This document shows, in pieces, positions 1 through 64,000 of a stretch of DNA of 64,000 nucleotides. The number at the start of each line of letters is the position of its first letter. Positions within the stretch are counted from its first letter, which is position 1. Position numbers and translations under genes: made by a program. A model generated the notes under the pieces. The model did no database searches and was not told the origin of the DNA. It saw only the letters and a list, made by a program, of their open reading frames with translations. Source of the DNA: a virus; IMG/VR virus record IMGVR_UViG_3300023174_006137, positions 64,001 to 128,000 of that record; one strand, given 5' to 3'.

Positions 1-171
1 TATAACTTAGAAAACATGCCACATATAACATACTTTGATTCTTTTGAAGATTTATTTGTGAAATTAAGCAACACTAATTTAAATGAGGTTCATATTAAGA
101 TGAAAGAAAATAATATTGAAAGAAAGAAGTTAGTTTATAATTCTTGGAAAAATATTTTAAATAAACTATGA
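1..171 (+). CDS. 3' end of hypothetical protein in glycan locus (partial)
   Basis: Frame 1 is open from the window edge (YNLENMPHITYFDSF...KNILNKL*); its TGA overlaps the next ATG. Confidence 0.6.
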   Translation, partial: YNLENMPHITYFDSFEDLFVKLSNTNLNEVHIKMKENNIERKKLVYNSWKNILNKL

Positions 172-959
172 ATATAGTAGTAGGAGATACTTCACAACTG
201 GCATACTTTTTTCCTGATAATTTTATAAAAATATCTTCAAGAAATATTAATATAGGTAATCAAAATTTTGATACAGTTTATCTAACATTTGCCGAACAAA
301 GAACATTTAATAAAAATTTGTCTGAAAGTGATTTTATAGAAATAAATGTGAACTACACTACCAAAGTTATAAATGAATTATTAGATAAATCAAAAAAAAT
401 AATAATTTATGGCACTGCTGAATTATGGAATAACCATGATGGAGCAATTGATATAAATTCAAAAATAGATTATAAATATTCATTTTATGTAAAATCTAAA
501 GAATTACTATATGAAAAATTATTGGAAAATAGACAAAAAAGTCTTTGGCATAATGTATTTATAATACATCCGTTTAATTTTAATTCTCTTAAAAGAAAAG
601 AAGGTTTTTTATTTCATAAAATTTATGATTCGCTTATTAATAATAAAATTAATAATGTTGGTTATTTAGATATAAATCGTGATATTATACACACTAGTTT
701 TTTAGCTAAACAATCATTAATTTGTAACGAAGATTGTTTAGTTGGCTCAGGTAAATTAACTAATATAAAAAATTTTATAACTAATTTATTTGGAAAATTT
801 AATAAACATTATGAAGATTTTCTAATAGAAGATAAAAACGCTTTCTCATTTCACAAAGGAAATGAGTTTTACTTAAAAAGTAATATCATTTATAATAATC
901 TATTAAATGATACAATTTATGAAATAAATCAGTTACATGAAGCATATAAAATTAGTTAA
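168..959 (+). CDS. NAD-dependent epimerase/dehydratase-like protein
   Basis: N-terminal IVVGxxSQL, SDR-type YxxSK motif, RD motif; sugar-locus context. Confidence 0.6.
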   Translation: MNIVVGDTSQLAYFFPDNFIKISSRNINIGNQNFDTVYLTFAEQRTFNKNLSESDFIEINVNYTTKVINELLDKSKKIIIYGTAELWNNHDGAIDINSKIDYKYSFYVKSKELLYEKLLENRQKSLWHNVFIIHPFNFNSLKRKEGFLFHKIYDSLINNKINNVGYLDINRDIIHTSFLAKQSLICNEDCLVGSGKLTNIKNFITNLFGKFNKHYEDFLIEDKNAFSFHKGNEFYLKSNIIYNNLLNDTIYEINQLHEAYKIS

Positions 960-2103
960 TGATACAATAAACTCAGAAGATATTTCTGAATTGATAGAAT
1001 GGTTAAAAACAAATCCTAAACTTACAAAGGGTAATCTTACTGTTCGGTTTGAAGATGAGTGGTCAAAATGGTTAAACAGAAAATATTCTGTTTTCTTAAA
1101 TTCAGGTTCTTCTGCCAATTTAGCTATGATTTACAGTCTTTTAATCTCAAAAAAATTAAAAAATAATAAAATAATTTTACCTACTGTATCTTGGGTTACT
1201 ACTGTAACTCCTGCCATGCATTTTGGAATGGAGCCAATACTTTGTGAATGTGATAAAGATACACTAGGTGTAGATATAGAATATTTGGAAGATTTGTTTA
1301 AAAAACACAATCCGTCAATACTAATGATAGTACATGTGTTAGCATTTCCTAATAAAATGGCAGAAATTATTAATTTGTGTAATCAATATGATGTTATCTT
1401 GCTAGAAGATTCTTGTGAATCAATCGGTTCAACATACAATGATGTTAAAACAGGCAATTTTGGATTAATGAGTTCTTTCTCTTTTTACTACGGTCATCAT
1501 ATGTCAACTATTGAAGGTGGTATGGTTTCCACGGATAATGAAGAATTATATAATATATTATTATCAATAAGAGCGCATGGGTGGGATAGAGATTTTAATA
1601 AAGAATTACAAAATGATTTTAGAACAAAAAATAATGTAACAGATTTTAAAGCATTATATACATTTTATTATCCTGGATTTAATTTAAGATCTACTGATTT
1701 GCAAGCATTTATTGGATTAAATCAAATAAAAAAAATTGATAATTTTTCTAAAATTAGAAATAAAAATTATCAAATATATAATTCAAAAATTAAAAATAAT
1801 TTTTGGAAAATTAAAAAATTAGATAATTGTTTTTATTCTAATTTTGCATATCCAATAATAACACCAAATATTGAAAATCTTTCACAAGAACTTATTAAAA
1901 ATAATGTCGAGTGTCGTCCTTTGGTTTGTGGTTCAATAGGATTACAACCATTTTGGAAAAATTATTATGGACAACAAAATTTTAATTTTGGTGATATAGT
2001 CCATAATTATGGACTGTATTTGCCTAATAATCAAGATATAAAAGAACAAGAAATTGATTTTATATGCGATATTGTTAATAAATATACTAATTATGAAATT
2101 TAA
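937..2103 (+). CDS. DegT/DnrJ-family PLP enzyme, ColD-like (GDP-4-keto-6-deoxymannose 3-dehydratase)
   Basis: NSGSSAN, EDSCES, SFYYGHHMSTIEGG (His at the usual Lys position), HGWDR. Confidence 0.75.
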   Translation: MKHIKLVNDTINSEDISELIEWLKTNPKLTKGNLTVRFEDEWSKWLNRKYSVFLNSGSSANLAMIYSLLISKKLKNNKIILPTVSWVTTVTPAMHFGMEPILCECDKDTLGVDIEYLEDLFKKHNPSILMIVHVLAFPNKMAEIINLCNQYDVILLEDSCESIGSTYNDVKTGNFGLMSSFSFYYGHHMSTIEGGMVSTDNEELYNILLSIRAHGWDRDFNKELQNDFRTKNNVTDFKALYTFYYPGFNLRSTDLQAFIGLNQIKKIDNFSKIRNKNYQIYNSKIKNNFWKIKKLDNCFYSNFAYPIITPNIENLSQELIKNNVECRPLVCGSIGLQPFWKNYYGQQNFNFGDIVHNYGLYLPNNQDIKEQEIDFICDIVNKYTNYEI

Positions 2104-2884
2104 TGAATTTAACTTTACTGATAAAGATATAATAACAACAGATGGTTATTTAGATTTTTGTCTGAGTAATAATATATGTTATGTCAAAACTGATTTTTTT
2201 TATTTAAATCAACAATTTAATTGGAGAGGAGAAGTACATCCAAAATTTTTAAATAAAAATATAGTAATAGGACACTCAGATTATCCTATTGTAGATGAAA
2301 TATCGTTACGTTTTGATAAAGTATTATGTATAAATAAAGTTTCTAAAAATAAAAATACATTAGGAATGCCACTTGGTATTTGTAACGATACAGATGAATC
2401 AGAGTTACATAGAATATTTGGTAATAAAAATTGCTTAATAGAAACTAAAGATAAAAATATAGAAAAGAAAAATATAGTTTATCTAAATTTTAATATAGGT
2501 AATTTCACAAGTGAAAGAAAATTAGTTTTTGATTTATTTAACAATAAAGATTTTGTATTAAAAACAGAAATTGAACATAGTTTTGAGGGTAGAAAAAAAT
2601 ACTTAGAAGAAATAAAATCTTCAAAATTTGTATTGTGTCCCAGAGGAAACGGAATAGACACCCACAGAATATGGGAAACTTTATATATGGGTAGTATACC
2701 AATTGTTAAATATGAAGATGCTCACGAATTATTTACTGATTTGCCAATTTTATTTATAAAAGAATGGTCTTTTTTAAATAAAAATTTTTTAGAAGATAAA
2801 TACACAGAAATTATAAATAGTGATTGGAATTTAGATAAATTAAAGCAAAGTTATTGGAATAATTTCATAATAAATAATATGTAA
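2093..2884 (+). CDS. Exostosin (GT47)-like glycosyltransferase
   Basis: SKFVLCPRGNGIDTHRIWETLYMGSIPIV; start set at ATG 2093. Confidence 0.75.
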   Translation: MKFNEFNFTDKDIITTDGYLDFCLSNNICYVKTDFFYLNQQFNWRGEVHPKFLNKNIVIGHSDYPIVDEISLRFDKVLCINKVSKNKNTLGMPLGICNDTDESELHRIFGNKNCLIETKDKNIEKKNIVYLNFNIGNFTSERKLVFDLFNNKDFVLKTEIEHSFEGRKKYLEEIKSSKFVLCPRGNGIDTHRIWETLYMGSIPIVKYEDAHELFTDLPILFIKEWSFLNKNFLEDKYTEIINSDWNLDKLKQSYWNNFIINNM

Positions 2885-2887
2885 CAT

Positions 2888-3643
2888 ATGAATGATAATA
2901 TCGGAATAGGAATTATGACTTCTATAAATTTAAAGGAAAGATTTACAGCCTGTAAAAATACTTGGCTTAGAGATTTTAGTAATGTTTATTTATTTGGAGG
3001 AAATATACCATGTGATGGATTGATTTCTATAAAAGAAGCTGGAGAAGATTGGTCTAGTGCGTTATTGAAACAACAATTAGGATTAAAATATATGTATGAA
3101 GATAATCCTAATTATGATTGGTATAGTATATCTGGATGTGATAATATCCTTTTTAAAAATAGAGTTATTAATGAGTTAAATAAATTTAATCCTAACACAG
3201 ATTTATTAATATCACAACCTTGTGGATTATGGAATGATTATCCACAAATACATGAAATAAATTCATCAAAAAATGATGGTATAAATTTTAGAGCAATCGC
3301 TGGTGGTGCTAGTTTTTTCATAAGTAACTCGTTGATGAAAAAATGTTATTATATAATTGATCAATTTAATAAAAAATGGAATAATATATCTGGTAGTAAT
3401 TATGGTTGCTCTGATGTAGCACTATCTTATATGTTAAAATTGTACTTTGATATAGAAGTAACCCATTCTCCATATATGCTAAGCCAGAATATTGAACATT
3501 ATCAGGGTGCAATTATGGGCGATGAAAACTCGAAATGGTACTTAGATTTTCCAATTTCGTTGTCAGAAGCTATAAAAAGCCCAATTAGTCTACATTATAT
3601 AAAACCAGAAAAAATGGAAGAAATTTATAAAAAATATATTTAA
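2888..3643 (+). CDS. Fringe/GT31-like glycosyltransferase
   Basis: CKNTW, DWY, GGASFFIS, DVALS, ISLHYIKP motifs. Confidence 0.6.
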   Translation: MNDNIGIGIMTSINLKERFTACKNTWLRDFSNVYLFGGNIPCDGLISIKEAGEDWSSALLKQQLGLKYMYEDNPNYDWYSISGCDNILFKNRVINELNKFNPNTDLLISQPCGLWNDYPQIHEINSSKNDGINFRAIAGGASFFISNSLMKKCYYIIDQFNKKWNNISGSNYGCSDVALSYMLKLYFDIEVTHSPYMLSQNIEHYQGAIMGDENSKWYLDFPISLSEAIKSPISLHYIKPEKMEEIYKKYI

Positions 3644-3646
3644 AAC

Positions 3647-4342
3647 ATGATTGTAATAGCTACAAATAATAGTTGCGTTGAGAGAATATGTAGGGGCGAA
3701 AATATACCTAGAAAAAATTTTTTAGATTCGGTGTTAAAATCAATTAATAACATTGATTATAATGGTAAAGTGTTAGTTGTTGACACAGGTTCAACAGATG
3801 CGGAAAGTATAGATTTTTTAGAATTGTTAAAAGAAAAGGAATTTAATTTTAATTTGAAAATAGATAGGATTACACAATCTTTTCCAATGAATGCATATAT
3901 GTATGCATTTGAAAATTATGATTGTGATGAATATATTTTCATACAAGATTCAATAGAAATAAAAAATAAAGAATTTATTGAGGTAATCAATAATTCATTA
4001 AATGAAAATAATTTAATATGTTGGGTAGTGTGTTCAACTTGTGGATTTGATACCGAAGAACAAAAACAATTTGTTGTTAATGCAACTGGTGGTAGTGTTT
4101 ATGATAAATTAATTTTTGGTCCAATGTTTTTTGGTAAAAAAAATATTATAAAAAAATTATTTAACCAAATAAAAATAAAACCTTCTATTAAAAGCGAAGA
4201 AAGTGGTATGGAAAGAGGACTTGGTGTATTATGCAAAATGAATAATATTGATATAATACCAATAGATGGTGAATATAATTTTTATGCAATGGTAAATAAT
4301 TCATATAAATATATAACAAAATATCACGCAGATAGAAAATGA
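3647..4342 (+). CDS. GT-A fold (GT2-like) glycosyltransferase
   Basis: VLVVDTGSTD and YIFIQDS. Confidence 0.6.
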   Translation: MIVIATNNSCVERICRGENIPRKNFLDSVLKSINNIDYNGKVLVVDTGSTDAESIDFLELLKEKEFNFNLKIDRITQSFPMNAYMYAFENYDCDEYIFIQDSIEIKNKEFIEVINNSLNENNLICWVVCSTCGFDTEEQKQFVVNATGGSVYDKLIFGPMFFGKKNIIKKLFNQIKIKPSIKSEESGMERGLGVLCKMNNIDIIPIDGEYNFYAMVNNSYKYITKYHADRK

Positions 4343-5034
4343 AAATATGTATTCTATATACTGGACAAATTAGAATAAATGAAATAGAAAAAAATATTAA
4401 TTTTTTAATGGATGATGAAAATGAATATTTTATTCTTTTAAATACTTGGAATGATCAAGATGTGAGCGAATTTAAAAATATTTTTAGTAATTCAATAATT
4501 AAATTTAATGAACGTCCTACGGATGATTTGGTTAATAAAATCTCAGAAAATGCTAATATTGTTTACCCTAATTGTTATATAAATCCATTTTATAATTATA
4601 CTTGTAGTTTATACATAAAATATAAATCTATCGAATTTTTAGAAGAAATTAATATTGCTTTTGATGTTATAGTTATATTGAGGACAGATACTAAATTATG
4701 GAAAAATATTTCTTATTTATATAAAAATATAGAAGATAATAGTATATATACGCCGATTGGTCCAACATTTGATATATCAGGTGATGTTCTTTACGGTCAA
4801 AATTCTTGTTCCGATGTAATATTTTTTGGAAAACCAGAAACTATAAAATTAGCTTTAAACCAAATAAATAATATCGATGTAACTAAATATAATGGCAATT
4901 ATATTCATCCAGAAACAAGTTTATGTAACTACTTTAAATATTTAAATTTAAATATAGTAAGATGTCAATTTGATGCTTTTTTAGTACCAAGAGATGGAAA
5001 TCATGAATTAATAGGTTATAATTTTATATTATGA
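4339..5034 (+). CDS. Putative glycosyltransferase
   Basis: MKICILYTGQIR...DVIVILRTD...DVIFFG...HPET pattern, shared with the N-domain of 6976..8409. Confidence 0.5.
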   Translation: MKICILYTGQIRINEIEKNINFLMDDENEYFILLNTWNDQDVSEFKNIFSNSIIKFNERPTDDLVNKISENANIVYPNCYINPFYNYTCSLYIKYKSIEFLEEINIAFDVIVILRTDTKLWKNISYLYKNIEDNSIYTPIGPTFDISGDVLYGQNSCSDVIFFGKPETIKLALNQINNIDVTKYNGNYIHPETSLCNYFKYLNLNIVRCQFDAFLVPRDGNHELIGYNFIL

Positions 5035-6236
5035 TAGTAGATTTAAAAGAAAGACTAATAAAAAACTATTTACCTGCGGATGAGAATGGCAGAGAAATTA
5101 ATTTATATAAACTAAAAAATGTATCACCATATGGTGATACATTTTATCCAAATTGTCTATTTAATGATGAACAAGGCAATATATTTAATCCGTCAAGTGA
5201 GAAAGTAATGTCATTGAATGGTATTACTTTTATAAATAAAAATCAAAAAAATGAAATTATAAACAAAGAAGAAACACCATTATTTTTCTTTATTTATAAC
5301 ACTGATAATTATTATCATTTTGTTTATGATTCTTTGCCTTATTTAATCACTTTTTTAGATTTAAAAGAAAAAGTGTCAAATATTAAATTATTAATGAATT
5401 ATCCAAATTTTACTAAAACAGAATTTTATAAATTCATTATCGAGTTTTTAAATTTATTGAATATAAGTATGGATGATATATTGATAATAGATAAAAACAC
5501 AATTTATAGCGAAATTTATATATCTTCATCATATACTCATGATATAGATTCAAATTTACCACCAAGAAAAGAAATATATGATTTTTACCAATCAATAGTT
5601 AAAAACATAAAACAAAATTATACAAATACTAAAGATTTGCCAAAAAAGATATATATATCCAGAAGAACATGGATACATGGTGACACTTCAAATATAGGAA
5701 CAAATTATACTACTCGTAGAAAATTAATAAATGAGGATGATTTAGTTGATACATTGAAAAAATATGGATTTAAAGAAATTTTTACTGAAAATTTAGGCAC
5801 TATAGAAAAAATATTATTATTTAATAATGCAGATATAGTAATTGGTCCAATAGGTGGTGGATTATGTAATGTTTTATTTTCTAAAAAAGATTGTAGATTG
5901 ATATCAATAAACTCTCCGACATTTATGGATATAAATAAAAGATTTAAATATTGTTTTTCTAATATTAATACAGACTACTTTGATGAAACGGAGCACATAG
6001 AAAAAAATATTTGGAAAAAATGGATGCGTGTAAAATCTGGTAATATAGTTGGAGAAATAGAAAATGTAGAAGAGGAATATATAGACGTGATGTATACTGA
6101 CGAATCAATTGCTGGATGGAATAATGGTATCAATTATAAAAAAATTAAATTAAAAAAACAAGATTCTACGCCATTAGATAATGGGTTAAACTCAAATTGG
6201 ATTGTAGATATAAAAAAATTGATTTCTTATATATGA
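5031..6236 (+). CDS. GT61-family glycosyltransferase
   Basis: NYYHF, KIYISRR, RKLINE, ADIVIGPIGGGLCNVLF. Confidence 0.75.
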   Translation: MIVDLKERLIKNYLPADENGREINLYKLKNVSPYGDTFYPNCLFNDEQGNIFNPSSEKVMSLNGITFINKNQKNEIINKEETPLFFFIYNTDNYYHFVYDSLPYLITFLDLKEKVSNIKLLMNYPNFTKTEFYKFIIEFLNLLNISMDDILIIDKNTIYSEIYISSSYTHDIDSNLPPRKEIYDFYQSIVKNIKQNYTNTKDLPKKIYISRRTWIHGDTSNIGTNYTTRRKLINEDDLVDTLKKYGFKEIFTENLGTIEKILLFNNADIVIGPIGGGLCNVLFSKKDCRLISINSPTFMDINKRFKYCFSNINTDYFDETEHIEKNIWKKWMRVKSGNIVGEIENVEEEYIDVMYTDESIAGWNNGINYKKIKLKKQDSTPLDNGLNSNWIVDIKKLISYI

Positions 6237-6976
6237 AATTTATATTTTTTACACATACAGAATATTCACATTTATGGAATATTATGTTACATTTTATTGA
6301 AATTAATAAAATAGATGCAATACTGGCAATTAATGAACCATCTGATTTTTTTATGGATAAAAAAATACAAACTATAATTTATCCACAAGATACTTACGCA
6401 AATAAAGTAAAATTCATAATATCAAAAATTGATGATGATTATTTCGTGTGGAATCATGATATATTTTTAATGATTAGTATAAATATGAATTTATTAGAAA
6501 CTTTAAAAAATATTATGATACAAAAAAATATTGATAAAATATCGATGCATGGTTATGATAATTACACCTATGATATCATTACTGTCAATGAACAAATAGA
6601 TATAGTTAGAAATAAAGATTTTTTTCTATATTCAGTAGGACCAGCTATTTGGAAAAAATCTACTTTAATAGACGTGATGAGTACATTTTCTAATAGGACA
6701 TATAGAGATATTGAAAATAATGATGTTCAAGATTATATGAATAAAAATTATATAATTTACCAAATATGTGCTAACAAAGAAGATGATATTTATCATTGGC
6801 ATCACTATTTTAATAAAAATTTCCAAATATGCCAAATATTTAATGGCGGAAAACTTGTTAATTTTGATTTAGGTAATAATAAAAATTATATATCAGATTA
6901 TAAAAGTTTAATATTTGATTATTTAGATAAAAATAAAATAGAAATTAATCAAACAAAAAGTTTTGAAAGAAGTTAA
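6233..6976 (+). CDS. Putative glycosyltransferase
   Basis: Operon context; YSVGPAIWKKSTL segment; start set at ATG 6233. Confidence 0.4.
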   Translation: MKFIFFTHTEYSHLWNIMLHFIEINKIDAILAINEPSDFFMDKKIQTIIYPQDTYANKVKFIISKIDDDYFVWNHDIFLMISINMNLLETLKNIMIQKNIDKISMHGYDNYTYDIITVNEQIDIVRNKDFFLYSVGPAIWKKSTLIDVMSTFSNRTYRDIENNDVQDYMNKNYIIYQICANKEDDIYHWHHYFNKNFQICQIFNGGKLVNFDLGNNKNYISDYKSLIFDYLDKNKIEINQTKSFERS

Positions 6977-8409
6977 TGAAAGCAGCATTATTAATATCAG
7001 GATATATAAGAACATTTAAAGATAATTTACCAAATTTAAAAAAACAAATTTTAGATAAATTTGATGATTTAGATATTTATATACATGTTACAAAAAATAG
7101 CAATAAAGATGACAAATATTTAAATATTGGTAGTGATATTGAAGAAATTGATAAAATTCTTAATCCTGTTTGTTTATTACATGAAGATAATATTGAATTA
7201 TCAGAGGATAAATTAATTAATAATACGCTTAATTTATGGTTTAAATATTATAAGCTTAATAACATAAGAAAAAATAACGAATTAATAAAAGGTGAATATG
7301 ATATAATAATAAAATATCGCCCAGATTTAAATATTATATCAGATGGTGTATTTACTACTGATATATCAAAAAATATAATTTATATGCCAGAAGATTCAAA
7401 AATAGATAAATCTAAATTGGTAAATAAAGATGATAAATACTTATGTGATGTATTTGCTTTTGGAAATTCGTCAGTTATGAACACATACCTAAATATTTAT
7501 GAAAAATTAGAACAACTTATAGCCAAATATAAAACACATGTTTCCGAAACATTATTATATAATTATATTAATGAAAATAATTTAAAATATGAATTATTAC
7601 CAATCGATTACAATTTATTATTATCGAGATGTAATATATTTGCTATTGCTGGCGATTCTGGTAGTGGTAAAACAACTCTTGGTACTATACTACAAAAGTA
7701 CTTTACTAATTCATTTATATTAGAATGTGATAGATATCATAAGTGGGAAAGAAAAGATAATAATTGGAGCAAATATACACATTTAAATCCAGAAGCTAAT
7801 TATCTATGTAAAATGAATAAAGATATATATGATTTAAAAATTGGTAAAACAATATATCAAGTTGACTATGATCATTCAAGTGGAAAATTTACACAACCAG
7901 AAAAAATAAATAGTTCAGACAATATAATTGTAAGTGGATTACATTCTTTATATAATAATGATGACAATATTTATAATTTAAAAATATTTATAGACACTGA
8001 TTTAACTTTAAAATATACTTGGAAAATAAAAAGAGATATTGTTAAAAGGGGATATTCAAAAGAGAAAATTATAGAACAGATAGAAAATAGGAAAGAGGAT
8101 TATCTAAAATATATTTTACCACAAAAAGAAAACTCTGATATAATAATAAATTTCTTTACAGATAAACCTTTTGATATAGATAATTTAGAAGATAATTTAG
8201 ATATTAAATTAAAAATTTTAATTAATAAAAAATTTGATATCAAATCAATATTAAATAATTTTCTCGATGTTGGTATAAATTTTAAATTAAGCAGAAATGA
8301 TAATTTTAACGAGGTTGTATTCACACAATATCAATATAAAATATTGGATTTGAAATTAAATAATAATAATTATTATGACTATATTTTATATTTCATATTA
8401 AACTTATAA
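6976..8409 (+). CDS. Fusion: glycosyltransferase-like domain + phosphoribulokinase/uridine-kinase-like domain
   Basis: N-half LLISGYIR/IIIKYRPD/DVFAFG/SET; C-half IAGDSGSGKTT, DRYHKWER, GLH, KIKRDIVKRG. Confidence 0.7.
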   Translation: MKAALLISGYIRTFKDNLPNLKKQILDKFDDLDIYIHVTKNSNKDDKYLNIGSDIEEIDKILNPVCLLHEDNIELSEDKLINNTLNLWFKYYKLNNIRKNNELIKGEYDIIIKYRPDLNIISDGVFTTDISKNIIYMPEDSKIDKSKLVNKDDKYLCDVFAFGNSSVMNTYLNIYEKLEQLIAKYKTHVSETLLYNYINENNLKYELLPIDYNLLLSRCNIFAIAGDSGSGKTTLGTILQKYFTNSFILECDRYHKWERKDNNWSKYTHLNPEANYLCKMNKDIYDLKIGKTIYQVDYDHSSGKFTQPEKINSSDNIIVSGLHSLYNNDDNIYNLKIFIDTDLTLKYTWKIKRDIVKRGYSKEKIIEQIENRKEDYLKYILPQKENSDIIINFFTDKPFDIDNLEDNLDIKLKILINKKFDIKSILNNFLDVGINFKLSRNDNFNEVVFTQYQYKILDLKLNNNNYYDYILYFILNL

Positions 8410-8430
8410 TATCTTTATAATATAAACATT

Positions 8431-9108
8431 ATGTTTAATAAATGTGAGACAGATTTGATAAAATTATCTGAAAATGTAGCCAAATATTGTGTTGGCATGG
8501 AAGGTAATATATCAGGTAAAGTTGGTAATGGGCTTTTGATAAAAGCTAGCGGAGCAAAATTAAACTGTTTATCTAAAAAAGATTTAGTTTTGTTTGATTT
8601 TAAAGGATTACAATTATCAAATTTTGATAATAAAGGTAGTATGGAATTAGAATTCCATATACATTTAATGGAGTTTGAGGATATTAATTACATATCGCAT
8701 ACTCATCCAACAAATACAATAAAAATTCTATGTAGTACAGAATATAGTAAACTTTTTTCTGAAAAAAGATTATTTCCTGATCAAGTTATTTTTAATGGGA
8801 AAAAATCTTGTTTTATACCATACGCTAAACCAGGAAGCGATTTAAATGTTGTTATTAAAAAATGTATTACTTCATTCATAGAAATAGAAAAATTTTTTCC
8901 TAAATTAATTTTATTAGAAAATCATGGAATAATTGCTTGTGGTAAAACTGTTGATGAGTGTGTAATTATAACTGAAATTTGTGAAAAAGCAGCTGAAATT
9001 TTCATAGGTGCAAAAATGTTAGGTGATATTAAATTTTTAACGGATAAAGAGATAAATGACTTAACTAATGATAAAAAAGAAAAATATAGACAAAATTTAT
9101 TAAAATGA
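8431..9108 (+). CDS. Class II aldolase/adducin-family protein
   Basis: EGNISGK, SMELEFH, HTHP, LENHG. Confidence 0.85.
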   Translation: MFNKCETDLIKLSENVAKYCVGMEGNISGKVGNGLLIKASGAKLNCLSKKDLVLFDFKGLQLSNFDNKGSMELEFHIHLMEFEDINYISHTHPTNTIKILCSTEYSKLFSEKRLFPDQVIFNGKKSCFIPYAKPGSDLNVVIKKCITSFIEIEKFFPKLILLENHGIIACGKTVDECVIITEICEKAAEIFIGAKMLGDIKFLTDKEINDLTNDKKEKYRQNLLK

Positions 9109-9398
9109 AAGTAATATACGTTGATATAGATGAAACAATATGTGAGACACCTCAGCCACGAAATTATTTTAATGCTAAACCTATTAAAAAGAACATTGAA
9201 AAAATAAATAAATTGTATGATGAAGGTCATACAATTGTATATTGGACAGCAAGAGGAAGTAGAACACAAATTGATTGGTATAAATTAACCAAAACACAAT
9301 TAGACGAATGGGGAGCTAAATATCATGAATTAAATTGTAAAAAACCTTACTATGATGTATTCATAGATGATAAAACATTACGCATTGAAGAAATATGA
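9105..9398 (+). CDS. HAD-superfamily (capsule-type) phosphatase
   Basis: DIDETIC, WTARG, KP..D..IDDK. Confidence 0.8.
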   Translation: MKVIYVDIDETICETPQPRNYFNAKPIKKNIEKINKLYDEGHTIVYWTARGSRTQIDWYKLTKTQLDEWGAKYHELNCKKPYYDVFIDDKTLRIEEI

Positions 9399-9865
9399 AA
9401 TTAATATCACATAGAGGAAATATGATAGGCCCAAATATAGATCGTGAAAATTCGCCATCTTATATAGATACAGCAATATCAGCTGGATATGATGTTGAAA
9501 TTGATATTCGTTATATCAATAATAAGTTTTATTTAGGACATGACACACCAGATTATGAGGTTACAGAAAATTGGTTACATAAAAGAAAAGATAAATTATG
9601 GATTCATTGTAAAAATTTAGAAGCTGCGAATATTTTATCAGAAATGAATATGATATTTTTTTGTCATACACAAGATTCTTATGTTTTAACAAGTAATAAT
9701 TATATATGGGTACATGATTTAAAACTTAAAATTGGTATTAAAACAATAATACCATTATTGAGCGATAAAGATATTATAAATTATAACGGTGATATTGTAT
9801 ACGCTATATGTACCGATTTTATAAATTTTGCAAAATTTAATTTAAAAGAAAAAGGATTATATTAA
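9395..9865 (+). CDS. Glycerophosphodiester phosphodiesterase-like protein
   Basis: LISHRGN, ENS, DVEID, LGHD, ICTD. Confidence 0.7.
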   Translation: MKLISHRGNMIGPNIDRENSPSYIDTAISAGYDVEIDIRYINNKFYLGHDTPDYEVTENWLHKRKDKLWIHCKNLEAANILSEMNMIFFCHTQDSYVLTSNNYIWVHDLKLKIGIKTIIPLLSDKDIINYNGDIVYAICTDFINFAKFNLKEKGLY

Positions 9866-9866
9866 T

Positions 9867-10994
9867 ATGTACGAAAAAAATTATACAATAAGAAAAAAAT
9901 GCATTTTTTGTAAAAATGATTTAAATAAAGATTACTTTAAAAGTGATCTAAAAAACTATGTTGGACATTATGCTGTTGAATTAGAAGAAACAAATTTTAC
10001 AGAAATACCTTTTAATGTTTGCATATGCGAAAAATGTAATACTCCACAAATTAAATATTTAGCAGATATAAATGAAGTTTATAAAATAAATCATGCTGAT
10101 AGTACAGGAACTACAATGGTAAATTTACATAAACTAAATTTAGAATTTATTCTTAAATATCATTCATATATCAAAAATGTGATTGAAATAGGTAGTTCAA
10201 AGGGTGTTTTAGCAGATATGATTTTAGAAAATTTAAAATTAAATTACTATATAATAGAGCCAAATTTTTTCGGTGACAGAAATAATAAAATTATTATAAA
10301 TGATTTTTACGAAAATGTAAATGATGAGGAAATAGATGCTGATACCTTAATTATTTCACATGTTTTTGAACATTTTTATGAACCATTGCAAATTTTAAAT
10401 AAAATTCATAAAAATAAAAAGATTAAAAATTTCTTTTTAGTTTTTCCTGATTTGGAATATTATATTAACAATAATGTTTTACACTTATTAAATACTGAAC
10501 ATACTTATTATATAGATAATAATTTTTTAATTAATTTGTTAAAAAGTTATGGTTTCAATTTAGTTGAAAAAATTGATTATATAAATCATTCAGTTTTATT
10601 TTATTTTAGAAGAGAAACAGTTAAACAAATCCAAGATTTGGATTTTAAAAATAAAAATTATAATATTGATTTATATTTTAATCGGATTAATAAAACTGTT
10701 GAATTATTTAATTCTGTATTGGAATTAAATAATACTGTTTATTTGTGGCCTGCCTCGATACACAGTCAATATTTATTTATATTTGGATTAAATTATCAAA
10801 AATTAAAAGGGTTATTAGATAATAGCAAATTGAAAATAAATAAAAAAATATATGGTTCAAATTTAAATGTATATTCATTTTCTGATACTATTAAAAATAA
10901 TGATATTATATTTTTAATAAATGGTGGCGTTTTCTATAAAGAAATAGAAAATACTTTAAAACAAAATAATATCAAATATTATACAAATGAATAA
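9867..10994 (+). CDS. SAM-dependent (sugar C-)methyltransferase-like protein
   Basis: Two CxxC, IEIGSSKG, SHVFEH, EHTYY, LLDNS. Confidence 0.75.
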   Translation: MYEKNYTIRKKCIFCKNDLNKDYFKSDLKNYVGHYAVELEETNFTEIPFNVCICEKCNTPQIKYLADINEVYKINHADSTGTTMVNLHKLNLEFILKYHSYIKNVIEIGSSKGVLADMILENLKLNYYIIEPNFFGDRNNKIIINDFYENVNDEEIDADTLIISHVFEHFYEPLQILNKIHKNKKIKNFFLVFPDLEYYINNNVLHLLNTEHTYYIDNNFLINLLKSYGFNLVEKIDYINHSVLFYFRRETVKQIQDLDFKNKNYNIDLYFNRINKTVELFNSVLELNNTVYLWPASIHSQYLFIFGLNYQKLKGLLDNSKLKINKKIYGSNLNVYSFSDTIKNNDIIFLINGGVFYKEIENTLKQNNIKYYTNE

Positions 10995-12552
10995 TATACA
11001 ACTTATTATACCAATGTCTGGTATAGGTAAAAGATTTTTAGAAGCAGGTTATACTAATCCAAAGCCATTAATTGAAATTGAGGGGAAGCCAATGATTCAA
11101 CATGTAGTTGAGTTATTTACTGGTGTTAAGGATGTTTCGTTTATTTGTAATGAGATTCATTTAAAGGAAACAAATATGAGGCAAATATTGGAAAAAATTG
11201 TTCCAAATTGTAAAATTTATTCTGTTTCAAATGAAAATAGAAAAGGACCAGTTGATGCAGTTTTACAAATTAAAAATTATATTAACGATGATAAAGAAGT
11301 TATTGTTAGTTATTGTGACTATGGAACCGTATGGGATTTTAAAAATTTTTTAAATGAAACAAGAAAAGCTAAATCAGATGGTGCTATACCATGTTATATA
11401 GGTTTTCATCCACATATGTTAGGTTCCGATAATTATGCTTTCTGTAAAACAGAAAGAAAATTTTTATTACAAATAAAAGAAAAAGAATCTTTTACTGATA
11501 ATAAAATGAACGAATATGCTTCTAATGGAACTTATTATTTCAAATCTGGCTCAATACTTAAAAAATATTTTCAAAAATTAATTGATTTAGATATCAATCT
11601 AAAAGGAGAATATTATGTTAGTTTAGTTTATAATTTATTAGTAAATGATGGTTTGAAAGTCAATATTTTTGAAATTGAGAAAATGCTACAATGGGGAACT
11701 CCTTATGATTTAGAAATTTATAAAGGATGGTCAAATTATTTCAACAATATTAAAACAGAACAACCAAAAATTAAACACAATGATGACGTAACTTTAATTC
11801 TTCCAATGGCTGGAAAAGGTAGTCGTTTCTCAGAACAAGGTTATAAAAATCCAAAACCATTAATTGACGTTGATGGAAAACCTATGATTATAAAAGCAGT
11901 TGATTGCTTACCACAAACTAATAAGAAAATATTTATTTGTTTAAAAGAACATGTGGAACAATATAAAATTGATAATATCTTAAAAGAATACTATAAAAAT
12001 ACAGAAGTTTTAAGTATAGATACAACTACGGAGGGTCAAGCATGCACATGTGAATTAGGAATTAATGAATTTAATATAGATTTAGAAAAACCTATTTTAA
12101 TTTCTGCTTGCGATAATGGTGTATATTATGATACTCAAAAATATATAGATTTAGTTAATGATGAAAATAATGATATAATTGTTTGGAGTTTTAGAAATAA
12201 TCAAACAAGTAAAGTAAATCCAAATATGTATGCTTGGTTAAAAGTTGATGATAATAATTTCATAGAAAATGTATCTTGTAAAAAATTCATATATGACGAT
12301 CCATTAAAAACCCATGCTATAATAGGAACTATGTTTTTTAGAAAAGCAAAATATTTTATTGACGGTTTAAACAAAAATTATATTAATAATATAAGAACTA
12401 ATAATGAGTTTTATGTTGATGATGTATTAAACCAGAACATTAAAGATGGTTTAAAATTAAAAGTTTTTGAAGTAAAAAACTATATTTGCTGGGGCACACC
12501 AGACGATTATAAAACATATAATTATTGGAAAGATTTTTTCAAAACATTTTAA
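10987..12552 (+). CDS. Tandem two-domain nucleotidyltransferase
   Basis: Two PMxGxGxRF...PKPLI units, each with EYYV/EFYV and WGTP. Confidence 0.8.
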
Positions 12553-12568
12553 AATTAATGTAAGCTAC

Positions 12569-13657
12569 ATGAATAAAAAAGCATTTATCACAGGAATCAC
12601 AGGACAGGACGGCTCTTATCTAGTCGAACTTTTAATATCAAAAGGATACACAGTACATGGTTTAAAAAGACGTTCTTCTTCTTTTAATACTTCAAGAATT
12701 GATCACTTGTATCAAGATCCACATGAAGAAAACAAAAAATTAATTCTTCATTATGGTGATATGACAGATTCTTCTGGATTAATTAGATTAATTCAACAAA
12801 TTCAACCAGACGAAATTTATAATTTGGCAGCACAATCACATGTCAAAGTTTCATTTGAAACACCAGAATATACAGCTAATGCTGACGGATTAGGTACACT
12901 TCGTATATTAGAAGCAATTAGAATTTTAGGCTTGGAAAAGAAAACTAAATTTTACCAAGCATCAACTTCTGAAATGTTTGGTAGAGTTCAAGAAATTCCA
13001 CAAACTGAAAAAACACCTTTTTATCCAGTATCGCCGTATGGTTCAGCTAAATTATACGCACACTGGATAACAAAAAATTATCGTGAATCTTATAATATGT
13101 TTGCTTGTTCTGGCATTCTTTTCAATCATGAAAGTCCGGTTCGTGGTGAAACATTCGTAACGAGAAAAATTACAAGAGCTGTTGCCGCTATTTATCATGG
13201 TTTAAATAACGTGCTTTATATTGGAAATCTCGATGCTGAAAGAGATTGGGGACACGCAAAAGATTATGTTGAGGGAATGTGGCTTATGTTACAACAAGAA
13301 ACACCGGATGACTATATTTTAGCAACTAATCGCAAAATGTCAGTTAGAAGATTTATTGAATTATCATTTGCAGAAATAGGTAAAAAAATAAAATGGTCTG
13401 GCGAAGGTGTTGATGAAATAGGATTTGATGTTAATACTGGTGATGTTTTAGTTAAAATTGATCCTAAGTATTTTAGACCAAATGAAGTTGATTTACTTTT
13501 AGGTGATTATACAAAAGCAAAAACAGAATTAGGTTGGGAACCTAAATATACAGTAGAAGAAATAATTAAAGAAATGATAGAATCGGATATTAAATTATTT
13601 GAAAAAGATAAATATTTACAAAACGGTGGATTTGAGATTTTTAATCATTACGAATAA
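12569..13657 (+). CDS. gmd: GDP-mannose 4,6-dehydratase
   Basis: [40 protein letters not shown]. Confidence 0.97.
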
Positions 13658-13760
13658 TTTAATATGTGAAATTTTTAACAAAAAAGCAAATATTTTAACA
13701 AAATATTTGCTTTTTTCGTTTATTTATACTATTTTCGTAAAAAATTATCTTAAAAGAAGT

Positions 13761-16067
13761 ATGAATAAAATCACACACGGAGGTATCTATAAAATACATA
13801 GAGCCAAATTATTTGAAAATGTTAATAGTTACACAGATTTAGTAAAAACTATCAAAAAATGGGGTAAAAATAACCCAAATGAAAATGACACAGGTTACAA
13901 TAAATTAGTAGGTATGGCTTATGAAATTTTCTTCCATTTTTGGGGATTAACTTGTGGTCATAATGTGGGTGTTAGTATAAAAGATTTGCAAGATACGAGT
14001 TATGATGAACATAATCGTGGTGATGACTTTTTATACACCAGTTTATTTGATGAACCTGGTGGAATACAGGTTAAATTTCGTTCTTCTGGTATTTATCAGT
14101 TTCATAATGGAGCATTAGATGGTTTTTTACAAAAAACACGTGCCGTGAATCACATGTGTCGTCCTAATAATACAATATTATTTATAAGTATAGACGATCA
14201 TCCAAAATTATTTCATTATGCTTATGATGCGGCGATAAGGAGAGAAATAAGAATAATTGATAGAAAAGTACAAGAATATTATATAAACCTTGAACCAGAC
14301 TTTTGGAATAGATTTAGAGAATGTATAAAAGAATCAGCAAAAAAAGAATTCCTTGATGACCCTGAACTAAGAGATGTGCAAAAAACTATCTTATATGGTA
14401 ATCAATTTTATAAAGGTACACAACAAGTTATTAATAGGCTAACAGAAAAAGGAAGAGTTGAAGCTTCAACCGCTACCGGTAAAACACTATGTATTAAAAA
14501 AGATATTGAAAATGCGTTTAATACTAAAAGAAAAATTGTTGTATTAACAATACCATGGCGAGCATTGATAGGGCAAACTTTTACAGATTATTATACACAT
14601 AAATTATTTGGTTGGCAAGACAAACAAGGTGTGATTCATAATCAAGATAAACCATCTTGCGTGGTTGTTATGTCAGGCGAAAATTTGTGTTATGATGATG
14701 AAATAGCTGATGTGCATCAATGTTTAACTTCTGAACTTTTGGAAGGAAAAATTACTTCAAATTTAGTTAAAGATAAAAAAACTCTTATTATTATAACTAA
14801 GGATTCTTATGATAAATGGTATGATAAAGAAAAAAATAATGGTGTTTTCACAAGCTTAATTGAAAAAAAATTAATCAATAAAGATGATGTTTTTGAAATA
14901 TTTGACGAATATCATAACATGATTCCAATTACTGGTGATAGAGATAAACATCTTTTAACTGCTAATTTTTTACAAACTTTATCTGAAAGAAATTCAGGAA
15001 CAATTTTTTATAGCGCAAGTAATAAAAATGGTGAATTAGTTAGTTCTTTTAACGAAAAACAATTTGGAACACTTTTAGCTAAAATAACAAGAAATGATCT
15101 AAGAGTCAGAGGTTATGTTTGTCCTGGTTTAGAATTTCGTTTTATATCAATAAAAAATATTTATGCCTCGGCTGAGGATAGACGAAGAATGGAAAATAAA
15201 GGAGTTGATTTAAATTTAGCACAAATAGAAGCAGCTGGTATAGTTACGGCATATGAAGATATTGTCCGCAATTACTATAAACAGCCTAATATGATGACAT
15301 TTGGTAGTCATGTTCCGGGTTGCGCATTTATAAATGCTGATGAAGGAATAAAAGATAAATTACAAGATGTTAATTTACATCTTATGTATTGCGACACGCC
15401 AAATACAGATAGAGCAAAAATTATTGACATTATTAAAAAAACAGGAAATAATATTTTAAATCAACATTCTGTAGCTGGCGAAGGTGTTAATATTCCCAAT
15501 TTACATTCTATTATTATACATCGTGGAATGAGTTTTAAAAGTTTGCAACAAGCAATTGGTAGAAGTGATAGAGCATTACTTGAAGATACTATAAACTTTC
15601 AAAAAGGTCTTATAACATTAGATAATCCAATTGGATGGAAAAAATATTGGAATATAGTTTATGTAATCATTGATGATGATGATGATAAAAATACACAACG
15701 CTTAATTATAGAGTTAGCTAAATATCTTTTAAATAATGGTATTCCGGAAAATAAATGGGCTTTTTCTGCAGTTGAATATGAGCAAAAAGTTGGTGTAGAT
15801 AATAAAATGCAAAAAGGAGCTTATCGTGATTTTGAGACAAATTTTGATAGGAATAAATTGGATAATATGGTCAATAAAGCTATTATTAAAGCAAAAGAAG
15901 AAGTTGAAAATGAATTAGCATCGCTTGATGACATTTATTTTAAAGAAATTGATTTTGAAAAAGAAATGGCTAATTTCGAAGTTGAAAAATGGTATAACAA
16001 TTTAAGTACTGAAGAATTATACCAATATGCAAAAAATATTTGTGAAGATAAAAATGACAATAGATAG
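13761..16067 (+). CDS. SF2 helicase with N-terminal PD-(D/E)xK-like nuclease (restriction-enzyme-like)
   Basis: GDD...IQVKFRS; STATGKT, FDEYH, SAS, EGVNIP, QAIGRSDR; start set at ATG 13761. Confidence 0.65.
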   Translation: MNKITHGGIYKIHRAKLFENVNSYTDLVKTIKKWGKNNPNENDTGYNKLVGMAYEIFFHFWGLTCGHNVGVSIKDLQDTSYDEHNRGDDFLYTSLFDEPGGIQVKFRSSGIYQFHNGALDGFLQKTRAVNHMCRPNNTILFISIDDHPKLFHYAYDAAIRREIRIIDRKVQEYYINLEPDFWNRFRECIKESAKKEFLDDPELRDVQKTILYGNQFYKGTQQVINRLTEKGRVEASTATGKTLCIKKDIENAFNTKRKIVVLTIPWRALIGQTFTDYYTHKLFGWQDKQGVIHNQDKPSCVVVMSGENLCYDDEIADVHQCLTSELLEGKITSNLVKDKKTLIIITKDSYDKWYDKEKNNGVFTSLIEKKLINKDDVFEIFDEYHNMIPITGDRDKHLLTANFLQTLSERNSGTIFYSASNKNGELVSSFNEKQFGTLLAKITRNDLRVRGYVCPGLEFRFISIKNIYASAEDRRRMENKGVDLNLAQIEAAGIVTAYEDIVRNYYKQPNMMTFGSHVPGCAFINADEGIKDKLQDVNLHLMYCDTPNTDRAKIIDIIKKTGNNILNQHSVAGEGVNIPNLHSIIIHRGMSFKSLQQAIGRSDRALLEDTINFQKGLITLDNPIGWKKYWNIVYVIIDDDDDKNTQRLIIELAKYLLNNGIPENKWAFSAVEYEQKVGVDNKMQKGAYRDFETNFDRNKLDNMVNKAIIKAKEEVENELASLDDIYFKEIDFEKEMANFEVEKWYNNLSTEELYQYAKNICEDKNDNR

Positions 16068-17547
16068 AGAAATAATTTATAATATAAATTTCCAAAAATG
16101 TAAATTAAATCCTTATTTTAATTTTTTTGAAATAACAAATTTGGAAAATCCAGAGAATATTAAAAAAGCATATTTTCTGTTAAATAATGATAAAAAATAT
16201 GCTTTGAATATTTTAGAAATTATTAAAAAGAAAATTTCTAATCAAATTTCTTGGTATGATTATTTTGAAGAGATAATAGATATATATCAAAAATTTAATT
16301 CAAAAACATCAGATTTTATACCACTTTATATGGTTGATAAAATATTAAGTAATTATACATCAAAAGATTTTTCAAATACATTATTAAAATGGTTTAATCC
16401 ATCTAACGCAGAGGGTATCTTTATATTTCGCTTAATTCAAAAATTATTAGAAAATTTAAAAGATATAAAATGGCTCGAAAATGAAAATATTCGTTATAAA
16501 TGGATAATTGAAAAAATGATATATGTTTGTGAAAATGATTCATTGTCAATGTTTAATTATATGTTATTAATTGATCCTGATTGTAAATTTAAATTAAATG
16601 CATACTATGGTTCTTATATAACAAAATCTTTTGATAAAGTAAAAGAAAATGATTGGAAATTAGGTACTGATACTCGTATTTTTGGAATTCCTCCATCTAA
16701 AAATACTTTGAGTAGAAGTTGTGTTAAATTTATTAATAAATCTTTAACCATTTCTAATTATATTAACTTTATAACACCTCATTCTATAGCATGGTCAATT
16801 AGTAAAACTATTACGGAATTGAGAAAAAAAATGCAAACAACCGAAAATTATATAGATAATAGAGTTGAAAGCAAAGATGCATTTACAAAAGGAAAAATTA
16901 TAGTAACAACTATTAAATCAGAAAAATTAAACACTAAAATACTAAACAAAGACGGTGTAATAGAAATAGATAACAAAGATATACACAAAAGACTTCCAAT
17001 TAAAAATAAAGTAGTAACTTCTATAATAAATAAAATAGATTCTAAGCCAAATAAACTAGAATATGTGTATGATTTTAAAAATCATACTAATAAAACAACC
17101 TCTAAAGAGTTATTAAAATATGGGTTAGCTTCGGAAACACAGGATGATATTTTTAAATATCCAATGCATCATTCTTCTTCTAAAATTCTCTATGTTAGAG
17201 AAGAATTCAAAACTTGGAAAAAATTAAAAGTAGCTTTTAATTATAGTGGAAATTTTATAGGCAAAAATAGAAAAGGCGGAGAACATATGTTTTCAACAAC
17301 AAATCTTATAGGAAAACAAATGGTGGGAGTATTAGTTAATTCACAAGAAGAAGCTAATATAATTATTCATAATTATTCTAATAAAATTTTTGAATTTTAT
17401 ATAAAAAATGAAAAATCAAGTGGATTTAATACTGGACTTCATTATCTACCTAAATTGCCTCTTGTGAAACTTTCGGATAAAGATCTGTATACTTATTTTG
17501 ATTTTACACAAGAAGAAATTAATTTAATTGAAAAAATTAAGATATAA
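16054..17547 (+). CDS. Eco57I/type IIG-like adenine methyltransferase-like protein with degenerate motifs
   Basis: WFNPSNAEGIF (motif I-like), GIPPS in place of NPPY, FITP, C-terminal LYTYFDFTQEEINLIE. Confidence 0.5.
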   Translation: MTIDREIIYNINFQKCKLNPYFNFFEITNLENPENIKKAYFLLNNDKKYALNILEIIKKKISNQISWYDYFEEIIDIYQKFNSKTSDFIPLYMVDKILSNYTSKDFSNTLLKWFNPSNAEGIFIFRLIQKLLENLKDIKWLENENIRYKWIIEKMIYVCENDSLSMFNYMLLIDPDCKFKLNAYYGSYITKSFDKVKENDWKLGTDTRIFGIPPSKNTLSRSCVKFINKSLTISNYINFITPHSIAWSISKTITELRKKMQTTENYIDNRVESKDAFTKGKIIVTTIKSEKLNTKILNKDGVIEIDNKDIHKRLPIKNKVVTSIINKIDSKPNKLEYVYDFKNHTNKTTSKELLKYGLASETQDDIFKYPMHHSSSKILYVREEFKTWKKLKVAFNYSGNFIGKNRKGGEHMFSTTNLIGKQMVGVLVNSQEEANIIIHNYSNKIFEFYIKNEKSSGFNTGLHYLPKLPLVKLSDKDLYTYFDFTQEEINLIEKIKI

Positions 17548-18180
17548 TTAAGTATTATTTAAAATAATTGGCACAATATTAGGGTTACTATTACCAAGTA
17601 CAGCTGGATTTCCGACATCAACAATTTTGGTTTTATTTAATAAGAAATCTAATTCAATAAAATTAAAATTAAAGGTAATCGTAAATTCAGCTGGATTTAT
17701 CTTTTGAACCGAATAATCAAAAAGACAATCAGATAAATTCATAGCAATTAATTGATAAAACCTTATTTGATATACAGAATTTCTCCACATATCAAGTGTT
17801 GTTATAGTAAATGGTTCGATAAATAAATTTTGAGTATCTAAATAATGTTTTTGAAAAATATCATACATTAACATATAATTAGCATGTCCATCTACATCAC
17901 GAAAAGTAACCGTAATTTCATGTGATGCAACTATATCTTGAACTGGAGTAGCTGGTTTATAAGAAATTTTCTTACCTCTCATAATTGTTTGCGAAGGTGG
18001 TGTAATAGCTAGTCCTGGAAAACTTACAGATTTAATTGTTGAGTTTAAATAATCAATAATATTTTCATATGGCATTTTATATTTTTCCAAAAATCCACGG
18101 TAATCATTTATTACCGTTGGTGGTAAAAAATCTGATGGAAATTGAAATATAAATGAACTACTTAATGTAGAAAGTCTCAT
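17548..18180 (-). CDS. Tail-tube/baseplate-like virion protein (T4 gp19/gp54-like)
   Basis: SVSFPG, ITVTFRD, FTITFNF beta-strand pattern; AATATATA upstream. Confidence 0.45.
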   Translation of the reverse strand: MRLSTLSSSFIFQFPSDFLPPTVINDYRGFLEKYKMPYENIIDYLNSTIKSVSFPGLAITPPSQTIMRGKKISYKPATPVQDIVASHEITVTFRDVDGHANYMLMYDIFQKHYLDTQNLFIEPFTITTLDMWRNSVYQIRFYQLIAMNLSDCLFDYSVQKINPAEFTITFNFNFIELDFLLNKTKIVDVGNPAVLGNSNPNIVPIILNNT

Positions 18181-18217
18181 AAAAAAAAGATGTTTTTATT
18201 ATATATTTAATTATATT

Positions 18218-20590
18218 TTATCTTGTCCCAGTTCCCCTAACGGCCTGATTAGCATTTTTATTATTACTGACACCACCGCCACCACCAGCTCCGCCAGGAT
18301 TATAAATTCCTGATGGCAATGTTATGTAGTGTAATAATCCGTAAGCATATATTGAACCGTCTTTATTTGTAGAATCAAATAACATTTGACCATTATTTAT
18401 ATTACCATCAGGTGATAATAACCATTTACTATCACTTGTTCTTAAATACATTACTATCTTGCTTCCAACTATTTTACCTGTTCCGCCTTCTTTATTATAG
18501 GCATCAGTAACTTCTTGTAATGTATAAGATTTAACTATTTTAGAAGATACATTTTGTATGGTAAGTGTAGTATCTGTATACCATAAATTGTATGTACCAC
18601 CGGCATAATTAAACGAACTAATAGTTGGTACATTACTTGGTGTTGTTGCTGGTGCTGTTGCTGTGATATTATTTCTTGTTTTTTGATCTTGTGAAGAAAT
18701 TGTATTATTTCTTGTTTTTTGATCTTGTGAAGAAATTGTATTATTTCTCGTTTTCTGGTCTTCAATAGAATTGGTTATTGTGTTATTTAATACATAAGAA
18801 TTTTGCAACATTTCTTTATCTATTGTTGCTACTTTTGCTGGTACAGAAACGAACATTTCATTTTTATCTTTCAAGTCTCTAACATTTAGTTGTACTGGTG
18901 TTGAAGCAGCCGCTATTTGATTAATCGCTGATTGTAACAAATTATTTATATTTGTAACAGAATCATACATATCAAATAACCCAGAATAAATAACAGAAGT
19001 TGAATTTTGTTGTGTGCTGGTTATATAAAATACATTAGTTCCTGAATTCGCTATAGTTCTTAAATTAGAAACAGAAGATGCTGGAATTAAAAATGTTACA
19101 ATTCCTTTTGATATGTCTAAATCTGAATTATTCGTATAAAGCGGAAAATCATATTGTGATTGCGCATTTTTAAAACTAATTTTAATAGTTCCATAAGATG
19201 TTAAATCATATGGTGCCAAATCAGCAGCACTTGCAGATGCTCCACTTGCTCTTGAATTATATAAATTTATTTTAACATATGTGTCAAAAGGTTTAAGGAT
19301 AATCAATAATTTACCTTCTCCATAATATAGTTTTGATCCAGCCACTACATTATCTGATTGTGCAACTACATTTGCAGACTCAACTAATACAGAATATGGA
19401 ATACTCACTGTTTGAACACTTGTTACAGGTGAAACTTGATAATTACTATTACCATTATTATTTCTTGTATTATATATTTTTGGCTTAGTAGCGTTTGATA
19501 AATTAATTTTACTTAAATATCTACTAAATTTAGAAACTTGATTTGGTAACATACCATAAGATGCCTTTCTAACAATTGTAGAATTATCCACAGCATCAAT
19601 TATATTCATTTCAACTTGTATTATAGCTGTTGTGCTTGAATATTTAATTATAGGACGAAATTCAATTGGTGTATTAAAATTATCTGTAACGGTTATTTTT
19701 AAAGAATTTCCCCTTATATTTTGCTCATACATAGTAATTGTGTAAACAACATAATAGCGATTTCCTAAATAAATAGAATTATTAATCCATTCATTAAATC
19801 CAGCAATCGTACCGTCAAATATGCCATAAATTTCAAAGAAATCGCCGTCATCTGCAGGTTGAATTACAACACCTACTTGTTGAAATTCTGGTAATTGTGG
19901 TATATTTGTAAGTAAAGGACCACCTAATTTGTAAGTTTTAATACCATTAATTGTTTGTGAAGTATTAATAAAACTAAATTCAATAAAAATTGGTGTTTGT
20001 TGATTTAAACCTATTCCTTGTGTTAAATTAAAATTAACACTATTTTCTGTTGTTATATTACTTGTTCTTTGATTAGATAAAGCATATACAGAAGGAATAG
20101 AAATAGTTAATTCTTTGCCCCATAAAGTTTCATTATAGATAAAAGGAGGATTTGTGTAGTTTATATAACTTTTGGTATTTACATTAGTTACATCATAAAA
20201 GAAATTACATAAATCATATTGTTTTAAATTATTGAAATCAAATGCATAAACTCTTAAATAAAAGCCTATATTATTTCCAAATGTATAACTAATAGGTAAA
20301 TGTATAATGATAGTATCGTATCTTAAAGGAAATCCAGTTGAATAATTATTAACTTGTAAAAACGAATAATTTGACACATCAGTAATACCATACGTTCTTG
20401 TTATAGAATCTATTGGAAATAAATTATTAGATATAGTATTTAAAGAACCAGAAGTAGTAGATAAAAAAGAATTTTTTGAATCTTTTGTATTAACCAAAAT
20501 TTCATATGGTTCGCTTATCAAATTGGAATCATCGTAAATGTATTCCATTAAGATATTTGCATCAAGATTAACATATTTAGAAAGTCTCAT
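18218..20590 (-). CDS. Large putative virion protein
   Basis: 790 aa, S/T/N-rich, internal 12-aa repeat. Confidence 0.45.
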   Translation of the reverse strand: MRLSKYVNLDANILMEYIYDDSNLISEPYEILVNTKDSKNSFLSTTSGSLNTISNNLFPIDSITRTYGITDVSNYSFLQVNNYSTGFPLRYDTIIIHLPISYTFGNNIGFYLRVYAFDFNNLKQYDLCNFFYDVTNVNTKSYINYTNPPFIYNETLWGKELTISIPSVYALSNQRTSNITTENSVNFNLTQGIGLNQQTPIFIEFSFINTSQTINGIKTYKLGGPLLTNIPQLPEFQQVGVVIQPADDGDFFEIYGIFDGTIAGFNEWINNSIYLGNRYYVVYTITMYEQNIRGNSLKITVTDNFNTPIEFRPIIKYSSTTAIIQVEMNIIDAVDNSTIVRKASYGMLPNQVSKFSRYLSKINLSNATKPKIYNTRNNNGNSNYQVSPVTSVQTVSIPYSVLVESANVVAQSDNVVAGSKLYYGEGKLLIILKPFDTYVKINLYNSRASGASASAADLAPYDLTSYGTIKISFKNAQSQYDFPLYTNNSDLDISKGIVTFLIPASSVSNLRTIANSGTNVFYITSTQQNSTSVIYSGLFDMYDSVTNINNLLQSAINQIAAASTPVQLNVRDLKDKNEMFVSVPAKVATIDKEMLQNSYVLNNTITNSIEDQKTRNNTISSQDQKTRNNTISSQDQKTRNNITATAPATTPSNVPTISSFNYAGGTYNLWYTDTTLTIQNVSSKIVKSYTLQEVTDAYNKEGGTGKIVGSKIVMYLRTSDSKWLLSPDGNINNGQMLFDSTNKDGSIYAYGLLHYITLPSGIYNPGGAGGGGGVSNNKNANQAVRGTGTR
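18667..18762. repeat. 36-bp in-frame tandem repeat (DQKTRNNTISSQ x ~2.6)
   Basis: Unit ttatttcttgttttttgatcttgtgaagaaattgta occurs twice plus a degenerate partial copy. Confidence 0.9.
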
Positions 20591-20628
20591 ACATTATATA
20601 TAAAAAAATAACCTTTATAAAGGTTATT

Positions 20629-21006
20629 TTATAGTTGTGAATGTAATTCTTTTTTTAATTGCTCATCTGTTTTGCTAGGATATTTTTCCTTTAATGCTTT
20701 ATATAAAATATTTTCTTCTTCACGCAATTTATCTATTTTATCATTTATAGGCTTTACCAAATTAGAGATTTTTTTCTCTTCTAAATCTATTTCTTCTAAT
20801 TTTTTTATTAAATTTTGTGACATTTCAGTTAAATCCGATTTACTTGTAATTTTTACAGATGTTAAACCTTCTAATTCTTTAACCGTATCTTTTAAATATT
20901 TTGATAAATTTTCTAAATCAATTTTATATACCTCTAATTTTTTATTTAGAGATAAAAATTCAGATCTTATATTTCTGGCACTTTCTATAAATTGTTTATC
21001 AATCAT
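20629..21006 (-). CDS. Hypothetical coiled-coil protein
   Basis: ORF track; K/E/L heptads. Confidence 0.6.
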   Translation of the reverse strand: MIDKQFIESARNIRSEFLSLNKKLEVYKIDLENLSKYLKDTVKELEGLTSVKITSKSDLTEMSQNLIKKLEEIDLEEKKISNLVKPINDKIDKLREEENILYKALKEKYPSKTDEQLKKELHSQL

Positions 21007-21956
21007 ATTGTTTCAGTATTTTTATCTTCAGTATTTTCTGTTTCAGGTTTTTGTTTCTTTTCTTCTTTCTTTTCCTCTTTGGAATTTTTATTTATTTTTT
21101 TATCTAACATACTTCTTAATTCGTCAGCAATTTTTGTTTTTATTGCATTAGGATTGGAAAGAATTTGTTCCGTAAATTCTTGTGCTAAATAATCAATAAT
21201 TGAAGTTTCATATGAATCTTCCATCATTTCAATGAAATCTATACGAGGAATTTTATTATCAATATCAACGCTTATTTTAAAATTAGTCGTTCTTTTTGCT
21301 TTTTGAAACATAGATATTATTGGATCAACATAATTGGCAGATGGTTGATTGTATTTATTTTCCATTACTGGATCAACTTGTCTTATTTGTGGTTGATAAT
21401 CATAATTATCTCTTGGTTGAATCACTGGTTGTGTCTGTTGCACTTGTGGTTGATAATTCATTTCTTCGGAAATCATTTTGCCTAATTTTGGATCATTTAA
21501 TAATCTATTCATTTGCGCATTTGCTTCTTCAATTGCATTACTTGAAACAGAAGTAGATGTGGAATTAATACCATATTTTCGTTCAAGTTCCCTTCTTTCC
21601 ATTTCTGGATCTTCCGGAATAACAGCAAAAGAATTATTAGAAGGATAAAAATTATCTCTTTGCGATGAAAAATCATCAGTTGGCAATTTATCTAATAAAT
21701 CAGTAGAAATAGATCTTATTTGTTCTAAAATAGGATTTCTTTGATTATTAAAAGCATTTGGATCAATTCTATCCATTTGATTGAAATTATTTACATTTGA
21801 TTGTTGTATTGGTAATTCAACAAAATATTTTTTATCTAATAAATATTTTGTTTCAACTCTGGTATTATCTTCAAATGTCGTCACACCTTCATGTATATCT
21901 TTAACTGTGCAAATTTTACCAGATTTATTTTTAAATCTTTTCCCAATTAGATTCAT
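21003..21956 (-). CDS. Hypothetical protein
   Basis: 317-aa ORF, ATGA-coupled to the next gene. Confidence 0.65.
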   Translation of the reverse strand: MNLIGKRFKNKSGKICTVKDIHEGVTTFEDNTRVETKYLLDKKYFVELPIQQSNVNNFNQMDRIDPNAFNNQRNPILEQIRSISTDLLDKLPTDDFSSQRDNFYPSNNSFAVIPEDPEMERRELERKYGINSTSTSVSSNAIEEANAQMNRLLNDPKLGKMISEEMNYQPQVQQTQPVIQPRDNYDYQPQIRQVDPVMENKYNQPSANYVDPIISMFQKAKRTTNFKISVDIDNKIPRIDFIEMMEDSYETSIIDYLAQEFTEQILSNPNAIKTKIADELRSMLDKKINKNSKEEKKEEKKQKPETENTEDKNTETI

Positions 21957-22009
21957 ATATAATTATTAGAATTTAAATTATATATAACAAAATGACCTAT
22001 TTGTTGTTT

Positions 22010-22468
22010 TTATTCTGTTAAATCATCTATTATATAATATATAAAATCATTTAATTCATTTTCAAGACCCAAACAAAATTCCCAAATATCGTAAGTTGTA
22101 TTATTCCATTTTTTTTCAAAATTCAATTCATATAAACCATCTCTAACTTCAATTTCACCTTCTAAAATACCTTCAATTTTTTGACCATTTTCAAATTCAA
22201 TTGATGGTACATACATAGTTCCTTTATAAATTTGATAATCACCAAAATCTTCCATATCAATAAATTTAAAACTAAATAAATTATTTGACGAAATATATTC
22301 CTTTGTACCCATTTCTCTTTCGATTTTACTCATTTCTTTTTCTTTATCTTCTGCATGAGCTTTTAACCAATTTTTTTCCAATTCTGTCAAAGAATTATAA
22401 CCAGAATCATTTATTTTATCTAATAAGCTATCGAGGTAATTATTTTCAAATGTTTTCAAATATTTCAT
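22010..22468 (-). CDS. Hypothetical protein with MKYLKTFEN N-terminus and DUF6576-like motif
   Basis: LDSLLDKINDSGYNSLTELEKNWL. Confidence 0.65.
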   Translation of the reverse strand: MKYLKTFENNYLDSLLDKINDSGYNSLTELEKNWLKAHAEDKEKEMSKIEREMGTKEYISSNNLFSFKFIDMEDFGDYQIYKGTMYVPSIEFENGQKIEGILEGEIEVRDGLYELNFEKKWNNTTYDIWEFCLGLENELNDFIYYIIDDLTE

Positions 22469-32437: not shown

Positions 32438-33274
32438 TTAAAAATTTAAATATAAAGATTCTGAAACAATACTATTATTTGAATTTCCAACAACTCGTCT
32501 AAAACTTGAATTACCACTTATTAGATATTCATGTCTTTTAAAACTTGGTGGTATATGATCAACTTCACTATCATTTACTTTACCATCATAACTCAATAAC
32601 CATTTACAATTTAGATTATTTAACCAATTAATGAATTTGTTATTATCAAAATTATTAAAATACATTCCTTTTGTTTGTTGATATGGCGGATCGCAATATA
32701 TAATATCATCATGTTCAAAATAACTATTTAAATTACCAATACTAATAAACTCATAACTTACGTTATAAAACGTAATTTTTTTACCTGACATTAACTCTGA
32801 ATAATATAGAACAACTTTTTCTACTTCATCTGGATGCATACCAGGTCTTGAAAAATGACAAGAATTATTGAACTCTCCTAATTTATTATAACGAGGCATA
32901 CCATTTGTGGTTGTTCTCATTATCCAATAAAAATCTTCTGGTTTTTTATTCAAATTGAAATCAGTTCTTACTTTTTGAAAATAATCTTTTCTTTGTTGTA
33001 TATCACCTTTATTAAAATTATTATAATGTTGTTTGTATGTCCATATAAGAAAATATGGATTATTTTGAATCATTTGCCATACATCAATTAATTCTTTATT
33101 AACATCAGATAAAACAAAAGTGTCAACTTCTATATCTGATTCTAATAATTCTAAAAAAATTGAACCACCACCTAAAAAAGGTTCAAAATAATAATTTATT
33201 TTTTTGGGCAAAAAAGAAATTATTTGTTTTGCCTGGCTATTTTTTGAGCCGCTCCATTTCAACAAATTACTCAT
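32438..33274 (-). CDS. dam: Dam-type DNA adenine methyltransferase
   Basis: LKWSGSK, EPFLGGGS, YCDPPY, LSY. Confidence 0.9.
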   Translation of the reverse strand: MSNLLKWSGSKNSQAKQIISFLPKKINYYFEPFLGGGSIFLELLESDIEVDTFVLSDVNKELIDVWQMIQNNPYFLIWTYKQHYNNFNKGDIQQRKDYFQKVRTDFNLNKKPEDFYWIMRTTTNGMPRYNKLGEFNNSCHFSRPGMHPDEVEKVVLYYSELMSGKKITFYNVSYEFISIGNLNSYFEHDDIIYCDPPYQQTKGMYFNNFDNNKFINWLNNLNCKWLLSYDGKVNDSEVDHIPPSFKRHEYLISGNSSFRRVVGNSNNSIVSESLYLNF

Positions 33275-33545
33275 CTTCTAATATTTCATCAATTCTATTT
33301 TTCCTAATAGTTGCGGCATGCACTAAAATACGATTGTATATTAATGTATTGATGATATGTTCCACCATATCATCATTTTTTCTTAATTTTGAATCTCCAA
33401 AAAGAACATCTAAATATTCTTTAATTAATTTCCTACTTACAGCAAAATGATATGTTCCATTATATCCTTCGTCTGAATCACTTTTTGTAGATGACAGTTC
33501 GTTAACTCTATCAAAGTCAATTATAAAATCGCTTATTTTCATCAT
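33267..33545 (-). CDS. Hypothetical protein (C-terminal RKNRIDEIL motif)
   Basis: ORF with overlap coupling. Confidence 0.6.
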   Translation of the reverse strand: MMKISDFIIDFDRVNELSSTKSDSDEGYNGTYHFAVSRKLIKEYLDVLFGDSKLRKNDDMVEHIINTLIYNRILVHAATIRKNRIDEILEDE

Positions 33546-33778
33546 TCTAAAATTTGGTTTATTCTCGATTCTCTAAAATCTGCTATTGATTGAAAATATT
33601 TTCCAAATTCTAAATCACTTACAGGTTCTATACTAAAGTAGAAATTATCTACTTGCACTAAAGTATGTTTTTTATAAATTTCTATATCCCTAACAATATA
33701 ATATCTATCTTTTAAGAATATCAATTTATCTTCATTATAAAAATTATTAATACAAATTATTTTATCTCCTATTTTCAT
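33542..33778 (-). CDS. Hypothetical protein (C-terminal RESRINQIL motif)
   Basis: ORF with overlap coupling. Confidence 0.6.
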   Translation of the reverse strand: MKIGDKIICINNFYNEDKLIFLKDRYYIVRDIEIYKKHTLVQVDNFYFSIEPVSDLEFGKYFQSIADFRESRINQILE

Positions 33779-33795
33779 AAAATAATATATTAAAT

Positions 33796-34902
33796 CTAAA
33801 TTATTTCCTTCATGAATTTTACAAATAAATCATGATTTACTGATACACATATTCTACTATAGGACGACCAATTATCTTTATTATAATATACAAACTTATC
33901 TAAGCCAACTGCTCCAATACGATGTTGAAATAAGTAATCTTCTGATTTATTTATTATAGCAAATATACCCATAGGATTATTACCATTATAGATTTCATCT
34001 ACTAATAAATTATTATCTCTTAACCATTGAATATTTAATTCAATATGTTTTTTAGTTTCTTTTTGAAACTCTATTATTGATTGTTTTCCCTCATCAGTAG
34101 ATAAAATAGTATTTACCAAAATTTGAGATGGAGAAGATATACCATTAAATTCATATAATAAACGAATATTTAATTCTTCGTTAAATTCTCTATTTAATGA
34201 GCATATGAAACCAAGTCTTGCTCCTGGTAAGCCAATCCATTTTGAAAATGATTCGGCTATTATAACATTTGGATGTAATAATTTTTCAAAGAAAGTATCA
34301 TCATAAAATAATTTACGATATGGAGAATCAAATACCACAATTGCACCAGTATCAGCAATTTCCATTATTTTAGAGTATAAATAATTATCATCTAATTTTA
34401 CTCCTGTTGGATTATTTGGATCGCAAATAAATATACATGAAGTTTCGTTTAGGTGTGAAATATCAAAATAATCTAATGAATCATAAAAAGAAAATGGTTT
34501 ATTTCTAATAGTTGCCATTTTAGAATATGAGCCCCAATAAAATTTAGGAAAATAAATATTTTCAATATTTAATGTTTGAATAATAATATCAAGTGCTGGC
34601 ATACCACCAGGTGTTATAGATATATTTGATTCCATTTCTGGAATATGTTGATATTTTGGAAAATATTCTTTAATAATTGATTTTCGTAAAGAATCTATAC
34701 CTAAATTAGGAGCATATAATTGAAATTCTTTAGAATTAAAATCAATTAATTTTTGGATTTTTTCTAAATTTATTTGAACTACTGAATTTACACCACGGTT
34801 AAGTTCTAAATATTCGTTACCAGTTTCTTTTGCCGCTTTTTTAACTTTTTGACCGATGCCAACGATTGAAGAAAATGTTGCTTTGCTTAAATTTATTCTC
34901 AT
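33796..34902 (-). CDS. PLP-dependent aminotransferase class I/II
   Basis: PNNPTG, DSPY, SFSKWIGLPGARLG. Confidence 0.85.
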   Translation of the reverse strand: MRINLSKATFSSIVGIGQKVKKAAKETGNEYLELNRGVNSVVQINLEKIQKLIDFNSKEFQLYAPNLGIDSLRKSIIKEYFPKYQHIPEMESNISITPGGMPALDIIIQTLNIENIYFPKFYWGSYSKMATIRNKPFSFYDSLDYFDISHLNETSCIFICDPNNPTGVKLDDNYLYSKIMEIADTGAIVVFDSPYRKLFYDDTFFEKLLHPNVIIAESFSKWIGLPGARLGFICSLNREFNEELNIRLLYEFNGISSPSQILVNTILSTDEGKQSIIEFQKETKKHIELNIQWLRDNNLLVDEIYNGNNPMGIFAIINKSEDYLFQHRIGAVGLDKFVYYNKDNWSSYSRICVSVNHDLFVKFMKEII

Positions 34903-35000
34903 AAGTGTTTTAGTATCAAAATTAAAAATGTTTTAACAAATTAATATATACATAATAATTAAACACATAATTTTAATATATAATAAAAAAGAAAAATTAG

Positions 35001-36800
35001 ATGAAACAATTTAAATTTTTGCTTAAATATAACCAAGTTTTCGAAGCAACACAAAAAGAAAAAGATGAAAAAAAAGCTTATATAAATGCAATCTATGATG
35101 AACTTTTGGAAAGCCCAGCTATGAATGATATTGTAGCATTAAAAACTGATTTTTCGGAAATGACAGGTGGAGTTCCATTCAATGAAAAAAATTCAAGAAT
35201 ACATCCGACCAGATCTTATTATGTACTTGTAGATGAAGGAAAATTTAAAATAAATTTCAAAAGAAATTTCACATCAAATACAGCAACAATAATTGTTAAA
35301 TTTGAAGATGGACGTCCTGTAGAATATATATTCGAAACTCATGAAAGGACAGCCTCTTTTGCCGGCAGTGATGAAGAACAAAGAGAAGCTGCTGAAAGTT
35401 TTTTCAGAAAAATGAACATCGAAGAGTCAAAAAATAAATATCCTTCATTAAGAATTCCAACTGATTCGACTACAGGTCAACAAATAGAAAAATTAAACGA
35501 TTTAATTAAACTTGCTGAAAAATGGAATCAAATATATAATGCAAATATTGATACTAAAGTAGGCGATCCAATTGAATTGAAAAAAAGGTTATATGATTTT
35601 ATGGAAAAATATAACGAAGACATGGAAAAAGTGAGAGCTGAAAAATTTGCAGAGGGTGAGAAAAAAATGGTATCATATGGAAAAGATTTTCCAGTCAAAA
35701 TGATATTTGATGATTTAGAAAAATGTTTAAGATGGGTTTGGGCTTATTTTGTTGCGAGAAAAACACCTAGAACATTAGATCCAGCCAAAACTTTTGATTA
35801 TTTAATGAAAAATGAATATCTATGGAAACAAAAATTACCTTTAGGTTATCGTTATGGCTCTAAGATTGATATAGAAGATTTCTTAAATGGTGAATTAAAT
35901 AAAAAAGAAATTATTGAAGAATTAAAATTTCGTGGTGGTGGTATAAAAAGTCTTGTTGCTTCGGAATTAAAAGATATAAAAAGAACAACACAATTTTTAA
36001 AACAAGTATTTAAAGTATTGGGTTTGGAATTTATAAGTGAAACTGAAGGTTCTTTTTCTAGCAAAGTTGTTTCTAGAGGAGCTGCGCCATTGTCTGAGAT
36101 ACCAAAAAGAGAACTAACAAGCGGCACAACTAAAGAAGAAATAGGATCTAATTGGATAATAGGGTTTGAAATATCTAAAGTTTTATCTTCAAAAAATACA
36201 ATTTTAGGATTAGCAGCTAAAAATATGACAAAAAACCAAATTAATTTTACAAATCGTGATTTAGTTTTTCAATTATCACAAAGACCAGAATTTACTAAAG
36301 TTGGTAAAGAAAAAATACATACAGAAATAAGTGGTGATAAAGTAATTATATTTTTTGAAGCAAGAACAGAACAAGAAGCATTATTACAATTATTGACAGG
36401 TTATTCATTTAAAACACAAAGTGGTGAAAAAATTACATACGGACCATGGTTATTAAAAGCATTTACGGAAACAAATAATGTAACTATAAATGGAGAAGAA
36501 GTTGAGGCGGATACATTTTTAGATATAATAAGAAATTTCATAACGCTTTTAGGTAAAAATTTAACTAATTTTATTCCAAATAGTAAAAATAATCCATATT
36601 TTTTACTTACAAATATACCAACTGATATATCAGAAACAGATCCAAGAATTTTAAAACTTATATCACAAGTTATAAATAATAATTTAACTTTAAAGAAAAA
36701 ATTACAACAAAAAAATAACGAACTTTATAACTTATTAACACAAAACGGATTAACACCAGTAGATATATCCACAAAAGTAAAAGGGAAAAGAGCAATATAA
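35001..36800 (+). CDS. Hypothetical protein
   Basis: 599 aa; AATATATA upstream; terminator downstream. Confidence 0.7.
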   Translation: MKQFKFLLKYNQVFEATQKEKDEKKAYINAIYDELLESPAMNDIVALKTDFSEMTGGVPFNEKNSRIHPTRSYYVLVDEGKFKINFKRNFTSNTATIIVKFEDGRPVEYIFETHERTASFAGSDEEQREAAESFFRKMNIEESKNKYPSLRIPTDSTTGQQIEKLNDLIKLAEKWNQIYNANIDTKVGDPIELKKRLYDFMEKYNEDMEKVRAEKFAEGEKKMVSYGKDFPVKMIFDDLEKCLRWVWAYFVARKTPRTLDPAKTFDYLMKNEYLWKQKLPLGYRYGSKIDIEDFLNGELNKKEIIEELKFRGGGIKSLVASELKDIKRTTQFLKQVFKVLGLEFISETEGSFSSKVVSRGAAPLSEIPKRELTSGTTKEEIGSNWIIGFEISKVLSSKNTILGLAAKNMTKNQINFTNRDLVFQLSQRPEFTKVGKEKIHTEISGDKVIIFFEARTEQEALLQLLTGYSFKTQSGEKITYGPWLLKAFTETNNVTINGEEVEADTFLDIIRNFITLLGKNLTNFIPNSKNNPYFLLTNIPTDISETDPRILKLISQVINNNLTLKKKLQQKNNELYNLLTQNGLTPVDISTKVKGKRAI

Positions 36801-36805
36801 AAATA

Positions 36806-36832
36806 AAAAAAGTGAGTTAAACTCACTTTTTT
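36806..36832. terminator. Bidirectional intrinsic terminator
   Basis: aaaaagtgag ttaaa ctcacttttt between convergent genes. Confidence 0.8.
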
Positions 36833-36836
36833 TATT

Positions 36837-39482
36837 TTAATAATCCCATTCATCTAATTTCTGATTTAAATAAACTTTAAACTTCTCTGGCAAAATACTT
36901 TTACCATTTTTAGTTGTTTGTTCTAAAAACCCATCAACAAAATCATCTTCGTTTTCATCTAATCTTCTTTTTGATATATCAATAATCATTTTAAAATAAT
37001 TAAAATTATTTGTTTTAACACTCCAAAGTAATCCTTTTAAAAATATATCATATGCACTAACATTAAATTCAGTTTTAGCAGATTTAGAAGGTATTTTTTC
37101 CAAAATTTCTTTACTAATCTTAACAAAATCATCTGAAACTATATTATTAGGAAATAAAAATTTAGAAATTTTATCAAAATAGAGATTGTTAATTTTACAA
37201 CCATTTTTTATCAAATATAAAATTTGCTCTATGTTTTCAGTAAATCCAATTAATTTACCTTCTGGATCGTAATAATCATAATTATTTTTAATCTTATTTA
37301 AAACATATTCTAATTCTAAATTTTTATTATGTTTTAAATAAAATTGAAGTCGCATTACAGGATTGTTCCCCAAATCTGTCAATACTCCATTTATATTTTC
37401 TTTCCTTATTTTTAATAATTCATCTACAATTAAATTTCTTTCATTATTTTTATGTTTAAAATATTCTTGAACCGCTACATTAAGTATATTTGATGGTTCA
37501 TTAAAATTAGCATTTTTTTGTGCTAATAATTTAACCTTTTTTAAACTTCCTTCACCTGTAACAGGGTCTATAACCGAATTTAGTAAAATTCTACCACCAG
37601 CAAGATTTGGATCAGCATATTCTAAACATTCTTCAAATTCTTCAAATGTCATGCCACCTTCAAGTAATTTTTTCTCAGCTTGCTTTTTCTTAATTCTTAA
37701 AGCACGTTCTTCACTAGTTAATCCTTGAAATACTTGTTCATAATCAATACCCCAATCATCTAATAGATTTACAACTTCAGTACTTATACCAGTATCATCT
37801 TTTCTATGAGCAGAAGTTATATCACCATTTTCATCAATAATTAAGCCAAAAGGAAAATAATTATCAGTGACATCTAATCCAAAATTATATACATAATATA
37901 ATTTATATGATTTATCTTTAATATATGATTTCCATCTATTATCATCAATAGGCCAAGCGATACAATGTTGTGTCGGTGTTAATTTACCTGAATCCCATTC
38001 AGTTTTTAATTTTCCTGTTTCCGGATCTTTTACTTGTATCATTGCTCTCTTTTTATTATTATGTAAATACCAATTAGCAGACGGACTTTTAACTTGGAAA
38101 ATAATCACAGGTTTAGATGAAGATTTATCATTTACAAAAATAACTTCTGCTCCATTTTCTTTTCCAAATTTTTCATTAACTTCATCAATCATTTCGTATA
38201 ATTTTTCAACACCAACATTTCCTAAACCTTGTATTCTACTCTGAACTCTTTGTATAAATCCATCTAAACTTTTATCTTCTTGTGGATCATCTCTAGTTCC
38301 TTTACGCATTTTAAAAATTTTTTCAACTTCGGGAAAAAGTTTAACCATAACTGGTTTTCCACTTTTATCTAAAATTTCTTTACCATTTATATCTTTTAAA
38401 GTTTCTTTTTTTGCTTCAAATTTAATACCATTATCCATTAAAATTTGAACTAATTTTTTTAATTCATTTTTAACTTTTATCTTCAAAGGATCATCATTTT
38501 TTAGTTCACGATATTCTGATAATAAATCTGGAGCAATTTGATTTCCTTCTTTATCTTTTATACCAATAGGAAGTCTTTCTAACAATGCATCAGTATAATA
38601 ATCAATTCGCATATCTCTAATGTCATTTGACAACATATCCACACCAGGAACACGCAAATCTTTTGATTTTTTCAATTCCTCATCTTGCATTTTTTTATAC
38701 TTATCAAAATTATCTAATACTTTATTTTGCAATTTATCCTCTAACTCTTCAAAATGATTTAAAACAGAACCAAATAAACCATAATTATTATCTGTATTCC
38801 ATATTATTTCATCATCAGTTGGTAAATAAGTAAAAGGTCCTAATAAATCTCTAACTTCATCATAATTATTACCATCATGTGCTGAATCCAAATCAATTTT
38901 AAACTTATTAAAATCTCTATAAAATAATCTAATAAAATAATCAATTAAATAAGTATATTCCGAATTTTCTAATAATTCTTTTAATCTCAAATAAAAAGGA
39001 TCTTCTAAAGCTTTTTTTTCAACTTCTTCTAATTCTTCCTGTGTTAATTTTCCTTCTGAATTAATTATATCATTTATATTATTTACATTTAAATAAATAG
39101 AATCTTTAAATATTTTTTCTAATTTATCTTTTTTCTCATTTTGCAATTCGCTAATTTCAGAATTATACTTCTCTATTGTTTTATCAGAAAAATTACTATC
39201 AACTTTTAATTTAGTTAAATAATCTTTTTTTTGCTTTTCAATTATTTGAATAGACATATCTATCTGACTTTTGATATCAGATATTTCTTTAGTAATATCT
39301 TTCCATTGCTGTTCAGTAATGTTTTGTTTTTTTAATTCTCTATTAGCAACTGACATTTTTTTCTTAGCAACTTCTTTATTTTTATAAATTCCAATAAGAA
39401 ATTGTTTAGCCGCTGTTTCGGATTGTTCGGCAGATAATGCTTCTTTAATATATTCTAAAAAACTGAAATAATTTGTAATCAT
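36837..39482 (-). CDS. Large hypothetical protein, possible ankyrin-like C-terminus
   Basis: 881 aa; HCIAW and VKLLAQKNANFN segments. Confidence 0.65.
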   Translation of the reverse strand: MITNYFSFLEYIKEALSAEQSETAAKQFLIGIYKNKEVAKKKMSVANRELKKQNITEQQWKDITKEISDIKSQIDMSIQIIEKQKKDYLTKLKVDSNFSDKTIEKYNSEISELQNEKKDKLEKIFKDSIYLNVNNINDIINSEGKLTQEELEEVEKKALEDPFYLRLKELLENSEYTYLIDYFIRLFYRDFNKFKIDLDSAHDGNNYDEVRDLLGPFTYLPTDDEIIWNTDNNYGLFGSVLNHFEELEDKLQNKVLDNFDKYKKMQDEELKKSKDLRVPGVDMLSNDIRDMRIDYYTDALLERLPIGIKDKEGNQIAPDLLSEYRELKNDDPLKIKVKNELKKLVQILMDNGIKFEAKKETLKDINGKEILDKSGKPVMVKLFPEVEKIFKMRKGTRDDPQEDKSLDGFIQRVQSRIQGLGNVGVEKLYEMIDEVNEKFGKENGAEVIFVNDKSSSKPVIIFQVKSPSANWYLHNNKKRAMIQVKDPETGKLKTEWDSGKLTPTQHCIAWPIDDNRWKSYIKDKSYKLYYVYNFGLDVTDNYFPFGLIIDENGDITSAHRKDDTGISTEVVNLLDDWGIDYEQVFQGLTSEERALRIKKKQAEKKLLEGGMTFEEFEECLEYADPNLAGGRILLNSVIDPVTGEGSLKKVKLLAQKNANFNEPSNILNVAVQEYFKHKNNERNLIVDELLKIRKENINGVLTDLGNNPVMRLQFYLKHNKNLELEYVLNKIKNNYDYYDPEGKLIGFTENIEQILYLIKNGCKINNLYFDKISKFLFPNNIVSDDFVKISKEILEKIPSKSAKTEFNVSAYDIFLKGLLWSVKTNNFNYFKMIIDISKRRLDENEDDFVDGFLEQTTKNGKSILPEKFKVYLNQKLDEWDY

Positions 39483-39508
39483 AAACTATATATTAATTAT
39501 CTAATTCA

Positions 39509-39772
39509 TTAATCATCTCGCAATATATCATTTATCCGATTATTGCGCTCTTTTATTTTTTCATAATCATCAGCCGGTAATACATCATTTTCTGTTATTA
39601 TTTCATAATGTAATTTATTATGTTCATCATAATAATAAACAATAAATTCATCCGAATACTTTGGGTGAATTTTTTCTACAACCGCTAATCTAAAATTCTT
39701 TTTTAAAAGAACTCTCATACCAACTCTTAACTTACTCGAATCTAATCCTGGTATGTTTCTTTTTTTAGCCAT
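39509..39772 (-). CDS. Hypothetical protein (C-terminal RNNRINDIL motif)
   Basis: Start set at MAKKRN. Confidence 0.6.
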   Translation of the reverse strand: MAKKRNIPGLDSSKLRVGMRVLLKKNFRLAVVEKIHPKYSDEFIVYYYDEHNKLHYEIITENDVLPADDYEKIKERNNRINDILRDD

Positions 39773-39804
39773 ATAATATATATTACAAATATAATATATA
39801 ATTA

Positions 39805-40563
39805 ATGAAGTACATAACAATATCTATAAAAGAATTTTACAAGCTAAATGAATCTCTTATAAATATACAGAATGATATTGATAAAATTTATGATAATTAT
39901 TTCCGAGATGGTATTGAATATATTCAAAATTCAGACAAAATAGATTTATCTAAATTTAAAGTTGGCGAAATTAGTTCAGCGGATTTAACCGACGAATTAT
40001 GTAAAAAAGCACATAAAATAAATCCAATAACAATTTACATAAACAACGATAAAAATTTATATAATAATCATTACAATCCACTTAAAAAATTAATAAATTT
40101 AAGACCAAATAGAAATGCTATAGATTATAGTTTAGGTTTTAATACTATTTCTGAAGCTACTGAATCATTAGATTATGAACAGAAAGAAACTTTTATAAGG
40201 GAATTTAAAGAATCAACAATAAAAGGATCTATACATCACGAATTAGTTCATTGGATTGATGATAGTTTAAATAATAAGCATATAGAAAAAATAATAAAAA
40301 AACAGTTAGATAACAAAAAATATATTAAAGATGCAAATTATAGAAACTTTGAAATACAATCACAAATTCACAATATAATTCAATTAAAAAAACAAAATCA
40401 AGATATTTGGAATTATTTAAGTTTTGCAGAAATGATAAAATTATCACCTTCTTTAAGTACCGTTTTTAAAAATATGACTAATATTGATGGTAGAAATAAA
40501 TGGCTTCGACAACTGAAAAGTAGATTATATAGAGAAGGATTACTAGGTAAAAATATGATATAA
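39805..40563 (+). CDS. Zincin-like HExxH protein
   Basis: IHHELVHW...FEIQSQ. Confidence 0.55.
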   Translation: MKYITISIKEFYKLNESLINIQNDIDKIYDNYFRDGIEYIQNSDKIDLSKFKVGEISSADLTDELCKKAHKINPITIYINNDKNLYNNHYNPLKKLINLRPNRNAIDYSLGFNTISEATESLDYEQKETFIREFKESTIKGSIHHELVHWIDDSLNNKHIEKIIKKQLDNKKYIKDANYRNFEIQSQIHNIIQLKKQNQDIWNYLSFAEMIKLSPSLSTVFKNMTNIDGRNKWLRQLKSRLYREGLLGKNMI

Positions 40564-40594
40564 TTTTTTAACCAATAATATTAATATATAATTA

Positions 40595-41035
40595 ATGAAA
40601 TATCTTAAACCATTTAACGAAAATTTTGCAAAACAACCTAATAGAGAAAAAGTAATAATAGGTGGCTATCCAGTATGGGTAGATTTAGAAAGAAGCATTA
40701 TATTCGATAGTGAATATGCAACATATGGTAATCCAATTGATATTTTTTATTTTGATAGTGAATATCCTAAAGTTTCAACTGGTTCCAAACTTACACAAGA
40801 AGAAAAAAATGATTTAATAAATTATATTAAATCTAAAACAAAACTAGGATATAATTACCAAGTTGTAAATAGTTTAGATCCACTTGATATACCTTTAGAT
40901 TCTTCTAGAAGAGAATCTTTCACAGGATTTCCAACAAAAGAAGAGGCATATATGAAAGGGTTAAGTGCTAAAATAGAAAATAGACTATCAGACATATATG
41001 TTATAAAAACGGAACCTAAAAGATATTATATTTAA
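40595..41035 (+). CDS. Hypothetical protein (MKYLKPFNE N-terminus)
   Basis: ORF after AATATATA. Confidence 0.6.
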   Translation: MKYLKPFNENFAKQPNREKVIIGGYPVWVDLERSIIFDSEYATYGNPIDIFYFDSEYPKVSTGSKLTQEEKNDLINYIKSKTKLGYNYQVVNSLDPLDIPLDSSRRESFTGFPTKEEAYMKGLSAKIENRLSDIYVIKTEPKRYYI

Positions 41036-41370
41036 AAATCAAAATTAGCTAATAATCTTTTTATAATATATTCCTTTACATTATCTGCTAAATATATTGC
41101 TTGATCCATACCTTTAATTTCTTTCATATAATAACCAGTTCCTTTACAAGTTTCACATTCATAATCAGGATATTCGGAATCATTAGTATCACAATACCAA
41201 CACATTGATTTCTCTGTTTTTGTCTCAACATAACTACCACCACTTGAATTTGAATAATCGAAATATATATAATCAATATATTCTTTATTTTCTATCATTC
41301 TTATTTTAGTTATAATAACTAAACAGCCTGTATATAATTTATACACATTTCCAATTCTAAATTTGCTCAT
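41032..41370 (-). CDS. Hypothetical protein with Zn-finger-like CxxC...CxxCxGxG
   Basis: CWYC...CETCKGTG. Confidence 0.6.
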   Translation of the reverse strand: MSKFRIGNVYKLYTGCLVIITKIRMIENKEYIDYIYFDYSNSSGGSYVETKTEKSMCWYCDTNDSEYPDYECETCKGTGYYMKEIKGMDQAIYLADNVKEYIIKRLLANFDF

Positions 41371-41378
41371 AATTTTTT

Positions 41379-42962
41379 TTAATTTTTATAACTATCTTTT
41401 AAAGAAACTGTTTTTATAAAACTTCCATCTAAATCTTTGGTATAATAACCATTTCTTACAAATTGTGCAGCTTTACCAACTTCACAATTATCAATATTTA
41501 ATTCACTATAAATTATAGTTTCATGTATTACATCATTCTTTATTTCACAATTATTATCTAAAAATAAATCTTCATACTCCTTAACCATAATTTCTTTATT
41601 ATATAACGCAGAAACCCAGTGAATTGTTCCTTTTACTTTTCTATCTGACTTGCCAGATTTTGTATCTACATCAATAGTACATCTTATTTCAATTATATTA
41701 CCAATGCTATCTTTGATGATTTCATTTGCTTTTATAATATAAGCACCTTTTAATCTAACTTCGCCACCTAATTTTAAACGATAATATTTCTTATCGGCTT
41801 CTTCTCTAAAATCTTCATTTTCAATATAGATTTCTTTTGTAAAAATAACTTCTCTTTTACCATCATTTGGATTTTCAGGATTATTTTCAATTTCACAAAT
41901 TTCAGAACCTTCATAATTCGTTAAAACAACCTTAATAGGATTGAAAATGCACATATATCGATATGCTATTTTATTTAAATGATTCCTTAAACATTCTTCT
42001 AATAATTTATAATCAATTACAGATTCTCTTTTAGTATAACCAATGATTTCACAGAAATTTTTAATAGATTCTGGAGTATAGCCTCTTCTTTTTAACCCAG
42101 ATAATGTTAATAATCTTGGATCGTTTAATGTATACCCTTCTTCAATCAAAGACTTAAACTTCCTTTTACTCATTAAATGATTAACAACATTCAATCTAGC
42201 AAATTCGGTTTCTTCTGGTAAATTATTTTCTAAATCTAAATTATTTAATATCCAATTATAAAGAGGACGATGTAATTCAAATTCCAAAGTGCATAAAGAA
42301 TCTGTTATTCCTTCTATGTAATCTGAAATAGGATGAGCAAAATCATACATAGGATAAATACACCATTTATTACCAGTATTATGATGTTCTTCTTTAATTA
42401 TTCTATATATGATAGGATCTCTCATGCACATTATCGGACTTGACATATCAATTTTCAATCTCAAAGTGCAATGACTTTCTCCATAGATACCATTTTTCAT
42501 ATTTTCAAATCTATATAAATTATCCTCAATACTTCTATTTCTATAGATAGAATCTATACCTGGTTTCACTAAATCTCCTTTATTATTGGCTATTTCTTCG
42601 GAAGTTGAATCATCAACATAAGCTAACCCTTTATTTATTAATTTAACAGTACAATTATAAATATAATCAAAATAATTGGATGTATATTCTATTTTGGAAG
42701 GGTTAAAGCCTAACCATTTAATATCTGCTAAAATTGCATCAATATATTCGGATTTTTCTGCACAAGGATTTGTGTCATCAAATCTTAAATTACATGAGCC
42801 ATTATATTTTTCCGCTAAACCAAAATTTAAACACATCGATTTTGCATGACCGAGATGTAAAATAAAATTGGGTTCCGGTGGAAAACGCAATACTGGATTG
42901 ATTCCATTATTTACTTTTTCTAATATTTTTTCTTCTATAAAATTCATAATTTTTAATACCAT
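41379..42962 (-). CDS. glnS: Glutaminyl-tRNA synthetase
   Basis: RFPPEPN, HLGH, RFDDTNP, YPMYDFAH, CTLEF, MSKRK, KVKGTIHWVS. Confidence 0.95.
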   Translation of the reverse strand: MVLKIMNFIEEKILEKVNNGINPVLRFPPEPNFILHLGHAKSMCLNFGLAEKYNGSCNLRFDDTNPCAEKSEYIDAILADIKWLGFNPSKIEYTSNYFDYIYNCTVKLINKGLAYVDDSTSEEIANNKGDLVKPGIDSIYRNRSIEDNLYRFENMKNGIYGESHCTLRLKIDMSSPIMCMRDPIIYRIIKEEHHNTGNKWCIYPMYDFAHPISDYIEGITDSLCTLEFELHRPLYNWILNNLDLENNLPEETEFARLNVVNHLMSKRKFKSLIEEGYTLNDPRLLTLSGLKRRGYTPESIKNFCEIIGYTKRESVIDYKLLEECLRNHLNKIAYRYMCIFNPIKVVLTNYEGSEICEIENNPENPNDGKREVIFTKEIYIENEDFREEADKKYYRLKLGGEVRLKGAYIIKANEIIKDSIGNIIEIRCTIDVDTKSGKSDRKVKGTIHWVSALYNKEIMVKEYEDLFLDNNCEIKNDVIHETIIYSELNIDNCEVGKAAQFVRNGYYTKDLDGSFIKTVSLKDSYKN

Positions 42963-42966
42963 TTTG

Positions 42967-43037
42967 TAATCCCATACTGGAACGATCAGTATTCTTCAGG
43001 GTCAAAACCTGACGCATCACCTTAATGCTTTGGGATT
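42967..43037 (-). tRNA. tRNA-Gln(UUG)
   Basis: Cloverleaf; anticodon arm TCAGG TTTTGAC CCTGA. Confidence 0.8.
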
Positions 43038-43044
43038 ATATTTG

Positions 43045-43116
43045 TAGTCGGACTAGGAGTCAAACCCAGTCTACGAAGGCCAAATCTTCGTGTGCGCATC
43101 GGTACACTATCCAACT
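43045..43116 (-). tRNA. tRNA-Gln(UUG)
   Basis: Anticodon arm CGAAG ATTTGGC CTTCG. Confidence 0.75.
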
Positions 43117-43122
43117 ATGTAG

Positions 43123-43205
43123 TTGCCAAGACAGGACTCGAACCTGTATTTACTTCTCGTCCTCCGCTTTCAAAGAGCGGGATGCTACCATTACACCACT
43201 TGGCA
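43123..43205 (-). tRNA. tRNA-Gln(UUG), long variable region
   Basis: CCGCT CTTTGAA AGCGG; U1-A72. Confidence 0.85.
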
Positions 43206-43207
43206 AT

Positions 43208-43243
43208 AAAAAAACCGTTCAATCAAATCAGATTGAACGGTTT
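43208..43243 (-). terminator. Attenuator terminator of the Gln module
   Basis: AAACCGTTCAATC tgattt GATTGAACGGTTT followed by a U tract. Confidence 0.9.
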
Positions 43244-43264
43244 AGACAATAAAATCTCACACCA

Positions 43265-43312
43265 TCAATCTGGTTTAAATAATTGTTGTTGTTGAGAAGT
43301 TAAAGTTTTCAT
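43265..43312 (-). promoter_or_regulatory. Leader peptide MKTLTSQQQQLFKPD (Gln attenuator)
   Basis: Four tandem CAA codons; 3' CAGATTGA is complementary to terminator TCAATCTG. Confidence 0.8.
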
Positions 43313-44191
43313 TTTTTTATAATAATTTATAAATTTTTCTATTTCAGTTTTTATATATTCTTTTCCTGCTTCGTTATTTATTGATTGCCATTTTATTCTA
43401 TAAATATTAAAATGTTTTAATAAATTTTTATCTCTTTCATTATCATGTTCAACTCTATATTCATGTTGTTTACCATCTATTTCTAAATCAATATTTCCTT
43501 CTTTAATATAGAAATCTAAAAAATAATTTCCATTTCCTTCTATATTATATTCTTTTTTTATTATAGTTTTATTAGGCTCATATTTTATGCCATTGTTTTC
43601 TAATACCATTTTGAAAAACTTTTCTGGATAACTTTCAATATTTCTTGATTGCCAACCTTTATGTGTTCCATTTTTTATTCTTTCTTTAACTGAATCTCTT
43701 AATTTATTTTTATATTCCTCGCTTGTAAATTGACACTTTTTACTACAATATTTTCGATTAATATTTTTTCCAGTATATGTTTTTTTACAATTGGGACATT
43801 CTTTTATGTATTCCTCTTCATTATATTTTTTATTCCACGGAATATTATTTTTTAATGTATTAGATATTTTTTTACATCTTTCCTCATATTTTTCTTTATC
43901 AAAATTAGTATTATTTTTACCATGTTGATAATAAGAATTTGAACATGACGATGAACATGTTTTCTTACCATTTTCTGTTGTTTCAAATTCGTTAAAACAA
44001 ATAGGACAAATAAGTTTAATTTTTTGGTATTTTCTATTTTTGTTTTTATTTTCAAAAATAGATTTATTAAATCCATTTTGTTCTAAAACTTCTGCTGCCT
44101 TTTTATTGCTTCGTCCATTAGAATAACCATATAATTTTATGGCTAAGTCATTAATGGAAAAACTTTCATTTATAATTTTAATGATATCCAT
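43265..44191 (-). CDS. Homing-endonuclease-like protein (Zn fingers + DUF559/Vsr-like nuclease), in frame with the Gln leader
   Basis: CxxC/CSxxC repeats, SYPE, FLDFY...LEIDGKQH...RD; start set at ATG 44191 after AATATATA. Confidence 0.75.
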   Translation of the reverse strand: MDIIKIINESFSINDLAIKLYGYSNGRSNKKAAEVLEQNGFNKSIFENKNKNRKYQKIKLICPICFNEFETTENGKKTCSSSCSNSYYQHGKNNTNFDKEKYEERCKKISNTLKNNIPWNKKYNEEEYIKECPNCKKTYTGKNINRKYCSKKCQFTSEEYKNKLRDSVKERIKNGTHKGWQSRNIESYPEKFFKMVLENNGIKYEPNKTIIKKEYNIEGNGNYFLDFYIKEGNIDLEIDGKQHEYRVEHDNERDKNLLKHFNIYRIKWQSINNEAGKEYIKTEIEKFINYYKKMKTLTSQQQQLFKPD

Positions 44192-44232
44192 AAGATATAT
44201 ATTAAAATTGTCGGAGAAAGTTTTTCCGAACC

Positions 44233-44311
44233 TGGTCGAGAAGGTGAGATTCGAACTCACGAGTTGTCTTGGTCCCAAACCAAGCCGGGTACCTGACTCC
44301 CGAACTTCTCG
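44233..44311 (-). tRNA. tRNA-Pro(UGG)
   Basis: CTTGG TTTGGGA CCAAG; encoded CCA. Confidence 0.85.
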
Positions 44312-44317
44312 TTTTTG

Positions 44318-44391
44318 CGGTCTGTACCGGGTACGATCCGGCAACCTTCCCCGTGACAGGGGGATATTGTATCCATTTCTACTAACAGACC
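44318..44391 (-). tRNA. tRNA-Asp(GUC)
   Basis: TCCCC CTGTCAC GGGGA; G73. Confidence 0.85.
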
Positions 44392-44399
44392 ATTTTTTG

Positions 44400-44477
44400 C
44401 AGTGACGACGGGACTCGAACCCGCAAACCTCCCGATAGACAGTCGGGCATTCTGACCTAAAATTGAACTACGCCACT
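44400..44477 (-). tRNA. tRNA-Asp(GUC)
   Basis: CCCGA CTGTCTA TCGGG; G73. Confidence 0.85.
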
Positions 44478-44483
44478 ATTTCG

Positions 44484-44568
44484 TCTGGGTGACAGGGCTC
44501 GAACCTGCATAAGATGTTAATCATTCTCCTGTCCAAGAGGAGTCGGCTTCCATTGCCTTCACACCCAG
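44484..44568 (-). tRNA. tRNA-Pro(UGG), long variable region
   Basis: CTCCT CTTGGAC AGGAG; C1-G72, A73. Confidence 0.8.
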
Positions 44569-44573
44569 AAATT

Positions 44574-44607
44574 AAAAAAACCTATTAGCTTTTGACTAAC
44601 AGGTTTT
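44574..44607 (-). terminator. Attenuator terminator of the Pro/Asp module
   Basis: AAAACCTGTTAG tcaaaag CTAATAGGTTTTTTT. Confidence 0.85.
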
Positions 44608-44631
44608 AAATAATACAATTTAAAAAATCGT

Positions 44632-44721
44632 TTATATAAACACATAGTTAGTCCACTCCTTATCAGGATCCTGATCCGGTTGTTGTTGTGGAACTACTTG
44701 TATGTTTATATTGTTTTTCAT
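44632..44721 (-). promoter_or_regulatory. Leader peptide MKNNINIQVVPQQQPDQDPDKEWTNYVFI
   Basis: 10-codon P/Q/D-only tract; GACTAAC is complementary to terminator GTTAGTC; promoter at 44783-44813. Confidence 0.8.
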
Positions 44722-44782
44722 TTTATTATAGTATATATTGTTTTTAAAAAATGCTTTTTTGCTATTGTTTAATTTTGTAGTG

Positions 44783-44813
44783 CAAAGATACATAAAAGTT
44801 TGAAATCAGCAAA
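44783..44813 (-). promoter_or_regulatory. Bacteroidota-type promoter of the Pro/Asp/Gln tRNA operon
   Basis: TTTG-N19-TATCTTTG. Confidence 0.8.
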
Positions 44814-44867
44814 AATTTTTTTTTTAATTTTTACATATTAATTTGCATAATATAATATATAGTAAAT

Positions 44868-46751
44868 ATGGATAAAGTAATTCTTGATACTACGAATAAT
44901 GAAACAATTATTAAACCAGTTTATATCTATAAAGTTTTCAAAATAAAAGATATTGAAATACTTGGTAGAGGTGATACTGATAATTTAGATATTTATTATC
45001 GTTTTTCACAAGATTATGGTAGAACAATTTCGGATTTTATTCTTTTCACAAAAGAAAATATTATTTCAGAAAGAATTAATCCAATTCGTTTTTTCCAAAT
45101 TGAGTATTATTTAAGATATACCGGAACTTCTACCGCTACTATCTTTGATATAAATTTAGTTGGCGATTTCCAAAATGTATCATTAGACGGACAAAAAAGT
45201 AATGTATATGGCATAAGAGAAAACTGCAATTGCCTTATTGCTGGTTTAATTTGTGACCCTTCAACTTTACCAGAAGGTATGCCACCAGGTGGAATATCAA
45301 GTATGTTAATGTCTAACTATAATACTGAATCGACTAATTTGCCTGCTTTAAATAGCGAACAAATTGCTAATTTATATAATCCATATCAACAAGCACAAGC
45401 ACTTACTTTATTTAATAAAATGAGTAATGATGTTTCTAATTTATTTGGGCATGATGTTATTTATGTATTAACGGATCCAGATCAAAATGGAACTGATTAT
45501 ACATTCCATGAATATACTATACAAAATTATATTTGTGATGCTAAATTAAAAGTAAATGTTGATAATAACCAATTTCCAGATAATACCGGTGCTTTAAATA
45601 ATTTTGATTTATCTTTATTTGATAGTTTTGAAATTAATATAACAAAAGATGCTTTTAAAGCGGCTTTTGGTATTGAAAAAAGACCAGGTTTAAATGATGT
45701 TATATGGTTTTGTAATATAAATAAATTATATACTATTGAACATGCACAGGCAATAAGAAATTTTAATAATTATTCAATCTACTATAAAGTGATACTTAAA
45801 AAATTCAATCAAAAAGCAAACATTATTGGAGCAACACAAGAAATACAAGATGTGCTGGATAATTTAACAAAAAATACCACATTAGAAGAATTAATGGGGC
45901 TAGAGAATATGCAAGATAAAAAGGCAACCGCAAATAACGAACAATTAAGACCGGCAAATAAAGCACAAGAAACTTTAAGAGTTGATATTTATTCAAATAT
46001 AGAACAAGAAATTATACAAAATGCTTCAGTGACAGTTGCTAAAACTTGTTATGAAATGTCAACGGTTCAATTTAACGAACCAGGTGTTGTATATAGAAAC
46101 TTTAAATTTTTCTATCAAAAATCAGACAATATAGGTTTTAGTTGTTGGTTTAATATAAATAATTTAACTATGAACGATACTTACCATTTCTTTAATTATA
46201 TGGATGTTTCAAATAATGGTTTTAAGTTTTATATGTTAGGAAATAGTATCTTTGTTAATCTTAACGGTGTAGCAAACGAATTTAGTTTAATAGATGAAAA
46301 TTGTAATAATGCTAATTTAGCAAGTAATGTTTTATCAGAAAATGTATGGTATGCTTTGGTAGTTAATATAAATCAAAGATTAAATGGTTTAGAGGTTTAT
46401 TTATATAAGAGAAATGTTGATTACGAAGAAGATGCTGAATCATTATCGTCATCTAAATTAAAATTAGTAAACAAAGTAATTAAGGGTGTTGAACCAAGTA
46501 TTTTAGATATATCACCAGATACTAATGCCAATATATTAGGTTCTGATATGAAAATCACTAATTTAAGATTGTTTAATGATGTTATACCAGAAGCACAACA
46601 TAATAAAATGTTAAACTTATTCTTAATAGGTGCTGATTATAAATATGCCATATTTACAGATAATGCAAACCAAGATGCAAATATGCCATCTAATATAGAT
46701 AGCAGAATAAATTATAATAAAATTAGAAGAGGAACTGGATTAGATAACTAA
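44868..46751 (+). CDS. Virion protein: T4 gp14 neck-like domain + LamG-like C-terminus
   Basis: FGHDVIYV, KRPGLNDVIWF...KLY; FSCWFN, NVWYALVV, ITNLRLFN. Confidence 0.55.
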   Translation: MDKVILDTTNNETIIKPVYIYKVFKIKDIEILGRGDTDNLDIYYRFSQDYGRTISDFILFTKENIISERINPIRFFQIEYYLRYTGTSTATIFDINLVGDFQNVSLDGQKSNVYGIRENCNCLIAGLICDPSTLPEGMPPGGISSMLMSNYNTESTNLPALNSEQIANLYNPYQQAQALTLFNKMSNDVSNLFGHDVIYVLTDPDQNGTDYTFHEYTIQNYICDAKLKVNVDNNQFPDNTGALNNFDLSLFDSFEINITKDAFKAAFGIEKRPGLNDVIWFCNINKLYTIEHAQAIRNFNNYSIYYKVILKKFNQKANIIGATQEIQDVLDNLTKNTTLEELMGLENMQDKKATANNEQLRPANKAQETLRVDIYSNIEQEIIQNASVTVAKTCYEMSTVQFNEPGVVYRNFKFFYQKSDNIGFSCWFNINNLTMNDTYHFFNYMDVSNNGFKFYMLGNSIFVNLNGVANEFSLIDENCNNANLASNVLSENVWYALVVNINQRLNGLEVYLYKRNVDYEEDAESLSSSKLKLVNKVIKGVEPSILDISPDTNANILGSDMKITNLRLFNDVIPEAQHNKMLNLFLIGADYKYAIFTDNANQDANMPSNIDSRINYNKIRRGTGLDN

Positions 46752-47050
46752 ATTTTATCAGTAATTTTAGAAATACTTTTATCAATATCTGCAAAAGATG
46801 GAATAGAATTTCCTATATAAATAAATGCAATATTCTTATTCTTAACTATTGATTTCCTAACAGATTCTTTCATTAATCTTTTGATGTAATTTCTATCAAC
46901 CGCTCTTTTGAACTTTTTAGAAGAAACCGCAAAAAGAAATGAACTATTAGATTCAGATTCTAAAATTTTAACCATTATTACATCACTTGAAATGGTTTTA
47001 CCATTTTTAAACAATTCGTCAATTATTATCTTATTTTTTAAAGTTTTCAT
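46748..47050 (-). CDS. rnpA: Ribonuclease P protein component
   Basis: FAVSSKKFKRAVDRNYIKRLMKES (RNR motif), LFKNGK, AFIY. Confidence 0.85.
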   Translation of the reverse strand: MKTLKNKIIIDELFKNGKTISSDVIMVKILESESNSSFLFAVSSKKFKRAVDRNYIKRLMKESVRKSIVKNKNIAFIYIGNSIPSFADIDKSISKITDKI

Positions 47051-47054
47051 AAAA

Positions 47055-47426
47055 TTAATTTAATAAATCATTAATTCGGTTATATCGTCTCCATGCTATT
47101 CGTGCTGATTCATATTTTTCAGTTCCTTTTACTGATTGTCCAGTATAAGTTCCAATATATGCTATGTTTCCAGTCATTATTTTTTTATCTAAACATTCAT
47201 CACATATAGCTATGATGAATTCATCCGTATCAAATTTACTACCATATCCGGCACTAATTAGGTCTACTACACCATCTTTCCACATTTGTGAGCCAGCATC
47301 TAATATAATTTCTTCTTCTGGTTCACCATGAAATCCTATCTTTTCTTTATTGAAAACAACATCTTCTTCATTTTTACCTTCTATAAGATATAATGAAATC
47401 TTTTTATCGCAACAAATACACATCAT
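47055..47426 (-). CDS. Hypothetical protein (CxxC pairs; C-terminal RYNRINDLL)
   Basis: Host-type promoter at 47432-47463. Confidence 0.6.
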   Translation of the reverse strand: MMCICCDKKISLYLIEGKNEEDVVFNKEKIGFHGEPEEEIILDAGSQMWKDGVVDLISAGYGSKFDTDEFIIAICDECLDKKIMTGNIAYIGTYTGQSVKGTEKYESARIAWRRYNRINDLLN

Positions 47427-47490
47427 AAATGCAAATATACAAAGAAAAAACTAATTAAACAAAAAATATTTAAAGTAATATATAAATTAA

Positions 47491-48099
47491 ATGAAAAAAA
47501 GGCAACATATAGTAAAGACATTTGAAGGGTTTACAAAAGATAATTTAGATTATTTAGTGACATATAAAAAAACATATGTTAGACAACAATTTAGAGACAG
47601 GGGAATTGATTTGAATAAAATACAAAAAATAGTTAAAGAATATGATATAAGCAACTTTCGTCTTGACGATAAAGGTTATGGCATTTTTATCTATCCAGAC
47701 ACAAACTTTATTGAATTATTAAAACAATTAGACCCAAGAGTCGATGATAATATGAGATTTTATTTAACCTTAACAGGTGATATGAACCAAATAGATTTTA
47801 GCGATGGATTACCACCTTATTTAAGAGGTCTTGGCGTAGCGTACAAATTATATAAAATGACTATAGAAAAAAATAAGTATATAACTTCTGATAGATTCTC
47901 ATCATTGCATGCTTGGAACTTATGGTATAATTTATTACAAGATAACGATTTATATTGTTTTACTTCTAATATAAGGAGTGGTTTAATAAGCAAAAAAGTA
48001 AATGAAGAGGAATTAAAAGAAATAATTAATAAATTAAGTGTAGGAGTTGAAAATATAGAATACGATGACGACTTAAAAGAAAAATTAGGTATCTGTTAA
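47491..48099 (+). CDS. Hypothetical protein, GNAT-like motif
   Basis: YLRGLGVAYKLY...SD...AWNLW. Confidence 0.45.
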   Translation: MKKRQHIVKTFEGFTKDNLDYLVTYKKTYVRQQFRDRGIDLNKIQKIVKEYDISNFRLDDKGYGIFIYPDTNFIELLKQLDPRVDDNMRFYLTLTGDMNQIDFSDGLPPYLRGLGVAYKLYKMTIEKNKYITSDRFSSLHAWNLWYNLLQDNDLYCFTSNIRSGLISKKVNEEELKEIINKLSVGVENIEYDDDLKEKLGIC

Positions 48100-48222
48100 A
48101 ATTATATCATAATTATATAATGACATTTTTGTAAATTATTTTTTATGTAGGTTTAACTACTAACTATTATATGTATTTTTTATCAAAAATTTGGTTAGGC
48201 AACTATTTTAATATATAGGTTT

Positions 48223-49164
48223 ATGTGTTTCAATAGTAAAAAACATTTTATTAAAAACTTTAAGCAGTTTGAGAATAATTTACTAGATATAAAAGAAGAA
48301 TTAGTTAATTTTCCTTTAAAAAAATTAATTTATATAATAAAGCAAAAAATTGAAGGAACTATTAAAGAAGGTGAAAATAAATATAATTTTGATTTCTCAC
48401 AAGAAAAATTTTTACCTATAAAGTTTAACCTTATTATTAATTATATAATCGAAGAAGATATTGATTATGGTGGCTATATCGATTACAACGAAATAAAAAG
48501 AGTTAAGTTTAATAATTTAAATTTACATATTGATATACAAGATAAAGAAATAGACTATACTTCTGTTTATTCAACAATAGGGCATGGATTAAAACATGTG
48601 TTTGATATATACCACAACGACCCTTACCAAGAAGTAAATAAAATGAAAATTATTTGGAAACTTCATGGTGATAATCAAAATAAGTATTTAAGAGAAATAC
48701 TTTATTTGACATATTTAGCATTAGGTTATGAGTTAGAGGCAAGAAATAATGAACTATATAATAAGTTAAGATGGCTAAAAAGTTTTGATAGTTCTATGAT
48801 TATGGACGAGTTTAAAAAAACATATGTATATAAATCTTTAATGGAATTAAAAAATTTTAATATTGATGAAATATTAAATAATGTAGATAATAATGAATTA
48901 ACTGAATTTCTAACAGAATACGCTAATAAAATCTATGATAGAGATATAGATACCCCTAAAAACTTTTTAGAAAGAATAAAAGGTTTCTTTAATGCCGTTG
49001 GCGATGCTTATTTAAGCAAAGCAAAAGACATTTTAGATGAATTAATAATAGACAATAGACCTTATATGGAAACTAAAAAACACACATTTTTTTATGAATA
49101 TCTTTATTTACTTAATTTAGAAAAAGAAATGGAAGAAATTATTGAAAAAATTAATTTAAATTAA
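48223..49164 (+). CDS. Zincin-like protein with degenerate HGxxH motif
   Basis: IGHGLKHVF...YELEAR; resembles 54576..55514. Confidence 0.5.
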   Translation: MCFNSKKHFIKNFKQFENNLLDIKEELVNFPLKKLIYIIKQKIEGTIKEGENKYNFDFSQEKFLPIKFNLIINYIIEEDIDYGGYIDYNEIKRVKFNNLNLHIDIQDKEIDYTSVYSTIGHGLKHVFDIYHNDPYQEVNKMKIIWKLHGDNQNKYLREILYLTYLALGYELEARNNELYNKLRWLKSFDSSMIMDEFKKTYVYKSLMELKNFNIDEILNNVDNNELTEFLTEYANKIYDRDIDTPKNFLERIKGFFNAVGDAYLSKAKDILDELIIDNRPYMETKKHTFFYEYLYLLNLEKEMEEIIEKINLN

Positions 49165-49216
49165 ATTAATAAAAGGATAAAATAAAAAACAAAGCAAAAA
49201 TGCTTTGTTTTTTATT

Positions 49217-49462
49217 TTAAATTGTTGGATATACAATCAAATCACCAGACTTAATCGCTTTGTTAACATACCTCAACAAGGTTATTGCCTTATATTCTGC
49301 TTCAAATTTTGTTGTACCAACATCATCCGTGTCTGATAAATCTACAGGAAATAAATATGTTTTACTATTGGTAATAACTTTATACCATAAACATTGACAA
49401 CATGCATAAGCAAATTTTGCTTTAGTGTCTTTAACGACATCTAATACTTTAATCTTTTCCAT
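49217..49462 (-). CDS. Hypothetical protein
   Basis: ORF; terminator at ~49185-49214. Confidence 0.6.
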   Translation of the reverse strand: MEKIKVLDVVKDTKAKFAYACCQCLWYKVITNSKTYLFPVDLSDTDDVGTTKFEAEYKAITLLRYVNKAIKSGDLIVYPTI

Positions 49463-49517
49463 TTTAAATAATTTATTTTTGTGATCATACTAAAGATATT
49501 TCACTCTAATATGTCTG

Positions 49518-49590
49518 TAGTTCCAACGAGATTCGAACTCGTATCATAATTTTAGGAGAATTATACCTTATCCTGTTAGGCTATGGAACC
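49518..49590 (-). tRNA. tRNA-Arg(CCU)
   Basis: TAATT CTCCTAA AATTA. Confidence 0.85.
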
Positions 49591-49596
49591 ATTTTG

Positions 49597-49682
49597 TACC
49601 GCTAGCAGGACTCGAACCTGCACTATCTTTACAGAAAACGGATTATGAGTCCGTCACAATTACCACATCTGCTCATAGCGGC
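49597..49682 (-). tRNA. tRNA-Met(CAU), long variable arm
   Basis: ACGGA CTCATAA TCCGT. Confidence 0.8.
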
Positions 49683-49688
49683 ATATTT

Positions 49689-49967
49689 TTATACTCTTTT
49701 ACTTCTCCATTTAATAAACTTTTTCACATCAGGATGTTCTAAAAGTTTTTCCTTTGTATTATATGTTAAGCCCATTTCTTTTTCAGTTATGAACCGATGT
49801 ATTTGCCCATGACAATAAAATTTACATATCCAAATACCATGATTTTTCAAATAATCTTTATCATAATTCTTTTTGAAGAACTTATTTGAATGCAAAGTCC
49901 TTGGAATTAAATGATGAAAATTTAAATAATCATTTGTTGAGCCACACAATTCACATTTATCTATCAT
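49689..49967 (-). CDS. Small HNH-like protein
   Basis: CELC...FHHLIP...IC..CH..IH. Confidence 0.7.
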   Translation of the reverse strand: MIDKCELCGSTNDYLNFHHLIPRTLHSNKFFKKNYDKDYLKNHGIWICKFYCHGQIHRFITEKEMGLTYNTKEKLLEHPDVKKFIKWRSKRV

Positions 49968-50107
49968 AATATATCATAATAATACCAAGTATTATCATAT
50001 TTTTCATTAACAATTTTTGTTATTTCATCTTTTTCCAATTCTTCATTAATAAAAAATGATTCATTTTTCAAATATTCTAAATCAAAATAAACTACTATTT
50101 CAATCAT
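49964..50107 (-). CDS. Small hypothetical protein (47 aa)
   Basis: MIEIVVYFDLEY...; ATGA-coupled to the HNH gene. Confidence 0.4.
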   Translation of the reverse strand: MIEIVVYFDLEYLKNESFFINEELEKDEITKIVNEKYDNTWYYYDIL

Positions 50108-50154
50108 AATTTTTTTTTTATTTTAATCAATATCTATACCTTTTTGAATTACTA

Positions 50155-50182
50155 ACTCCTGCGTATACCAATTCCGCCATAT
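50155..50182 (-). pseudogene. tRNA remnant (D-arm fragment)
   Basis: TGGCGGAATTGGTATACGC without anticodon or T arm. Confidence 0.5.
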
Positions 50183-50190
50183 GATAATCG

Positions 50191-50263
50191 TAGCTCTGAT
50201 GGGAGTCGAACCCACACATTTCCGAGTTTGAATCGGTTGCCTCGCCAGTTGGGCTACAGAGCC
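50191..50263 (-). tRNA. tRNA-Leu(CAA), short variable loop
   Basis: CCGA TTCAAAC TCGG. Confidence 0.75.
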
Positions 50264-50269
50264 ATTTTG

Positions 50270-50351
50270 TGCAGAAGAAGGGAGTCGAACCCTCACACCT
50301 TTCGGCACAGCAACCTCAATGCTGCGTGTTTACCAATTACACCACTTCTGC
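50270..50351 (-). tRNA. tRNA-Leu(GAG)
   Basis: CAGCA TTGAGGT TGCTG; long variable arm. Confidence 0.9.
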
Positions 50352-50357
50352 AATTTG

Positions 50358-50433
50358 TAGCACTCCTGGGATTTGAACCCAGAACTCTCAGGTTCTAAAG
50401 CTGAGTCCTCTGCTCTTGTTGGGATAGAGTGCC
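50358..50433 (-). tRNA. tRNA-Leu(UAG), short variable loop
   Basis: TCAGC TTTAGAA CCTGA (C31.C39 mismatch). Confidence 0.65.
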
Positions 50434-50438
50434 ATAAT

Positions 50439-50468
50439 AAAAAAATCCCGTCAAATTGACGGGATTTT
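50439..50468 (-). terminator. Attenuator terminator of the Leu/Met/Arg module
   Basis: AAAATCCCGTCA att TGACGGGATTTTTTT. Confidence 0.9.
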
Positions 50469-50490
50469 AAATAATCTTAAAAATAAGAAT

Positions 50491-50559
50491 TTACATAAGA
50501 ATCCCGTCCAATGTTTCCATTAGATTAAGCAAATTCATATTTAGATTCCTATTTCTCAT
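50491..50559 (-). promoter_or_regulatory. Leader peptide MRNRNLNMNLLNLMETLDGILM
   Basis: Uses AGG, CTA, TTG, CTT and ATG codons; contains GACGGGATT complementary to the terminator 5' arm; promoter at 50592-50622. Confidence 0.8.
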
Positions 50560-50651
50560 ATTATTATATATTAATTTTTTATTTCTTTTTACAAAAGTAA
50601 GAAAAAATTTTTATTTTACAAATTTTTTTTAAAATTTTTTTCTTGTGGTAA

Positions 50652-50912
50652 TTAACTAAATGTTATTTGATCATAATCATACCAATCATTTTTAGTATAG
50701 TCCCAATGTCTAAAATCATAAAAACTGATATGAAAATATACTAATTTTAATAACTCTATGCGAAATTCAACACCAGCATGATCACATTTAGAACGTGACT
50801 GCAATGAAATTACAAACCAATTGGCTAGGTCATTTAAGGTTAATTGTATTTCTATACCTTTATGTAAAGTTATTTGTTTAAAAAATAAAAAGGTTTTACT
50901 AAATTTTTTCAT
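50652..50912 (-). CDS. Hypothetical protein
   Basis: ORF between tRNA clusters. Confidence 0.6.
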   Translation of the reverse strand: MKKFSKTFLFFKQITLHKGIEIQLTLNDLANWFVISLQSRSKCDHAGVEFRIELLKLVYFHISFYDFRHWDYTKNDWYDYDQITFS

Positions 50913-50947
50913 GTAGAATTATTTTTTCTTATATATAAATTTTTTTG

Positions 50948-51036
50948 AGTGCAAAACAGGATTCGAACCTGTGATGTTGGAATTTACCAAGACACTTTTG
51001 CAGAGTGCCGCTTTCGACCACTTAGACTACTTGCAC
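50948..51036 (-). tRNA. tRNA-Cys(GCA), long variable arm
   Basis: GCACT CTGCAAA AGTGT; U73. Confidence 0.85.
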
Positions 51037-51043
51037 AAATTAG

Positions 51044-51116
51044 AGGTGCTGATAAGAATTGAACTTATGTATTAGATTTTGCAGATCTACGCCTCAAACC
51101 GCTCGGCCACAGCACC
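51044..51116 (-). tRNA. tRNA-Cys(GCA)
   Basis: TAGAT CTGCAAA ATCTA; U73. Confidence 0.85.
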
Positions 51117-51127
51117 ATTAAATTAAG

Positions 51128-51200
51128 AGCTAAAGAACGGATTCGAACCGATATCATCTTTCATACCAAGAAAGTACCTAAACCATTCAGTCACTTCAGC
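51128..51200 (-). tRNA. tRNA-Thr(GGU)
   Basis: CTTTC TTGGTAT GAAAG. Confidence 0.85.
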
Positions 51201-51206
51201 ATTAAG

Positions 51207-51280
51207 AGCTAAGGAAGGGATTCAAACCCTCATATTCTTCATTACAAGTGAAGCGCCTAATTCAGTTCAGCCACCTTAGC
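51207..51280 (-). tRNA. tRNA-Thr(UGU)
   Basis: CTTCA CTTGTAA TGAAG. Confidence 0.85.
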
Positions 51281-51287
51281 ATTTTTG

Positions 51288-51360
51288 TTGTCCTGGTGGG
51301 TAACGATCCCACTGCCTCGATCTTATCAGGATCGCCATCTAACCATTGATATACAGGACA
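51288..51360 (-). tRNA. tRNA-Ile(GAU)
   Basis: CGATC CTGATAA GATCG. Confidence 0.85.
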
Positions 51361-51370
51361 ATTTTACTTG

Positions 51371-51443
51371 TTGGATTGATCGGTTACGATCCGACTCTCT
51401 ACACGATATCAGCGTGTTGCTTTCCCGATTAAGCTACAATCCA
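51371..51443 (-). tRNA. tRNA-Ile(GAU)
   Basis: ACACG CTGATAT CGTGT. Confidence 0.85.
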
Positions 51444-51448
51444 AATTG

Positions 51449-51522
51449 CGGGAGTAGTAGGACTCGAACCTACCACCATTCGATTAACAGTCGAATGCTC
51501 TAACCAACTGAGCTATACTCCC
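51449..51522 (-). tRNA. tRNA-Asn(GUU)
   Basis: TTCGA CTGTTAA TCGAA; G73. Confidence 0.9.
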
Positions 51523-51528
51523 AATTTG

Positions 51529-51601
51529 TATTCTTGATCGGTTACGATCCGATTACCTCCACCATGTCACAGTGGCGCTCTCCCAATTGAGCTACAAGAA
51601 C
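51529..51601 (-). tRNA. tRNA-Val(GAC)
   Basis: CCACT GTGACAT GGTGG. Confidence 0.85.
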
Positions 51602-51606
51602 ATTTG

Positions 51607-51678
51607 CTGATGAGGAGAATTACGATATCTCGACTCTCGCCTTAACAGGGCGACACTCTGCCTCTGAGTTACTCACCA
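51607..51678 (-). tRNA. tRNA-Asn(GUU)
   Basis: TCGCC CTGTTAA GGCGA; G73. Confidence 0.85.
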
Positions 51679-51685
51679 ATTTTTG

Positions 51686-51772
51686 TGATCCTAACAGGAT
51701 TCGAACCTGTGTTAACATTTACTGCCTCAGGCTTGTAAAACCTGCGCTCTAAACCAACTGAGCTATAGGATC
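51686..51772 (-). tRNA. tRNA-Val(UAC), long variable region
   Basis: CAGGT TTTACAA GCCTG. Confidence 0.85.
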
Positions 51773-51778
51773 AGTTTG

Positions 51779-51852
51779 TAGTTCCAGCGGGATTCAAACC
51801 CAGCATGAAGGCTTTAGAAGAGCCTCGTCCTATTCAGTTAAACGATGGAACC
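51779..51852 (-). tRNA. tRNA-Arg(UCU)
   Basis: AGGCT CTTCTAA AGCCT. Confidence 0.85.
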
Positions 51853-51857
51853 ATTTG

Positions 51858-51930
51858 TCGGAGCGCCGGGAGTCGAACCCGATTTAAGTGTGTATAAGAC
51901 ACCTGTGCTATACCGTTCTACTACACTCCG
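51858..51930 (-). tRNA. tRNA-Ile(UAU)
   Basis: GGTGT CTTATAC ACACT. Confidence 0.75.
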
Positions 51931-51936
51931 TTATTG

Positions 51937-52023
51937 TGGCTCAGGTCGGGGTCGAACCGACACGGGCGTTGCGGCCCACGGGATTTTAAGTCCCGCATGT
52001 ATTACCAGTTTCATCACTGAGCC
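51937..52023 (-). tRNA. tRNA-Leu(UAA)
   Basis: CGGGA CTTAAAA TCCCG; long variable arm. Confidence 0.9.
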
Positions 52024-52036
52024 ATTTTATTTACTT

Positions 52037-52070
52037 AAAAAAAAAATCTCAAACTTTTGAGTTTGAGATT
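52037..52070 (-). terminator. Attenuator terminator of the 13-tRNA module
   Basis: AATCTCAAACT caaa AGTTTGAGATT followed by a long U tract. Confidence 0.9.
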
Positions 52071-52093
52071 AAATCCAAATATAAAATATTTTA

Positions 52094-52195
52094 TTACACC
52101 TGTCGATTTAATCCCATACCAACTCTAATCACACATAACGTATTGTTATTTATGATTAAATTATTATTAATGGTATTTCTACAAATGTTTTTCAT
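52094..52195 (-). promoter_or_regulatory. Leader peptide MKNICRNTINNNLIINNNTLCVIRVGMGLNRQV
   Basis: Codons 3-25 encode only N,I,C,R,T,L,V; TGGGATTAAATC pairs with GATTTAATCTCA overlapping the terminator. Confidence 0.85.
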
Positions 52196-52282
52196 ATAGC
52201 TTATATATTTAAATTTAATTTTGTTTTTTTGTCTTATGGACTTTTTATTGTTTTATTTGCTTGTTTGTTTTTAATTATAATG

Positions 52283-52313
52283 CAAAGATACGCAAAAGTT
52301 TTAAAATAGCAAA
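52283..52313 (-). promoter_or_regulatory. Bacteroidota-type promoter of the 13-tRNA operon
   Basis: TTTG-N19-TATCTTTG. Confidence 0.8.
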
Positions 52314-52351
52314 TTTTTTTTCAATTTTTTTATATTTTTCTTTTAATAATA

Positions 52352-52684
52352 TCAATCATTTATTATATCATTTATTTTTTGCTCACGATGTATAGCTAAT
52401 GGTATAAAATTATCAGAAATAATACCACCAAACCAACATTCTGGCATATCAATTATATCTCCAATTTTATATTCTCGTATCTCTTTTATACATATAAAAG
52501 GTATAATTGAATATAATGATGATATTGGAACATTAAATTTAGTTTGCGTATTTAATTTAAATACCAAAGCTCGTTTTTTTCCATCAAAAGAAATTAAGGA
52601 ACACTCACCATTATTCCATGACTGCGATGCAGAATCACTATACAAATAGTAAGTGTTTCCTATAATTAATTTTTTTGCTTCCAT
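52352..52684 (-). CDS. Hypothetical protein (C-terminal REQKINDII)
   Basis: ORF track. Confidence 0.55.
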   Translation of the reverse strand: MEAKKLIIGNTYYLYSDSASQSWNNGECSLISFDGKKRALVFKLNTQTKFNVPISSLYSIIPFICIKEIREYKIGDIIDMPECWFGGIISDNFIPLAIHREQKINDIIND

Positions 52685-52956
52685 GAAGATTTTTTAGTTA
52701 TATGATTAGCAACTTCTTCAGGTGTGTTAAACATATTATCCTCATTTCTAATAACACTATAAAATTGAGGCATACCACCAACTTCTGTTTCAGTTGCTTT
52801 CCTATCAACTAAACAATTATAAGTTGTTATAACACCAGTTGCTATAACTTTAATATCAATAGAAGAAATAATTGCTTCAACTATTTTTGCTTTTTCGTCC
52901 GAACCAACAACTATAAAAATAGATTGTCCATGTTCATATGTAGTTTTAATTGTCAT
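52666..52956 (-). CDS. Hypothetical protein
   Basis: ORF track. Confidence 0.6.
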   Translation of the reverse strand: MTIKTTYEHGQSIFIVVGSDEKAKIVEAIISSIDIKVIATGVITTYNCLVDRKATETEVGGMPQFYSVIRNEDNMFNTPEEVANHITKKSSWKQKN

Positions 52957-52960
52957 ATTA

Positions 52961-53701
52961 TTAATTTAATTCTCTAAATTCATTTATATTTAATAAATAA
53001 TGATTACAATAACCATTCATAGTTATTTCCGATGCATGGTAATGTCCATAAACATGATATTTAATCCAATTTCCATTTGATTGTAAAATGTTAAACATTT
53101 CAGTCATATCATCTCTTTCTTTTTTTAAATCAGCATACAATTCTTTATCGGAATAGGCAAAATCATCAACAAATTCACCAAATCCTTTCCGATTATCTGG
53201 ATAACACCATTCAGGTGCGGTATGTGATACAACTACATCAACACCAGTTATATCTTTTAACTTTTCTCTATCTAAAACAAATACTTCATTTTCCCACCAT
53301 GATTTTTGACTTGAACCATTATGTGAATTTAATATATCTCTATTAATCCTATATCGTCTATCAATAGATACGGCACCACCAACAAATAAATGCTTTTTAC
53401 CATCTATTTCCATAGTAGTATAATCAGGAACTAATTTTAGATTAGAATAAATATGATTTCCTAAAAAATAATATGGCGAATCATGGTTCCCTCTGCAAGC
53501 TATTAGAATCAAGTTTTTTGTGGCACAAAATTTATTTAAATCTTCTAAAGTTTGTAAATCATATTTATTATTAAATCCAATTCCAAAATCTCCAACTTGG
53601 ATAATATAAGTAACTTCTTCGTTGTCACCTAATTTATATCTATCAATCAGAGATTTAATTGTTTTCCATGCGCCGTGTATGTCTCCTAAGTAAATAGTCA
53701 T
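52961..53701 (-). CDS. Calcineurin-like metallophosphoesterase
   Basis: GDIHG, VGDFG, RGNHD, SHTAP, GHYH; promoter at 53716-53746 supports this start. Confidence 0.9.
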   Translation of the reverse strand: MTIYLGDIHGAWKTIKSLIDRYKLGDNEEVTYIIQVGDFGIGFNNKYDLQTLEDLNKFCATKNLILIACRGNHDSPYYFLGNHIYSNLKLVPDYTTMEIDGKKHLFVGGAVSIDRRYRINRDILNSHNGSSQKSWWENEVFVLDREKLKDITGVDVVVSHTAPEWCYPDNRKGFGEFVDDFAYSDKELYADLKKERDDMTEMFNILQSNGNWIKYHVYGHYHASEITMNGYCNHYLLNINEFRELN

Positions 53702-53775
53702 TATAATTATTTTTACAAAAATACGAAAAATAATTGAAGGGACAAAACTATTTTTTATATATATTAGAGTAATAT

Positions 53776-54579
53776 ATGACAAACATAGATATAATAGATA
53801 AAATAAAAAAGGAATACCCAAAAAATGGACTACAAAAAACTGCCAATATAATTGGTATTAGTTTATATACTTTAAAGAAAATAATTAAAAAAAATAATAT
53901 TATTTTAGGAGAGAAGGAAAGAAGAGTGGAATTTTCCAATTTTGAAAAAATAAATAAAAAAGAAGTTGCTTATTTTTTAGGTTTCTTTTGGTCTGATGGC
54001 GCAATAAGCAGAGATGAAATTTGTATAGAGATAAAATATGATGATAGTAATTCTATTTTAGATATATTAAATAAATTCGGTAATTGGAGAGTTAACAATA
54101 GAGTTAGAAAACTCAAAGGCAAAGAATATAAACAATCTTGCATAAGAATTAATGATAAGAAAATTAAAAATTTTCTATTAGAAAATGATTATGGCAATAA
54201 ATCAACAACAACTCCAACAAAAATATTATCTCTTATGCCAAATGATTTACAGCCTTATTTTTTCAGGGGGCTTATAGATGGAGATGGTTGTTTTTGTTCT
54301 AAAAACAGAAGTTATTTTTCTATTACAGGAACAATTAATCAAGATTGGCATGAAATAGAAAATTTATTTAATTATTTAAATATTAATTATAAATTAACAT
54401 TAAAAGAACGGAAAACAGGTAATTCAAGTTATGTAGTTATATCTAATAAAAAAGATATAACTACATTGGGAAATTATATTTATGGAGAAAATTATGACAA
54501 TATTGGACTTTATAGAAAATATAAAATATATATGGAGATAAAAAACAAACCAATATCAAAATATTCAAAATATAAATGA
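53776..54579 (+). CDS. LAGLIDADG homing endonuclease
   Basis: YFLGFFWSDG and FFRGLIDGDG. Confidence 0.85.
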   Translation: MTNIDIIDKIKKEYPKNGLQKTANIIGISLYTLKKIIKKNNIILGEKERRVEFSNFEKINKKEVAYFLGFFWSDGAISRDEICIEIKYDDSNSILDILNKFGNWRVNNRVRKLKGKEYKQSCIRINDKKIKNFLLENDYGNKSTTTPTKILSLMPNDLQPYFFRGLIDGDGCFCSKNRSYFSITGTINQDWHEIENLFNYLNINYKLTLKERKTGNSSYVVISNKKDITTLGNYIYGENYDNIGLYRKYKIYMEIKNKPISKYSKYK

Positions 54580-55514
54580 TTTTAGAAAAAAGAAGCATTC
54601 CTAATATAGTAAAGGAAATAATAGATGAAAATCTAATAGAAATTGAAAATATTATTAAAAAAAATATAAATAAAAGTTTAATATTAAATATCGACAAAAA
54701 CACAATTGTGAACAATAAAAATGTTTATTTGAAATGTAATTTAACTATTAATTTTGAATTTAATGATATTAATAAATATACTGGAGATATAAATTATCAA
54801 TCAATAATAGATAATGATTTTAAAAATTGCATAATAAATATATTTTTACCATTAGACTCTAAAATAAACTTATCTATATCGGCATTATCACATGAGTTAT
54901 TTCATCTTTATGAATTGTTTCAAATTAAAAAAATATTTAAAAAAACAAAATGGCAACACACTACTGACCTAATTGATTTAGAAAAAATGGATTTATATAA
55001 ATACAATTCAATAAAATATTTTAAAAATTTAATATATTTGTCTTTGCCACATGAAATTAACGCAAGAATAGCATCTATGCATTTTTATCTTTTAGGATTT
55101 AAATCCAATGATAAAGAATTTTTGCTCAATAAATTAAAAACTACTAAGGAATATAATTATTTTAATATGCTAAATAATTTTGATGATAATTATTATTTAG
55201 ACTTTTTAATAAAAGAAATAGGATTAGACAGCGCAATAAATATATTTAATTTTTTAAATATAATATTAAAAATTAAATATACGATATCAAATATAAATGA
55301 TTTGAAAAAATATTTTGAAAAAATCAAAAAATATTTTATGGATTTGATGAAATATTATAATAAAAAAATAACAAGAATACTATATGATATATCCAATGAT
55401 GCCTTTGAATACATACATCAGGATAGATATATTTTATCATTTGAAGAAATGATAAAGGAACAAAAAAACACTAAAAAAGATAAAGATATAGATTATAAAT
55501 TATATTTTAATTGA
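54576..55514 (+). CDS. Zincin-like HExxH protein
   Basis: LSHELFHLY...HEINAR. Confidence 0.6.
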   Translation: MILEKRSIPNIVKEIIDENLIEIENIIKKNINKSLILNIDKNTIVNNKNVYLKCNLTINFEFNDINKYTGDINYQSIIDNDFKNCIINIFLPLDSKINLSISALSHELFHLYELFQIKKIFKKTKWQHTTDLIDLEKMDLYKYNSIKYFKNLIYLSLPHEINARIASMHFYLLGFKSNDKEFLLNKLKTTKEYNYFNMLNNFDDNYYLDFLIKEIGLDSAINIFNFLNIILKIKYTISNINDLKKYFEKIKKYFMDLMKYYNKKITRILYDISNDAFEYIHQDRYILSFEEMIKEQKNTKKDKDIDYKLYFN

Positions 55515-55523
55515 AAAGTCCAA

Positions 55524-56444
55524 CTAATTAGTTGGACTTTCTAATAATGGTAAAATGGTTTCACACCATTTTTTAAATTCATCAAAATCATTCTTTTTAT
55601 ATAAATCTATCATTCCTAATAGAGGATTACCATAGTGAGATATAGTATTTGGTTCTGCACCAAAAAGTATTACATCTTCTCTATTTTTTATAGTCATTAA
55701 TGGTGGTAAATCAAGCCTATCAAGTGTCCATCTTTCAATAACCAAATTAGGATTTTGTCTAGCTTGATGTTTTGCTGGAAGTTTTGCCAATTCTTCAGTA
55801 GTAAATGGTTTTAAAACTCTTTTTCTCTGAATATATGTGCCTCTTTTGAAGAAAGCAGGATAATCATTCCAATTTACACCTTTTTGAAAAAGCATTTCTT
55901 GTTTATCTGAACCCGATTTTCCGTGTAATTCGTTATGAGAATAATAATGTTGTGCTGCCATGCTAATAGAATTTTTAGTAGCATCTATTTCACGCCACAA
56001 AAAGGTATTAGCAGCTTCTTGAATTGTTGGAACATTAAATACTCTACAATCTAATCTTGGCATCAAATGTGTTTTTTCAGGTAGATATTTAGGCAATTCT
56101 CTATTAAAAAATACTGAAGCCATACCAGCTAAATCAGATATCATTTTAAATAATCTACCATCAAAATATATTTTTGATTCATATGAATCTGAATACCAAA
56201 CTAAAGTTATTTCATCACTTTGAGTATAACCACAATTTGCATTAGTTTCTTTAACTAAATACTTAGTTGTTTCAACCATTAAATTTGATAACCTCTCATC
56301 ATAGGGCCTTTTTAGTCCTTTTGTAAATTTAGAAAATCCTTTACCATCTAATCTGGCTATTACAGGAATTCTTGGAAGCATACGAATGCCACAAGTAGCA
56401 TCTTCATACATTTTTATTCTATCCCCTAAAGTATCTTTTATCAT
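55524..56444 (-). CDS. tRNA(His) guanylyltransferase Thg1-like protein
   Basis: RLDGKGFSKFT, YTQSDEITL, DCRVF, WRE.DA.KNSI, VNWND..A.FKRG; promoter at 56459-56490. Confidence 0.9.
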   Translation of the reverse strand: MIKDTLGDRIKMYEDATCGIRMLPRIPVIARLDGKGFSKFTKGLKRPYDERLSNLMVETTKYLVKETNANCGYTQSDEITLVWYSDSYESKIYFDGRLFKMISDLAGMASVFFNRELPKYLPEKTHLMPRLDCRVFNVPTIQEAANTFLWREIDATKNSISMAAQHYYSHNELHGKSGSDKQEMLFQKGVNWNDYPAFFKRGTYIQRKRVLKPFTTEELAKLPAKHQARQNPNLVIERWTLDRLDLPPLMTIKNREDVILFGAEPNTISHYGNPLLGMIDLYKKNDFDEFKKWCETILPLLESPTN

Positions 56445-56560
56445 GTTATGAATTTTTACAAAAATACGAAAAAAGAATTGAAAAAGCAAAAATTTTTCTG
56501 ACTTTTTCCAATATAGGTATTGGTAAAATTAATATATATTTTATTAAAAACAATACAAAT

Positions 56561-57271
56561 ATGGGTAAAAAATGGACTAATCAAACAAAAATATTACACG
56601 GAAAGAAAAAAGAATTAGGTATAAAAAAATTAACTATTGCAAATTGCAAAAAATATCCAAATAATCCTTACCAACTTATTTTTGATGGCGTACATGTTGC
56701 TTTTTTTCCTGATTGGAACAAAGCTTTTTCAGCGATAGACGAAGTTGTAAAAAATGGTATTGATTTTGTGCGTGAGATAAATAAAAGGGTAATTAAAAAT
56801 CTTGAAATAAATGATGGTCAAATGAGGTGTTATAGATGTAATATGTTTAAACACATAGATTCATTTAAATATGGTCATAAATATTGTTATGATTGTGTTT
56901 TGCAAGAAAAAAAAGAATATTATTATTTGAATAAATATAAAATCTCAAAAAATAGGTATTCTAGTTTTGAAAGCTATTTAAACAGCTTAATAGGTAAACG
57001 AGATAGAAAAGAATTTTTCTCACTCGAAGATTTGATGGATATTCTTAAAAGACAAGACTATAAATGTGCTATAACTAGACAAGAATTTGAGTTGAAAAAA
57101 AATAGTCCAAAATTACCTTCGATTGATAGAATCAATCCTAAATCGAATGGCGGTGACTATAGTTTAGATAATATTCAACTCGTTTGGCATGGTGTTAATT
57201 CATTTAAAAGTAATTGGTCAATGGACTTTCTGATTGAATGCTCTAAACATATAGTTAATAATAATGTTTAA
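56561..57271 (+). CDS. HNH-like endonuclease
   Basis: QDYKCAIT, SIDRINP...Y..DNIQLV...N..K. Confidence 0.7.
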   Translation: MGKKWTNQTKILHGKKKELGIKKLTIANCKKYPNNPYQLIFDGVHVAFFPDWNKAFSAIDEVVKNGIDFVREINKRVIKNLEINDGQMRCYRCNMFKHIDSFKYGHKYCYDCVLQEKKEYYYLNKYKISKNRYSSFESYLNSLIGKRDRKEFFSLEDLMDILKRQDYKCAITRQEFELKKNSPKLPSIDRINPKSNGGDYSLDNIQLVWHGVNSFKSNWSMDFLIECSKHIVNNNV

Positions 57272-57453
57272 GACTCATATTTACCACCTTTTCTTTTTCT
57301 TTTACAAAACTGACGCTGACTAAATCCGGATGGATTAGAACAATTAATAGATTTTTTATATTTAACACTCCAACGAGATTTCATACCATTTCTTGGTTTA
57401 TTATAAGATTCTGATATAAATTCTTCAAAAGTAAAAATTGTTTCCATAAACAT
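57268..57453 (-). CDS. Small basic phage protein (WSxKYKKSIxCxNPxGFSQ motif)
   Basis: Motif plus FEEFISES N-terminus. Confidence 0.6.
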   Translation of the reverse strand: MFMETIFTFEEFISESYNKPRNGMKSRWSVKYKKSINCSNPSGFSQRQFCKRKRKGGKYES

Positions 57454-57484
57454 ATATATTTTTTATAAAAAATATATATGTTAT

Positions 57485-58306
57485 ATGAAAAAGTTATTTA
57501 CATTAATTTTTATTTTATTTTCCTTAACAGCAATAGCACAAACAGATTCTATATTATTATCTTTATCTGGTGGTGGCGAATTTAATTCTGGAAATGTTAA
57601 TTCTTCTAAATTAAATTTTATATTAGAGTTATCAGGTTATAAAAATAACCATACTTGGTCTATCACACCTTCCTACAAATATATAGAAAATCAAATATCA
57701 CCATCAAATAAATCTACATCAACACAAAACGAATTTTATTCAGTTCAAAATTATACATTCCAGAATCAAAAACCATTTAAATTAATGTTGTTTTCAGAAT
57801 TAGAACATTCCGAAGTAAAGAAAATTGATTTAAGAGCTAATATTGGTTTTGGTGTTGGACATAAATTATATAATAAAAATGGGGTTGATATATCAATTTC
57901 AGAAGTTATTTTACCTAACTATTATCAAAATATGGTATTCACAACACCAACTTCTAAAATTGGTATAAAAAATCGCAATAATACCAGCATATATGCTTCA
58001 ACAAGATTAAAATGTGTTTATAAAACAGGTATATTTACTTTTACCAGTATTAATATGATACAACCATCTTTATATACAAAGGATTATGACGGAACATTAA
58101 TTAAAACTAATGATAATATTAATTTTAGGAGCAATAATACATTAGATTTTTTAATCAAACATGGTTTTTCATTTGGCGTTGCATATAATTATGATTACCA
58201 ATCTTATTTAAATTATATAAATCGTATTAATAACCTATCTTTATCTAATTCAGATGCACAATTTATATTTTATCTTAAAAAAGGTTTTATAAAAAAGAAA
58301 AATTAA
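57485..58306 (+). CDS. Secreted outer-membrane beta-barrel-like protein (DUF481-like)
   Basis: Signal peptide MKKLF...AIA/Q; FNSGNVN; IDLRANIGFGVGH. Confidence 0.6.
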   Translation: MKKLFTLIFILFSLTAIAQTDSILLSLSGGGEFNSGNVNSSKLNFILELSGYKNNHTWSITPSYKYIENQISPSNKSTSTQNEFYSVQNYTFQNQKPFKLMLFSELEHSEVKKIDLRANIGFGVGHKLYNKNGVDISISEVILPNYYQNMVFTTPTSKIGIKNRNNTSIYASTRLKCVYKTGIFTFTSINMIQPSLYTKDYDGTLIKTNDNINFRSNNTLDFLIKHGFSFGVAYNYDYQSYLNYINRINNLSLSNSDAQFIFYLKKGFIKKKN

Positions 58307-58776
58307 TTAACACCATTATATACCCTTCTTAATAAAGCTAAAATATAAAAATTAGGTTTTATTATTGGATTTTCATTTAAAAAATCAAAATATTTTTCTT
58401 CTCCATAAACATCATTTATGAATGTTCCAACAGCGCCAGAACGGGACACACCGGCCAAACAATGCACATAAAACTCTTTTACATGACTATTTCTTTCAAC
58501 AAATTCAATAATAGTTTCCGCCTGTTCCCTCGTAAAAAGTTGCATTTCTTGTTGTCCTCGCTTTACTCTTCGTTCATTTTCTTCTTCAGTTGCGTCATCA
58601 AATACCAATCTAAGCACATTAGAATAATTTTGTGGAAAATACGAATGTGGTAAATCTGAATTCATAATGGAAATAAATGCTTTATCTGTATCCTCCTGAA
58701 TTGTTTTATCGGTAGGAATACGCATTCTTTGCATTTTATCATCAAATCTATCTTTAGATAATACTCGAACTATCAT
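58303..58776 (-). CDS. Protein tyrosine/dual-specificity phosphatase-like
   Basis: VHCLAGVSRSGA, FDD, PN. Confidence 0.85.
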   Translation of the reverse strand: MIVRVLSKDRFDDKMQRMRIPTDKTIQEDTDKAFISIMNSDLPHSYFPQNYSNVLRLVFDDATEEENERRVKRGQQEMQLFTREQAETIIEFVERNSHVKEFYVHCLAGVSRSGAVGTFINDVYGEEKYFDFLNENPIIKPNFYILALLRRVYNGVN

Positions 58777-59075
58777 TAGTTATATTTTTTAGCAATTTTT
58801 TCAATTATTTCTTCTTCTTCTTTTGTTATTCGTAAATAACTTTTCGCCAAATCAGATAAATTTTTATGAAAATCCATTTCAATCGAACTTTTCTTTTCTG
58901 TTACATAATCCAAAATAAAAGCTTTTTTATCAGGATGATTATTTTTTTTCAAAAGTTCTTTTATATCTTTTTCAGATAATTCATTTATTAATTCAAGAAA
59001 TAATTGTTCCTTTTCCCTTGAACTCATAGACCACATGATGTCATCAATATCGACATCGACGCTTATATAACCCAT
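58776..59075 (-). CDS. Hypothetical protein
   Basis: ORF track. Confidence 0.6.
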   Translation of the reverse strand: MGYISVDVDIDDIMWSMSSREKEQLFLELINELSEKDIKELLKKNNHPDKKAFILDYVTEKKSSIEMDFHKNLSDLAKSYLRITKEEEEIIEKIAKKYN

Positions 59076-59084
59076 ATTTTGTTT

Positions 59085-59201
59085 TTATTTTTTTCTTCTA
59101 CATCTCAAAGCTGCTGCCGCAACTGATTTAATTTTTTTAGAAGTTGATGTTTTTAATAATTTTGATGCTTTTGAAGCAATTTTTTTAGATGTTCTTGCCA
59201 T
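59085..59201 (-). CDS. Small basic protein MARTSKKIASKASKLLKTSTSKKIKSVAAAALRCRRKK
   Basis: Fills the gap between co-directional genes; not in the ORF track. Confidence 0.6.
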   Translation of the reverse strand: MARTSKKIASKASKLLKTSTSKKIKSVAAAALRCRRKK

Positions 59202-59203
59202 AA

Positions 59204-59968
59204 TTAATCAATCCAATTTTCAATTTTTTCTTCAATAATTTTAAATAATAACTTTTTTGCCTTTTTATGTTTCATATCAGAAATAGTATGAGCTAAATGA
59301 AATTTATCATTTGAACCAGTTTTTAACTTAGCTTTTTCATAAGAAAGTTTATTTTTAGAAAAATAATCATCAAAATTTTCAAAAATAGTTTTTGTTTTAA
59401 GATTATATGCTTTATCTGATTCTAAATCAAAAATATCTAATTCAATTCCCGATTCTAAATCAATTTCTTCATAATCAGTATCATTTAAAATAGATTCAAT
59501 TTTTTTATCACGATTTATTGCTTTAGCTAAATCTTTATATTTTTCCAAATCTTCAACACAAGGTTGCCAAACATATTCATTTTTATAATACAATGTCCAT
59601 TCTTCAGAATATACATCACCATTTATATCATTCGTCCAAATTTTATCTATTAAACGACAACATAAACGCATCCATTTTATTTGTTCCGGCAAATCAACAG
59701 GATAATATTTACCAACTTTGCATTTTCTTTCAAATTCATTAGCAGTTTTTTCTAATTTAAAACGCCAAATTTTTATTATATCATCATAACCAAAATCAGT
59801 ATCTTTCCAAACAATTTTGGCCCATTTAAATATATTTGAAATGCCTTTTTTAAAATTATAATAAGGAATTTCAAATCTATATGTTTTAGTATAAGACCAC
59901 CAACTCTCTAATCTTTCAATTAGAGTATCTTTTTGTCTTTTCTTTTTATAAATATCTGTTAAATTCAT
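59204..59968 (-). CDS. Hypothetical protein
   Basis: ORF, ATGA-coupled to tyrS. Confidence 0.65.
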   Translation of the reverse strand: MNLTDIYKKKRQKDTLIERLESWWSYTKTYRFEIPYYNFKKGISNIFKWAKIVWKDTDFGYDDIIKIWRFKLEKTANEFERKCKVGKYYPVDLPEQIKWMRLCCRLIDKIWTNDINGDVYSEEWTLYYKNEYVWQPCVEDLEKYKDLAKAINRDKKIESILNDTDYEEIDLESGIELDIFDLESDKAYNLKTKTIFENFDDYFSKNKLSYEKAKLKTGSNDKFHLAHTISDMKHKKAKKLLFKIIEEKIENWID

Positions 59969-61035
59969 ATTATTTTGGCAAAATTACGCTTTCCAACTTT
60001 TATTATATCACCAGTTTTTATTTCAAATTCTTCAGTAACTTTTTCGCCATTTACTTTCACAGCATTAGATTTCAATAATCTTCTAGCATCTGATTTAGAA
60101 CCCTTAATTATTTTACTTACTATTTCAACAAGATTTCCAACTGATAATTCAATCATATCTTCAGGAATTTGCTTACTTTGTATTACTGATTCAAAATGAA
60201 TTTTAGCCATTTCTGCTAATTCTTCATTCCATATTTCAGTTGTTATTTGAAAAGCCAATTCTTTCTTTTGCTCCATTGGATGCTTAATTTCAATTTTATC
60301 AAAGAAAATTGGCAACCATTCATTCATAGTTTCATCAGAAATAGACATACATTTTCCAAAAACATCTTCTGGAGAATCATTTAAATTAATAGTATTGTTA
60401 AATGATTTTGACATTTTTCTACCATCTAATCCATTAATTACAGGTGTCATTATACAAACTTGTGGTTCAATACCATTAATAGTTTGCAACTCACGTCCTT
60501 TAATCATATTAAGTAATTGATCTTGACCACCGATTTCAAAATTAGATTTCAATACTACACTATCTATACCTTGTAATAAGGGATATACTAATTCTTGCAT
60601 TGATATTCCTGAACCATTTTGTATTCGATTTTGAAAAGAATCACGATTTAATAAATCTTGAACCGTAAATTTTGATAAAATAGACATTATATCAACTAAA
60701 GTCATTTTATCAAACCATTCATTATTAAAATGAATAGTTATATCATCGCCTAGTATTCTTTTTATTTGTGGTAAAATGCAACTTGTATTTTCTAATACAA
60801 CTTCTTTTTCCAACATAGGCCTAGTAGAATCTCTACCTGTAGCATCACCAATTGTAGAAGTAAATGTACCTAATACAATATGTATATCACAACCATCATT
60901 CTTCAACAATTTAACAATTCTTAAAGGCAATAAATGACCTAAATGCAGCGAAGTCCCAGAAGGATCAATACCAAATTTAACTATACCTTTCTTTTGAAAA
61001 AGATTTGTATTTTCGGGAAATGTAGAAAATTTCAT
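59965..61035 (-). CDS. tyrS: Tyrosyl-tRNA synthetase
   Basis: KFGIDPS, HLGH, YPLLQG.D, GGQDQ, KMSKS, S4 domain; promoter at 61042-61073. Confidence 0.95.
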   Translation of the reverse strand: MKFSTFPENTNLFQKKGIVKFGIDPSGTSLHLGHLLPLRIVKLLKNDGCDIHIVLGTFTSTIGDATGRDSTRPMLEKEVVLENTSCILPQIKRILGDDITIHFNNEWFDKMTLVDIMSILSKFTVQDLLNRDSFQNRIQNGSGISMQELVYPLLQGIDSVVLKSNFEIGGQDQLLNMIKGRELQTINGIEPQVCIMTPVINGLDGRKMSKSFNNTINLNDSPEDVFGKCMSISDETMNEWLPIFFDKIEIKHPMEQKKELAFQITTEIWNEELAEMAKIHFESVIQSKQIPEDMIELSVGNLVEIVSKIIKGSKSDARRLLKSNAVKVNGEKVTEEFEIKTGDIIKVGKRNFAKII

Positions 61036-61081
61036 AATAAGCAAAGATAAGAAAAAAAATTTAAGAAAACAAATAAAATTT

Positions 61082-61645
61082 TTAACTTATTTTACTTTTA
61101 AGAAAATCATCAAATTTACTAACCAATGATATTGATTTAGCTAAAATATCCTTTTTTTCTTCGTCGAATTTATATTTACCAAAATAACTATTTTGAAAAT
61201 GTAATCTTAATAAATTAACATCATCTAAAATTGAATTATTTGGATATTTTTTATCATATGAATTTTTAATAAAATGATACATCATATTACTTGGCTCAGT
61301 AAAAATACCTTCAATATCACAATTTTTTAATCTATCATATGCTTTTCCATATTCAGTTTTTTTACCAAAAATAGAATTAACTATTGTTTTAAAACTTTCA
61401 TTATATGATTTAATTGTAAAATATTTTTTAAAAGTATTTACACCACAAGTTTGACTATATTCGTCATCATGATATATTTTATAATAATTTTTACCTTTTG
61501 TATCAGTTTTTAATTGATATTTATATTCTTCACCACTATTAAATCCTTCTAAGCCTGAAACGCCAAGTGGTTCATCTTTACAAACACAAATACCTTCTTC
61601 TTTTATTTCATTAGCTTCGTTAAAAGCAATCCAATTTTTAATCAT
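61082..61645 (-). CDS. Hypothetical protein (MIKNWIAFNEA N-terminus)
   Basis: ORF track. Confidence 0.6.
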   Translation of the reverse strand: MIKNWIAFNEANEIKEEGICVCKDEPLGVSGLEGFNSGEEYKYQLKTDTKGKNYYKIYHDDEYSQTCGVNTFKKYFTIKSYNESFKTIVNSIFGKKTEYGKAYDRLKNCDIEGIFTEPSNMMYHFIKNSYDKKYPNNSILDDVNLLRLHFQNSYFGKYKFDEEKKDILAKSISLVSKFDDFLKSKIS

Positions 61646-62349
61646 AAATTATTTTTAATTATTTTTATGTATGATGGATGTATATTATCATAAGTAAAAT
61701 AACCGCCATAAAAATTAGGATCAGTGTGTAACATTAAATTATCCTCTCGACAATCTATTTCTAATAAAGCGTATAAATCATTATCTATTCTTTTTAAAAG
61801 AGTCAATAAATTATTATAATTATTTTCATCAACAAAAACATAAATTCTTTCAGGATGATCTGATTTTTTATTTTTTGATTTAGGATACAATCCTTTCTTA
61901 AGGATATTAGGCAAAAACTTACTTTTTGTAAGATGATATACATAGTCAGGACAAATTACATTATTAGTATATATACCATCTTCGTATTTTGATTCAAATT
62001 TAATAAAAATAGTATCTGATAATTTAATTTTATCTAAATTTTTTTTATCTTCTATTTCATGCCATTTAAAATTTTCCTCATTATTGTCTCTAAATTTTAA
62101 TTTAAAATTAGAAGGATAATAACCATAGAGATTTGAATAATTCATTATTAACGATTTTAATAAATCAATATCTAAATTAGAATTTTTAATAATTATTATT
62201 ATTTCAAATTTAGATTTAGCACCGACTTGATTTTTTATTCTCCATTTTGATAAGTCAAAAGAAATTAATTCTGCTGATTTTTTAGAATCATGCGAAACAA
62301 TGAGTCCTTCTTTAATTTCAATTATAAATTTTTCATAACTTTTAATCAT
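61642..62349 (-). CDS. Hypothetical protein with ADP-ribosyltransferase/KptA-like C-domain
   Basis: YHLT...ILKKGLYP...RIYVF...LLEID...NIHPSYI. Confidence 0.45.
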   Translation of the reverse strand: MIKSYEKFIIEIKEGLIVSHDSKKSAELISFDLSKWRIKNQVGAKSKFEIIIIIKNSNLDIDLLKSLIMNYSNLYGYYPSNFKLKFRDNNEENFKWHEIEDKKNLDKIKLSDTIFIKFESKYEDGIYTNNVICPDYVYHLTKSKFLPNILKKGLYPKSKNKKSDHPERIYVFVDENNYNNLLTLLKRIDNDLYALLEIDCREDNLMLHTDPNFYGGYFTYDNIHPSYIKIIKNNL

Positions 62350-62513
62350 ATATCTTATAATAATCTTTACCTTTGTATCAGTTTTGAATTGATATTTATA
62401 CTAATTGCCACAATTAAATCTCTCTAAACCAGAATAACATACGATTCATCTTTACAAATATCTTCTTCTTTTATTTGATTAGCTTCATTAAAAGCAATCC
62501 AATTTTTAATCAT
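62350..62513 (-). pseudogene. Degenerate duplicate of the 5' part of gene 61082..61645
   Basis: Starts MIKNWIAFNEAN; DNA aligns with 61470-61645 but has indels and stops. Confidence 0.8.
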
Positions 62514-62527
62514 ACTTTATATATTTA

Positions 62528-62713
62528 TTATAAATAATAAGTATCTGTTGGAAGTGACTTTATTTTTTGTTCTTCCAATTGCTTATCCATTATATTAATA
62601 GCAGCTATATGATTTGGTTTATCTAATATAATTACTTTATCTTCTTCTCTAAGTTTATCCATAATTATATGAGTTTTGCTTATTTTATTTGGTTTATATT
62701 CTTTTTCTTCCAT
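62528..62713 (-). CDS. Hypothetical protein
   Basis: ORF track. Confidence 0.45.
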   Translation of the reverse strand: MEEKEYKPNKISKTHIIMDKLREEDKVIILDKPNHIAAINIMDKQLEEQKIKSLPTDTYYL

Positions 62714-62716
62714 ATA

Positions 62717-62869
62717 TTATATATTCTCTTTGATTTCTTCTTCTTTCCATCCTTCTTCTTCATAATATGAGTATTGTTCACGCAATTTCATACCTTCAGT
62801 TGGTTCCAAAATGACTAATGCTTCAGGATTTAATTTCTGAAGCATTTCAATAAGTTCTTTTACTTTCAT
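62717..62869 (-). CDS. Small hypothetical protein (MKVKELIEMLQKLNPEA...)
   Basis: 50-aa ORF with a common phage N-terminal pattern. Confidence 0.55.
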   Translation of the reverse strand: MKVKELIEMLQKLNPEALVILEPTEGMKLREQYSYYEEEGWKEEEIKENI

Positions 62870-62870
62870 A

Positions 62871-62976
62871 GAGTCAAAGCAGGAATCGAACCTGCGATTG
62901 CTTTACCATACAGAGTGCCATTAGCCGTTAATCTCAACCTTTGGAGGTGCTTATGTTGCCACTACACTATTTGACT
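62871..62976 (-). tRNA. Atypical tRNA-like element (Trp CCA-like loop, expanded centre)
   Basis: Perfect acceptor AGTCAAA/TTTGACT, D arm and T arm; CTCCAAA loop but unpaired anticodon stem. Confidence 0.45.
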
Positions 62977-62996
62977 ATTTTTTATATTTTTGATTT

Positions 62997-63523
62997 TTAT
63001 GAAAGTTTATATCTTTTTTCTTTCATTTTATTAATACGGTTTTTAAAATCAAGTAAAAAAGATTCAGGTATTCTAATTCCCCTTTCTTCAAATTCTTTTA
63101 AAATTTCTTCTTCTGTAAAACACCAATCAGCAATACCTTCTGCCCACATATTTAAATATAATCCCCAAGATTTTTTACCAATTATAACTGATTTCAATAT
63201 ATTTGGATGTCTGCAAATTATTTTTCTTGTTTTAAAGTATCCATCATCAAATAATCTAAATCCTTCTCTGCTACATGTAGAATTTATATCAAATTCTACT
63301 TCTATGTTTTCGCCACAGAATGTTAATAGTCCAGAACGATATACTTTTAAAAAGAAATTAAATTTTTCATTAAAACTATCAGAAAATTTTCGTAATTTAC
63401 GACTATGACGAGTGCCATATTTAGATTGAGTAATTTGTTTTTTTTGTTTAAAGTCGTAAGAGGATTGAGTTCCCGTTACGACTAAATTGCGACCAGCGTG
63501 GTGCCTCCGAAATTTTGATTCAT
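62997..63523 (-). CDS. Hypothetical protein whose long frame lacks an in-frame ATG (possible -1 frameshift)
   Basis: Frame is open 63527->62997; the ORF track calls only the last 66 aa. Confidence 0.4.
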
Positions 63524-63544
63524 AGTTTTATTTTTTATTTTTAG

Positions 63545-63617
63545 TGGAGAATGACGGTTACGATCCGACTACTTAGGTTTGCAAAACCCATGTTTTACCA
63601 ATTACAACTAATTCCCC
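63545..63617 (-). tRNA. tRNA-Ala(UGC)
   Basis: TGGGT TTTGCAA ACCTA; G3.U70. Confidence 0.85.
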
Positions 63618-63688
63618 TCTTAATGAAATGTCAACTGTTCCGGTTGGTGTTTTAAATCTTTCAATCCGTGGTTGACACTTCATTTTTG

Positions 63689-63762
63689 AGTCGATAACCG
63701 GGTTCGAACCGGCTCTATTCCAGCATGGCAAGCTGGTGCACCACCAATTATGCGTTATCGAC
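63689..63762 (-). tRNA. tRNA-Gly(GCC)
   Basis: CCAGC TTGCCAT GCTGG; U73. Confidence 0.85.
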
Positions 63763-64000
63763 TTTTTTAATAATTCTACCTTTTATCCATCCCATACTCA
63801 AATATTGATTTAAATCCATTTTTTTAATTTTTTTATTTCCAAATTCAAAATGATATATCCAACAAGTTCCATACTGTGAGTTTTTTTCTCCTTTTTGATT
63901 TTCTGAATTTTTTTCTCCTATTTTGATTTTTGTCTCTTCTTTATGCTTTTTGCCAGTCCAATTAGGAGGATTCTTCAATACACCTAATTCTCTGAGTTTT
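63748..64000 (-). CDS. C-terminus of NUMOD3-motif homing-endonuclease-like protein (partial)
   Basis: WTGKKHKEETKIKIG, GEKNSQYGTCWI, GWIKGR. Confidence 0.7.
   Translation of the reverse strand, partial: KLRELGVLKNPPNWTGKKHKEETKIKIGEKNSENQKGEKNSQYGTCWIYHFEFGNKKIKKMDLNQYLSMGWIKGRIIKKVDNA

Follow-up and report, generated by a model that had tools for sequence, protein, structure and literature searches.

Candidate leader-peptide attenuators with codon-matched leader ORFs upstream of the tRNA operons of a megaphage

The tRNA operons of a megaphage were found to be preceded by short leader ORFs whose codons match the tRNAs encoded downstream, and by predicted terminators with a specific alternative pairing. 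We interpret these units as ribosome-mediated (leader-peptide) transcription attenuators, which would tune the yield of each tRNA operon to how fast its own tRNAs' codons are decoded, and assign this reading a probability of roughly 0.8. As matched leader codons are combined with a switchable stop signal, production of each tRNA set is probably restricted to times when its codons are decoded slowly. The DNA itself documents the anatomy of the units, their spacing, the agreement between leader codons and anticodons, an alternative pairing specific to each unit, and the conservation of these traits. Full-text literature searches returned no published description of leader-peptide attenuation controlling tRNA genes.

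Organization and conservation of the tRNA units

The analyzed 159-kb contig (24% G+C) represents part of a megaphage genome whose promoters are of the Bacteroidota type. It contains seven units that consist of a short leader ORF, a U-tailed hairpin and a tRNA array, and all 20 amino acids are partitioned among them. Four of the seven units lie within the window (the whole stretch of 64,000 nucleotides), all on the minus strand (Table 1). Their terminators, leader ORFs and tRNA arrays were located where the sequence-only reading had placed them, and the tRNA content, called with ARAGORN and Infernal, was the same as in that reading. Some anticodons (second Asp, first Tyr, Ser-TGA, and Ala) were assigned by eye or with relaxed ARAGORN settings; the second tRNA-Asp gene (44400-44477) was called by Infernal and missed by ARAGORN.

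The promoter motif TTTG-N19-TAnnTTTG occurs 16 times in the window compared to 6.2 ± 2.7 expected occurrences, and the motif search placed it upstream of leaders 2, 3 and 4. The order promoter, leader, terminator and tRNA genes, originally proposed for all four units, holds for units 2, 3 and 4 but not for unit 1, which has neither its own promoter nor a free-standing leader. The Gln leader of unit 1 is formed by the last 15 codons (43312-43265), in frame, of a 308-codon DUF559 ORF, a putative homing-endonuclease-like insert. The same fusion is present in a close relative (G001), and the Gln leader is a free-standing ORF of 16–17 codons in the distant relatives G002, W01, and W02. The terminator of unit 1 would act as a second gate nested within operon 2. 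The glnS gene starts only a few nucleotides downstream of the last tRNA-Gln gene and belongs to the same attenuated unit.

The four terminators in the window fold at −11 to −18 kcal/mol and end 6–21 nt upstream of the first tRNA gene, an interval that offers no space for a separate promoter. Likewise, the motif search detected no promoter between the two tRNA groups of operon 3. None of the Rfam cis-regulatory families, including the T-box, matched at the units. The three units that lie outside the window provided an independent test and obey the leader-tRNA codon rule as well. An initiator-type tRNA-Met gene, also outside the window, has a promoter and no leader and can be regarded as an internal control; an elongating ribosome cannot sense an initiator tRNA.

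Table 1 Predicted features of the tRNA units. Energies are given in kcal/mol.
Unit	Feature	Position	Strand	Basis or property
4	Promoter, TTTG-N19-TAnnTTTG, Bacteroidota type	52283..52313	-	Motif match
4	Leader ORF, 33 codons	52094..52195	-	
4	Antiterminator strand, pairs with terminator 5' arm	52110..52125	-	Duplex -10.7
4	Intrinsic terminator, 11-bp stem and U run	52037..52070 (hairpin 52070-52045)	-	-11.2
4	13 tRNA genes	50947..52023	-	ARAGORN, Infernal
3	Promoter	50592..50622	-	Motif match
3	Leader ORF, 22 codons	50491..50559	-	
3	Antiterminator strand, 9-nt exact copy of terminator 3' arm	50500..50508	-	Duplex -15.5
3	Intrinsic terminator	50434..50468 (hairpin 50468-50442)	-	-15.5
3	tRNA Leu-TAG, Leu-GAG, Leu-CAA, two small ORFs (one HNH-like), tRNA Met-CAT, Arg-CCT	49517..50433	-	ARAGORN, ORF list
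2	Promoter	44783..44813	-	Motif match
2	Leader ORF, 29 codons, with 10-codon tract of Pro, Gln and Asp only	44632..44721	-	
2	Antiterminator strand	44638..44653	-	Nearly invariant in five genomes
2	Intrinsic terminator	44569..44607 (hairpin 44607-44577)	-	Fold
2	tRNA Pro-TGG, Asp-GTC, Asp-GTC, Pro-TGG	44233..44568	-	ARAGORN; second Asp from Infernal
2/1	308-codon ORF with DUF559 endonuclease-like domain	43265..44191	-	ORF list, Pfam
1	Antiterminator strand, overlapping stop codon	43261..43272	-	Duplex -15.6
1	Intrinsic terminator	43206..43243 (hairpin 43243-43212)	-	-17.9
1	Three tRNA-Gln (TTG) genes	42966..43205	-	ARAGORN
1	glnS, glutaminyl-tRNA synthetase	41379..42962	-	ORF list; tblastn to annotated phage GlnRS genes
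Outside window	Ala/Tyr/Glu/Gly unit			
Outside window	Ser/Arg unit			Leader codons TCT, AGT, CGC
Outside window	His/Phe/Ser/Lys/Trp unit			

Five genomes were compared: the genome described here (G000), G001, and three distant megaphages (LR745206.1, LR756502.1, and one IMG/VR contig). The candidate attenuator system is conserved in all of them, and the seven main units of each genome possess a canonical G+C-rich stem followed by 5–9 U. The frame and composition of the leaders are conserved while the peptide sequences drift, and changes in operon composition are accompanied by changes in leader composition. The tRNAs for Tyr/Glu and for Ile/Gly/Ala belong to separate operons in the distant megaphages, each operon with a matching leader, whereas Tyr/Glu/Gly/Ala share a single operon with a single combined leader in G000. 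G001 lacks tRNA-Arg(CCT), and its leader 3 lacks the two Arg codons present at the N terminus in G000. G001 also has a tRNA-Gln(CTG), accompanied by CAG among the codons of its Gln leader.

Concordance of leader codons and downstream tRNAs

The claim that the codon bias of each leader matches the tRNAs downstream was confirmed. The true leader-operon pairing was the unique best of 5040 at the amino-acid and codon levels in both G000 and G001, and all anticodon species (31/31) were sampled by their own leader, compared to 15.7 ± 2.2 for random leaders. A shuffled-pairing comparison in related phages, which the sequence-only reading had suggested as a check, ranked the true pairing first or second in three distant megaphages (1 of 5040 in LR745206.1, 1 of 720 in LR756502.1, and 2 of 5040 in G002, based on uncurated ARAGORN calls). 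For the individual leaders, the binomial P values for enrichment over genome codon usage ranged from 1e-8 to 0.07; under strict wobble rules, leaders 2 and A reached only weak significance. Among the 28 leader codons for Leu, Ser, and Arg, 23 were those of the operon's own isoacceptors (12.8 expected, P = 1.3e-5).

Codons 3–25 of leader 4, an ORF kept in G001, G002, and W01, exclusively encode Asn, Ile, Cys, Arg, Thr, Leu or Val. The tRNAs of this operon (Leu-TAA, Ile-TAT, Arg-TCT, Val-TAC, Asn, Val-GAC, Asn, Ile-GAT x2, Thr-TGT, Thr-GGT, and Cys x2) read 27 of its 32 codons, compared to an expected fraction of 0.41 (P = 5e-7). Leader 3 contains the Leu codons CTA, CTT, and TTG only, together with Met codons and one AGG codon; cognate codons account for 10 of 21 (expected fraction 0.047, P = 1e-8), and all six Leu codons avoid TTA although TTA represents 68% of the Leu codons in the genome. 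Five Asn codons of this leader lack a matching tRNA in the same operon. The homologues of leader 2 in the four other genomes retain Pro, Gln, and Asp. The Gln codons in this Pro/Asp leader are explained by the location of the Gln tRNAs and glnS behind the second, putative Gln-only gate on the same transcript.

Alternative pairing and spacing

As the sequence-only reading had noted, the distal part of each leader is complementary to the 5' arm of its own terminator. The native pairing was the best of all permutations in each of the five genomes (5040 permutations in G000), with a deviation from the mean of over 4 sd, and takes away precisely the 5' arm of the terminator stem. The covariation of antiterminator and terminator, for which a search had been recommended, was observed in two units. 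Unit 3 differs from its counterpart in G001 by a three-way compensatory change in the leader and in the 5' and 3' arms of the terminator. In unit 1, the base changes among the five genomes are compensatory or of the wobble type and preserve the antiterminator pairing, and the terminator stem has a different sequence in every genome with its pairing retained. The pairing of unit 4 also appeared in a fold computed before the 3' arm is transcribed.

The distance from the stop codon to the terminator hairpin is constant at 17–35 nt, and the last control codon mostly precedes the antiterminator strand by 7–12 nt, approximately the position of the ribosome's leading edge. The antiterminator is placed such that a ribosome that has completed the leader could mask it. 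This spacing fits a switch between antiterminator and terminator that would be controlled by the ribosome. In the His/Phe/Trp units of G000 and G001, the antiterminator strand ends 23–29 nt upstream of the stop codon and would therefore be maskable only by a transiting, not by a terminating, ribosome. The reported absence of an upstream anti-antiterminator holds (mean z 0.07 over 34 units), and pause hairpins were generally not detectable; the design therefore differs from that of the trp and his attenuators.

Proposed switch, related systems and alternative explanations

From a host-type promoter, the RNA would begin with an ORF of 15–33 codons. With ample charged cognate tRNAs, the ribosome would pass the control codons and cover the antiterminator strand, which occupies the final third of the ORF or lies across the stop codon. 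The hairpin past the stop codon would then fold as a terminator, and transcription would end shortly before the first tRNA gene. A shortage of any sampled tRNA species, or of its charged form, would stall the ribosome in the control tract, the antiterminator just past the ribosome's leading edge would pair with the terminator 5' arm, and the polymerase would enter the tRNA genes. Read-through would be the default if a leader is not translated at all. The gates would be nested, with the Gln-only gate behind the Pro/Asp gate. As stalling senses charged tRNA, amino-acid starvation would open the gates too, without benefit to the phage. Codons, antiterminator, spacing and conservation all agreed with the sequence-level predictions of ribosome-stalling attenuation that were examined, and this supports the earlier proposal; we infer that ribosomes translate the leaders, that transcription terminates at the hairpins, and that read-through varies with tRNA supply.

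Like the trpL, hisL, leuL, pheL, thrL, and ilvGMEDA attenuators, the phage units combine a short, here predicted, translated leader rich in regulatory codons with an intrinsic terminator upstream of the structural genes and a mutually exclusive antiterminator whose formation would be set by ribosome position, and they sample several amino acids as the multivalent thrL and ilvGMEDA leaders do. In contrast to these systems, they would control tRNA genes instead of enzymes, so that the sensed molecule would be the operon's own product. Furthermore, their matching reaches the level of single anticodons, and they are phage-borne, nested, and jointly cover all 20 amino acids. They also differ by the lack of a detected anti-antiterminator (1:2) hairpin, and an untranslated leader would therefore default to ON. 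The E. coli pheST attenuator (pheM leader) likewise controls a component of the translation apparatus via charged cognate tRNA. However, it is chromosomal, has a full set of alternative hairpins and controls only the synthetase and no tRNA genes, whereas phage unit 1 would gate glnS along with tRNA-Gln. T-box riboswitches, which precede aminoacyl-tRNA synthetase and amino-acid genes, also couple tRNA status to terminator read-through via an antiterminator, but they bind uncharged tRNA directly, without a ribosome or ORF. To our knowledge, T-boxes are essentially absent from Bacteroidota. The stringent and growth-rate control of tRNA and rRNA operons by ppGpp/DksA similarly fits tRNA transcription to translational demand; unlike the phage units, it is global, acts at initiation, is blind to tRNA species and involves neither a leader ORF nor a terminator switch.

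The same attenuators might have been selected for counter-defence, which would link them to anti-phage anticodon nucleases. They would sense which tRNA species host anticodon nucleases or phage-induced decay of host tRNAs have removed, and replace exactly that set; this is the tRNA-depletion sensor of the sequence-only reading. T4 Rnl1 repairs tRNA cleaved by the PrrC anticodon nuclease, and the gene for a T4 Rnl1-type RNA ligase (PF09511) in this genome and three relatives is circumstantial evidence for this role, as is a second ligase (PF09414) encoded in G000. Sensing resolved to single anticodon species, with isoacceptor-level matching, also agrees with it, and seven independently gated regulons would permit selective replacement. 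However, ordinary supply-and-demand feedback in a phage of such low G+C content would explain the same anatomy without any defence, RtcB is absent, and the ligase genes are unlinked to the tRNA operons. We consider counter-defence a tentative and rather doubtful explanation.

It is highly improbable, and already disfavoured by the statistics, that the tRNA arrays are preceded by nothing more than ordinary terminators or insulators, constitutive and leaky in part, and that the small ORFs are untranslated chance frames or encode peptides unrelated to the tRNAs. Although strong hairpin-plus-U terminators also occur downstream of protein genes in this genome and short ORFs are common in AT-rich DNA (147 of at least 20 codons in 14 kb), this would leave unexplained the codon-anticodon concordance, the unit-specific complementarity of leader end and terminator arm, the constant spacing, and the conserved frame and composition of the leaders in five genomes despite peptide drift. 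Translated leaders could also sense cognate decoding with a different output, for instance by controlling how the tRNA precursor is processed at its 5' end, how stable it is or whether RNases can reach it, or they could work with inverse logic. This appears improbable given the canonical terminators of the main units, an alternative pairing that removes exactly the terminator 5' arm, and an antiterminator placed so that a ribosome done with the leader would mask it, which corresponds to the classical logic of transcription attenuation. Two observations nevertheless point toward a different output: the terminators directly adjoin the mature tRNA 5' ends, and in all five genomes tRNA-Lys is preceded by a Lys-rich mini-ORF whose stop codon adjoins a conserved hairpin without a U tail, which disqualifies at least this related element as a classical intrinsic terminator.

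Layout and distribution of the tRNA units

The window is part of a single IMG/VR virus contig of 159,491 bp, and G+C content across it ranges from 21 to 37%, mostly around 24%. Since CheckV estimated a completeness of 22%, the contig represents only a piece of a very large phage. Its PHROGs matches were phage-like and comprised a helicase, an ATP-dependent protease and members of phage families whose function is unknown. Enrichment of the Bacteroidota promoter motif TTTG-N19-TAnnTTTG (16 matches versus 6.2 ± 2.7 expected) points to a Bacteroidota host. TAG is recoded in some megaphages. Such recoding was set aside here, because glnS and the DUF559 ORF, the long ORFs inspected, were open under translation table 11 and ARAGORN at default settings yielded no suppressor tRNA.

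According to ARAGORN and Infernal, the window contains 25–27 tRNA genes, and every one of them lies on the minus strand. A sequence-only reading had assigned the same order of promoter, leader ORF, U-tailed hairpin terminator and tRNA genes to all four clusters. We recovered all four hairpins, which have folding energies of −11 to −18 kcal/mol and end 6–21 nt 5' of the leading tRNA gene in each cluster. Three promoters were likewise recovered, together with the ATG-started ORFs of 29, 22 and 33 codons that lie between promoter and hairpin in units 2 (Pro/Asp), 3 (Leu/Met/Arg) and 4 (a 13-tRNA operon), respectively. The layout did not hold in this form for unit 1 (Gln tRNAs and glnS), whose Gln leader consists of the final 15 codons of a 308-codon ORF. 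The lists of amino acids and tRNAs proposed for each unit proved correct on recheck. Homing-endonuclease-like ORFs interrupt the tRNA arrays at three places; one carries a DUF559 domain and another an HNH-like motif. One of these ORFs is continuous in frame with the Gln leader, in the studied contig as well as in its close relative. Operon 3 probably ends at a very A/T-rich 19-bp hairpin terminator located 3' of the Met/Arg tRNAs.

The remainder of the contig contains three further units of the same layout, in which an Ala/Tyr/Glu/Gly codon tract precedes Tyr, Tyr, Glu, Glu, Gly, Gly and Ala tRNAs, a Ser/Arg tract (TCT, AGT, CGC) precedes Ser-GCT, Arg-ACG and Ser-GGA, and a His/Phe/Ser/Lys/Trp tract precedes His, His, Trp, Phe, Ser-TGA and Lys tRNAs. 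All 20 amino acids are represented when the seven units are combined. Only one tRNA, an initiator-type tRNA-Met, has a promoter without a leader. Its gene follows the promoter directly, with neither leader nor terminator, and the His/Phe/Trp leader lies a short distance downstream in the same orientation. The anticodon stem of this tRNA contains three G-C pairs and its 1:72 pair is mismatched; an initiator tRNA of this type cannot be sensed by an elongating ribosome.

An exact scan for the leader pattern retrieved only one relative, the 190-kb IMG/VR contig G001. A 627-residue protein is 71% identical between the two contigs, and G001 carries all seven units in unchanged order. A glnS protein search of the phage collection retrieved only distant relatives, and these proved to carry the system as well: IMGVR_UViG_3300032288_004964 (G002, 385 kb), LR745206.1 and LR756502.1, whose GlnRS proteins are 55–58% identical to that of the studied contig. 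LR745206 and LR756502 are megaphages of >630 kb that come from a lake in France and from a subsurface sample in Japan (PMC9723777). Across the five genomes, all 34 units have a short, conserved, ATG-started leader ORF of 15–38 codons, except that unit 1 is joined to the longer ORF in the studied contig and G001. In the three distant genomes the Gln leader is a free-standing ORF of 16–17 codons, and the fusion to DUF559 thus looks secondary.

Coordinates of the tRNA units and associated features (w, position in the window; g, position in the genome record)
Feature	Position	Strand	Remarks
Unit 1 hairpin, U tail	w 43243-43212	-	G+C-rich, 5' of first tRNA
Unit 2 hairpin, U tail	w 44607-44577	-	G+C-rich, 5' of first tRNA
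Unit 3 hairpin, U tail	w 50468-50442	-	G+C-rich, 5' of first tRNA
Unit 4 hairpin, U tail	w 52070-52045	-	G+C-rich, 5' of first tRNA
Unit 2 promoter	w 44783-44813	-	motif match
Unit 3 promoter	w 50592-50622	-	motif match
Unit 4 promoter	w 52283-52313	-	motif match
ORF with Gln leader, homing-endonuclease-like	w 44191-43265	-	308 codons, DUF559 endonuclease-like domain
Homing-endonuclease-like ORF	w 49689-49967	-	inside tRNA array
Homing-endonuclease-like ORF	g ~127770-128400		inside tRNA array
Palindromic hairpin, leader 2	w 44662-44676	-	15 nt
A/T-rich hairpin	w 49178-49219	-	3' of Met/Arg tRNAs
Long-variable-arm tRNAs	w 43122-43205, 44483-44568, 49596-49682, 50947-51036, 51685-51772		84-90 nt
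Infernal tRNA match	w 62871-62976		106 nt
Initiator-type tRNA-Met	g 139443-139515	-	no leader
Lys-rich mini-ORF element	g 137600-137690	-	outside the window
Structured spacer, operon A	g ~128685-128835		~150 nt
Structured spacer, operon B	g 136309-136544		~236 nt
Two RNA ligase genes	g 7854-8975, 10384-11532		one T4 Rnl1-type (PF09511), one PF09414

Concordance of leader codons and tRNA content

For each unit, the operon was defined as the tRNAs between one hairpin and the next, and leaders were scored by the fraction of their codons read by the operon; a small number of anticodons were assigned by eye or from relaxed ARAGORN settings. The match between codon tracts and downstream tRNAs, first noticed in the window, was upheld. 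Among the 5040 permutations of seven leaders and seven operons, the true pairing was the single best at both the amino acid and the codon level. Cognate codons were enriched relative to genome codon usage (P = 1e-8 for unit 3 and 5e-7 for unit 4), with weaker enrichment under strict wobble rules in units A and 2. The agreement extends to isoacceptors. Leader 3 uses only the Leu codons CTA, CTT and TTG, and operon 3 encodes the Leu anticodons TAG, GAG and CAA; in leader 4 every Leu codon is TTA, which makes up 68% of Leu codons genome-wide, and the Leu anticodon of operon 4 is TAA. Taken together, 23 of 28 Leu, Ser and Arg leader codons matched an isoacceptor of their own operon (12.8 expected, P = 1.3e-5). 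All 31 anticodon species were sampled at least once by their own leader, compared with 15.7 ± 2.2 for length-matched random leaders, which reached a maximum of 25 in 5000 trials. By permutation, binomial, isoacceptor and coverage tests alike, the leaders are enriched in codons cognate to the function that they would regulate.

The concordance against shuffled pairings extended to the related megaphages, where the true pairing ranked 1/5040 in LR745206.1, 1/720 in LR756502.1 and 2/5040 in G002 with raw ARAGORN calls. Leaders and operons also changed together. The distant genomes have separate Tyr/Glu and Ile/Gly/Ala operons with a matching leader each, and the studied contig has one operon with one combined leader. 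Operon 3 of G001 lacks tRNA-Arg(CCT), and its leader also lacks two N-terminal Arg codons; conversely, G001 possesses tRNA-Gln(CTG) along with a CAG codon in the Gln leader. Of the leader substitutions between these two contigs, 13/22 at positions within the operon's amino acid set remained in the set, whereas only 9/34 at other positions entered it. The anatomy of the units and the concordance are real and statistically robust.

Alternative RNA structures and a proposed switch

In each unit, an intrinsic terminator lies between the leader and the tRNA genes with no intervening promoter. The U-tailed hairpins of the five genomes have energies of −11 to −21 kcal/mol and are located 4–27 nt 5' of the first tRNA. 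When the RNA was folded without the 3' arm of the terminator, the 5' arm usually paired with the last third of the leader ORF. To assess this candidate antiterminator, we computed the best duplex of every distal leader with every terminator 5' arm and permuted the pairings per genome. Own-unit duplexes were the best of all permutations in 5/5 genomes (>4 sd), in agreement with the complementarity claimed for the window. Compensatory changes also affect the antiterminator and terminator: in unit 3, one base differs between the studied contig and G001 in the leader strand, the 5' arm and the 3' arm, and all three differences are compensatory, while the unit 1 pairing is kept in the five genomes through compensatory and G-U changes, with terminator stems that differ throughout.

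The spacing of these elements fits a translating ribosome. Over the 34 units, the distance from stop codon to hairpin is 17–35 nt, and the last control codon (a codon matching the operon's tRNAs) mostly lies 7–12 nt from the antiterminator strand, which is approximately the leading-edge reach of a stalled ribosome. The strand itself ends 2–29 nt 5' of the stop codon or overlaps it. Antiterminator and terminator are thus predicted to be mutually exclusive, with the former masked by a ribosome that completes the leader. Complementarity between control region and antiterminator strand was not found (mean z 0.07 over 34 units, permutations not significant), and consequently these units have no trp-type anti-antiterminator, as had been supposed from the window. 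The null result also provides the duplex-permutation method with a negative control. A conserved small hairpin within the control codons occurs in unit 2 only; it is a 15-nt palindrome formed by the Asp-Gln-Asp-Pro-Asp codons, hardly varies among the five genomes, and may serve as a pause element.

The most likely explanation of the units is ribosome-mediated attenuation of the classical type, pared down to two alternative structures; this reading is supported by its agreement with all sequence tests run. We infer that the leaders are translated, that transcription terminates at the hairpins, and that the tRNA genes are regulated in this way. A ribosome moving past the control tract would cover the antiterminator and let the terminator form (OFF), whereas one stalled at a hungry codon would leave the antiterminator free, so that the polymerase could enter the tRNA genes (ON). 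An untranslated leader would default to ON. The gates would also be nested. No separate promoter serves the Gln tRNAs and glnS, and in G002 the gap between the preceding tRNA and the Gln leader is only ~30 nt. The location of these genes behind both terminators would account for the Gln codons in leader 2, which are present in 5/5 genomes.

Alternative explanations and relation to known systems

Small ORFs arising by chance next to ordinary terminators cannot explain the data, as they would leave the concordance, the unit-specific pairing and the spacing unaccounted for. It is improbable that the output of the switch is RNA processing or stability instead of termination, although one element favors this view: in 5/5 genomes a Lys-rich mini-ORF of 9–14 codons lies 10–15 nt 5' of the first tRNA-Lys, and its stop codon abuts or overlaps a conserved hairpin that has no U tail and whose stem sequences vary with the pairing kept. 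This element has the appearance of a second-tier gate, specific for Lys and nested within the His/Phe/Trp operon. T-box riboswitches (defined by a specifier loop, the T-box sequence and a conserved stem I architecture detectable with Rfam models) and known leader families were ruled out, because an Rfam scan of positions 40000–64000 at E ≤ 0.1 returned only tRNAs and two sub-threshold chance matches. A repeat or tRNA-derived origin of the leaders was also set aside, as the units have no evident sequence in common except the promoter motif.

A role of the putative attenuators in counter-defense against anticodon nucleases is compatible with the sequence data. Circumstantially, the studied contig encodes two RNA ligases, of which the Rnl1-type enzyme also occurs in G002, LR745206.1 and LR756502.1; RtcB, however, was not found in any of the five records. 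This combination hints that tRNA repair matters to the phage group. Extending attenuation further, the seven nested gates might form a complete codon-resolved decoding monitor that samples every encoded anticodon species, selectively re-makes the limiting tRNA set plus GlnRS and, with the Rnl1-type ligase, counters host tRNA-cleaving defenses or the phage's own destruction of host tRNAs. These would be the first tRNA genes regulated by the translation of their own codons. We regard this extended model as possible but doubtful.

The trp, his, thr and ilv leaders and the pheST attenuator share the working principle proposed for the phage units. Unlike these systems, the phage units target tRNA genes and would therefore sense their own product; they also show anticodon-level resolution, are nested, and lack an anti-antiterminator. 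A full-text literature search found no paper on leader-peptide attenuation of tRNA genes, in line with the novelty initially suggested, and the putative phage attenuators are a new form of this known mechanism. To our knowledge, tRNA genes are a textbook case of control solely at promoters and by processing. If correct, our reading would add a regulatory logic in which a ribosome tests the supply of given tRNAs and gates their genes, with product sensing resolved to the anticodon. It would account for the way in which giant phages operate large sets of tRNAs and gain control of translation, and would provide compact programmable sensors of decoding speed at individual codons. The model is directly testable for the phage response to tRNA depletion, including that caused by tRNA-targeting defense systems.

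Some tRNAs in these arrays are themselves unusual. Gln, Pro, Met, Cys and Val tRNAs, for which a short variable region is normal, include forms of 84–90 nt with a long variable arm. They usually adjoin a normal-length copy with the same anticodon, are scored as full-length by Infernal, and show the same peculiarity in G001. The 106-nt match may represent a tRNA that contains an insertion or an intron, and operons A and B each contain a structured spacer.

Follow-up and report, generated by a model that had tools for sequence, protein, structure and literature searches.

The window analysed here (the whole stretch of 64,000 nucleotides, positions 64,001 to 128,000 of the IMG/VR record IMGVR_UViG_3300023174_006137) comes from a giant phage and probably encodes a transcription attenuator of the ribosome-mediated leader-peptide type, which would sense the decoding of glutamine codons and control three tRNA-Gln(UUG) genes, a gene for glutaminyl-tRNA synthetase (GlnRS) and a small downstream ORF, the regulation being deduced from the sequence and from modelled RNA structures. 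The tRNAs and the synthetase would probably be made only when ribosomes read Gln codons slowly. That a Gln-codon attenuator co-regulates tRNA-Gln and GlnRS had been proposed in a first-pass annotation of this DNA, and the proposal is supported here by a conserved leader, by leader-terminator complementarity that co-changes across loci, by the placement of the stop codon, by the absence of an intervening terminator or host-type promoter, and by the gene layout of one related locus. All features located below lie on the minus strand.

The glutamine leader and its downstream genes

The leader ORF (43265..43312) runs over 15 codons from an ATG at 43312 to a TGA at 43265, with four consecutive CAA codons at 43294-43283 as the putative sensor. 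The CAA run followed by TGA had been described at the outset and is present at these coordinates, and the frame, codons and stop of that description all hold, but the leader is not a separate ORF here: it forms the in-frame tail of a 308-aa endonuclease-like ORF (44191-43265), with no stop codon between the two. As in leaders of this class, cognate codons are clustered in a short ORF ahead of the genes to be regulated. The 64-kb window contains a single (CAA)4 run, where 0.04 would be expected, and cognate codons make up 4/14 of the leader against a background of 2.9% in the codon usage of the contig (P = 6e-4). The unit that this leader would regulate is monovalent, responding to Gln only.

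Three tRNA-Gln(UUG) genes were predicted by ARAGORN. The first (43122..43205) is 84 nt long and has an enlarged variable region, the second (43044..43116) has a non-canonical T-loop and D-loop, and the third (42966..43037) has a non-canonical T-loop. The initial claim of three such genes after the terminator needs qualification, since all are present but the second and third, with these unusual T-loops, gave no match to the Rfam tRNA model at E <= 0.1. Nearly all tRNA-Gln genes of relatives keep the GGTTCGA T-loop, and two of the three genes in the window look degenerate.

The synthetase gene glnS (41379..42962) encodes a glutamine--tRNA ligase that belongs to the TIGR00440 equivalog family (584.9 bits vs a cutoff of 425.8) and contains the class I c catalytic domain together with both anticodon-binding domains (Pfam PF00749, PF03950 and PF20974). 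It begins 4 nt after the last tRNA if ATG 42962 is taken as the start, or 19 nt after it from ATG 42947, which is the start conserved in the alignment of relatives; either distance agrees with the earlier remark that glnS follows the last tRNA by a few nucleotides. A terminator scan found no terminator between the tRNA-Gln genes and glnS. An ORF of 112 aa without a family match (41032..41370) lies 8 nt after glnS and is probably the final gene of the Gln unit.

Predicted terminator and antiterminator helices

The terminator scan located an intrinsic terminator (43212..43243, segments 3 and 4) that separates the leader from the structural genes and consists of a 13-bp stem followed by a T-run. 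The hairpin has a free energy of -20.1 kcal/mol, its U-tract lies 3 nt from the first tRNA-Gln, and the fold of the 109-nt leader region has a z-score of -5.3 against shuffled sequences. The antiterminator strand (segment 2, 43260..43273) comprises the last three leader codons, including the stop, plus 5 nt. In the best duplex given by RNAduplex, leader nt 40-53 pair with the 5' arm of the terminator and its first loop base over 12 bp with one bulge (-15.6 kcal/mol), whereas shuffled leaders average -6.0 kcal/mol and 0/300 of them attain -15.6 (z = -4.8). Pairing of the leader end with the terminator arm and loop at 11 of 12 positions had been noted before and proved correct by direct reading. 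The helix, built from a leader-proximal segment and the 5' arm of the terminator, would exclude the terminator, and the copy in the window has the strongest antiterminator duplex among all 12 loci compared.

The position of the leader codons relative to these helices resembles that of classical attenuators. The gap between the last Gln codon and the antiterminator strand is about 10 nt, and the stop codon falls inside that strand or <=14 nt past it in 12/12 loci. Given a ribosome footprint of the size generally known, a ribosome at the stop codon would mask segment 2, and one stalled on the Gln codons would leave it free. For the window, folding predicts a protector (1:2) helix between the Gln tract and the stop region; this helix takes the form of a local 7-bp hairpin in most relatives and is weak in L004. 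In the model the terminator state (-21.2 kcal/mol) is more stable than the antiterminator state (-17.7 kcal/mol), which means that any switching would have to be under kinetic control, as it is in trp.

Conservation in related huge-phage loci

The search for the leader upstream of glnS in related phages, suggested in the first-pass annotation, was fruitful. In 11 related viral loci from huge phages, with GlnRS identities of 56-69%, an ORF carrying an unbroken in-frame run of 4-7 Gln codons lies ahead of a U-tailed hairpin, two to four tRNA-Gln genes and glnS. The leader is a stand-alone ORF of 16-26 codons in 9/11 of them, including GenBank LR756502 and LR745206; in L004 it is fused to an endonuclease ORF, as in the window, and in L037 it is possibly extended from upstream in-frame ATGs. 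Swaps between CAA and CAG among the leaders preserve the Gln meaning. The leaders with CAG codons co-occur with a tRNA-Gln(CUG) in the cluster somewhat more often (5/5 vs 4/7), a suggestive trend on numbers too small to rely on. A scan of viral contigs with a pattern that was too permissive in coding regions returned 42 matches, four of which were true leaders, three already known and one on a new contig.

The pairing between leader and terminator is conserved along with the codons. Pair types were counted by a script on end-anchored segments, as MAFFT could not hold the variable spacers in register. A 7-bp antiterminator core, AGAUUGA:UCAAUCU, is retained in 9/10 loci, and the pair flanking it is C-G, U-A or G-C depending on the locus, its 3' partner lying in the terminator loop in most loci. 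Nucleotide covariation within this GAUUGA class is thin: a single pair occurs in three Watson-Crick forms, and there are three mismatches and a few wobble changes. In L012 and L013 the terminators are unrelated to this class and the leader segments are unrelated too, yet they match their own terminators (-15.2 and -11.0 kcal/mol), compared with -3.6 to -10.2 kcal/mol for foreign leaders.

In L006 the Gln leader and terminator stand directly before an ORF and glnS, with no tRNA between. The genes that the leader of this locus would regulate include an RNA-repair-type phosphatase domain. At distant glnS loci without tRNA-Gln, no Gln-rich short ORF was found within 900 nt upstream. The same pipeline gave no convincing leader-terminator units in a 40-kb region of Lak-A1 or an 8.6-kb region of LR756501, so that not all megaphages appear to share this arrangement.

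Codon-matched leaders elsewhere on the contig

With the Gln unit, the contig has eight leader-tRNA units in which codons and tRNAs match, and the assignment of each leader to its own tRNA codons was the best of 40,320. Leader codons match their own tRNA set down to the isoacceptor, most clearly in the Leu leaders. A U-tailed terminator is present in 7/8 units (Gln and six others), and each leader pairs best with its own terminator arm, this assignment being the best of 5,040.

These units bear on whether the leader and hairpin, although real and translated, might bring about no Gln-specific termination at all and act as a processing or stability element, or as a general translation gauge gating tRNA output irrespective of the amino acid. 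This is unlikely. Such a role would be compatible with the terminator being thermodynamically favoured in all modelled states and with the Lys unit, whose hairpin has no U-tract, but it would not account for the canonical U-tracts in the other units of the contig and in all Gln loci, for the fit of leader codons to their own isoacceptors, or for a stop placement that suits a trp-type mechanism.

An endonuclease ORF fused to the leader

The 308-aa ORF upstream (43265..44191) is DUF559/zinc-ribbon endonuclease-like (DUF559 in Pfam, 27.9 bits vs a cutoff of 20.6) and has no stop codon of its own, its last 15 codons being the Gln leader. The ORF that is fused likewise in L004 shares 79% identity with it. 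An ORF of endonuclease size occupies this site in the window and L004 and is missing from it in five relatives. With its domain above the cutoff and its sporadic occurrence at a conserved site, the ORF has, as far as sequence goes, the characteristics of a homing-type endonuclease of the DUF559 family (Vsr-like endonuclease fold), and it is a probable mobile insertion. An endonuclease homologue in L003 ends 6 aa beyond the last aligned block, which corresponds to the position of the leader ATG in the window. The insertion has replaced the native 5' UTR of the Gln leader here.

This loss of the 5' UTR raises the question of whether the attenuator works in relatives and the window copy is a decaying relic, a reading to which the fusion itself and the two tRNA-Gln genes with aberrant T-loops, missed by the Rfam model and unlike those of nearly all relatives, lend some weight. 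We consider it quite improbable, as the ATG, the CAA run, the stop and the terminator are all retained, glnS is intact and the antiterminator duplex is the strongest of the set. Moreover, L004 retains this fusion at the protein identity given above, indicating that it has survived divergence.

Candidate promoters and a probable nested operon

A regex scan identified a Bacteroidota-type promoter motif (TTTG, N19, TAnnTTTG) at 44783..44813; the entire Pro/Asp/Gln/glnS block has no other full match upstream of it. On the minus strand of the contig this motif has 33 matches vs 6.4 in shuffled sequences, and it was found upstream of each of five leader units. Downstream of the motif at 44783..44813 lies a 29-codon first-tier leader ORF (44632..44721) in which codons for Pro, Asp and Gln abound, five of them for Gln, with homologues in L001, L002, L004, L008, L010 and L037. 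A first-tier intrinsic terminator (44577..44607) follows, with the leader segment GGACUAACU pairing with its 5' arm, and then come genes for tRNA-Pro, tRNA-Asp, tRNA-Asp and tRNA-Pro (44233..44568; ARAGORN, with an Rfam tRNA match at 44477-44400).

A promoter belonging to glnS itself had been named initially as grounds for abandoning co-regulation. The regex scan revealed no further full host-type motif from 44783 to the end of glnS at 41379, the motif being of Bacteroidota type and the phage's own promoters possibly differing from it. Because no such promoter lies between that of the Pro/Asp unit and glnS, the Gln unit appears as the second tier of a nested operon. An ATATATA motif occurs 46 nt upstream of the Gln leader ATG and 11-17 nt upstream of four other leaders, and may represent a phage-specific promoter upstream of the Gln leader.

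The promoter question matters for the simplest account of the locus, in which the hairpin constitutively ends transcription of the endonuclease gene and of the Pro/Asp tRNA unit, the Gln codons represent no more than a low-complexity protein tail that arose by chance, and a separate unrecognised promoter drives tRNA-Gln and glnS. No established promoter type exists for the RNA polymerases of giant phages, and the ATATATA motif together with the reading frame shared by the 15 codons and the 308-aa ORF would be in keeping with this account. On the other hand, the frame with the Gln run stands alone in nine relatives that lack the endonuclease, and proteins of the endonuclease family stop at the point corresponding to the leader ATG; on these two grounds the combination of a protein tail with a plain terminator was rejected. 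The interval of 3 nt between the U-tract and the first tRNA leaves no room for a promoter after the hairpin, and the complementarity of leader and terminator is specific and co-changes across loci. This account is accordingly most improbable here.

Proposed mechanism

Under the attenuator reading, transcription would probably start at the host-type promoter (44813-44783), and the polymerase would pass the first attenuator, with its Pro, Asp and Gln codons, the Pro/Asp tRNAs and the endonuclease ORF before reaching the Gln leader. Ribosomes could enter the sensor codons either from the leader ATG or from the in-frame endonuclease ORF. When Gln-tRNA is plentiful, the ribosome would reach the TGA inside the antiterminator strand and mask that strand, the 13-bp terminator would form, and RNA polymerase would stop 3 nt before the first tRNA. 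When Gln-tRNA is scarce, the ribosome would stall on the four CAA codons with its 3' edge at about the start of the antiterminator strand, which would then be free to pair with the 5' arm of the terminator once this is transcribed, blocking the terminator. The resulting read-through would allow the tRNAs and glnS to be transcribed and then excised by tRNA processing. With no ribosome on the leader, the Gln-codon tract would pair with the antiterminator strand in the protector helix, and termination would again be favoured. The scheme assumes transcription-translation coupling in the presumed Bacteroidota host.

More tentatively, the nested attenuators might form a phage sensor of tRNA depletion or damage, in which stalling switches on a self-contained replacement kit, making up an inducible counter-defence and decoding-homeostasis circuit that would go beyond supplementing codon usage; we regard this as possible rather than probable. 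The causes of Gln-tRNA depletion in infection, as we infer them, may include host anticodon nucleases, host shut-off and the CAA-heavy codon demand of the phage. The kit may consist of the phage tRNA-Gln variants, one of them with a long variable arm, and a GlnRS that may prefer them. The phosphatase domain in the L006 unit is of note in this context.

Relation to known systems and significance

Leader-peptide attenuation is a textbook mechanism whose known cases are operons for amino-acid biosynthesis and a small number of synthetase operons. A close counterpart is pheM of Escherichia coli pheST, which likewise has a short leader ORF with cognate codons, a terminator with an alternative antiterminator and a cognate aminoacyl-tRNA synthetase; L006, with no tRNAs in between, has the pheM-type layout. 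This analogy, extended to include the tRNAs, had been drawn before, and it holds for the layout, the comparison being based on textbook knowledge of pheM. The system described here differs in its amino acid and synthetase (Gln and GlnRS), in its phage carrier, and in having tRNA genes as first products between the terminator and the synthetase gene, and the Gln leader has no apparent sequence similarity to pheM. The tRNA-Phe genes of E. coli were considered as a precedent and set aside, given that in MG1655 pheV and pheU each follow a promoter immediately and have neither a Phe-rich ORF nor a terminator ahead of them.

With the trpL, hisL, pheL and leuL attenuators, which Rfam represents by Trp_leader, His_leader and similar families, the Gln unit shares a four-segment organisation. 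Segment 1 holds the regulatory codons or the stretch that directly follows them, the stop codon falls within or beside segment 2, and mutually exclusive 2:3 and 3:4 helices are followed by a U-tract; the mechanism has been described for pheL (PMC3082878). Unlike in those operons, the products are tRNAs and a synthetase instead of biosynthetic enzymes, and the feedback would therefore act on decoding capacity and not on amino-acid supply. T-box riboswitches, found upstream of aminoacyl-tRNA synthetase genes in Firmicutes, also sense the charging state of tRNA and act through terminator read-through upstream of a cognate synthetase gene, but they bind uncharged tRNA directly without translation, whereas the sensor here would be a translated ORF. 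A cmscan of positions 40000-64000 at E <= 0.1 gave no Rfam leader family or T-box, only tRNA and two sub-threshold matches to unrelated families. A full-text literature search, with most subscription journals outside its scope, returned no publication on leader-peptide attenuation of tRNA genes or phage tRNA operons.

Among the reasons proposed for the tRNAs and synthetases of large phages are codon bias, the shut-off of the host and evasion of defences that target tRNA. The present unit appears to wire attenuator logic to tRNA genes and their cognate synthetase in a virus, such that the output, the capacity to decode CAA and CAG, is what the sensor measures. The module is small (~110 nt) and portable, and the publicly available genomes LR756502 and LR745206 carry it. 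If the proposed regulation is true, phage tRNAs would be made on demand for each amino acid and would not be constitutive codon-usage helpers, which would bear on why large phages carry tRNAs and synthetases.

The Gln locus and its leader

All elements of the Gln locus lie on the minus strand of the window, in which ARAGORN detected 25 tRNA genes. The leader starts at the ATG at 43312, comprises 15 codons including a run of four CAA and ends at a TGA (43267–43265). Directly downstream is a terminator, a 13-bp hairpin with a U-tract (43243–43212) that ends 3 nt short of the first of three tRNA-Gln(UUG) genes (43205–43122, 43116–43044 and 43037–42966). These are followed by glnS, a 527-aa ORF (42962–41379) with a catalytic domain of class I c, both of the anticodon-binding domains and a match to the equivalog TIGR00440 (584.9 bits, cutoff 425.8); alignment with relatives places its conserved start at the ATG at 42947, 19 nt past the last tRNA. 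The leader frame (43312–43265) and hairpin of the first-pass annotation are thus present, and ARAGORN and TIGR00440 confirm the order of three tRNA-Gln(UUG) genes and glnS. The (CAA)4 run occurs once in the window, with 0.04 expected, and the 109-nt leader region folds more stably than its shuffles (z = −5.3).

The frame, CAA run and stop of the leader stand, but in the window it is not a stop-delimited small ORF: its 15 codons share the frame of a 308-aa ORF starting at 44191 (−). This ORF has CxxC pairs resembling a zinc ribbon, and its DUF559 (Vsr-like endonuclease) domain exceeds the Pfam cutoff. Relatives of this endonuclease are encoded by LR756501 and by Lak phages of Prevotella, and the closest relative of the locus (L004) carries the same ORF with the leader fused likewise. 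That the leader is a mere protein tail is very unlikely, given the stand-alone Gln-run ORFs in relatives without the endonuclease. Since relatives have a stand-alone leader, and since the LR756501 homologue stops 6 residues past the last aligned block, at the position of the leader Met in the window, sequence comparison indicates that the endonuclease ORF is an insertion whose own stop was lost or never present and which runs on through the leader. Whether they initiate at the endonuclease ORF or at the leader ATG, ribosomes would cross the sensor codons.

Conservation among related phages

The window region is related to two huge phages of about 640 kb, both uncultured, LR756502 (locus L001) and LR745206 (L002), in which the order of Pro/Asp tRNAs, tRNA-Gln cluster and glnS is kept. 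The endonuclease ORF is absent from both loci, and the first tRNA-Gln is immediately preceded by a stand-alone ORF of 16–17 codons with seven Gln codons and a U-tailed hairpin after it. A GlnRS-alignment scan of viral contigs yielded 37 loci, 11 of which share the window layout of Gln-run ORF, terminator, two to four tRNA-Gln genes and glnS, with GlnRS identities of 56–69% and four to seven consecutive in-frame Gln codons. The Gln-run ORF is stand-alone in nine of these 11 (16–26 codons); in L037 it might be extended from upstream in-frame ATGs. In distant glnS loci (46–52% identity), no tRNA-Gln cluster adjoins glnS and no Gln-rich short ORF was found within 900 nt upstream.

In L006 (350–2526), a Gln-rich leader and terminator precede a 149-aa ORF and glnS directly, with no intervening tRNA. 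The 149-aa ORF belongs to HAD_SAK_2 (PF18143, 'Swiss Army Knife RNA repair'), a hint that stalling may also switch on an RNA-repair-type enzyme. A 40-kb region of Lak-A1 and an 8.6-kb region of LR756501 contain no convincing leader-terminator units, so the design is not universal.

A putative antiterminator switch

The best duplex in the window joins leader nucleotides 40–53 (the final three codons, TGA among them, and the next 5 nt) to the terminator 5' arm and first loop base, forming 12 bp with one bulge (−15.6 kcal/mol); shuffled leaders reach −6.0 ± 2.0 kcal/mol, and none of 300 attains −15.6. The 11/12 pairing proposed earlier shares this core but extends it in another way. When a ribosome occupies the last CAA and the terminator's second arm is not yet transcribed, the predicted fold is the antiterminator (−17.7); with that arm included, the terminator state is more stable (−21.2), and therefore the switch would be kinetic, as in trp. 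In ribosome-free models, the Gln tract of the window pairs with the stop-codon region, and in most relatives the GAUUGA strand is sequestered in a local 7-bp hairpin, a predicted counterpart of the 1:2 protector helix.

In all 12 loci, the stop codon falls within the antiterminator strand or no more than 14 nt past it. Among GAUUGA-type loci, a 7-bp core is kept in nine of ten, several changes preserve pairing by wobble, and the flanking pair, whose 3' partner mostly sits in the terminator loop, occurs as C-G (five loci), U-A (one locus) and G-C (one locus); apparent nucleotide-level covariation is thin. In L012 and L013, both the terminators and the leader segments are unrelated to those of the GAUUGA type, and each leader pairs with its own arm (−15.2 and −11.0, respectively; foreign leaders only −3.6 to −10.2). 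This module-level covariation is the stronger evidence.

Leader units across the contig

On the contig to which the window belongs (159 kb, 26% G+C), a short ORF lies upstream of eight tRNA clusters, with a U-tailed hairpin in seven. The Lys leader (four Lys in 11 codons; L041, outside the window) has a downstream hairpin without a U-tract. Each leader is enriched in codons of its own cluster, the true assignment being the best of 40,320 permutations, and the match reaches isoacceptor level: the leader of the Leu(UAG/GAG/CAA) cluster contains CTA, CTT and TTG and lacks TTA, the contig's commonest Leu codon. For the seven units with U-tailed terminators, every leader's best partner is its own terminator arm (mean −12.3 versus −8.25 kcal/mol; 1 of 5,040 permutations). 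An initiator-like tRNA-Met, likewise in L041 outside the window, has a host-type promoter and no leader; the contig positions for it and the Lys unit are 139515 and 137672.

Five leader units have a full Bacteroidota-type promoter motif (TTTG, N17–22, TAnnTTTG) upstream, among them that of the Pro/Asp leader (motif at 44813–44783). From that motif to the end of glnS no further full motif was detected, and no terminator was found between the tRNA-Gln genes and glnS; in L005, the Gln leader has a promoter motif of its own. Besides Pro and Asp codons, the Pro/Asp leader contains five Gln codons, as do homologous leaders, which fits a nested design in which Gln shortage must open both gates. An ATATATA motif lies 11–17 nt upstream of four of the eight leader ATGs (44721, 50559 and 52195 (−), and contig 136746 for Ser/Arg), against about 0.03 expected, and could be a phage-specific promoter or initiation signal. 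Near the Gln leader, a motif containing it (43359–43352, −) falls within the endonuclease ORF, 46 nt ahead of the leader ATG.

Unusual tRNAs and mobile nucleases

The second and third tRNA-Gln genes lack the canonical T-loop motif, which nearly all tRNA-Gln genes of relatives retain, and were not reported by the Rfam tRNA model at E ≤ 0.1; their function may be impaired or specialised. Per cluster, one tRNA-Gln(UUG) of 82–87 nt carries an expanded variable region: the first in the window (43205–43122, −), L001 4741–4825, L002 4810–4891, L004 2744–2830, L008 2651–2732, L010 2823–2905, L013 1826–1909 and L037 2793–2874. This region, which in most relatives folds into a short stem capped by a GNRA-like loop, is shared across phages and atypical of tRNA-Gln. 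Over-long tRNAs elsewhere in the window are those for Pro (86 nt), Met (87), Val (88) and Cys (90); a 106-nt match to the Rfam tRNA model lies at 62871–62976. The Rfam model also found a tRNA missed by ARAGORN (44477–44400, −; Asp, GUC by eye). Inside Pro/Asp or Arg clusters, ARAGORN reported tRNAs with irregular anticodon loops (L002 4213–4286, L010 2244–2315 and L013 1407–1491), one with a 4-nt 'anticodon'.

Further endonuclease-like ORFs occur among the window tRNA clusters, one with a weak HNH and zinc-ribbon match (49967–49689, −) and another, with a NUMOD-like repeat, whose end lies immediately before tRNA-Gly 63762 (−); tRNA arrays therefore seem to be preferred insertion sites of mobile nucleases.

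Comparison with known attenuators

No Rfam leader family or T-box matched the Gln unit. Attenuation of amino-acid and aminoacyl-tRNA synthetase operons is treated in a reference cited by PMC4833913; our full-text literature search found no description of leader-peptide attenuation acting on tRNA genes or operating in phages. Two candidate precedents, pheU and pheV of E. coli, have no leader. The analogy with pheM-pheST drawn in the first-pass annotation appears to hold for the synthetase aspect, a cognate leader controlling an aminoacyl-tRNA synthetase. By its anatomy, the Gln unit has the defining features of ribosome-mediated attenuators, and we infer conditional read-through at its terminator.

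Follow-up and report, generated by a model that had tools for sequence, protein, structure and literature searches.

The locus described here lies on the minus strand of a 64,000-nucleotide stretch of viral DNA (positions 64,001 to 128,000 of record IMGVR_UViG_3300023174_006137), which we refer to as the window. The complete record has 159,491 bp with 26% G+C, and includes at least 39 tRNA genes, all on one strand, which cover all 20 amino acids. This genome has seven tRNA arrays, each forming a module with the same layout of leader, terminator and tRNAs. At the first part of the locus (tier 1), a promoter is followed by leader ORF 1, which starts 62 nt past the promoter motif, by a U-tailed hairpin, and by the genes for tRNA-Pro, Asp, Asp and Pro (Table 1). 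The original prediction for this DNA had placed a Pro/Gln/Asp codon tract ahead of a terminator and these four tRNA genes, and the tract is indeed found at that position. The pairing proposed between GACTAAC and GTTAGTC also holds, as the two segments are exact complements, the second being located in the 5′ arm of the terminator hairpin.

Further down the same strand there is a second part (tier 2), where a Gln-only attenuator precedes three tRNA-Gln genes and glnS (43312-41379), as had been anticipated. The two tiers are separated by an ORF for a DUF559 endonuclease-like protein, which was absent from the original prediction. This ORF is in frame with leader ORF 2, shares its stop codon, and is probably a mobile insertion. 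The start codon of glnS is probably the ATG at 42947, as in its relatives.

Table 1 Features of the two-tier locus, with positions in the window
Feature	Positions	Strand	Basis or remark
Promoter, Bacteroidota sigma-A type, TTTG-N19-TATCTTTG (TTTG-N19-TAnnTTTG)	44813-44783	minus	Sequence motif
Leader ORF 1, MKNNINIQVVPQQQPDQDPDKEWTNYVFI, 29 codons + stop	44721-44632	minus	ORF; twelve further distinct orthologues
Segment 1, UAGU.CCAC, pairs with segment 2 in untranslated RNA	44696-44688	minus	Minimum-free-energy fold (predicted)
Regulatory tract CCA CAA CAA CAA CCG GAT CAG GAT CCT GAT (PQQQPDQDPD), 10 consecutive Pro/Gln/Asp codons, codons 11-20	44691-44662	minus	
Segment 2, GUGGACUAAC; its GACUAAC core (44653-44647, W-T-N codons) is the antiterminator 5′ strand	44656-44647	minus	Predicted fold
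Intrinsic terminator 1, 13-bp hairpin + U-run ending near 44574	44607-44577 (hairpin)	minus	Predicted
Segment 3, GUUAGUC, in 5′ arm of terminator 1 hairpin	44600-44594	minus	
tRNA-Pro(UGG), 86 nt	44568-44483	minus	ARAGORN; Rfam 29.6 bits
tRNA-Asp(GUC)-like	44477-44400	minus	Rfam 52.2 bits; missed by ARAGORN; anticodon read by eye
tRNA-Asp(GUC)	44391-44317	minus	ARAGORN + Rfam
tRNA-Pro(UGG), 79 nt	44311-44233	minus	ARAGORN only
DUF559 endonuclease-like ORF, 308 aa	44191-43265	minus	Pfam-type domain match
Leader ORF 2, MKTLTSQQQQLFKPD, 15 codons, Gln-only (QQQQ), CAA x4 at 43294-43283	43312-43265	minus	
Antiterminator 2, 5′ strand CAGAUUGA, including the stop codon of leader 2; pairs with UCAAUCUG	43272-43265	minus	Predicted; p = 0.002 vs shuffles
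Intrinsic terminator 2, 13-bp hairpin + U-run to ~43208	43243-43212 (hairpin)	minus	Predicted
tRNA-Gln(UUG) x3	43205-42966	minus	ARAGORN 3/3; Rfam 2/3
glnS, glutaminyl-tRNA synthetase	42947/42962-41379	minus	Pfam PF00749, PF03950, PF20974

At a relaxed threshold ARAGORN gave many false positives in this AT-rich DNA, and of these additional matches only those that abut confident tRNAs were kept. The tRNA-Asp(GUC)-like gene at 44477-44400 has a U at position 37. At the gathering threshold, Rfam returned only tRNA matches, with no leader family (Trp_leader, His_leader, Leu_leader, Thr_leader or others) at E <= 1 in 42900-44850, and no match to the T-box riboswitch (RF00230) at the locus.

Both the phage and its host are uncultured. 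The glnS product is 55-69% identical to the glutaminyl-tRNA synthetases (GlnRS) of related huge phages, including those of the complete genomes LR745206.1 (634,780 bp) and LR756502.1 (642,428 bp), with 55-58% identity, and that of a 385-kb IMG/VR contig, with 57-62%. The closest relative is L112, with 69% identity in GlnRS and 79% in the endonuclease. Phages of more than 634 kb belong to the Mahaphage clade, for which Bacteroidetes hosts were predicted (PMC7162821). This host prediction fits the enrichment of the promoter motif on the tRNA strand, where the full motif, following the Bacteroidota consensus as given in PMC7366714, occurs 27 times, against 8 times on the opposite strand and 3.4 times in shuffled sequences. 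The genome appears to be that of a giant phage of Bacteroidota-type hosts.

Relatives of the locus were collected with DNA patterns and through GlnRS. The pattern search of IMG/VR returned 13 further stretches, one of them being the contig of L002 itself, and three repeating the leader of another locus. Together with the loci found via GlnRS, this gives 13 distinct leader 1 sequences, i.e., that of this genome and 12 further orthologues, in which the promoter/leader/terminator/tRNA layout with Pro, Gln and Asp codons is kept. Nine of the 12 were found with a pattern that demanded GATCAGGAT, GRCTAAY and GTTAGTC, so the conservation of these elements in those nine is partly a matter of ascertainment. 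A strict DNA pattern for leader 2 matched L107 and L108 only. A metagenome scan for GlnRS gave 80 loci, nearly all with cellular-type GlnRS of ~50% identity, none of them with tRNA-Gln directly upstream, and added no new relatives.

The nested arrangement of two attenuators, also part of the original prediction, is kept in seven relatives (L002, L017, L018, L108, L112, L113 and L115), which together with this genome form a two-tier class, each member having a Gln-only leader 2 and a terminator before tRNA-Gln. The glnS gene directly follows the Gln tRNAs in all five two-tier relatives that reach far enough (L002, L017, L018, L112 and L115). LR745206.1, LR756502.1 and the 385-kb contig present the same order of promoter, Pro/Gln/Asp leader, terminator, Pro/Asp tRNAs, Gln-only leader, terminator, Gln tRNAs and glnS. 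In these three genomes leader 2 is free-standing, with 16-17 codons of which 5-7 are Gln, and lies ~30 nt past the preceding tRNA. The endonuclease ORF is absent from L002, L017, L018, L113 and L115, and the L112 copy has the same in-frame junction with leader 2 as observed here. Because of this junction, ribosomes translating the endonuclease would also cross the QQQQ run and end at the leader 2 stop codon, and the sensing of Gln need not be disturbed by the insertion.

To evaluate the codon content of the leaders, we used the codon background of the proteome, derived from 133 long ORFs. Asp, Pro and Gln make up 11 of the 28 codons of leader 1, 10 of them consecutive, against a background of 0.12 (binomial p = 2.5e-4), while Gln alone accounts for 5 of the 28 against 0.029 (p = 1.2e-3). 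In leader 2, 4 of the 14 codons are Gln (p = 6e-4). In a permutation test, each of the seven leaders was scored against each of the seven arrays by the codons that are readable by the tRNAs of the array. The true leader-to-array assignment is the best of the 5040 permutations in this genome, and also in each of G001, LR745206.1 and LR756502.1. The score of leader 1 is z = 1.9 on its own Pro/Asp array and z = 4.7 on the Gln array, in agreement with the earlier suggestion that its Gln codons match the downstream tRNA-Gln genes, and not its own block. Two further huge phages, LR756501.1 (735 kb) and LR756504.1 (636 kb), have their tRNAs in other groupings, with those for Gln placed alongside other species, and their leaders differ accordingly, as in the case of a leader with Met/Gln/Ile/Glu codons that precedes Met, Gln, Ile and Glu tRNAs.

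These results bear on an alternative in which the hairpins are constitutive terminators or insulators, the short ORFs are due to chance or code for micropeptides that have a separate function, and no codons are sensed. We found nothing that speaks positively for this reading, and consider it very improbable. A promoter followed ~210 nt later by a strong terminator, directly before the target genes, would be senseless without regulation, and in four genomes all 28 terminators located ahead of tRNA arrays have an ORF that ends 17-35 nt before the hairpin. Furthermore, such a reading leaves the fourfold optimal match of leaders to arrays without a cause, and the sequences of the peptides drift while their composition tracks the tRNA sets.

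The RNA of both leader regions is predicted to be highly structured, with folding z-scores of −5.5 for the leader 1 region (relative to 200 shuffles) and −5.3 for the leader 2 region, and with terminators of −13.5 (terminator 1) and −17.9 kcal/mol (terminator 2). Terminator 1 is kept in all 13 orthologues; 3 of its 11 stem pairs have compensatory double changes, and no pair is disrupted. In the four genomes that were found via GlnRS, independently of the pairing, the 7-bp GACUAAC:GUUAGUC antiterminator is paired in 100% of cells, compared with 4-42% for slid controls, and two one-sided changes retain pairing through G.U. For 28 modules we also took the final 30 nt of the ORF together with the spacer, and determined how stably they can pair with the terminator's 5′ arm. 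In 21 of the 28 the best duplex had a more favourable energy than expected from 500 shuffles (p < 0.05; Fisher 6e-20), although the orthologues are not independent, so such combined p-values overstate the support. Considered by itself, leader 1 of this genome has a short antiterminator (7 bp, −10.1 kcal/mol) of marginal significance (p = 0.08), the values for three independently found leader 1 orthologues being p = 0.012-0.02, and those for the Gln leaders p = 0.002-0.01. RNAalifold on the leader alignments returned the terminator only, and no upstream helices.

In the predicted fold of the untranslated RNA of this genome, segment 1 holds segment 2 and the terminator forms, which corresponds to a trp-like state with 1:2 and 3:4 helices. 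The effect of a ribosome was modelled as a 30-nt footprint on the nascent RNA, ignoring kinetics. In both Gln leaders, the model has the antiterminator pairing beforehand with the terminator arm as long as the A-site has not moved past the Gln run; with the ribosome on the last codons or the stop, there is no such pre-pairing. Likewise, in all 13 leader 1 orthologues the 2:3 helix is predicted with the A-site at or before the tract, and is gone 1-3 codons past it. In leader 1 of this genome the antiterminator is favoured only by stalls up to codon 15, and stalls at the last five codons of the tract (D Q D P D) give no 2:3 helix. When the ribosome is placed at the stop codon, segment 2 remains accessible in about half of the leader 1 orthologues, and in most orthologues 2:3 pairing is obtained even in the absence of a ribosome; termination under plenty would therefore depend on timing. 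Calculated at equilibrium with ribosome masks, the exact terminator structure has a probability of ~0.5 everywhere, which is uninformative. At equilibrium the terminator prevails, in keeping with what a kinetic switch would give.

The connection between the two tiers depends on whether one transcript crosses both. We found no full promoter motif (TTTG-N18-20-TAnnTTTG) in 44232-43206, and no terminator between the last tRNA-Pro and leader 2 (44232-43243). A phage-specific promoter with another motif may nevertheless be present inside the 927-bp endonuclease gene of this genome. This leads to an alternative where the attenuators are real and the tiers independent, most transcription of the Gln block coming from a separate promoter (host-type or phage-specific) in or just upstream of the endonuclease gene, and leader 1 having no say over tRNA-Gln and glnS. 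In its favour, the 927 bp that separate the tiers here are AT-rich and contain two lone TAnnTTTG boxes, huge phages may use promoters outside the motif searched, and in this genome the Ser/Arg module has gained its own promoter, although it is nested in relatives. Still, we regard independent tiers as unlikely, given the two negative searches above and the fact that the Gln codons of leader 1 are kept in every two-tier genome. In addition, in the five relatives that lack the endonuclease only ~30 nt separate the last tier-1 tRNA from leader 2, too short a distance for an additional host-type promoter.

A different view of the Gln codons of leader 1 is offered by a single-tier class, comprising four lineages: L110 (with its near-copies L114 and L119), L111, L116, and L117 (with L118). 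In these lineages Gln, Pro and Asp tRNAs are interleaved behind a Pro/Gln/Asp leader, and there is no leader 2. No GlnRS was found on the contigs of L111, L116, L117 and L119, the last of which has the same leader as L110. The two architectures lead us to conclude that leader 1 carries Gln codons because the Gln tRNAs belong to the same transcription unit, and that the second gate goes together with the synthetase gene, leader 2 being found, among the loci that reach far enough, only where glnS is present. An exception to the matching of codons and tRNAs is L109, whose leader 1 has four Gln codons, yet the following 5.2 kb contain no Gln tRNA and glnS is absent from the 67-kb contig; its array consists of Asp, Pro and Pro tRNAs, followed by unrelated ORFs.

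Both the single-tier relatives and L109 could be taken to mean that, in working attenuators, the Gln codons of leader 1 are a now useless leftover of a single-tier ancestor that had its Gln tRNAs in the first array. This is in our view a rather remote prospect, since all two-tier leader 1 sequences retain 3-5 Gln codons, despite variation in their number and position (PQQQP, PQQPQ, PQPQ, QVQRQ...DQDQ) among phages whose GlnRS are only 55-69% identical. The same feature is also observed in two other nested pairs of arrays in relatives, formed by a His/Phe/Trp/Lys array followed by Ser/Arg, and by a Glu/Tyr array followed by Ile/Gly/Ala, in both cases stacked with no intervening promoter. In both pairs the upstream leader includes the codons of the downstream tier, whereas the downstream leader has only its own. 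The Ser/Arg codons in three His/Phe/Trp/Lys leaders have p = 0.002, 0.004 and 0.29, and the Ile/Gly/Ala codons in the single Glu/Tyr leader scored have p = 0.07. In the genomes compared, nesting is therefore a recurrent design, at the level of gene order and codon content.

Taken together, the anatomy of the locus, its conservation, the matching of codons to tRNAs, the alternative pairings and the lack of a host-type promoter between the tiers make it likely that the phage tRNA/synthetase operon is controlled by a two-stage, ribosome-mediated (leader-peptide) transcription attenuator. From these features we infer the mechanism, including the translation of the leaders, the stalling, and the actual termination and read-through. 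Transcription would begin from the host-type promoter, and ribosomes would translate the 29-codon leader as RNA polymerase nears terminator 1. When Pro-, Gln- and Asp-tRNAs are plentiful, the ribosome would cover segment 2 (GACUAAC), allowing the terminator hairpin to form and the transcript to end near 44574. A shortage of any one of these tRNAs would stall the ribosome in PQQQPDQDPD, leaving segment 2 free to pair with GUUAGUC of the terminator 5′ arm. This antitermination at the first gate would let the polymerase proceed into the tRNA-Pro, Asp, Asp and Pro genes and beyond. The same transcript would then cross the inserted endonuclease ORF into leader 2, where the four CAA are the sole regulatory codons, and only a stall at Gln codons would allow passage through terminator 2 (~43208) to the three tRNA-Gln genes and glnS.

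In this scheme the Gln tRNAs and GlnRS would need both gates to be open, and the Pro/Asp tRNAs only the first. The exact logic, in which a shortage of Pro or Asp opens tier 1 only and a shortage of Gln opens both tiers, follows from the anatomy, and we consider it probable, though with somewhat less assurance than the attenuator itself. Each gate would constitute a negative-feedback loop on decoding capacity, since the tRNAs that are sensed are also those whose expression is controlled. Leader-peptide attenuation has been indicated in Flavobacterium (PMC9723704), which, together with the Bacteroidetes host prediction, makes such a mechanism plausible for the host of this phage.

A more far-reaching interpretation, which we put forward only tentatively, is that in the huge Bacteroidota phages the arrays, which jointly serve all 20 amino acids, form a genome-wide, codon-resolved monitor of decoding, with every array behind its own codon list, and with stacked gates such that costly or specialised outputs like GlnRS need two independent votes. 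Its main task might be to counter the host-inflicted loss of specific tRNAs, by anticodon nucleases, tRNA-depleting defences or host shut-off, rather than amino-acid starvation. The presence of tRNA genes in phages is usually explained by codon usage, or by a role as spares against host defences that cleave tRNAs. If the leaders work as proposed, the largest known phages would gauge decoding capacity for each codon set and make only the tRNAs in short supply. This site would also show that the gates can be wired in series, giving a hierarchical logic in which the synthetase is placed under a stricter condition than the tRNAs. A textbook mechanism would thereby be extended to a new class of targets, providing a direct read-out of the host tRNAs that become limiting in infection, as well as amino-acid-specific sensors, both compact and modular, that synthetic biology in Bacteroidota could use. 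The restriction of leader 2 to genomes with glnS, together with the reshuffling of leaders alongside arrays, leads to clear, testable predictions.

The proposed attenuators resemble the enterobacterial trpL, hisL, pheL and leuL leaders, which likewise combine a promoter-proximal short ORF, a run of regulatory codons, an intrinsic terminator and a mutually exclusive antiterminator, and the predicted fold of leader 1 in this genome shares a 1:2 helix with the trp attenuator. In contrast to these classical leaders, to which those of the phage have no sequence relationship or Rfam leader family match, the targets here are tRNA genes and not biosynthetic enzymes, the molecule sensed is the product itself, and the system is phage-borne. 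Multivalent attenuators are also well established, as the ilvGMEDA leader samples Ile, Leu and Val, and the thr leader Thr and Ile. As in these leaders, several amino acids would be sampled by a single phage leader, but here the set sampled corresponds to the tRNA species downstream, sometimes at the level of isoacceptors, and is reshuffled between genomes together with the arrays. In Escherichia coli, the pheM leader, rich in the cognate codon, gates pheST, and leader 2, with its QQQQ run, would gate glnS in the same manner. Unlike in pheM-pheST, the cognate tRNA genes lie between the leader and the synthetase gene, and the whole unit is downstream of another attenuator.

The T-box riboswitches serve the same aim, sensing tRNA charging to control aminoacyl-tRNA synthetase and related genes by antitermination. 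However, T-boxes bind uncharged tRNA directly and do not need translation, whereas here the regulatory codons are part of an ORF. An attenuator-like leader before the E. coli tRNA-Phe gene pheV, considered as a possible precedent, was discarded, as MG1655 has a 105-nt spacer there, with no Phe-rich ORF and no terminator, and modern data give leaders of 3-4 nt (PMC7049720). In the literature searched, including PMC7162821 and PMC9723777 on related genomes, we found no account of leader-peptide control of tRNA genes. A similar case of gates in series is the mgtCBR leader of Salmonella (PMC3641672), in which two short ORFs, both linked to alternative RNA structures, act one after the other on a single transcript, one of them sensing Pro codons. 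Both gates of mgtCBR are placed in one 5′ leader before all structural genes, whereas in the phage locus four tRNA genes lie between the gates, which would result in a graded, hierarchical output. What is new in the proposed phage device is that its targets are tRNA genes, that it is carried by a phage, that the leaders are codon lists co-varying with the tRNA sets, and that structural genes lie between the stacked gates.

The leader peptides of unrelated arrays share, in all leaders compared, an N-terminal pattern M-K/T-N/T-I/L-N written in A-rich codons, which may serve to signal translation initiation in Bacteroidota hosts, where Shine-Dalgarno sites are scarce. The distance from the stop codon to the terminator hairpin falls in a narrow range, 17–35 nt in the 28 leader/terminator/array modules of four genomes.

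Within the tract of ten Pro/Gln/Asp codons in the leader of tier 1 (the leader, its terminator and four tRNA-Pro and tRNA-Asp genes), the codons for D-Q-D-P-D are perfectly palindromic (ATCAG-GATC-CTGAT) and include GGATCC and GATC. RNA folding predicts a small hairpin inside the tract at this palindrome, and its DNA is identical in four relatives. The palindrome could be a pause or structure element, beyond the codons alone.

Between tier 1 and tier 2 (the Gln-only leader with its terminator, three tRNA-Gln genes and glnS) sits an inserted DUF559 endonuclease-like ORF that probably encodes a homing endonuclease. The Gln leader is in frame with this ORF, and one stop codon is common to both. 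The closest relative, L112, carries a copy, and the insertion is absent from five other two-tier relatives.

Selected features in and around the tRNA arrays (window positions unless marked C1, genome-level, or L112)
Feature	Position	Strand	Remark
D-Q-D-P-D palindrome	44662-44676	-	
DUF559 ORF	43265-44191	-	
DUF559 ORF copy	L112 3313-4243		79% identical; junction with Gln leader as in window
RNase P protein component	46748-47050	-	phage-encoded; PF00825, E = 3.9e-13
HNH-like 92-aa ORF	49689-49967	-	no Pfam match
Leu leader	50559-50491		
Ser(GCU)–Arg(ACG) spacer	C1 136303-136548		outside window
Lys-rich mini-ORF	C1 about 137600-137700		outside window

At the related locus L109 (2601-7916), the Pro/Gln/Asp leader retains four Gln codons; the tRNAs behind it are Asp, Pro and Pro only, followed by unrelated ORFs, and glnS was not found on the 67-kb contig. 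The Lys-rich mini-ORF MKQIKRKQKQVS adjoins two tRNA-Lys genes, upstream of them and within a longer array; its hairpin lacks a U-run, and it may be a degenerate gate, or a gate of a different kind.

Many tRNAs are longer than is usual for their kind: 86 and 79 nt for Pro and 84 nt for Gln (window 44233-44568 and 42966-43205). One tRNA-Asp in the former stretch has U37, and ARAGORN and Rfam calls differ for several. The stretch of about 245 nt separating tRNA-Ser(GCU) from tRNA-Arg(ACG) resembles a tRNA that contains a large insertion. The RNase P protein gene lies a few kb from the arrays.

At window 49517-50559, the Leu(UAG, GAG, CAA) array is separated from tRNA-Met and tRNA-Arg(CCU) by the HNH-like ORF and a 47-aa ORF. 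The leader of the Leu array additionally contains AGG and three internal ATG codons, a parallel to the presence of Gln codons in the Pro/Asp leader.

Follow-up and report, generated by a model that had tools for sequence, protein, structure and literature searches.

The element described here lies on the minus strand of a 64-kb window (the whole stretch of DNA that was analysed, 64,000 nucleotides) belonging to a 159-kb IMG/VR virus record, which has a GC content of 26% and is estimated to be 22% complete. A neighbouring protein has matches in two uncultured phages, LR745206 and LR756502 (635 kb and 642 kb), and genomes of that size class have been assigned to the Mahaphage clade, for which Bacteroidetes hosts are predicted (PMC7162821). 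Alternative genetic codes were considered for this genome and rejected, since coding in long ORFs already reaches 77% with code 11 and little is gained by recoding. A strong terminator is located within ∼190 nt of a promoter, directly 5' of tRNA genes, with a short leader ORF in between. The features, in the direction of transcription, are as follows.

50592..50622 (-), promoter of the Bacteroidetes type (TTTG, 19 nt, TAnnTTTG), from a pattern search
50565..50572 (-), gene-start motif AATATATA, 5 nt before the leader ATG
50491..50559 (-), leader ORF, 22 codons plus TAA, from the ORF listing and codon count
50518..50556 (-), presumed sensing zone, codons 2–14, from the steric folding model
50497..50508 (-), antiterminator segment in the ORF, codons 18–21, with an exact copy of GACGGGATT, from folding
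between leader ORF and hairpin (-), spacer of 22 nt
50435..50468 (-), intrinsic terminator with a 12-bp stem (50468-50457 and 50453-50442), a 3-nt loop and a U tract
50357..50433 (-), tRNA-Leu (UAG), 77 nt, short variable arm, A73, by ARAGORN and Rfam
50269..50351 (-), tRNA-Leu (GAG), 83 nt, by ARAGORN and Rfam
50190..50263 (-), tRNA-Leu (CAA), 74 nt, short variable arm, A73, by ARAGORN and Rfam
49689..50107 (-), two small ORFs within the array, one of 47 aa and one of 92 aa with HNH-like Cys/His motifs
49596..49682 (-), CAU tRNA, 87 nt, long variable arm, anticodon stem of the non-initiator type, by ARAGORN and Rfam
49517..49590 (-), tRNA-Arg (CCU), 74 nt, by ARAGORN and Rfam
49178..49219 (-), next terminator-like hairpin, 3' of an 81-aa ORF

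The promoter pattern TTTG-N19-TAnnTTTG is matched 16 times in the 64-kb window, compared to 6.2 matches expected. Three of the 16 are located just 5' of leader ORFs (50622, 52313 and 44813), and the homologous site in a relative (locus L016, described below) is a match as well. The motif AATATATA precedes most promoter-proximal leaders in all phages compared, 5–10 nt 5' of the ATG, as well as 29 of the 167 long ORFs of the 159-kb genome, so that the start signal of the leader is that of ordinary genes. A second AATATATA site was noted at 52212-52205(-), and the motif recurs at many loci. It is a general gene-start signal, which could be either a translation signal or a phage promoter giving near-leaderless mRNAs. 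The leader is the sole ORF of at least 20 aa on the minus strand between promoter and terminator, and tRNA-Leu (UAG) begins 1 nt past the U tract. No minus-strand terminator was found between 50435 and the hairpin at 49219-49178, which likely marks the end of the transcription unit. A Pfam search with the 47-, 81-, 86- and 92-aa ORFs gave no matches.

The initial annotation proposed that the leader is written in codons read by the tRNAs behind it. Its codon list (CTA, TTG and CTT twice each, one AGG and three internal ATG) is exact; the leader further contains one AGA and five AAT. The avoidance of TTA, the common Leu codon of the genome, is equally clear. In the 133 long ORFs of the 159-kb genome, 67% of the Leu codons are TTA, compared to 5% CTA, 13% CTT and 12% TTG (30% for these three together), and none of the six leader Leu codons is TTA (chance about 0.33^6 = 0.001). 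In the same ORFs, AGG makes up 7% of the Arg codons. The Leu and Met codons of the leader match the downstream anticodons, which both ARAGORN and Rfam identify as Leu-UAG, Leu-GAG, Leu-CAA and CAU. The Arg part of the match fares less well: the link between AGG and Arg-CCU is weak, since it involves a single codon. The closest relative, G001, lacks both, having no AGG at codon 4 and no Arg-CCU tRNA on its contig, itself a fragment, whereas L013 has an Arg-CCU tRNA in its array and a leader without AGG.

Altogether, the five downstream tRNAs read 10 of 21 leader codons. The binomial probability of such a match (p = 9e-9) is too favourable a figure, as junk ORFs that are out of frame or antisense score about as well. 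The fair statistic is the empirical rank: among the 2062 ATG-initiated ORFs of 10–45 codons in the whole genome, the leader ranks fifth for codon match (0.24%), with four other junk ORFs reaching a similar score. Weight is added to this rank by the position of the ORF, its conservation and seven parallel cases in the same genome. Compared to the 10/21 for its own array, the leader scores 0–2/21 with six other arrays and 14/21 with the sister array, the last owing to AAT. The matching codons are not concentrated in the presumed sensing zone (6/12 inside, 4/9 elsewhere), where AGG, two CTA, TTG, CTT and two ATG are interleaved with AAT.

The sequence GACGGGATT occurs three times in the 64-kb window, compared to 0.13 occurrences expected, and all three are within the element: one copy in the ORF (50500-50508), one in the terminator 3' arm (50444-50452) and one as the complement of the 5' arm (50458-50466). 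This count, together with folding, confirms the earlier suggestion that the ORF holds an exact copy of the 3' arm that is able to compete for the 5' arm. The full-length RNA folds into the terminator and a folded ORF region (z = -5.4 relative to shuffled sequences). In folds of a transcript cut off at the terminator loop, the partner of the 5' arm is instead the ORF stretch of nucleotides 52–63 (50508-50497). We then masked the ribosome footprint codon by codon and folded the RNA at equilibrium. In this steric model, which is a model and not a measurement, the antiterminator forms with P = 0.8–0.9 when the A site is on codons 2–14, and with P of about 0 from codon 15 to the stop. The boundary falls at codon 14/15 in both this phage and its closest relative, where P is 0.48 at codon 15 and <0.1 from codon 16 (L016). 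The antiterminator forms in ribosome-free RNA as well (P = 0.81 when the truncated transcript is folded at equilibrium); thus, the default without ribosomes may be ON, unlike in trp. A pairing between nucleotides 24–29 and 56–61, conserved in the full-length minimum-energy folds of both phages, might hold an untranslated leader off.

The same module was found on G001, a 190-kb contig (loci L010, L016 and L098) whose neighbouring protein is 71% identical to that of the window. G001 was the only hit in an exact-pattern scan of viral contigs for the terminator, the leader core and the Leu-UAG tRNA, and megablast of the region against GenBank phages returned only a tRNA fragment in Vibrio phages. 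A closer relative, L018, has the same array order; its sequence ends before the leader, placing it outside the leader comparison. The proposal depended on the ORF being kept in homologues, and the ORF of L016 has the same length and frame and identical codons at all six Leu positions. Its 51-nt core (codons 5–21) differs by a single substitution, GGG to AGG (Gly to Arg). This G-to-A change pairs with a C-to-T change in the 5' arm, and is matched by a G-to-A change in the 3' arm; the core substitution alters the amino acid and leaves both RNA pairings intact. The UTR, spacer and loop differ by indels between the two phages. The G001 leader ends in TAG (L016:16169-16171(-)) rather than TAA, where stop read-through would add four codons, and G001 also carries an amber-suppressor-like tRNA with the anticodon CTA (L099:913-986(+)).

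An endonuclease-like ORF (49689-49967(-)) is located inside the Leu/Met/Arg array of the window and would be under the control of the attenuator. A homologue of the 92-aa ORF is found at the same place in L018 (10715-10960(-)), and L016 has a different endonuclease-like ORF at another array position (about 15180-15990(-)). The differing positions of these ORFs suggest repeated insertion of mobile genes into the tRNA arrays.

We scanned metagenomes with the neighbouring protein, which gave 80 loci, and an automatic search for modules (a tRNA behind a terminator, and a short ORF whose end is 15–35 nt upstream of the terminator) yielded 38. Homologues of the leader stand before an undivided Asn/Arg/Leu/Val/Ile/Thr/Cys/Met array in about ten other huge phages (43–54% protein identity). 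The leaders of this family start with AAT-YTA-AAT-ATG, as does the present leader, and continue with the T-L-C-x-I-R words of the leader at 52195-52094. The present leader is a paralogue of the undivided-array leader family. The terminator arms of the family fall out of register in a MAFFT alignment, and a cross-complementarity matrix was used instead to compare six terminator stem sequences (the leaders of the window and L016, plus four undivided-array stem types). Each ORF contains a perfect complement of 8–14 nt to its own 5' arm, compared to 4–7 nt to the other stem types. The ORF copy thus changes together with the terminator stem across the leader family. Covariation in homologous phages had been put forward as a check, and the ORF copy and both arms do change together, in L016 as well as in this family. 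All 28 indels in the family ORFs have lengths divisible by three, and the stop codons fall in line; after the stop, the indels are of mixed length. Codons matching the array account for 151/204 codons 5' of the antiterminator and 47/155 3' of it, a contrast that carries no true probability because the sequences are related.

The array is split in two only in this genome and in G001. The split arose once, and the two phages are therefore not independent evidence. After the split, the upstream leader (52094-52195(-), 33 codons, preceding a 13-tRNA array) contains TTA, TGT, AGA, ATH (ATT/ATC/ATA), GTN, ACN and AAY, and its array includes Leu-UAA; the present leader keeps CTA, TTG, CTT and ATG. 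The five AAT codons and one AGA codon of the present leader are not read by its own array, a caveat raised at the outset; the best explanation is that they remain from an ancestral leader in front of the undivided array. The upstream leader has only a 5–6-nt complement to its terminator 5' arm, which is at background level, and its switch may work differently.

The genome contains eight leader modules. The seven besides the present one each match their own array:

leader with H, F, W and S codons, before His, His, Trp, Phe and Ser-UGA
leader with K codons, before Lys (two tRNAs)
leader with TCT, AGT and CGN codons, before Ser-GGA, Ser-GCU and Arg-ACG
leader with A, Y, E and G codons, before Tyr (two), Glu (two), Gly (two) and Ala
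33-codon leader at 52195-52094, before the 13-tRNA array
leader with P, Q and D codons, before Pro, Asp, Asp, Pro and then Gln
leader with four CAA codons, before Gln (three tRNAs) and a GlnRS gene

Each leader is in the top 0.05–2.7% of small ORFs for the codon set of its own array (Fisher combined p = 3e-13 from the empirical ranks); arrays other than a leader's own show no general excess of matches. Matching at the level of the individual codon is not general across leaders. The presence of CAG in the Gln leaders is not associated with that of a Gln-CUG tRNA (3/4 versus 2/4).

Several further observations concern these modules. In this genome and in G001, the Gln leader with four CAA codons forms the C-terminal end of an endonuclease-like ORF (DUF559), but it is a free-standing ORF of 16–17 codons in L012, L013, L026, L052 and L078. 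The GlnRS-like gene is located 3' of the three Gln tRNAs; the positions of this arrangement in the window are 43265-44191(-) and 41379-42962(-). An initiator-type tRNA-Met (1:72 mismatch; anticodon stem with GGG/CCC) follows a promoter directly, with no leader or terminator (genome 139443-139515(-), L009:13444-13515), and is the only tRNA here that would be ungated. Two interrupted tRNA-like genes (genome 136302-136549(-) and 126871-126976(-), L009) have insertions of 151 nt and 30 nt, which ARAGORN reports as introns.

From its sequence, the element is quite likely a transcription attenuator of the ribosome-mediated (leader-peptide) type, placed in control of a phage tRNA operon. It has the features of such attenuators, namely a short ORF, enrichment of codons for the controlled decoders, an intrinsic terminator and an exclusive antiterminator pairing, the last in silico only. 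These parts, the codon match, both alternative pairings and the co-variation in relatives can be read from the DNA itself. Frame conservation and the gene-start motif indirectly support translation of the leader; we infer this translation, as well as the coupling of transcription to translation and the direction of the response.

The proposed switch would operate as follows. Transcription would start from the promoter at 50622-50592, and the 22-codon ORF would be translated while RNA polymerase moves on. If decoding is fast, the ribosome would reach the last codons or the stop and cover the ORF segment GACGGGAUUCUU; the 5' arm would then pair with the 3' arm, and transcription would stop before the tRNAs. 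If decoding is slow, the ribosome would wait on codons 2–14 (AGG, CUA, AUG, UUG, CUU, CUA, AUG), leaving GACGGGAUUCUU free to pair with the 5' arm. No terminator would form, with read-through into Leu-UAG, Leu-GAG, Leu-CAA, the two small ORFs, Met-CAU and Arg-CCU. The phage would probably make the five tRNAs only when ribosomes decode the leader codons slowly, which would place the supply of these very decoders under feedback.

The same attenuator hardware could instead respond to amino-acid starvation of the host, mainly for Leu, with the rare codons serving only for sensitivity. The choice of synonymous codons does tune sensitivity in classical leaders (PMC1183508), and a stall looks the same whether a tRNA is uncharged or absent. 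We nevertheless consider this reading unlikely. The controlled genes are tRNAs rather than biosynthetic genes, and extra tRNA is no cure for a lack of amino acid. Moreover, the sister leader uses TTA and precedes Leu-UAA, indicating that codon choice follows the array and not rarity, and the leaders of the genome together cover nearly all amino acids.

A translation-independent RNA switch, responding to a protein, to a tRNA bound in a T-box-like manner or to polymerase speed, would make the ORF incidental. The RNA pairings and their co-variation need no ribosome by themselves, yet such a switch is very unlikely in view of the conserved frame, ORF length and stop position, the indels only in threes, the gene-start motif and a codon content that tracks the tRNA set in eight leaders. 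In addition, an Rfam search of the region 42500-53000 matched the leader to neither a T-box nor any other family at E≤0.1. It is also very unlikely that the ORF encodes a small peptide with a function of its own, or arose by chance, and that the hairpin serves as an ordinary terminator or a processing signal. Although the peptide motif NLNM is conserved in relatives and four other junk ORFs have a similar codon score, a terminator right behind a promoter would have little purpose unless it can be switched, the sole core substitution alters the amino acid yet keeps the RNA pair, the GACGGGATT copy is unique to the element and there are seven parallel cases.

If the element is a leader-peptide attenuator, it senses decoding by the anticodon and is therefore silent on the amino acid that a tRNA carries. 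The suggestion that the leader supports the identity of the short-arm Leu tRNAs is, for this reason, not borne out, as decoding and not charging is sensed. For the CAU tRNA, which had been assigned to Met rather than Ile2, the leader supports one half of the claim, that it reads ATG and not ATA, and leaves aside the charging identity of this long-arm tRNA. It is plausible that the CAU tRNA reads ATG: this codon is enriched in the leader, ATA is absent, and a separate Ile-UAU is present in the sister array. Long variable arms (84–91 nt) are found in the window on tRNAs that normally have short arms, namely the CAU, Gln, Pro, Cys and Val tRNAs (49596-49682, 43122-43205, 44483-44568, 50947-51036 and 51685-51772, all on the minus strand). 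The His and Arg-ACG tRNAs outside the window also have long variable arms; two of the three Leu tRNAs of the element are short-armed instead.

Multivalent leader-peptide attenuators are known in enterobacteria, such as the ilvGMEDA and thr leaders, and the leu leader uses rare CUA codons. As in these systems, a short leader ORF is located here between promoter and operon and contains codons for several decoders, and the terminator 5' arm has, according to the folding model, an alternative partner that would be set by ribosome position. The deliberate choice among synonymous codons is shared with the leu leader, in which replacement of CUA by CUG lowers sensitivity in Salmonella (PMC1183508). 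The present element differs from these leaders in that tRNA genes are controlled, so that the sensed molecule and the product are of the same class. It is also a phage element without sequence homology to them, its regulatory codons are interleaved with AAT rather than forming a run, and it apparently has three segments (the ORF copy, the 5' arm and the 3' arm), with no clearly proven protector helix.

The pheST (pheM) leader of E. coli controls phenylalanyl-tRNA synthetase by attenuation. As in the element described here, leader-peptide attenuation acts there on the translation apparatus rather than on biosynthesis; the pheST system differs in that its target is a synthetase, a single amino acid is involved, it is bacterial and no tRNA gene is known to be controlled. 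In T-box riboswitches, the RNA itself contacts the tRNA by means of a specifier codon and the T-box motif, and no ribosome takes part. They resemble the present element in that the state of a specific tRNA is sensed and a terminator/antiterminator switch lies 5' of translation-related genes. Unlike a T-box, whose specifier loop, T-box sequence and stem I platform the Rfam model detects, the leader has neither the motif nor an Rfam match at E≤0.1, is only about 125 nt long and is an ORF.

In full-text literature searches, no description was found of leader-peptide attenuation of tRNA genes, or of a leader in the form of a checklist before phage tRNA genes, and the paper on related huge phages does not mention a leader or attenuator (PMC7162821). 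The proposed mechanism is that of classical leader-peptide attenuation; the target (phage tRNA genes) and the checklist form of the leader are, as far as these searches reached, new. The element adds a module for rare isoacceptors, a three-way compensatory change and evidence of origin by partition of an ancestral leader.

In a broader reading, to which we give about an even chance, huge Bacteroidetes phages monitor decoding codon by codon, and each block of tRNAs is switched on only when its own codons are decoded slowly, for example when host tRNAs are cut or run down during infection. The present module would be a dedicated sensor for rare Leu/Met/Arg isoacceptors, derived from an ancestral multi-codon leader that was partitioned as the array split, and the leaders would be editable checklists of the tRNAs behind them.

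tRNA genes are generally viewed as unregulated or regulated by growth rate, and phage tRNAs are usually discussed only as helpers for codon usage or as replacements for tRNAs lost to host defence. If the proposed attenuation is true, such leaders, of about 190 nt, could serve as small natural sensors of how fast chosen codons are decoded, and the question of when a phage needs its tRNAs would become open to experiment. Gating of tRNA transcription by a translated leader would constitute direct feedback on decoder supply, specific to single isoacceptors, and would explain why the tRNAs of huge phages are split into blocks.

Follow-up and report, generated by a model that had tools for sequence, protein, structure and literature searches.

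The stretch of DNA analysed here (the window, 64,000 nucleotides, bases 64001-128000 of a virus record of 159,491 bp with 26% GC) carries an array of 13 tRNA genes preceded by a small ORF. The locus raises the question of how a virus decides when to make such an array. In the initial annotation, the small ORF was described as a leader that lists the codons read by the array behind it.

The tRNA genes of the phage genome

PHROG and Pfam matches to a DNA helicase, an ATP-dependent protease, a metallophosphoesterase and a glutaminyl-tRNA synthetase (GlnRS) identified the record as a phage. ARAGORN detected 25 tRNA genes in the window and 39 in the whole genome, and a few more came from Rfam and from low-threshold runs; all lay on the minus strand. 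Together, these tRNAs served all 20 amino acids, and duplicated tRNAs of the genome with the same anticodon were about 50% identical to each other. The intron-mode calls of ARAGORN were discarded, as they required implausible introns of 855 nt and 143 nt. BLASTn comparison of the array region with 50,697 phage records revealed tRNA-level similarity only. The array and its leader were as follows.

50947 to 52023, minus strand: array of 13 tRNA genes (ARAGORN; 12 of the 13 pass the Rfam RF00005 gathering score)
52094 to 52195, minus strand: leader ORF of 33 codons (ATG and 32 sense codons) with a TAA stop, upstream of the 13-tRNA array
52121 to 52189, minus strand: putative regulatory tract, leader codons 3-25

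The members of the array were Leu UAA, Ile UAU, Arg UCU, Val UAC, Asn GUU, Val GAC, Asn GUU, Ile GAU (two copies), Thr UGU, Thr GGU and Cys GCA (two copies).

Codon content of the leader

The leader (52195->52094) and the identity of its codons 3-25 were confirmed in the sequence as first described, and ARAGORN returned the same 13 tRNAs with the same anticodons. When readability was scored under standard wobble, all 23 codons of the tract could be read by a tRNA of the array, and each of the 10 anticodon species had at least one codon in the tract, as the initial annotation had claimed. The array-readable set accounted for 0.386 of the codons in the long ORFs of the genome, giving a probability of 0.386^23 = 3e-10 for a run of 23 such codons under the codon usage of the genome, well beyond chance. 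For an AT-matched empirical null, runs of readable codons were determined across the six reading frames of the genome (319,000 codon positions); the match survived this null, the 23-codon run of the leader being the longest and the runner-up reaching 13 codons. The probability that 23 codons of the set cover all 10 anticodon species was 0.10.

Promoter, terminator and antiterminator

The elements around the leader were located by motif scanning and folding.

52283 to 52313, minus strand: Bacteroidota-type promoter (TTTG, 19 nt, TAnnTTTG) for the leader and the 13-tRNA array (motif scan)
52105 to 52116, minus strand: predicted antiterminator 5' strand, within leader codons 27-31 (constrained folds; duplex versus shuffles, p = 0.0015)
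52064 to 52075, minus strand: predicted antiterminator 3' strand, overlapping the start of the terminator 5' arm by its final 5 nt
52037 to 52068, minus strand: intrinsic terminator with a 9-bp stem, a 4-nt loop and a run of 10 U (hairpin dG -11.2 kcal/mol)

With its 19-nt spacing, the promoter at 52313-52283 fitted the consensus of the Bacteroidota housekeeping sigma factor, which we take to be TTTG at -33 and TAnnTTTG at -7 with a spacing of 17-21 nt. The motif occurred at 39 sites of the genome versus about 10 in shuffled sequences, an enrichment of about 4-fold. The genome scan placed one site upstream of each of six tRNA modules and no motif between any terminator and its tRNAs. The 5' UTR of the leader measured 87 nt from the -7 box of the promoter, consisted of 62% A and contained no Shine-Dalgarno sequence. 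The U-run of the terminator ended 13 nt short of the first tRNA of the array; given this gap and the lack of a promoter motif past the terminator, the 13 tRNAs would be expressible by read-through only.

A pairing between the leader and a segment overlapping the 5' arm of the terminator had also been proposed, and it was found between 52116-52105 and 52075-52064 as 12 bp, including one G-U, with the 5 nt at 52068-52064 shared with the arm. Folding with the ribosome footprint masked gave three states, with antiterminator and terminator mutually exclusive. When the ribosome was placed early or in the middle of the tract, an extended antiterminator helix formed and the terminator was reduced to a 5-bp remnant; when it was placed at the stop codon, the antiterminator strand was covered and the full terminator formed. 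The terminator still formed when the ribosome was placed at the last codons of the tract. Codons 23-25, which include the sole GTT, lie within about 5-8 nt of the antiterminator strand; stalled at them, a ribosome probably blocks the strand rather than freeing it, and under a standard ribosome footprint these codons are probably not effective sensors. Rfam scans of the leader region at the gathering score or at E = 10 returned no family, T-box and leader families included, and no Rfam T-box match was obtained in the window or in the locus L001.

Sister modules in the genome

The layout of promoter, leader, terminator and tRNAs was shared by eight modules of the genome, one of which, the Lys module, was weaker. 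The parts of the sister modules that lie within the window were as follows.

50442 to 50622, minus strand: Leu/Met/Arg module with a promoter (50622-50592), a 22-codon leader (50559-50491) and a terminator (50468-50442)
49517 to 50433, minus strand: tRNAs behind the Leu/Met/Arg leader, namely Leu UAG, GAG and CAA (50433-50190), followed after small ORFs by Met CAU and Arg CCU (49682-49517)
44577 to 44813, minus strand: Pro/Gln/Asp module with a promoter (44813-44783), a 29-codon leader (44721-44632) and a terminator (44607-44577)
44233 to 44568, minus strand: tRNAs Pro UGG, Asp GUC, Asp GUC and Pro UGG behind the Pro/Gln/Asp leader; the copy at 44400-44477 was found by Rfam only
43212 to 43312, minus strand: nested Gln module with a 15-codon leader (43312-43265) containing four CAA codons and a terminator (43243-43212)
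41379 to 43205, minus strand: three divergent tRNA-Gln UUG (43205-42966), then directly the phage GlnRS gene (42962-41379) (ARAGORN; Pfam)
63545 to 63762, minus strand: tRNAs Gly GCC and Ala UGC, distal members of the Tyr/Glu/Gly/Ala operon

The Leu/Met/Arg leader contained CTA, TTG and CTT twice each, AGG once and ATG three times, with no TTA, and the Pro/Gln/Asp leader carried a 10-codon tract of Pro, Gln and Asp codons. The leader of the nested Gln module shared its frame with the final part of a DUF559 endonuclease ORF, and the GlnRS gene downstream matched Pfam tRNA-synt_1c (E = 3e-94). The leader of the Tyr/Glu/Gly/Ala operon lay just past the end of the window (genome 129180->129085) and had an 11-codon tract of Ala, Tyr, Glu and Gly codons. 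Elsewhere, a Ser/Arg leader (TCT, AGT, CGC) preceded Ser GCU, Arg ACG and Ser GGA, and a His/Phe/Trp/Lys/Ser leader preceded His, Trp, Phe and Ser UGA. The hairpin of the Lys module had no U-run and no antiterminator was found; it was therefore counted as a candidate only.

When the eight leaders were assigned to the eight arrays in all 40,320 permutations, the true pairing was the unique best. Over the eight leaders, cognate codons made up 51% of the codons in frame versus 14% and 11% in the two alternative frames, and rare codon sets matched too (Gln, Leu and Ser; set frequency 0.03-0.05). Constrained folds predicted that a stall in the tract sequesters the 5' arm of the terminator and that a ribosome at the stop codon frees it in six of the eight modules. 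Pairing of the 3' part of the leader with the 5' arm of the terminator was far above shuffles in 6/8 modules, with a combined Fisher P = 5e-12.

Specificity for isoacceptors

The initial annotation had further claimed that the match holds for individual isoacceptors and not only for amino acids. For the 13-tRNA leader alone this part did not stand, as its synonymous choices were uninformative (P ~0.37); the array reads every synonym for Asn, Cys, Ile, Thr and Val, and the genome uses TTA and AGA by default for Leu and Arg (67-68%). TTA was the only Leu codon of this leader, in keeping with the Leu UAA tRNA of its array. Genome-wide, the claim held: among the Leu, Arg and Ser codons of all leaders, 23/28 were readable by the leader's own array versus 12.8 expected (P = 1.5e-5). 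The clearest case was the Leu leader, with six CTA, TTG or CTT codons and zero TTA, though TTA accounts for 67% of the Leu codons of the genome. This isoacceptor-specific choice of codons indicates that the tRNA species matter, and sensing at the level of individual tRNA species is supported by the codon content of the leaders genome-wide, though it is not demonstrable from the 13-tRNA leader alone.

Relatives and covariation

Relatives were recovered by a protein search with GlnRS and by short DNA motifs. Most loci of the GlnRS search (L004-L017) had a GlnRS homologue and no tRNAs, and only L002 and L003 were syntenic. The same system was found in the IMG/VR contigs G001 (385 kb), G003 (476 kb) and G004 (55 kb) and in the GenBank huge-phage genomes LR745206.1 (634,780 bp) and LR756502.1 (642,428 bp). 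In 20/21 modules of these five records, folding predicted a free antiterminator upon a stall and a blocked one with the ribosome at the stop codon (Fisher P = 4e-22). For G001 and G003, the true pairing of leaders with arrays was in each case the unique best of 5,040 permutations.

The content of the leaders changed together with that of the arrays. The relatives kept Tyr/Glu arrays apart from Ile-UAU/Gly/Ala arrays, and the two leaders differed accordingly. Their large array had tRNAs for Met and for Leu (NAG and CAA), and its leader had ATG and CTN codons; the 13-tRNA tract of the present phage contained neither ATG nor CTN, and its Met tRNA and those Leu tRNAs sat behind a separate leader. 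When Met/CTN codons were set against Met/Leu-NAG tRNAs across the homologues, the present phage was the sole member in which both were absent, and this comparison was set aside. In the relatives, a Gln CUG tRNA accompanied CAG codons, Glu CUC accompanied GAG and Lys CUU accompanied AAG. Two mismatches were noted: no Cys tRNA was detected in the arrays of G001, G003 and G004 despite a Cys codon in their leader, and no Met tRNA was detected in the fetched DNA of several metagenome leaders with ATG in the tract.

An 18-nt core of the leader family retrieved 10 modules from IMG/VR and about 60 from metagenomes, whose leaders encoded about 40 different peptides. Of the matches to this core, 6 of 16 in IMG/VR and roughly one in three of the 80 loci from metagenomes had neither ORF nor tRNAs and were set aside as chance matches. 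Among 25 distinct homologous leaders with at least 8 downstream tRNAs, 477/532 tract codons (90%) were readable by the detected tRNAs.

Terminator stems varied by lineage, and the segment of the leader after the tract changed along with them while the encoded peptide drifted. The start codon, the open frame and a stop codon about 10-20 nt past the antiterminator strand were conserved in the relatives; the primary sequence was not. In the two closest homologues of the 13-tRNA leader (L096 and L112), both helices were kept through compensatory and wobble changes: a U-to-C change in the 5' arm was matched by an A-to-G change in the 3' arm, and pairing with the leader strand was still possible.

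Proposed mechanism and alternatives

The 13-tRNA module is very probably a ribosome-mediated (leader-peptide) transcription attenuator that gates the phage tRNA array. The proposal of the initial annotation that the leader senses the supply of the array's own tRNAs is supported by the promoter, the frame-specific codons, the mutually exclusive folds, the sister modules and the covariation in relatives. Transcription would begin at the host-type promoter, a ribosome would load on the A-rich 5' UTR, and it would translate the 33-codon leader as RNA polymerase nears the terminator. With all ten tRNA species abundant and charged, the ribosome would reach codons 27-33 and the stop codon, where it would cover the 5' strand of the antiterminator; the terminator would then form, and transcription would stop 13 nt short of the array. 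Scarcity of any one of the ten tRNAs would stall the ribosome within the tract; 52116-52105 would then pair with 52075-52064 and take part of the 5' arm of the terminator, and the polymerase would read through, so that all 13 tRNAs are made. The net circuit would be a negative-feedback OR gate on decoding speed, in which the array opens when any codon is read slowly. This gate would be one of eight in the genome, jointly covering tRNAs for all 20 amino acids.

The same hardware might instead respond to amino-acid supply or charging, as under host starvation, with tRNA output raised when aminoacylation falls. Because the ribosome senses charged tRNA, sequence alone cannot separate a shortage of tRNA from a shortage of amino acid or of charging. 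In classical attenuators, too, the ribosome reads aminoacyl-tRNA only, and this reading agrees with the uninformative synonymous choices of the 13-tRNA leader and with the Gln module, which would gate the GlnRS gene as well. However, extra tRNA would be no relief for amino-acid starvation, and the leaders distinguish isoacceptors genome-wide (the Leu leader without TTA; 23/28, P = 1.5e-5), so a signal of amino-acid supply appears rather unlikely. If the switch were worked not by a translating ribosome but by some factor bound to the leader RNA, such as uncharged tRNA in the manner of a T-box or a protein, the leader RNAs of Firmicutes that sense uncharged tRNA would be a precedent. The leader matched no Rfam family, T-box included, even at E = 10, and its information was carried as codons in one reading frame. 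It was also the start codon, the open frame and the position of the stop codon that relatives conserved and not the primary sequence, which makes such a factor very improbable.

A further reading takes the small ORFs as ordinary short genes or non-genes next to ordinary terminators, with leaky constitutive read-through and a codon likeness that comes from AT-richness. At 26% GC, Asn, Ile and Leu codons are indeed common, and the array set makes up 39% of codons. Composition would hardly explain that no other run in the six frames exceeds 13 codons, against 23 in the leader, that the signal is frame-specific or that leaders for rare sets (0.03-0.05) match too; the permutation tests in three phages all selected the true pairing, and the peptides diverged after the tract while the RNA pairing was kept. 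We give this reading almost no weight. The preferred reading is that of a translated leader that senses the supply of its own tRNAs.

Under this tRNA-sensing reading, it is possible, and proposed here only tentatively, that the eight attenuators form a viral surveillance circuit that resolves isoacceptors. When an anticodon nuclease or host shut-off depletes one species, only the matching operon would be derepressed and a divergent replacement tRNA supplied; the duplicates with the same anticodon, about 50% identical, might be nuclease-resistant versions.

Significance of the modules

Leader-peptide attenuation is a textbook mechanism, known for tuning amino-acid synthesis in cells. The virus appears to apply it to tRNA genes, so that each block of tRNAs would be made in proportion to the slowness with which its codons are read. 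If true, this would be the first case of cis-regulatory logic in phage tRNA arrays, and it would account for arrays sorted by amino acid. The proposal is also relevant to the reason for which phages have tRNAs in the first place, be it for a match to codon usage, for the replacement of degraded host tRNAs or for the evasion of tRNA-targeting defences. The occurrence of modules in published huge phages (LR745206, LR756502) and in many contigs from freshwater and other metagenomes indicates that they are widespread and not a curiosity of one genome. As compact modular sensors of the decoding speed of single codons, they may also be possible parts for synthetic biology.

Comparison with known systems

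The system is real at the level of sequence, and it would be a known mechanism, ribosome-mediated attenuation, in an apparently new application to tRNA genes. A full-text literature search, with most subscription journals outside it, found no description of a leader peptide or attenuator upstream of tRNA genes in phages or cells. The tRNA-Phe gene pheV of E. coli K-12 was considered as a possible precedent with a Phe-rich leader and rejected, as its upstream gap of 105 nt contained no leader ORF. The phage shares with the large tRNA clusters of T4, T5 and Vibrio phages the possession of phage-encoded tRNA arrays matched to phage codon usage; we know of no codon-matched leader and terminator gate described for such clusters, and the literature search returned none.

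T-box riboswitches, too, attenuate transcription according to the state of a specific tRNA, through a switch between terminator and antiterminator. However, they bind uncharged tRNA through a specifier codon and the conserved T-box, with no translation, whereas the information of the phage element lies in a translated frame. In the pheM leader of E. coli pheST, a leader-peptide attenuator controls a part of the translation apparatus and is tuned by the charged cognate tRNA, and the phage Gln module likewise appears to gate GlnRS. The pheST operon encodes a synthetase and its leader senses a single amino acid, whereas the output of the phage modules is mainly tRNA genes.

One of the closest architectures is that of the enterobacterial amino-acid attenuators (ilvGMEDA for Ile, Leu and Val, thr for Thr and Ile, trpL, hisL, pheL and leuL). 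These have a promoter-proximal short ORF with regulatory codons, multivalent in ilv and thr, and an intrinsic terminator in competition with an antiterminator. A ribosome that has come to the stop codon masks the 5' strand of the antiterminator, and a stall at a hungry codon leads to read-through; the phage module is predicted to share these features. In contrast to these attenuators, the phage element is viral, has Bacteroidota-type promoters and an A-rich 5' UTR without a Shine-Dalgarno sequence, matches no Rfam leader family (Leu, His, Thr or Trp) and occurs in eight copies that jointly cover all 20 amino acids. The 23 codons of its tract sample ten tRNA species, and what the element would control is not biosynthetic enzymes but the tRNAs themselves.

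Glutamine module and the adjoining endonuclease gene

The glutamine module and the ORF beside it lie in the window as follows.

41379–43312, minus strand: a leader with four CAA codons and its terminator, followed by three tRNA-Gln UUG genes and the gene of a glutaminyl-tRNA synthetase (GlnRS)
43265–44191, minus strand: an ORF of 308 aa that carries a DUF559 domain (Vsr-like endonuclease)

The three tRNA-Gln genes were divergent from one another, and the gene of the phage GlnRS, which was full-length, started a few nucleotides past the last of them. The four-CAA leader and its terminator precede both the tRNA-Gln genes and GlnRS; therefore, the tRNAs and their synthetase appear to be under joint control by the decoding of Gln codons.

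The DUF559 ORF was located between the Pro/Asp array and the Gln array, and it continued in frame, with no stop codon, into the 15-codon Gln leader. This ORF looks like a homing-endonuclease insertion, because the Gln leader of the related phages forms an ORF by itself and the one here is fused to the DUF559 ORF.

Unusual and possibly interrupted tRNAs

In the part of the 13-tRNA array at window 50947–51678 (minus strand), the pairs sharing an anticodon (Asn GUU, Ile GAU, and Cys GCA, two genes each) had about 50% identity within the pair. Several tRNAs there had non-canonical T-loops (ATCGTAA-like vs. TTCGAAT) or long extra arms of 88–90 nt. Two further minus-strand features had tRNA-like sequence.

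Genome 136309–136544 (10309–10544 of L001, a locus of this genome): a stretch of 236 nt separating tRNA-Ser GCU from tRNA-Arg ACG
Window 62871–62976: an Rfam match to tRNA, 106 nt long (38.6 bits), with an internal insertion

The ends of the 236-nt stretch resembled the acceptor and T arms of a tRNA, and the stretch may be a tRNA broken by an insert or intron of about 150–170 nt. The 106-nt match was labelled by the intron mode of ARAGORN as Trp CCA with a 30-nt intron, an uncertain call.

Cys codons and a predicted suppressor tRNA in related phages

The large-array leaders of the relatives G001 (385 kb), G003, and G004 (loci L022, L029, and L033) each kept one TGT codon, and running ARAGORN at a low threshold did not reveal a tRNA-Cys in their arrays either. 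This leaves a Cys tRNA that is unrecognisable or located elsewhere, or else a relic codon. ARAGORN also called the following gene in G001.

L025 (a G001 locus) 633–704: an amber-suppressor tRNA, anticodon CUA, given the label Pyl

In phage G001, TAG may therefore be translated as an amino acid. The present genome yielded no suppressor tRNA.

Promoter strand bias and the ungated tRNA-Met

Whole-genome scanning showed that the Bacteroidota-type promoter motif was strongly strand-biased (30 minus vs. 9 plus sites), unlike the long ORFs, which were evenly divided (83 minus, 80 plus). Only one tRNA had no gate of its own.

Genome 139443–139515 (L001 13443–13515), minus strand: tRNA-Met CAU, flanked by a promoter and by the His/Phe/Trp leader

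This tRNA-Met had three G-C pairs adjoining the anticodon loop, as in initiators. An initiator tRNA is not detectable through stalling in elongation, and the ungated state of this initiator-like tRNA fits that property.
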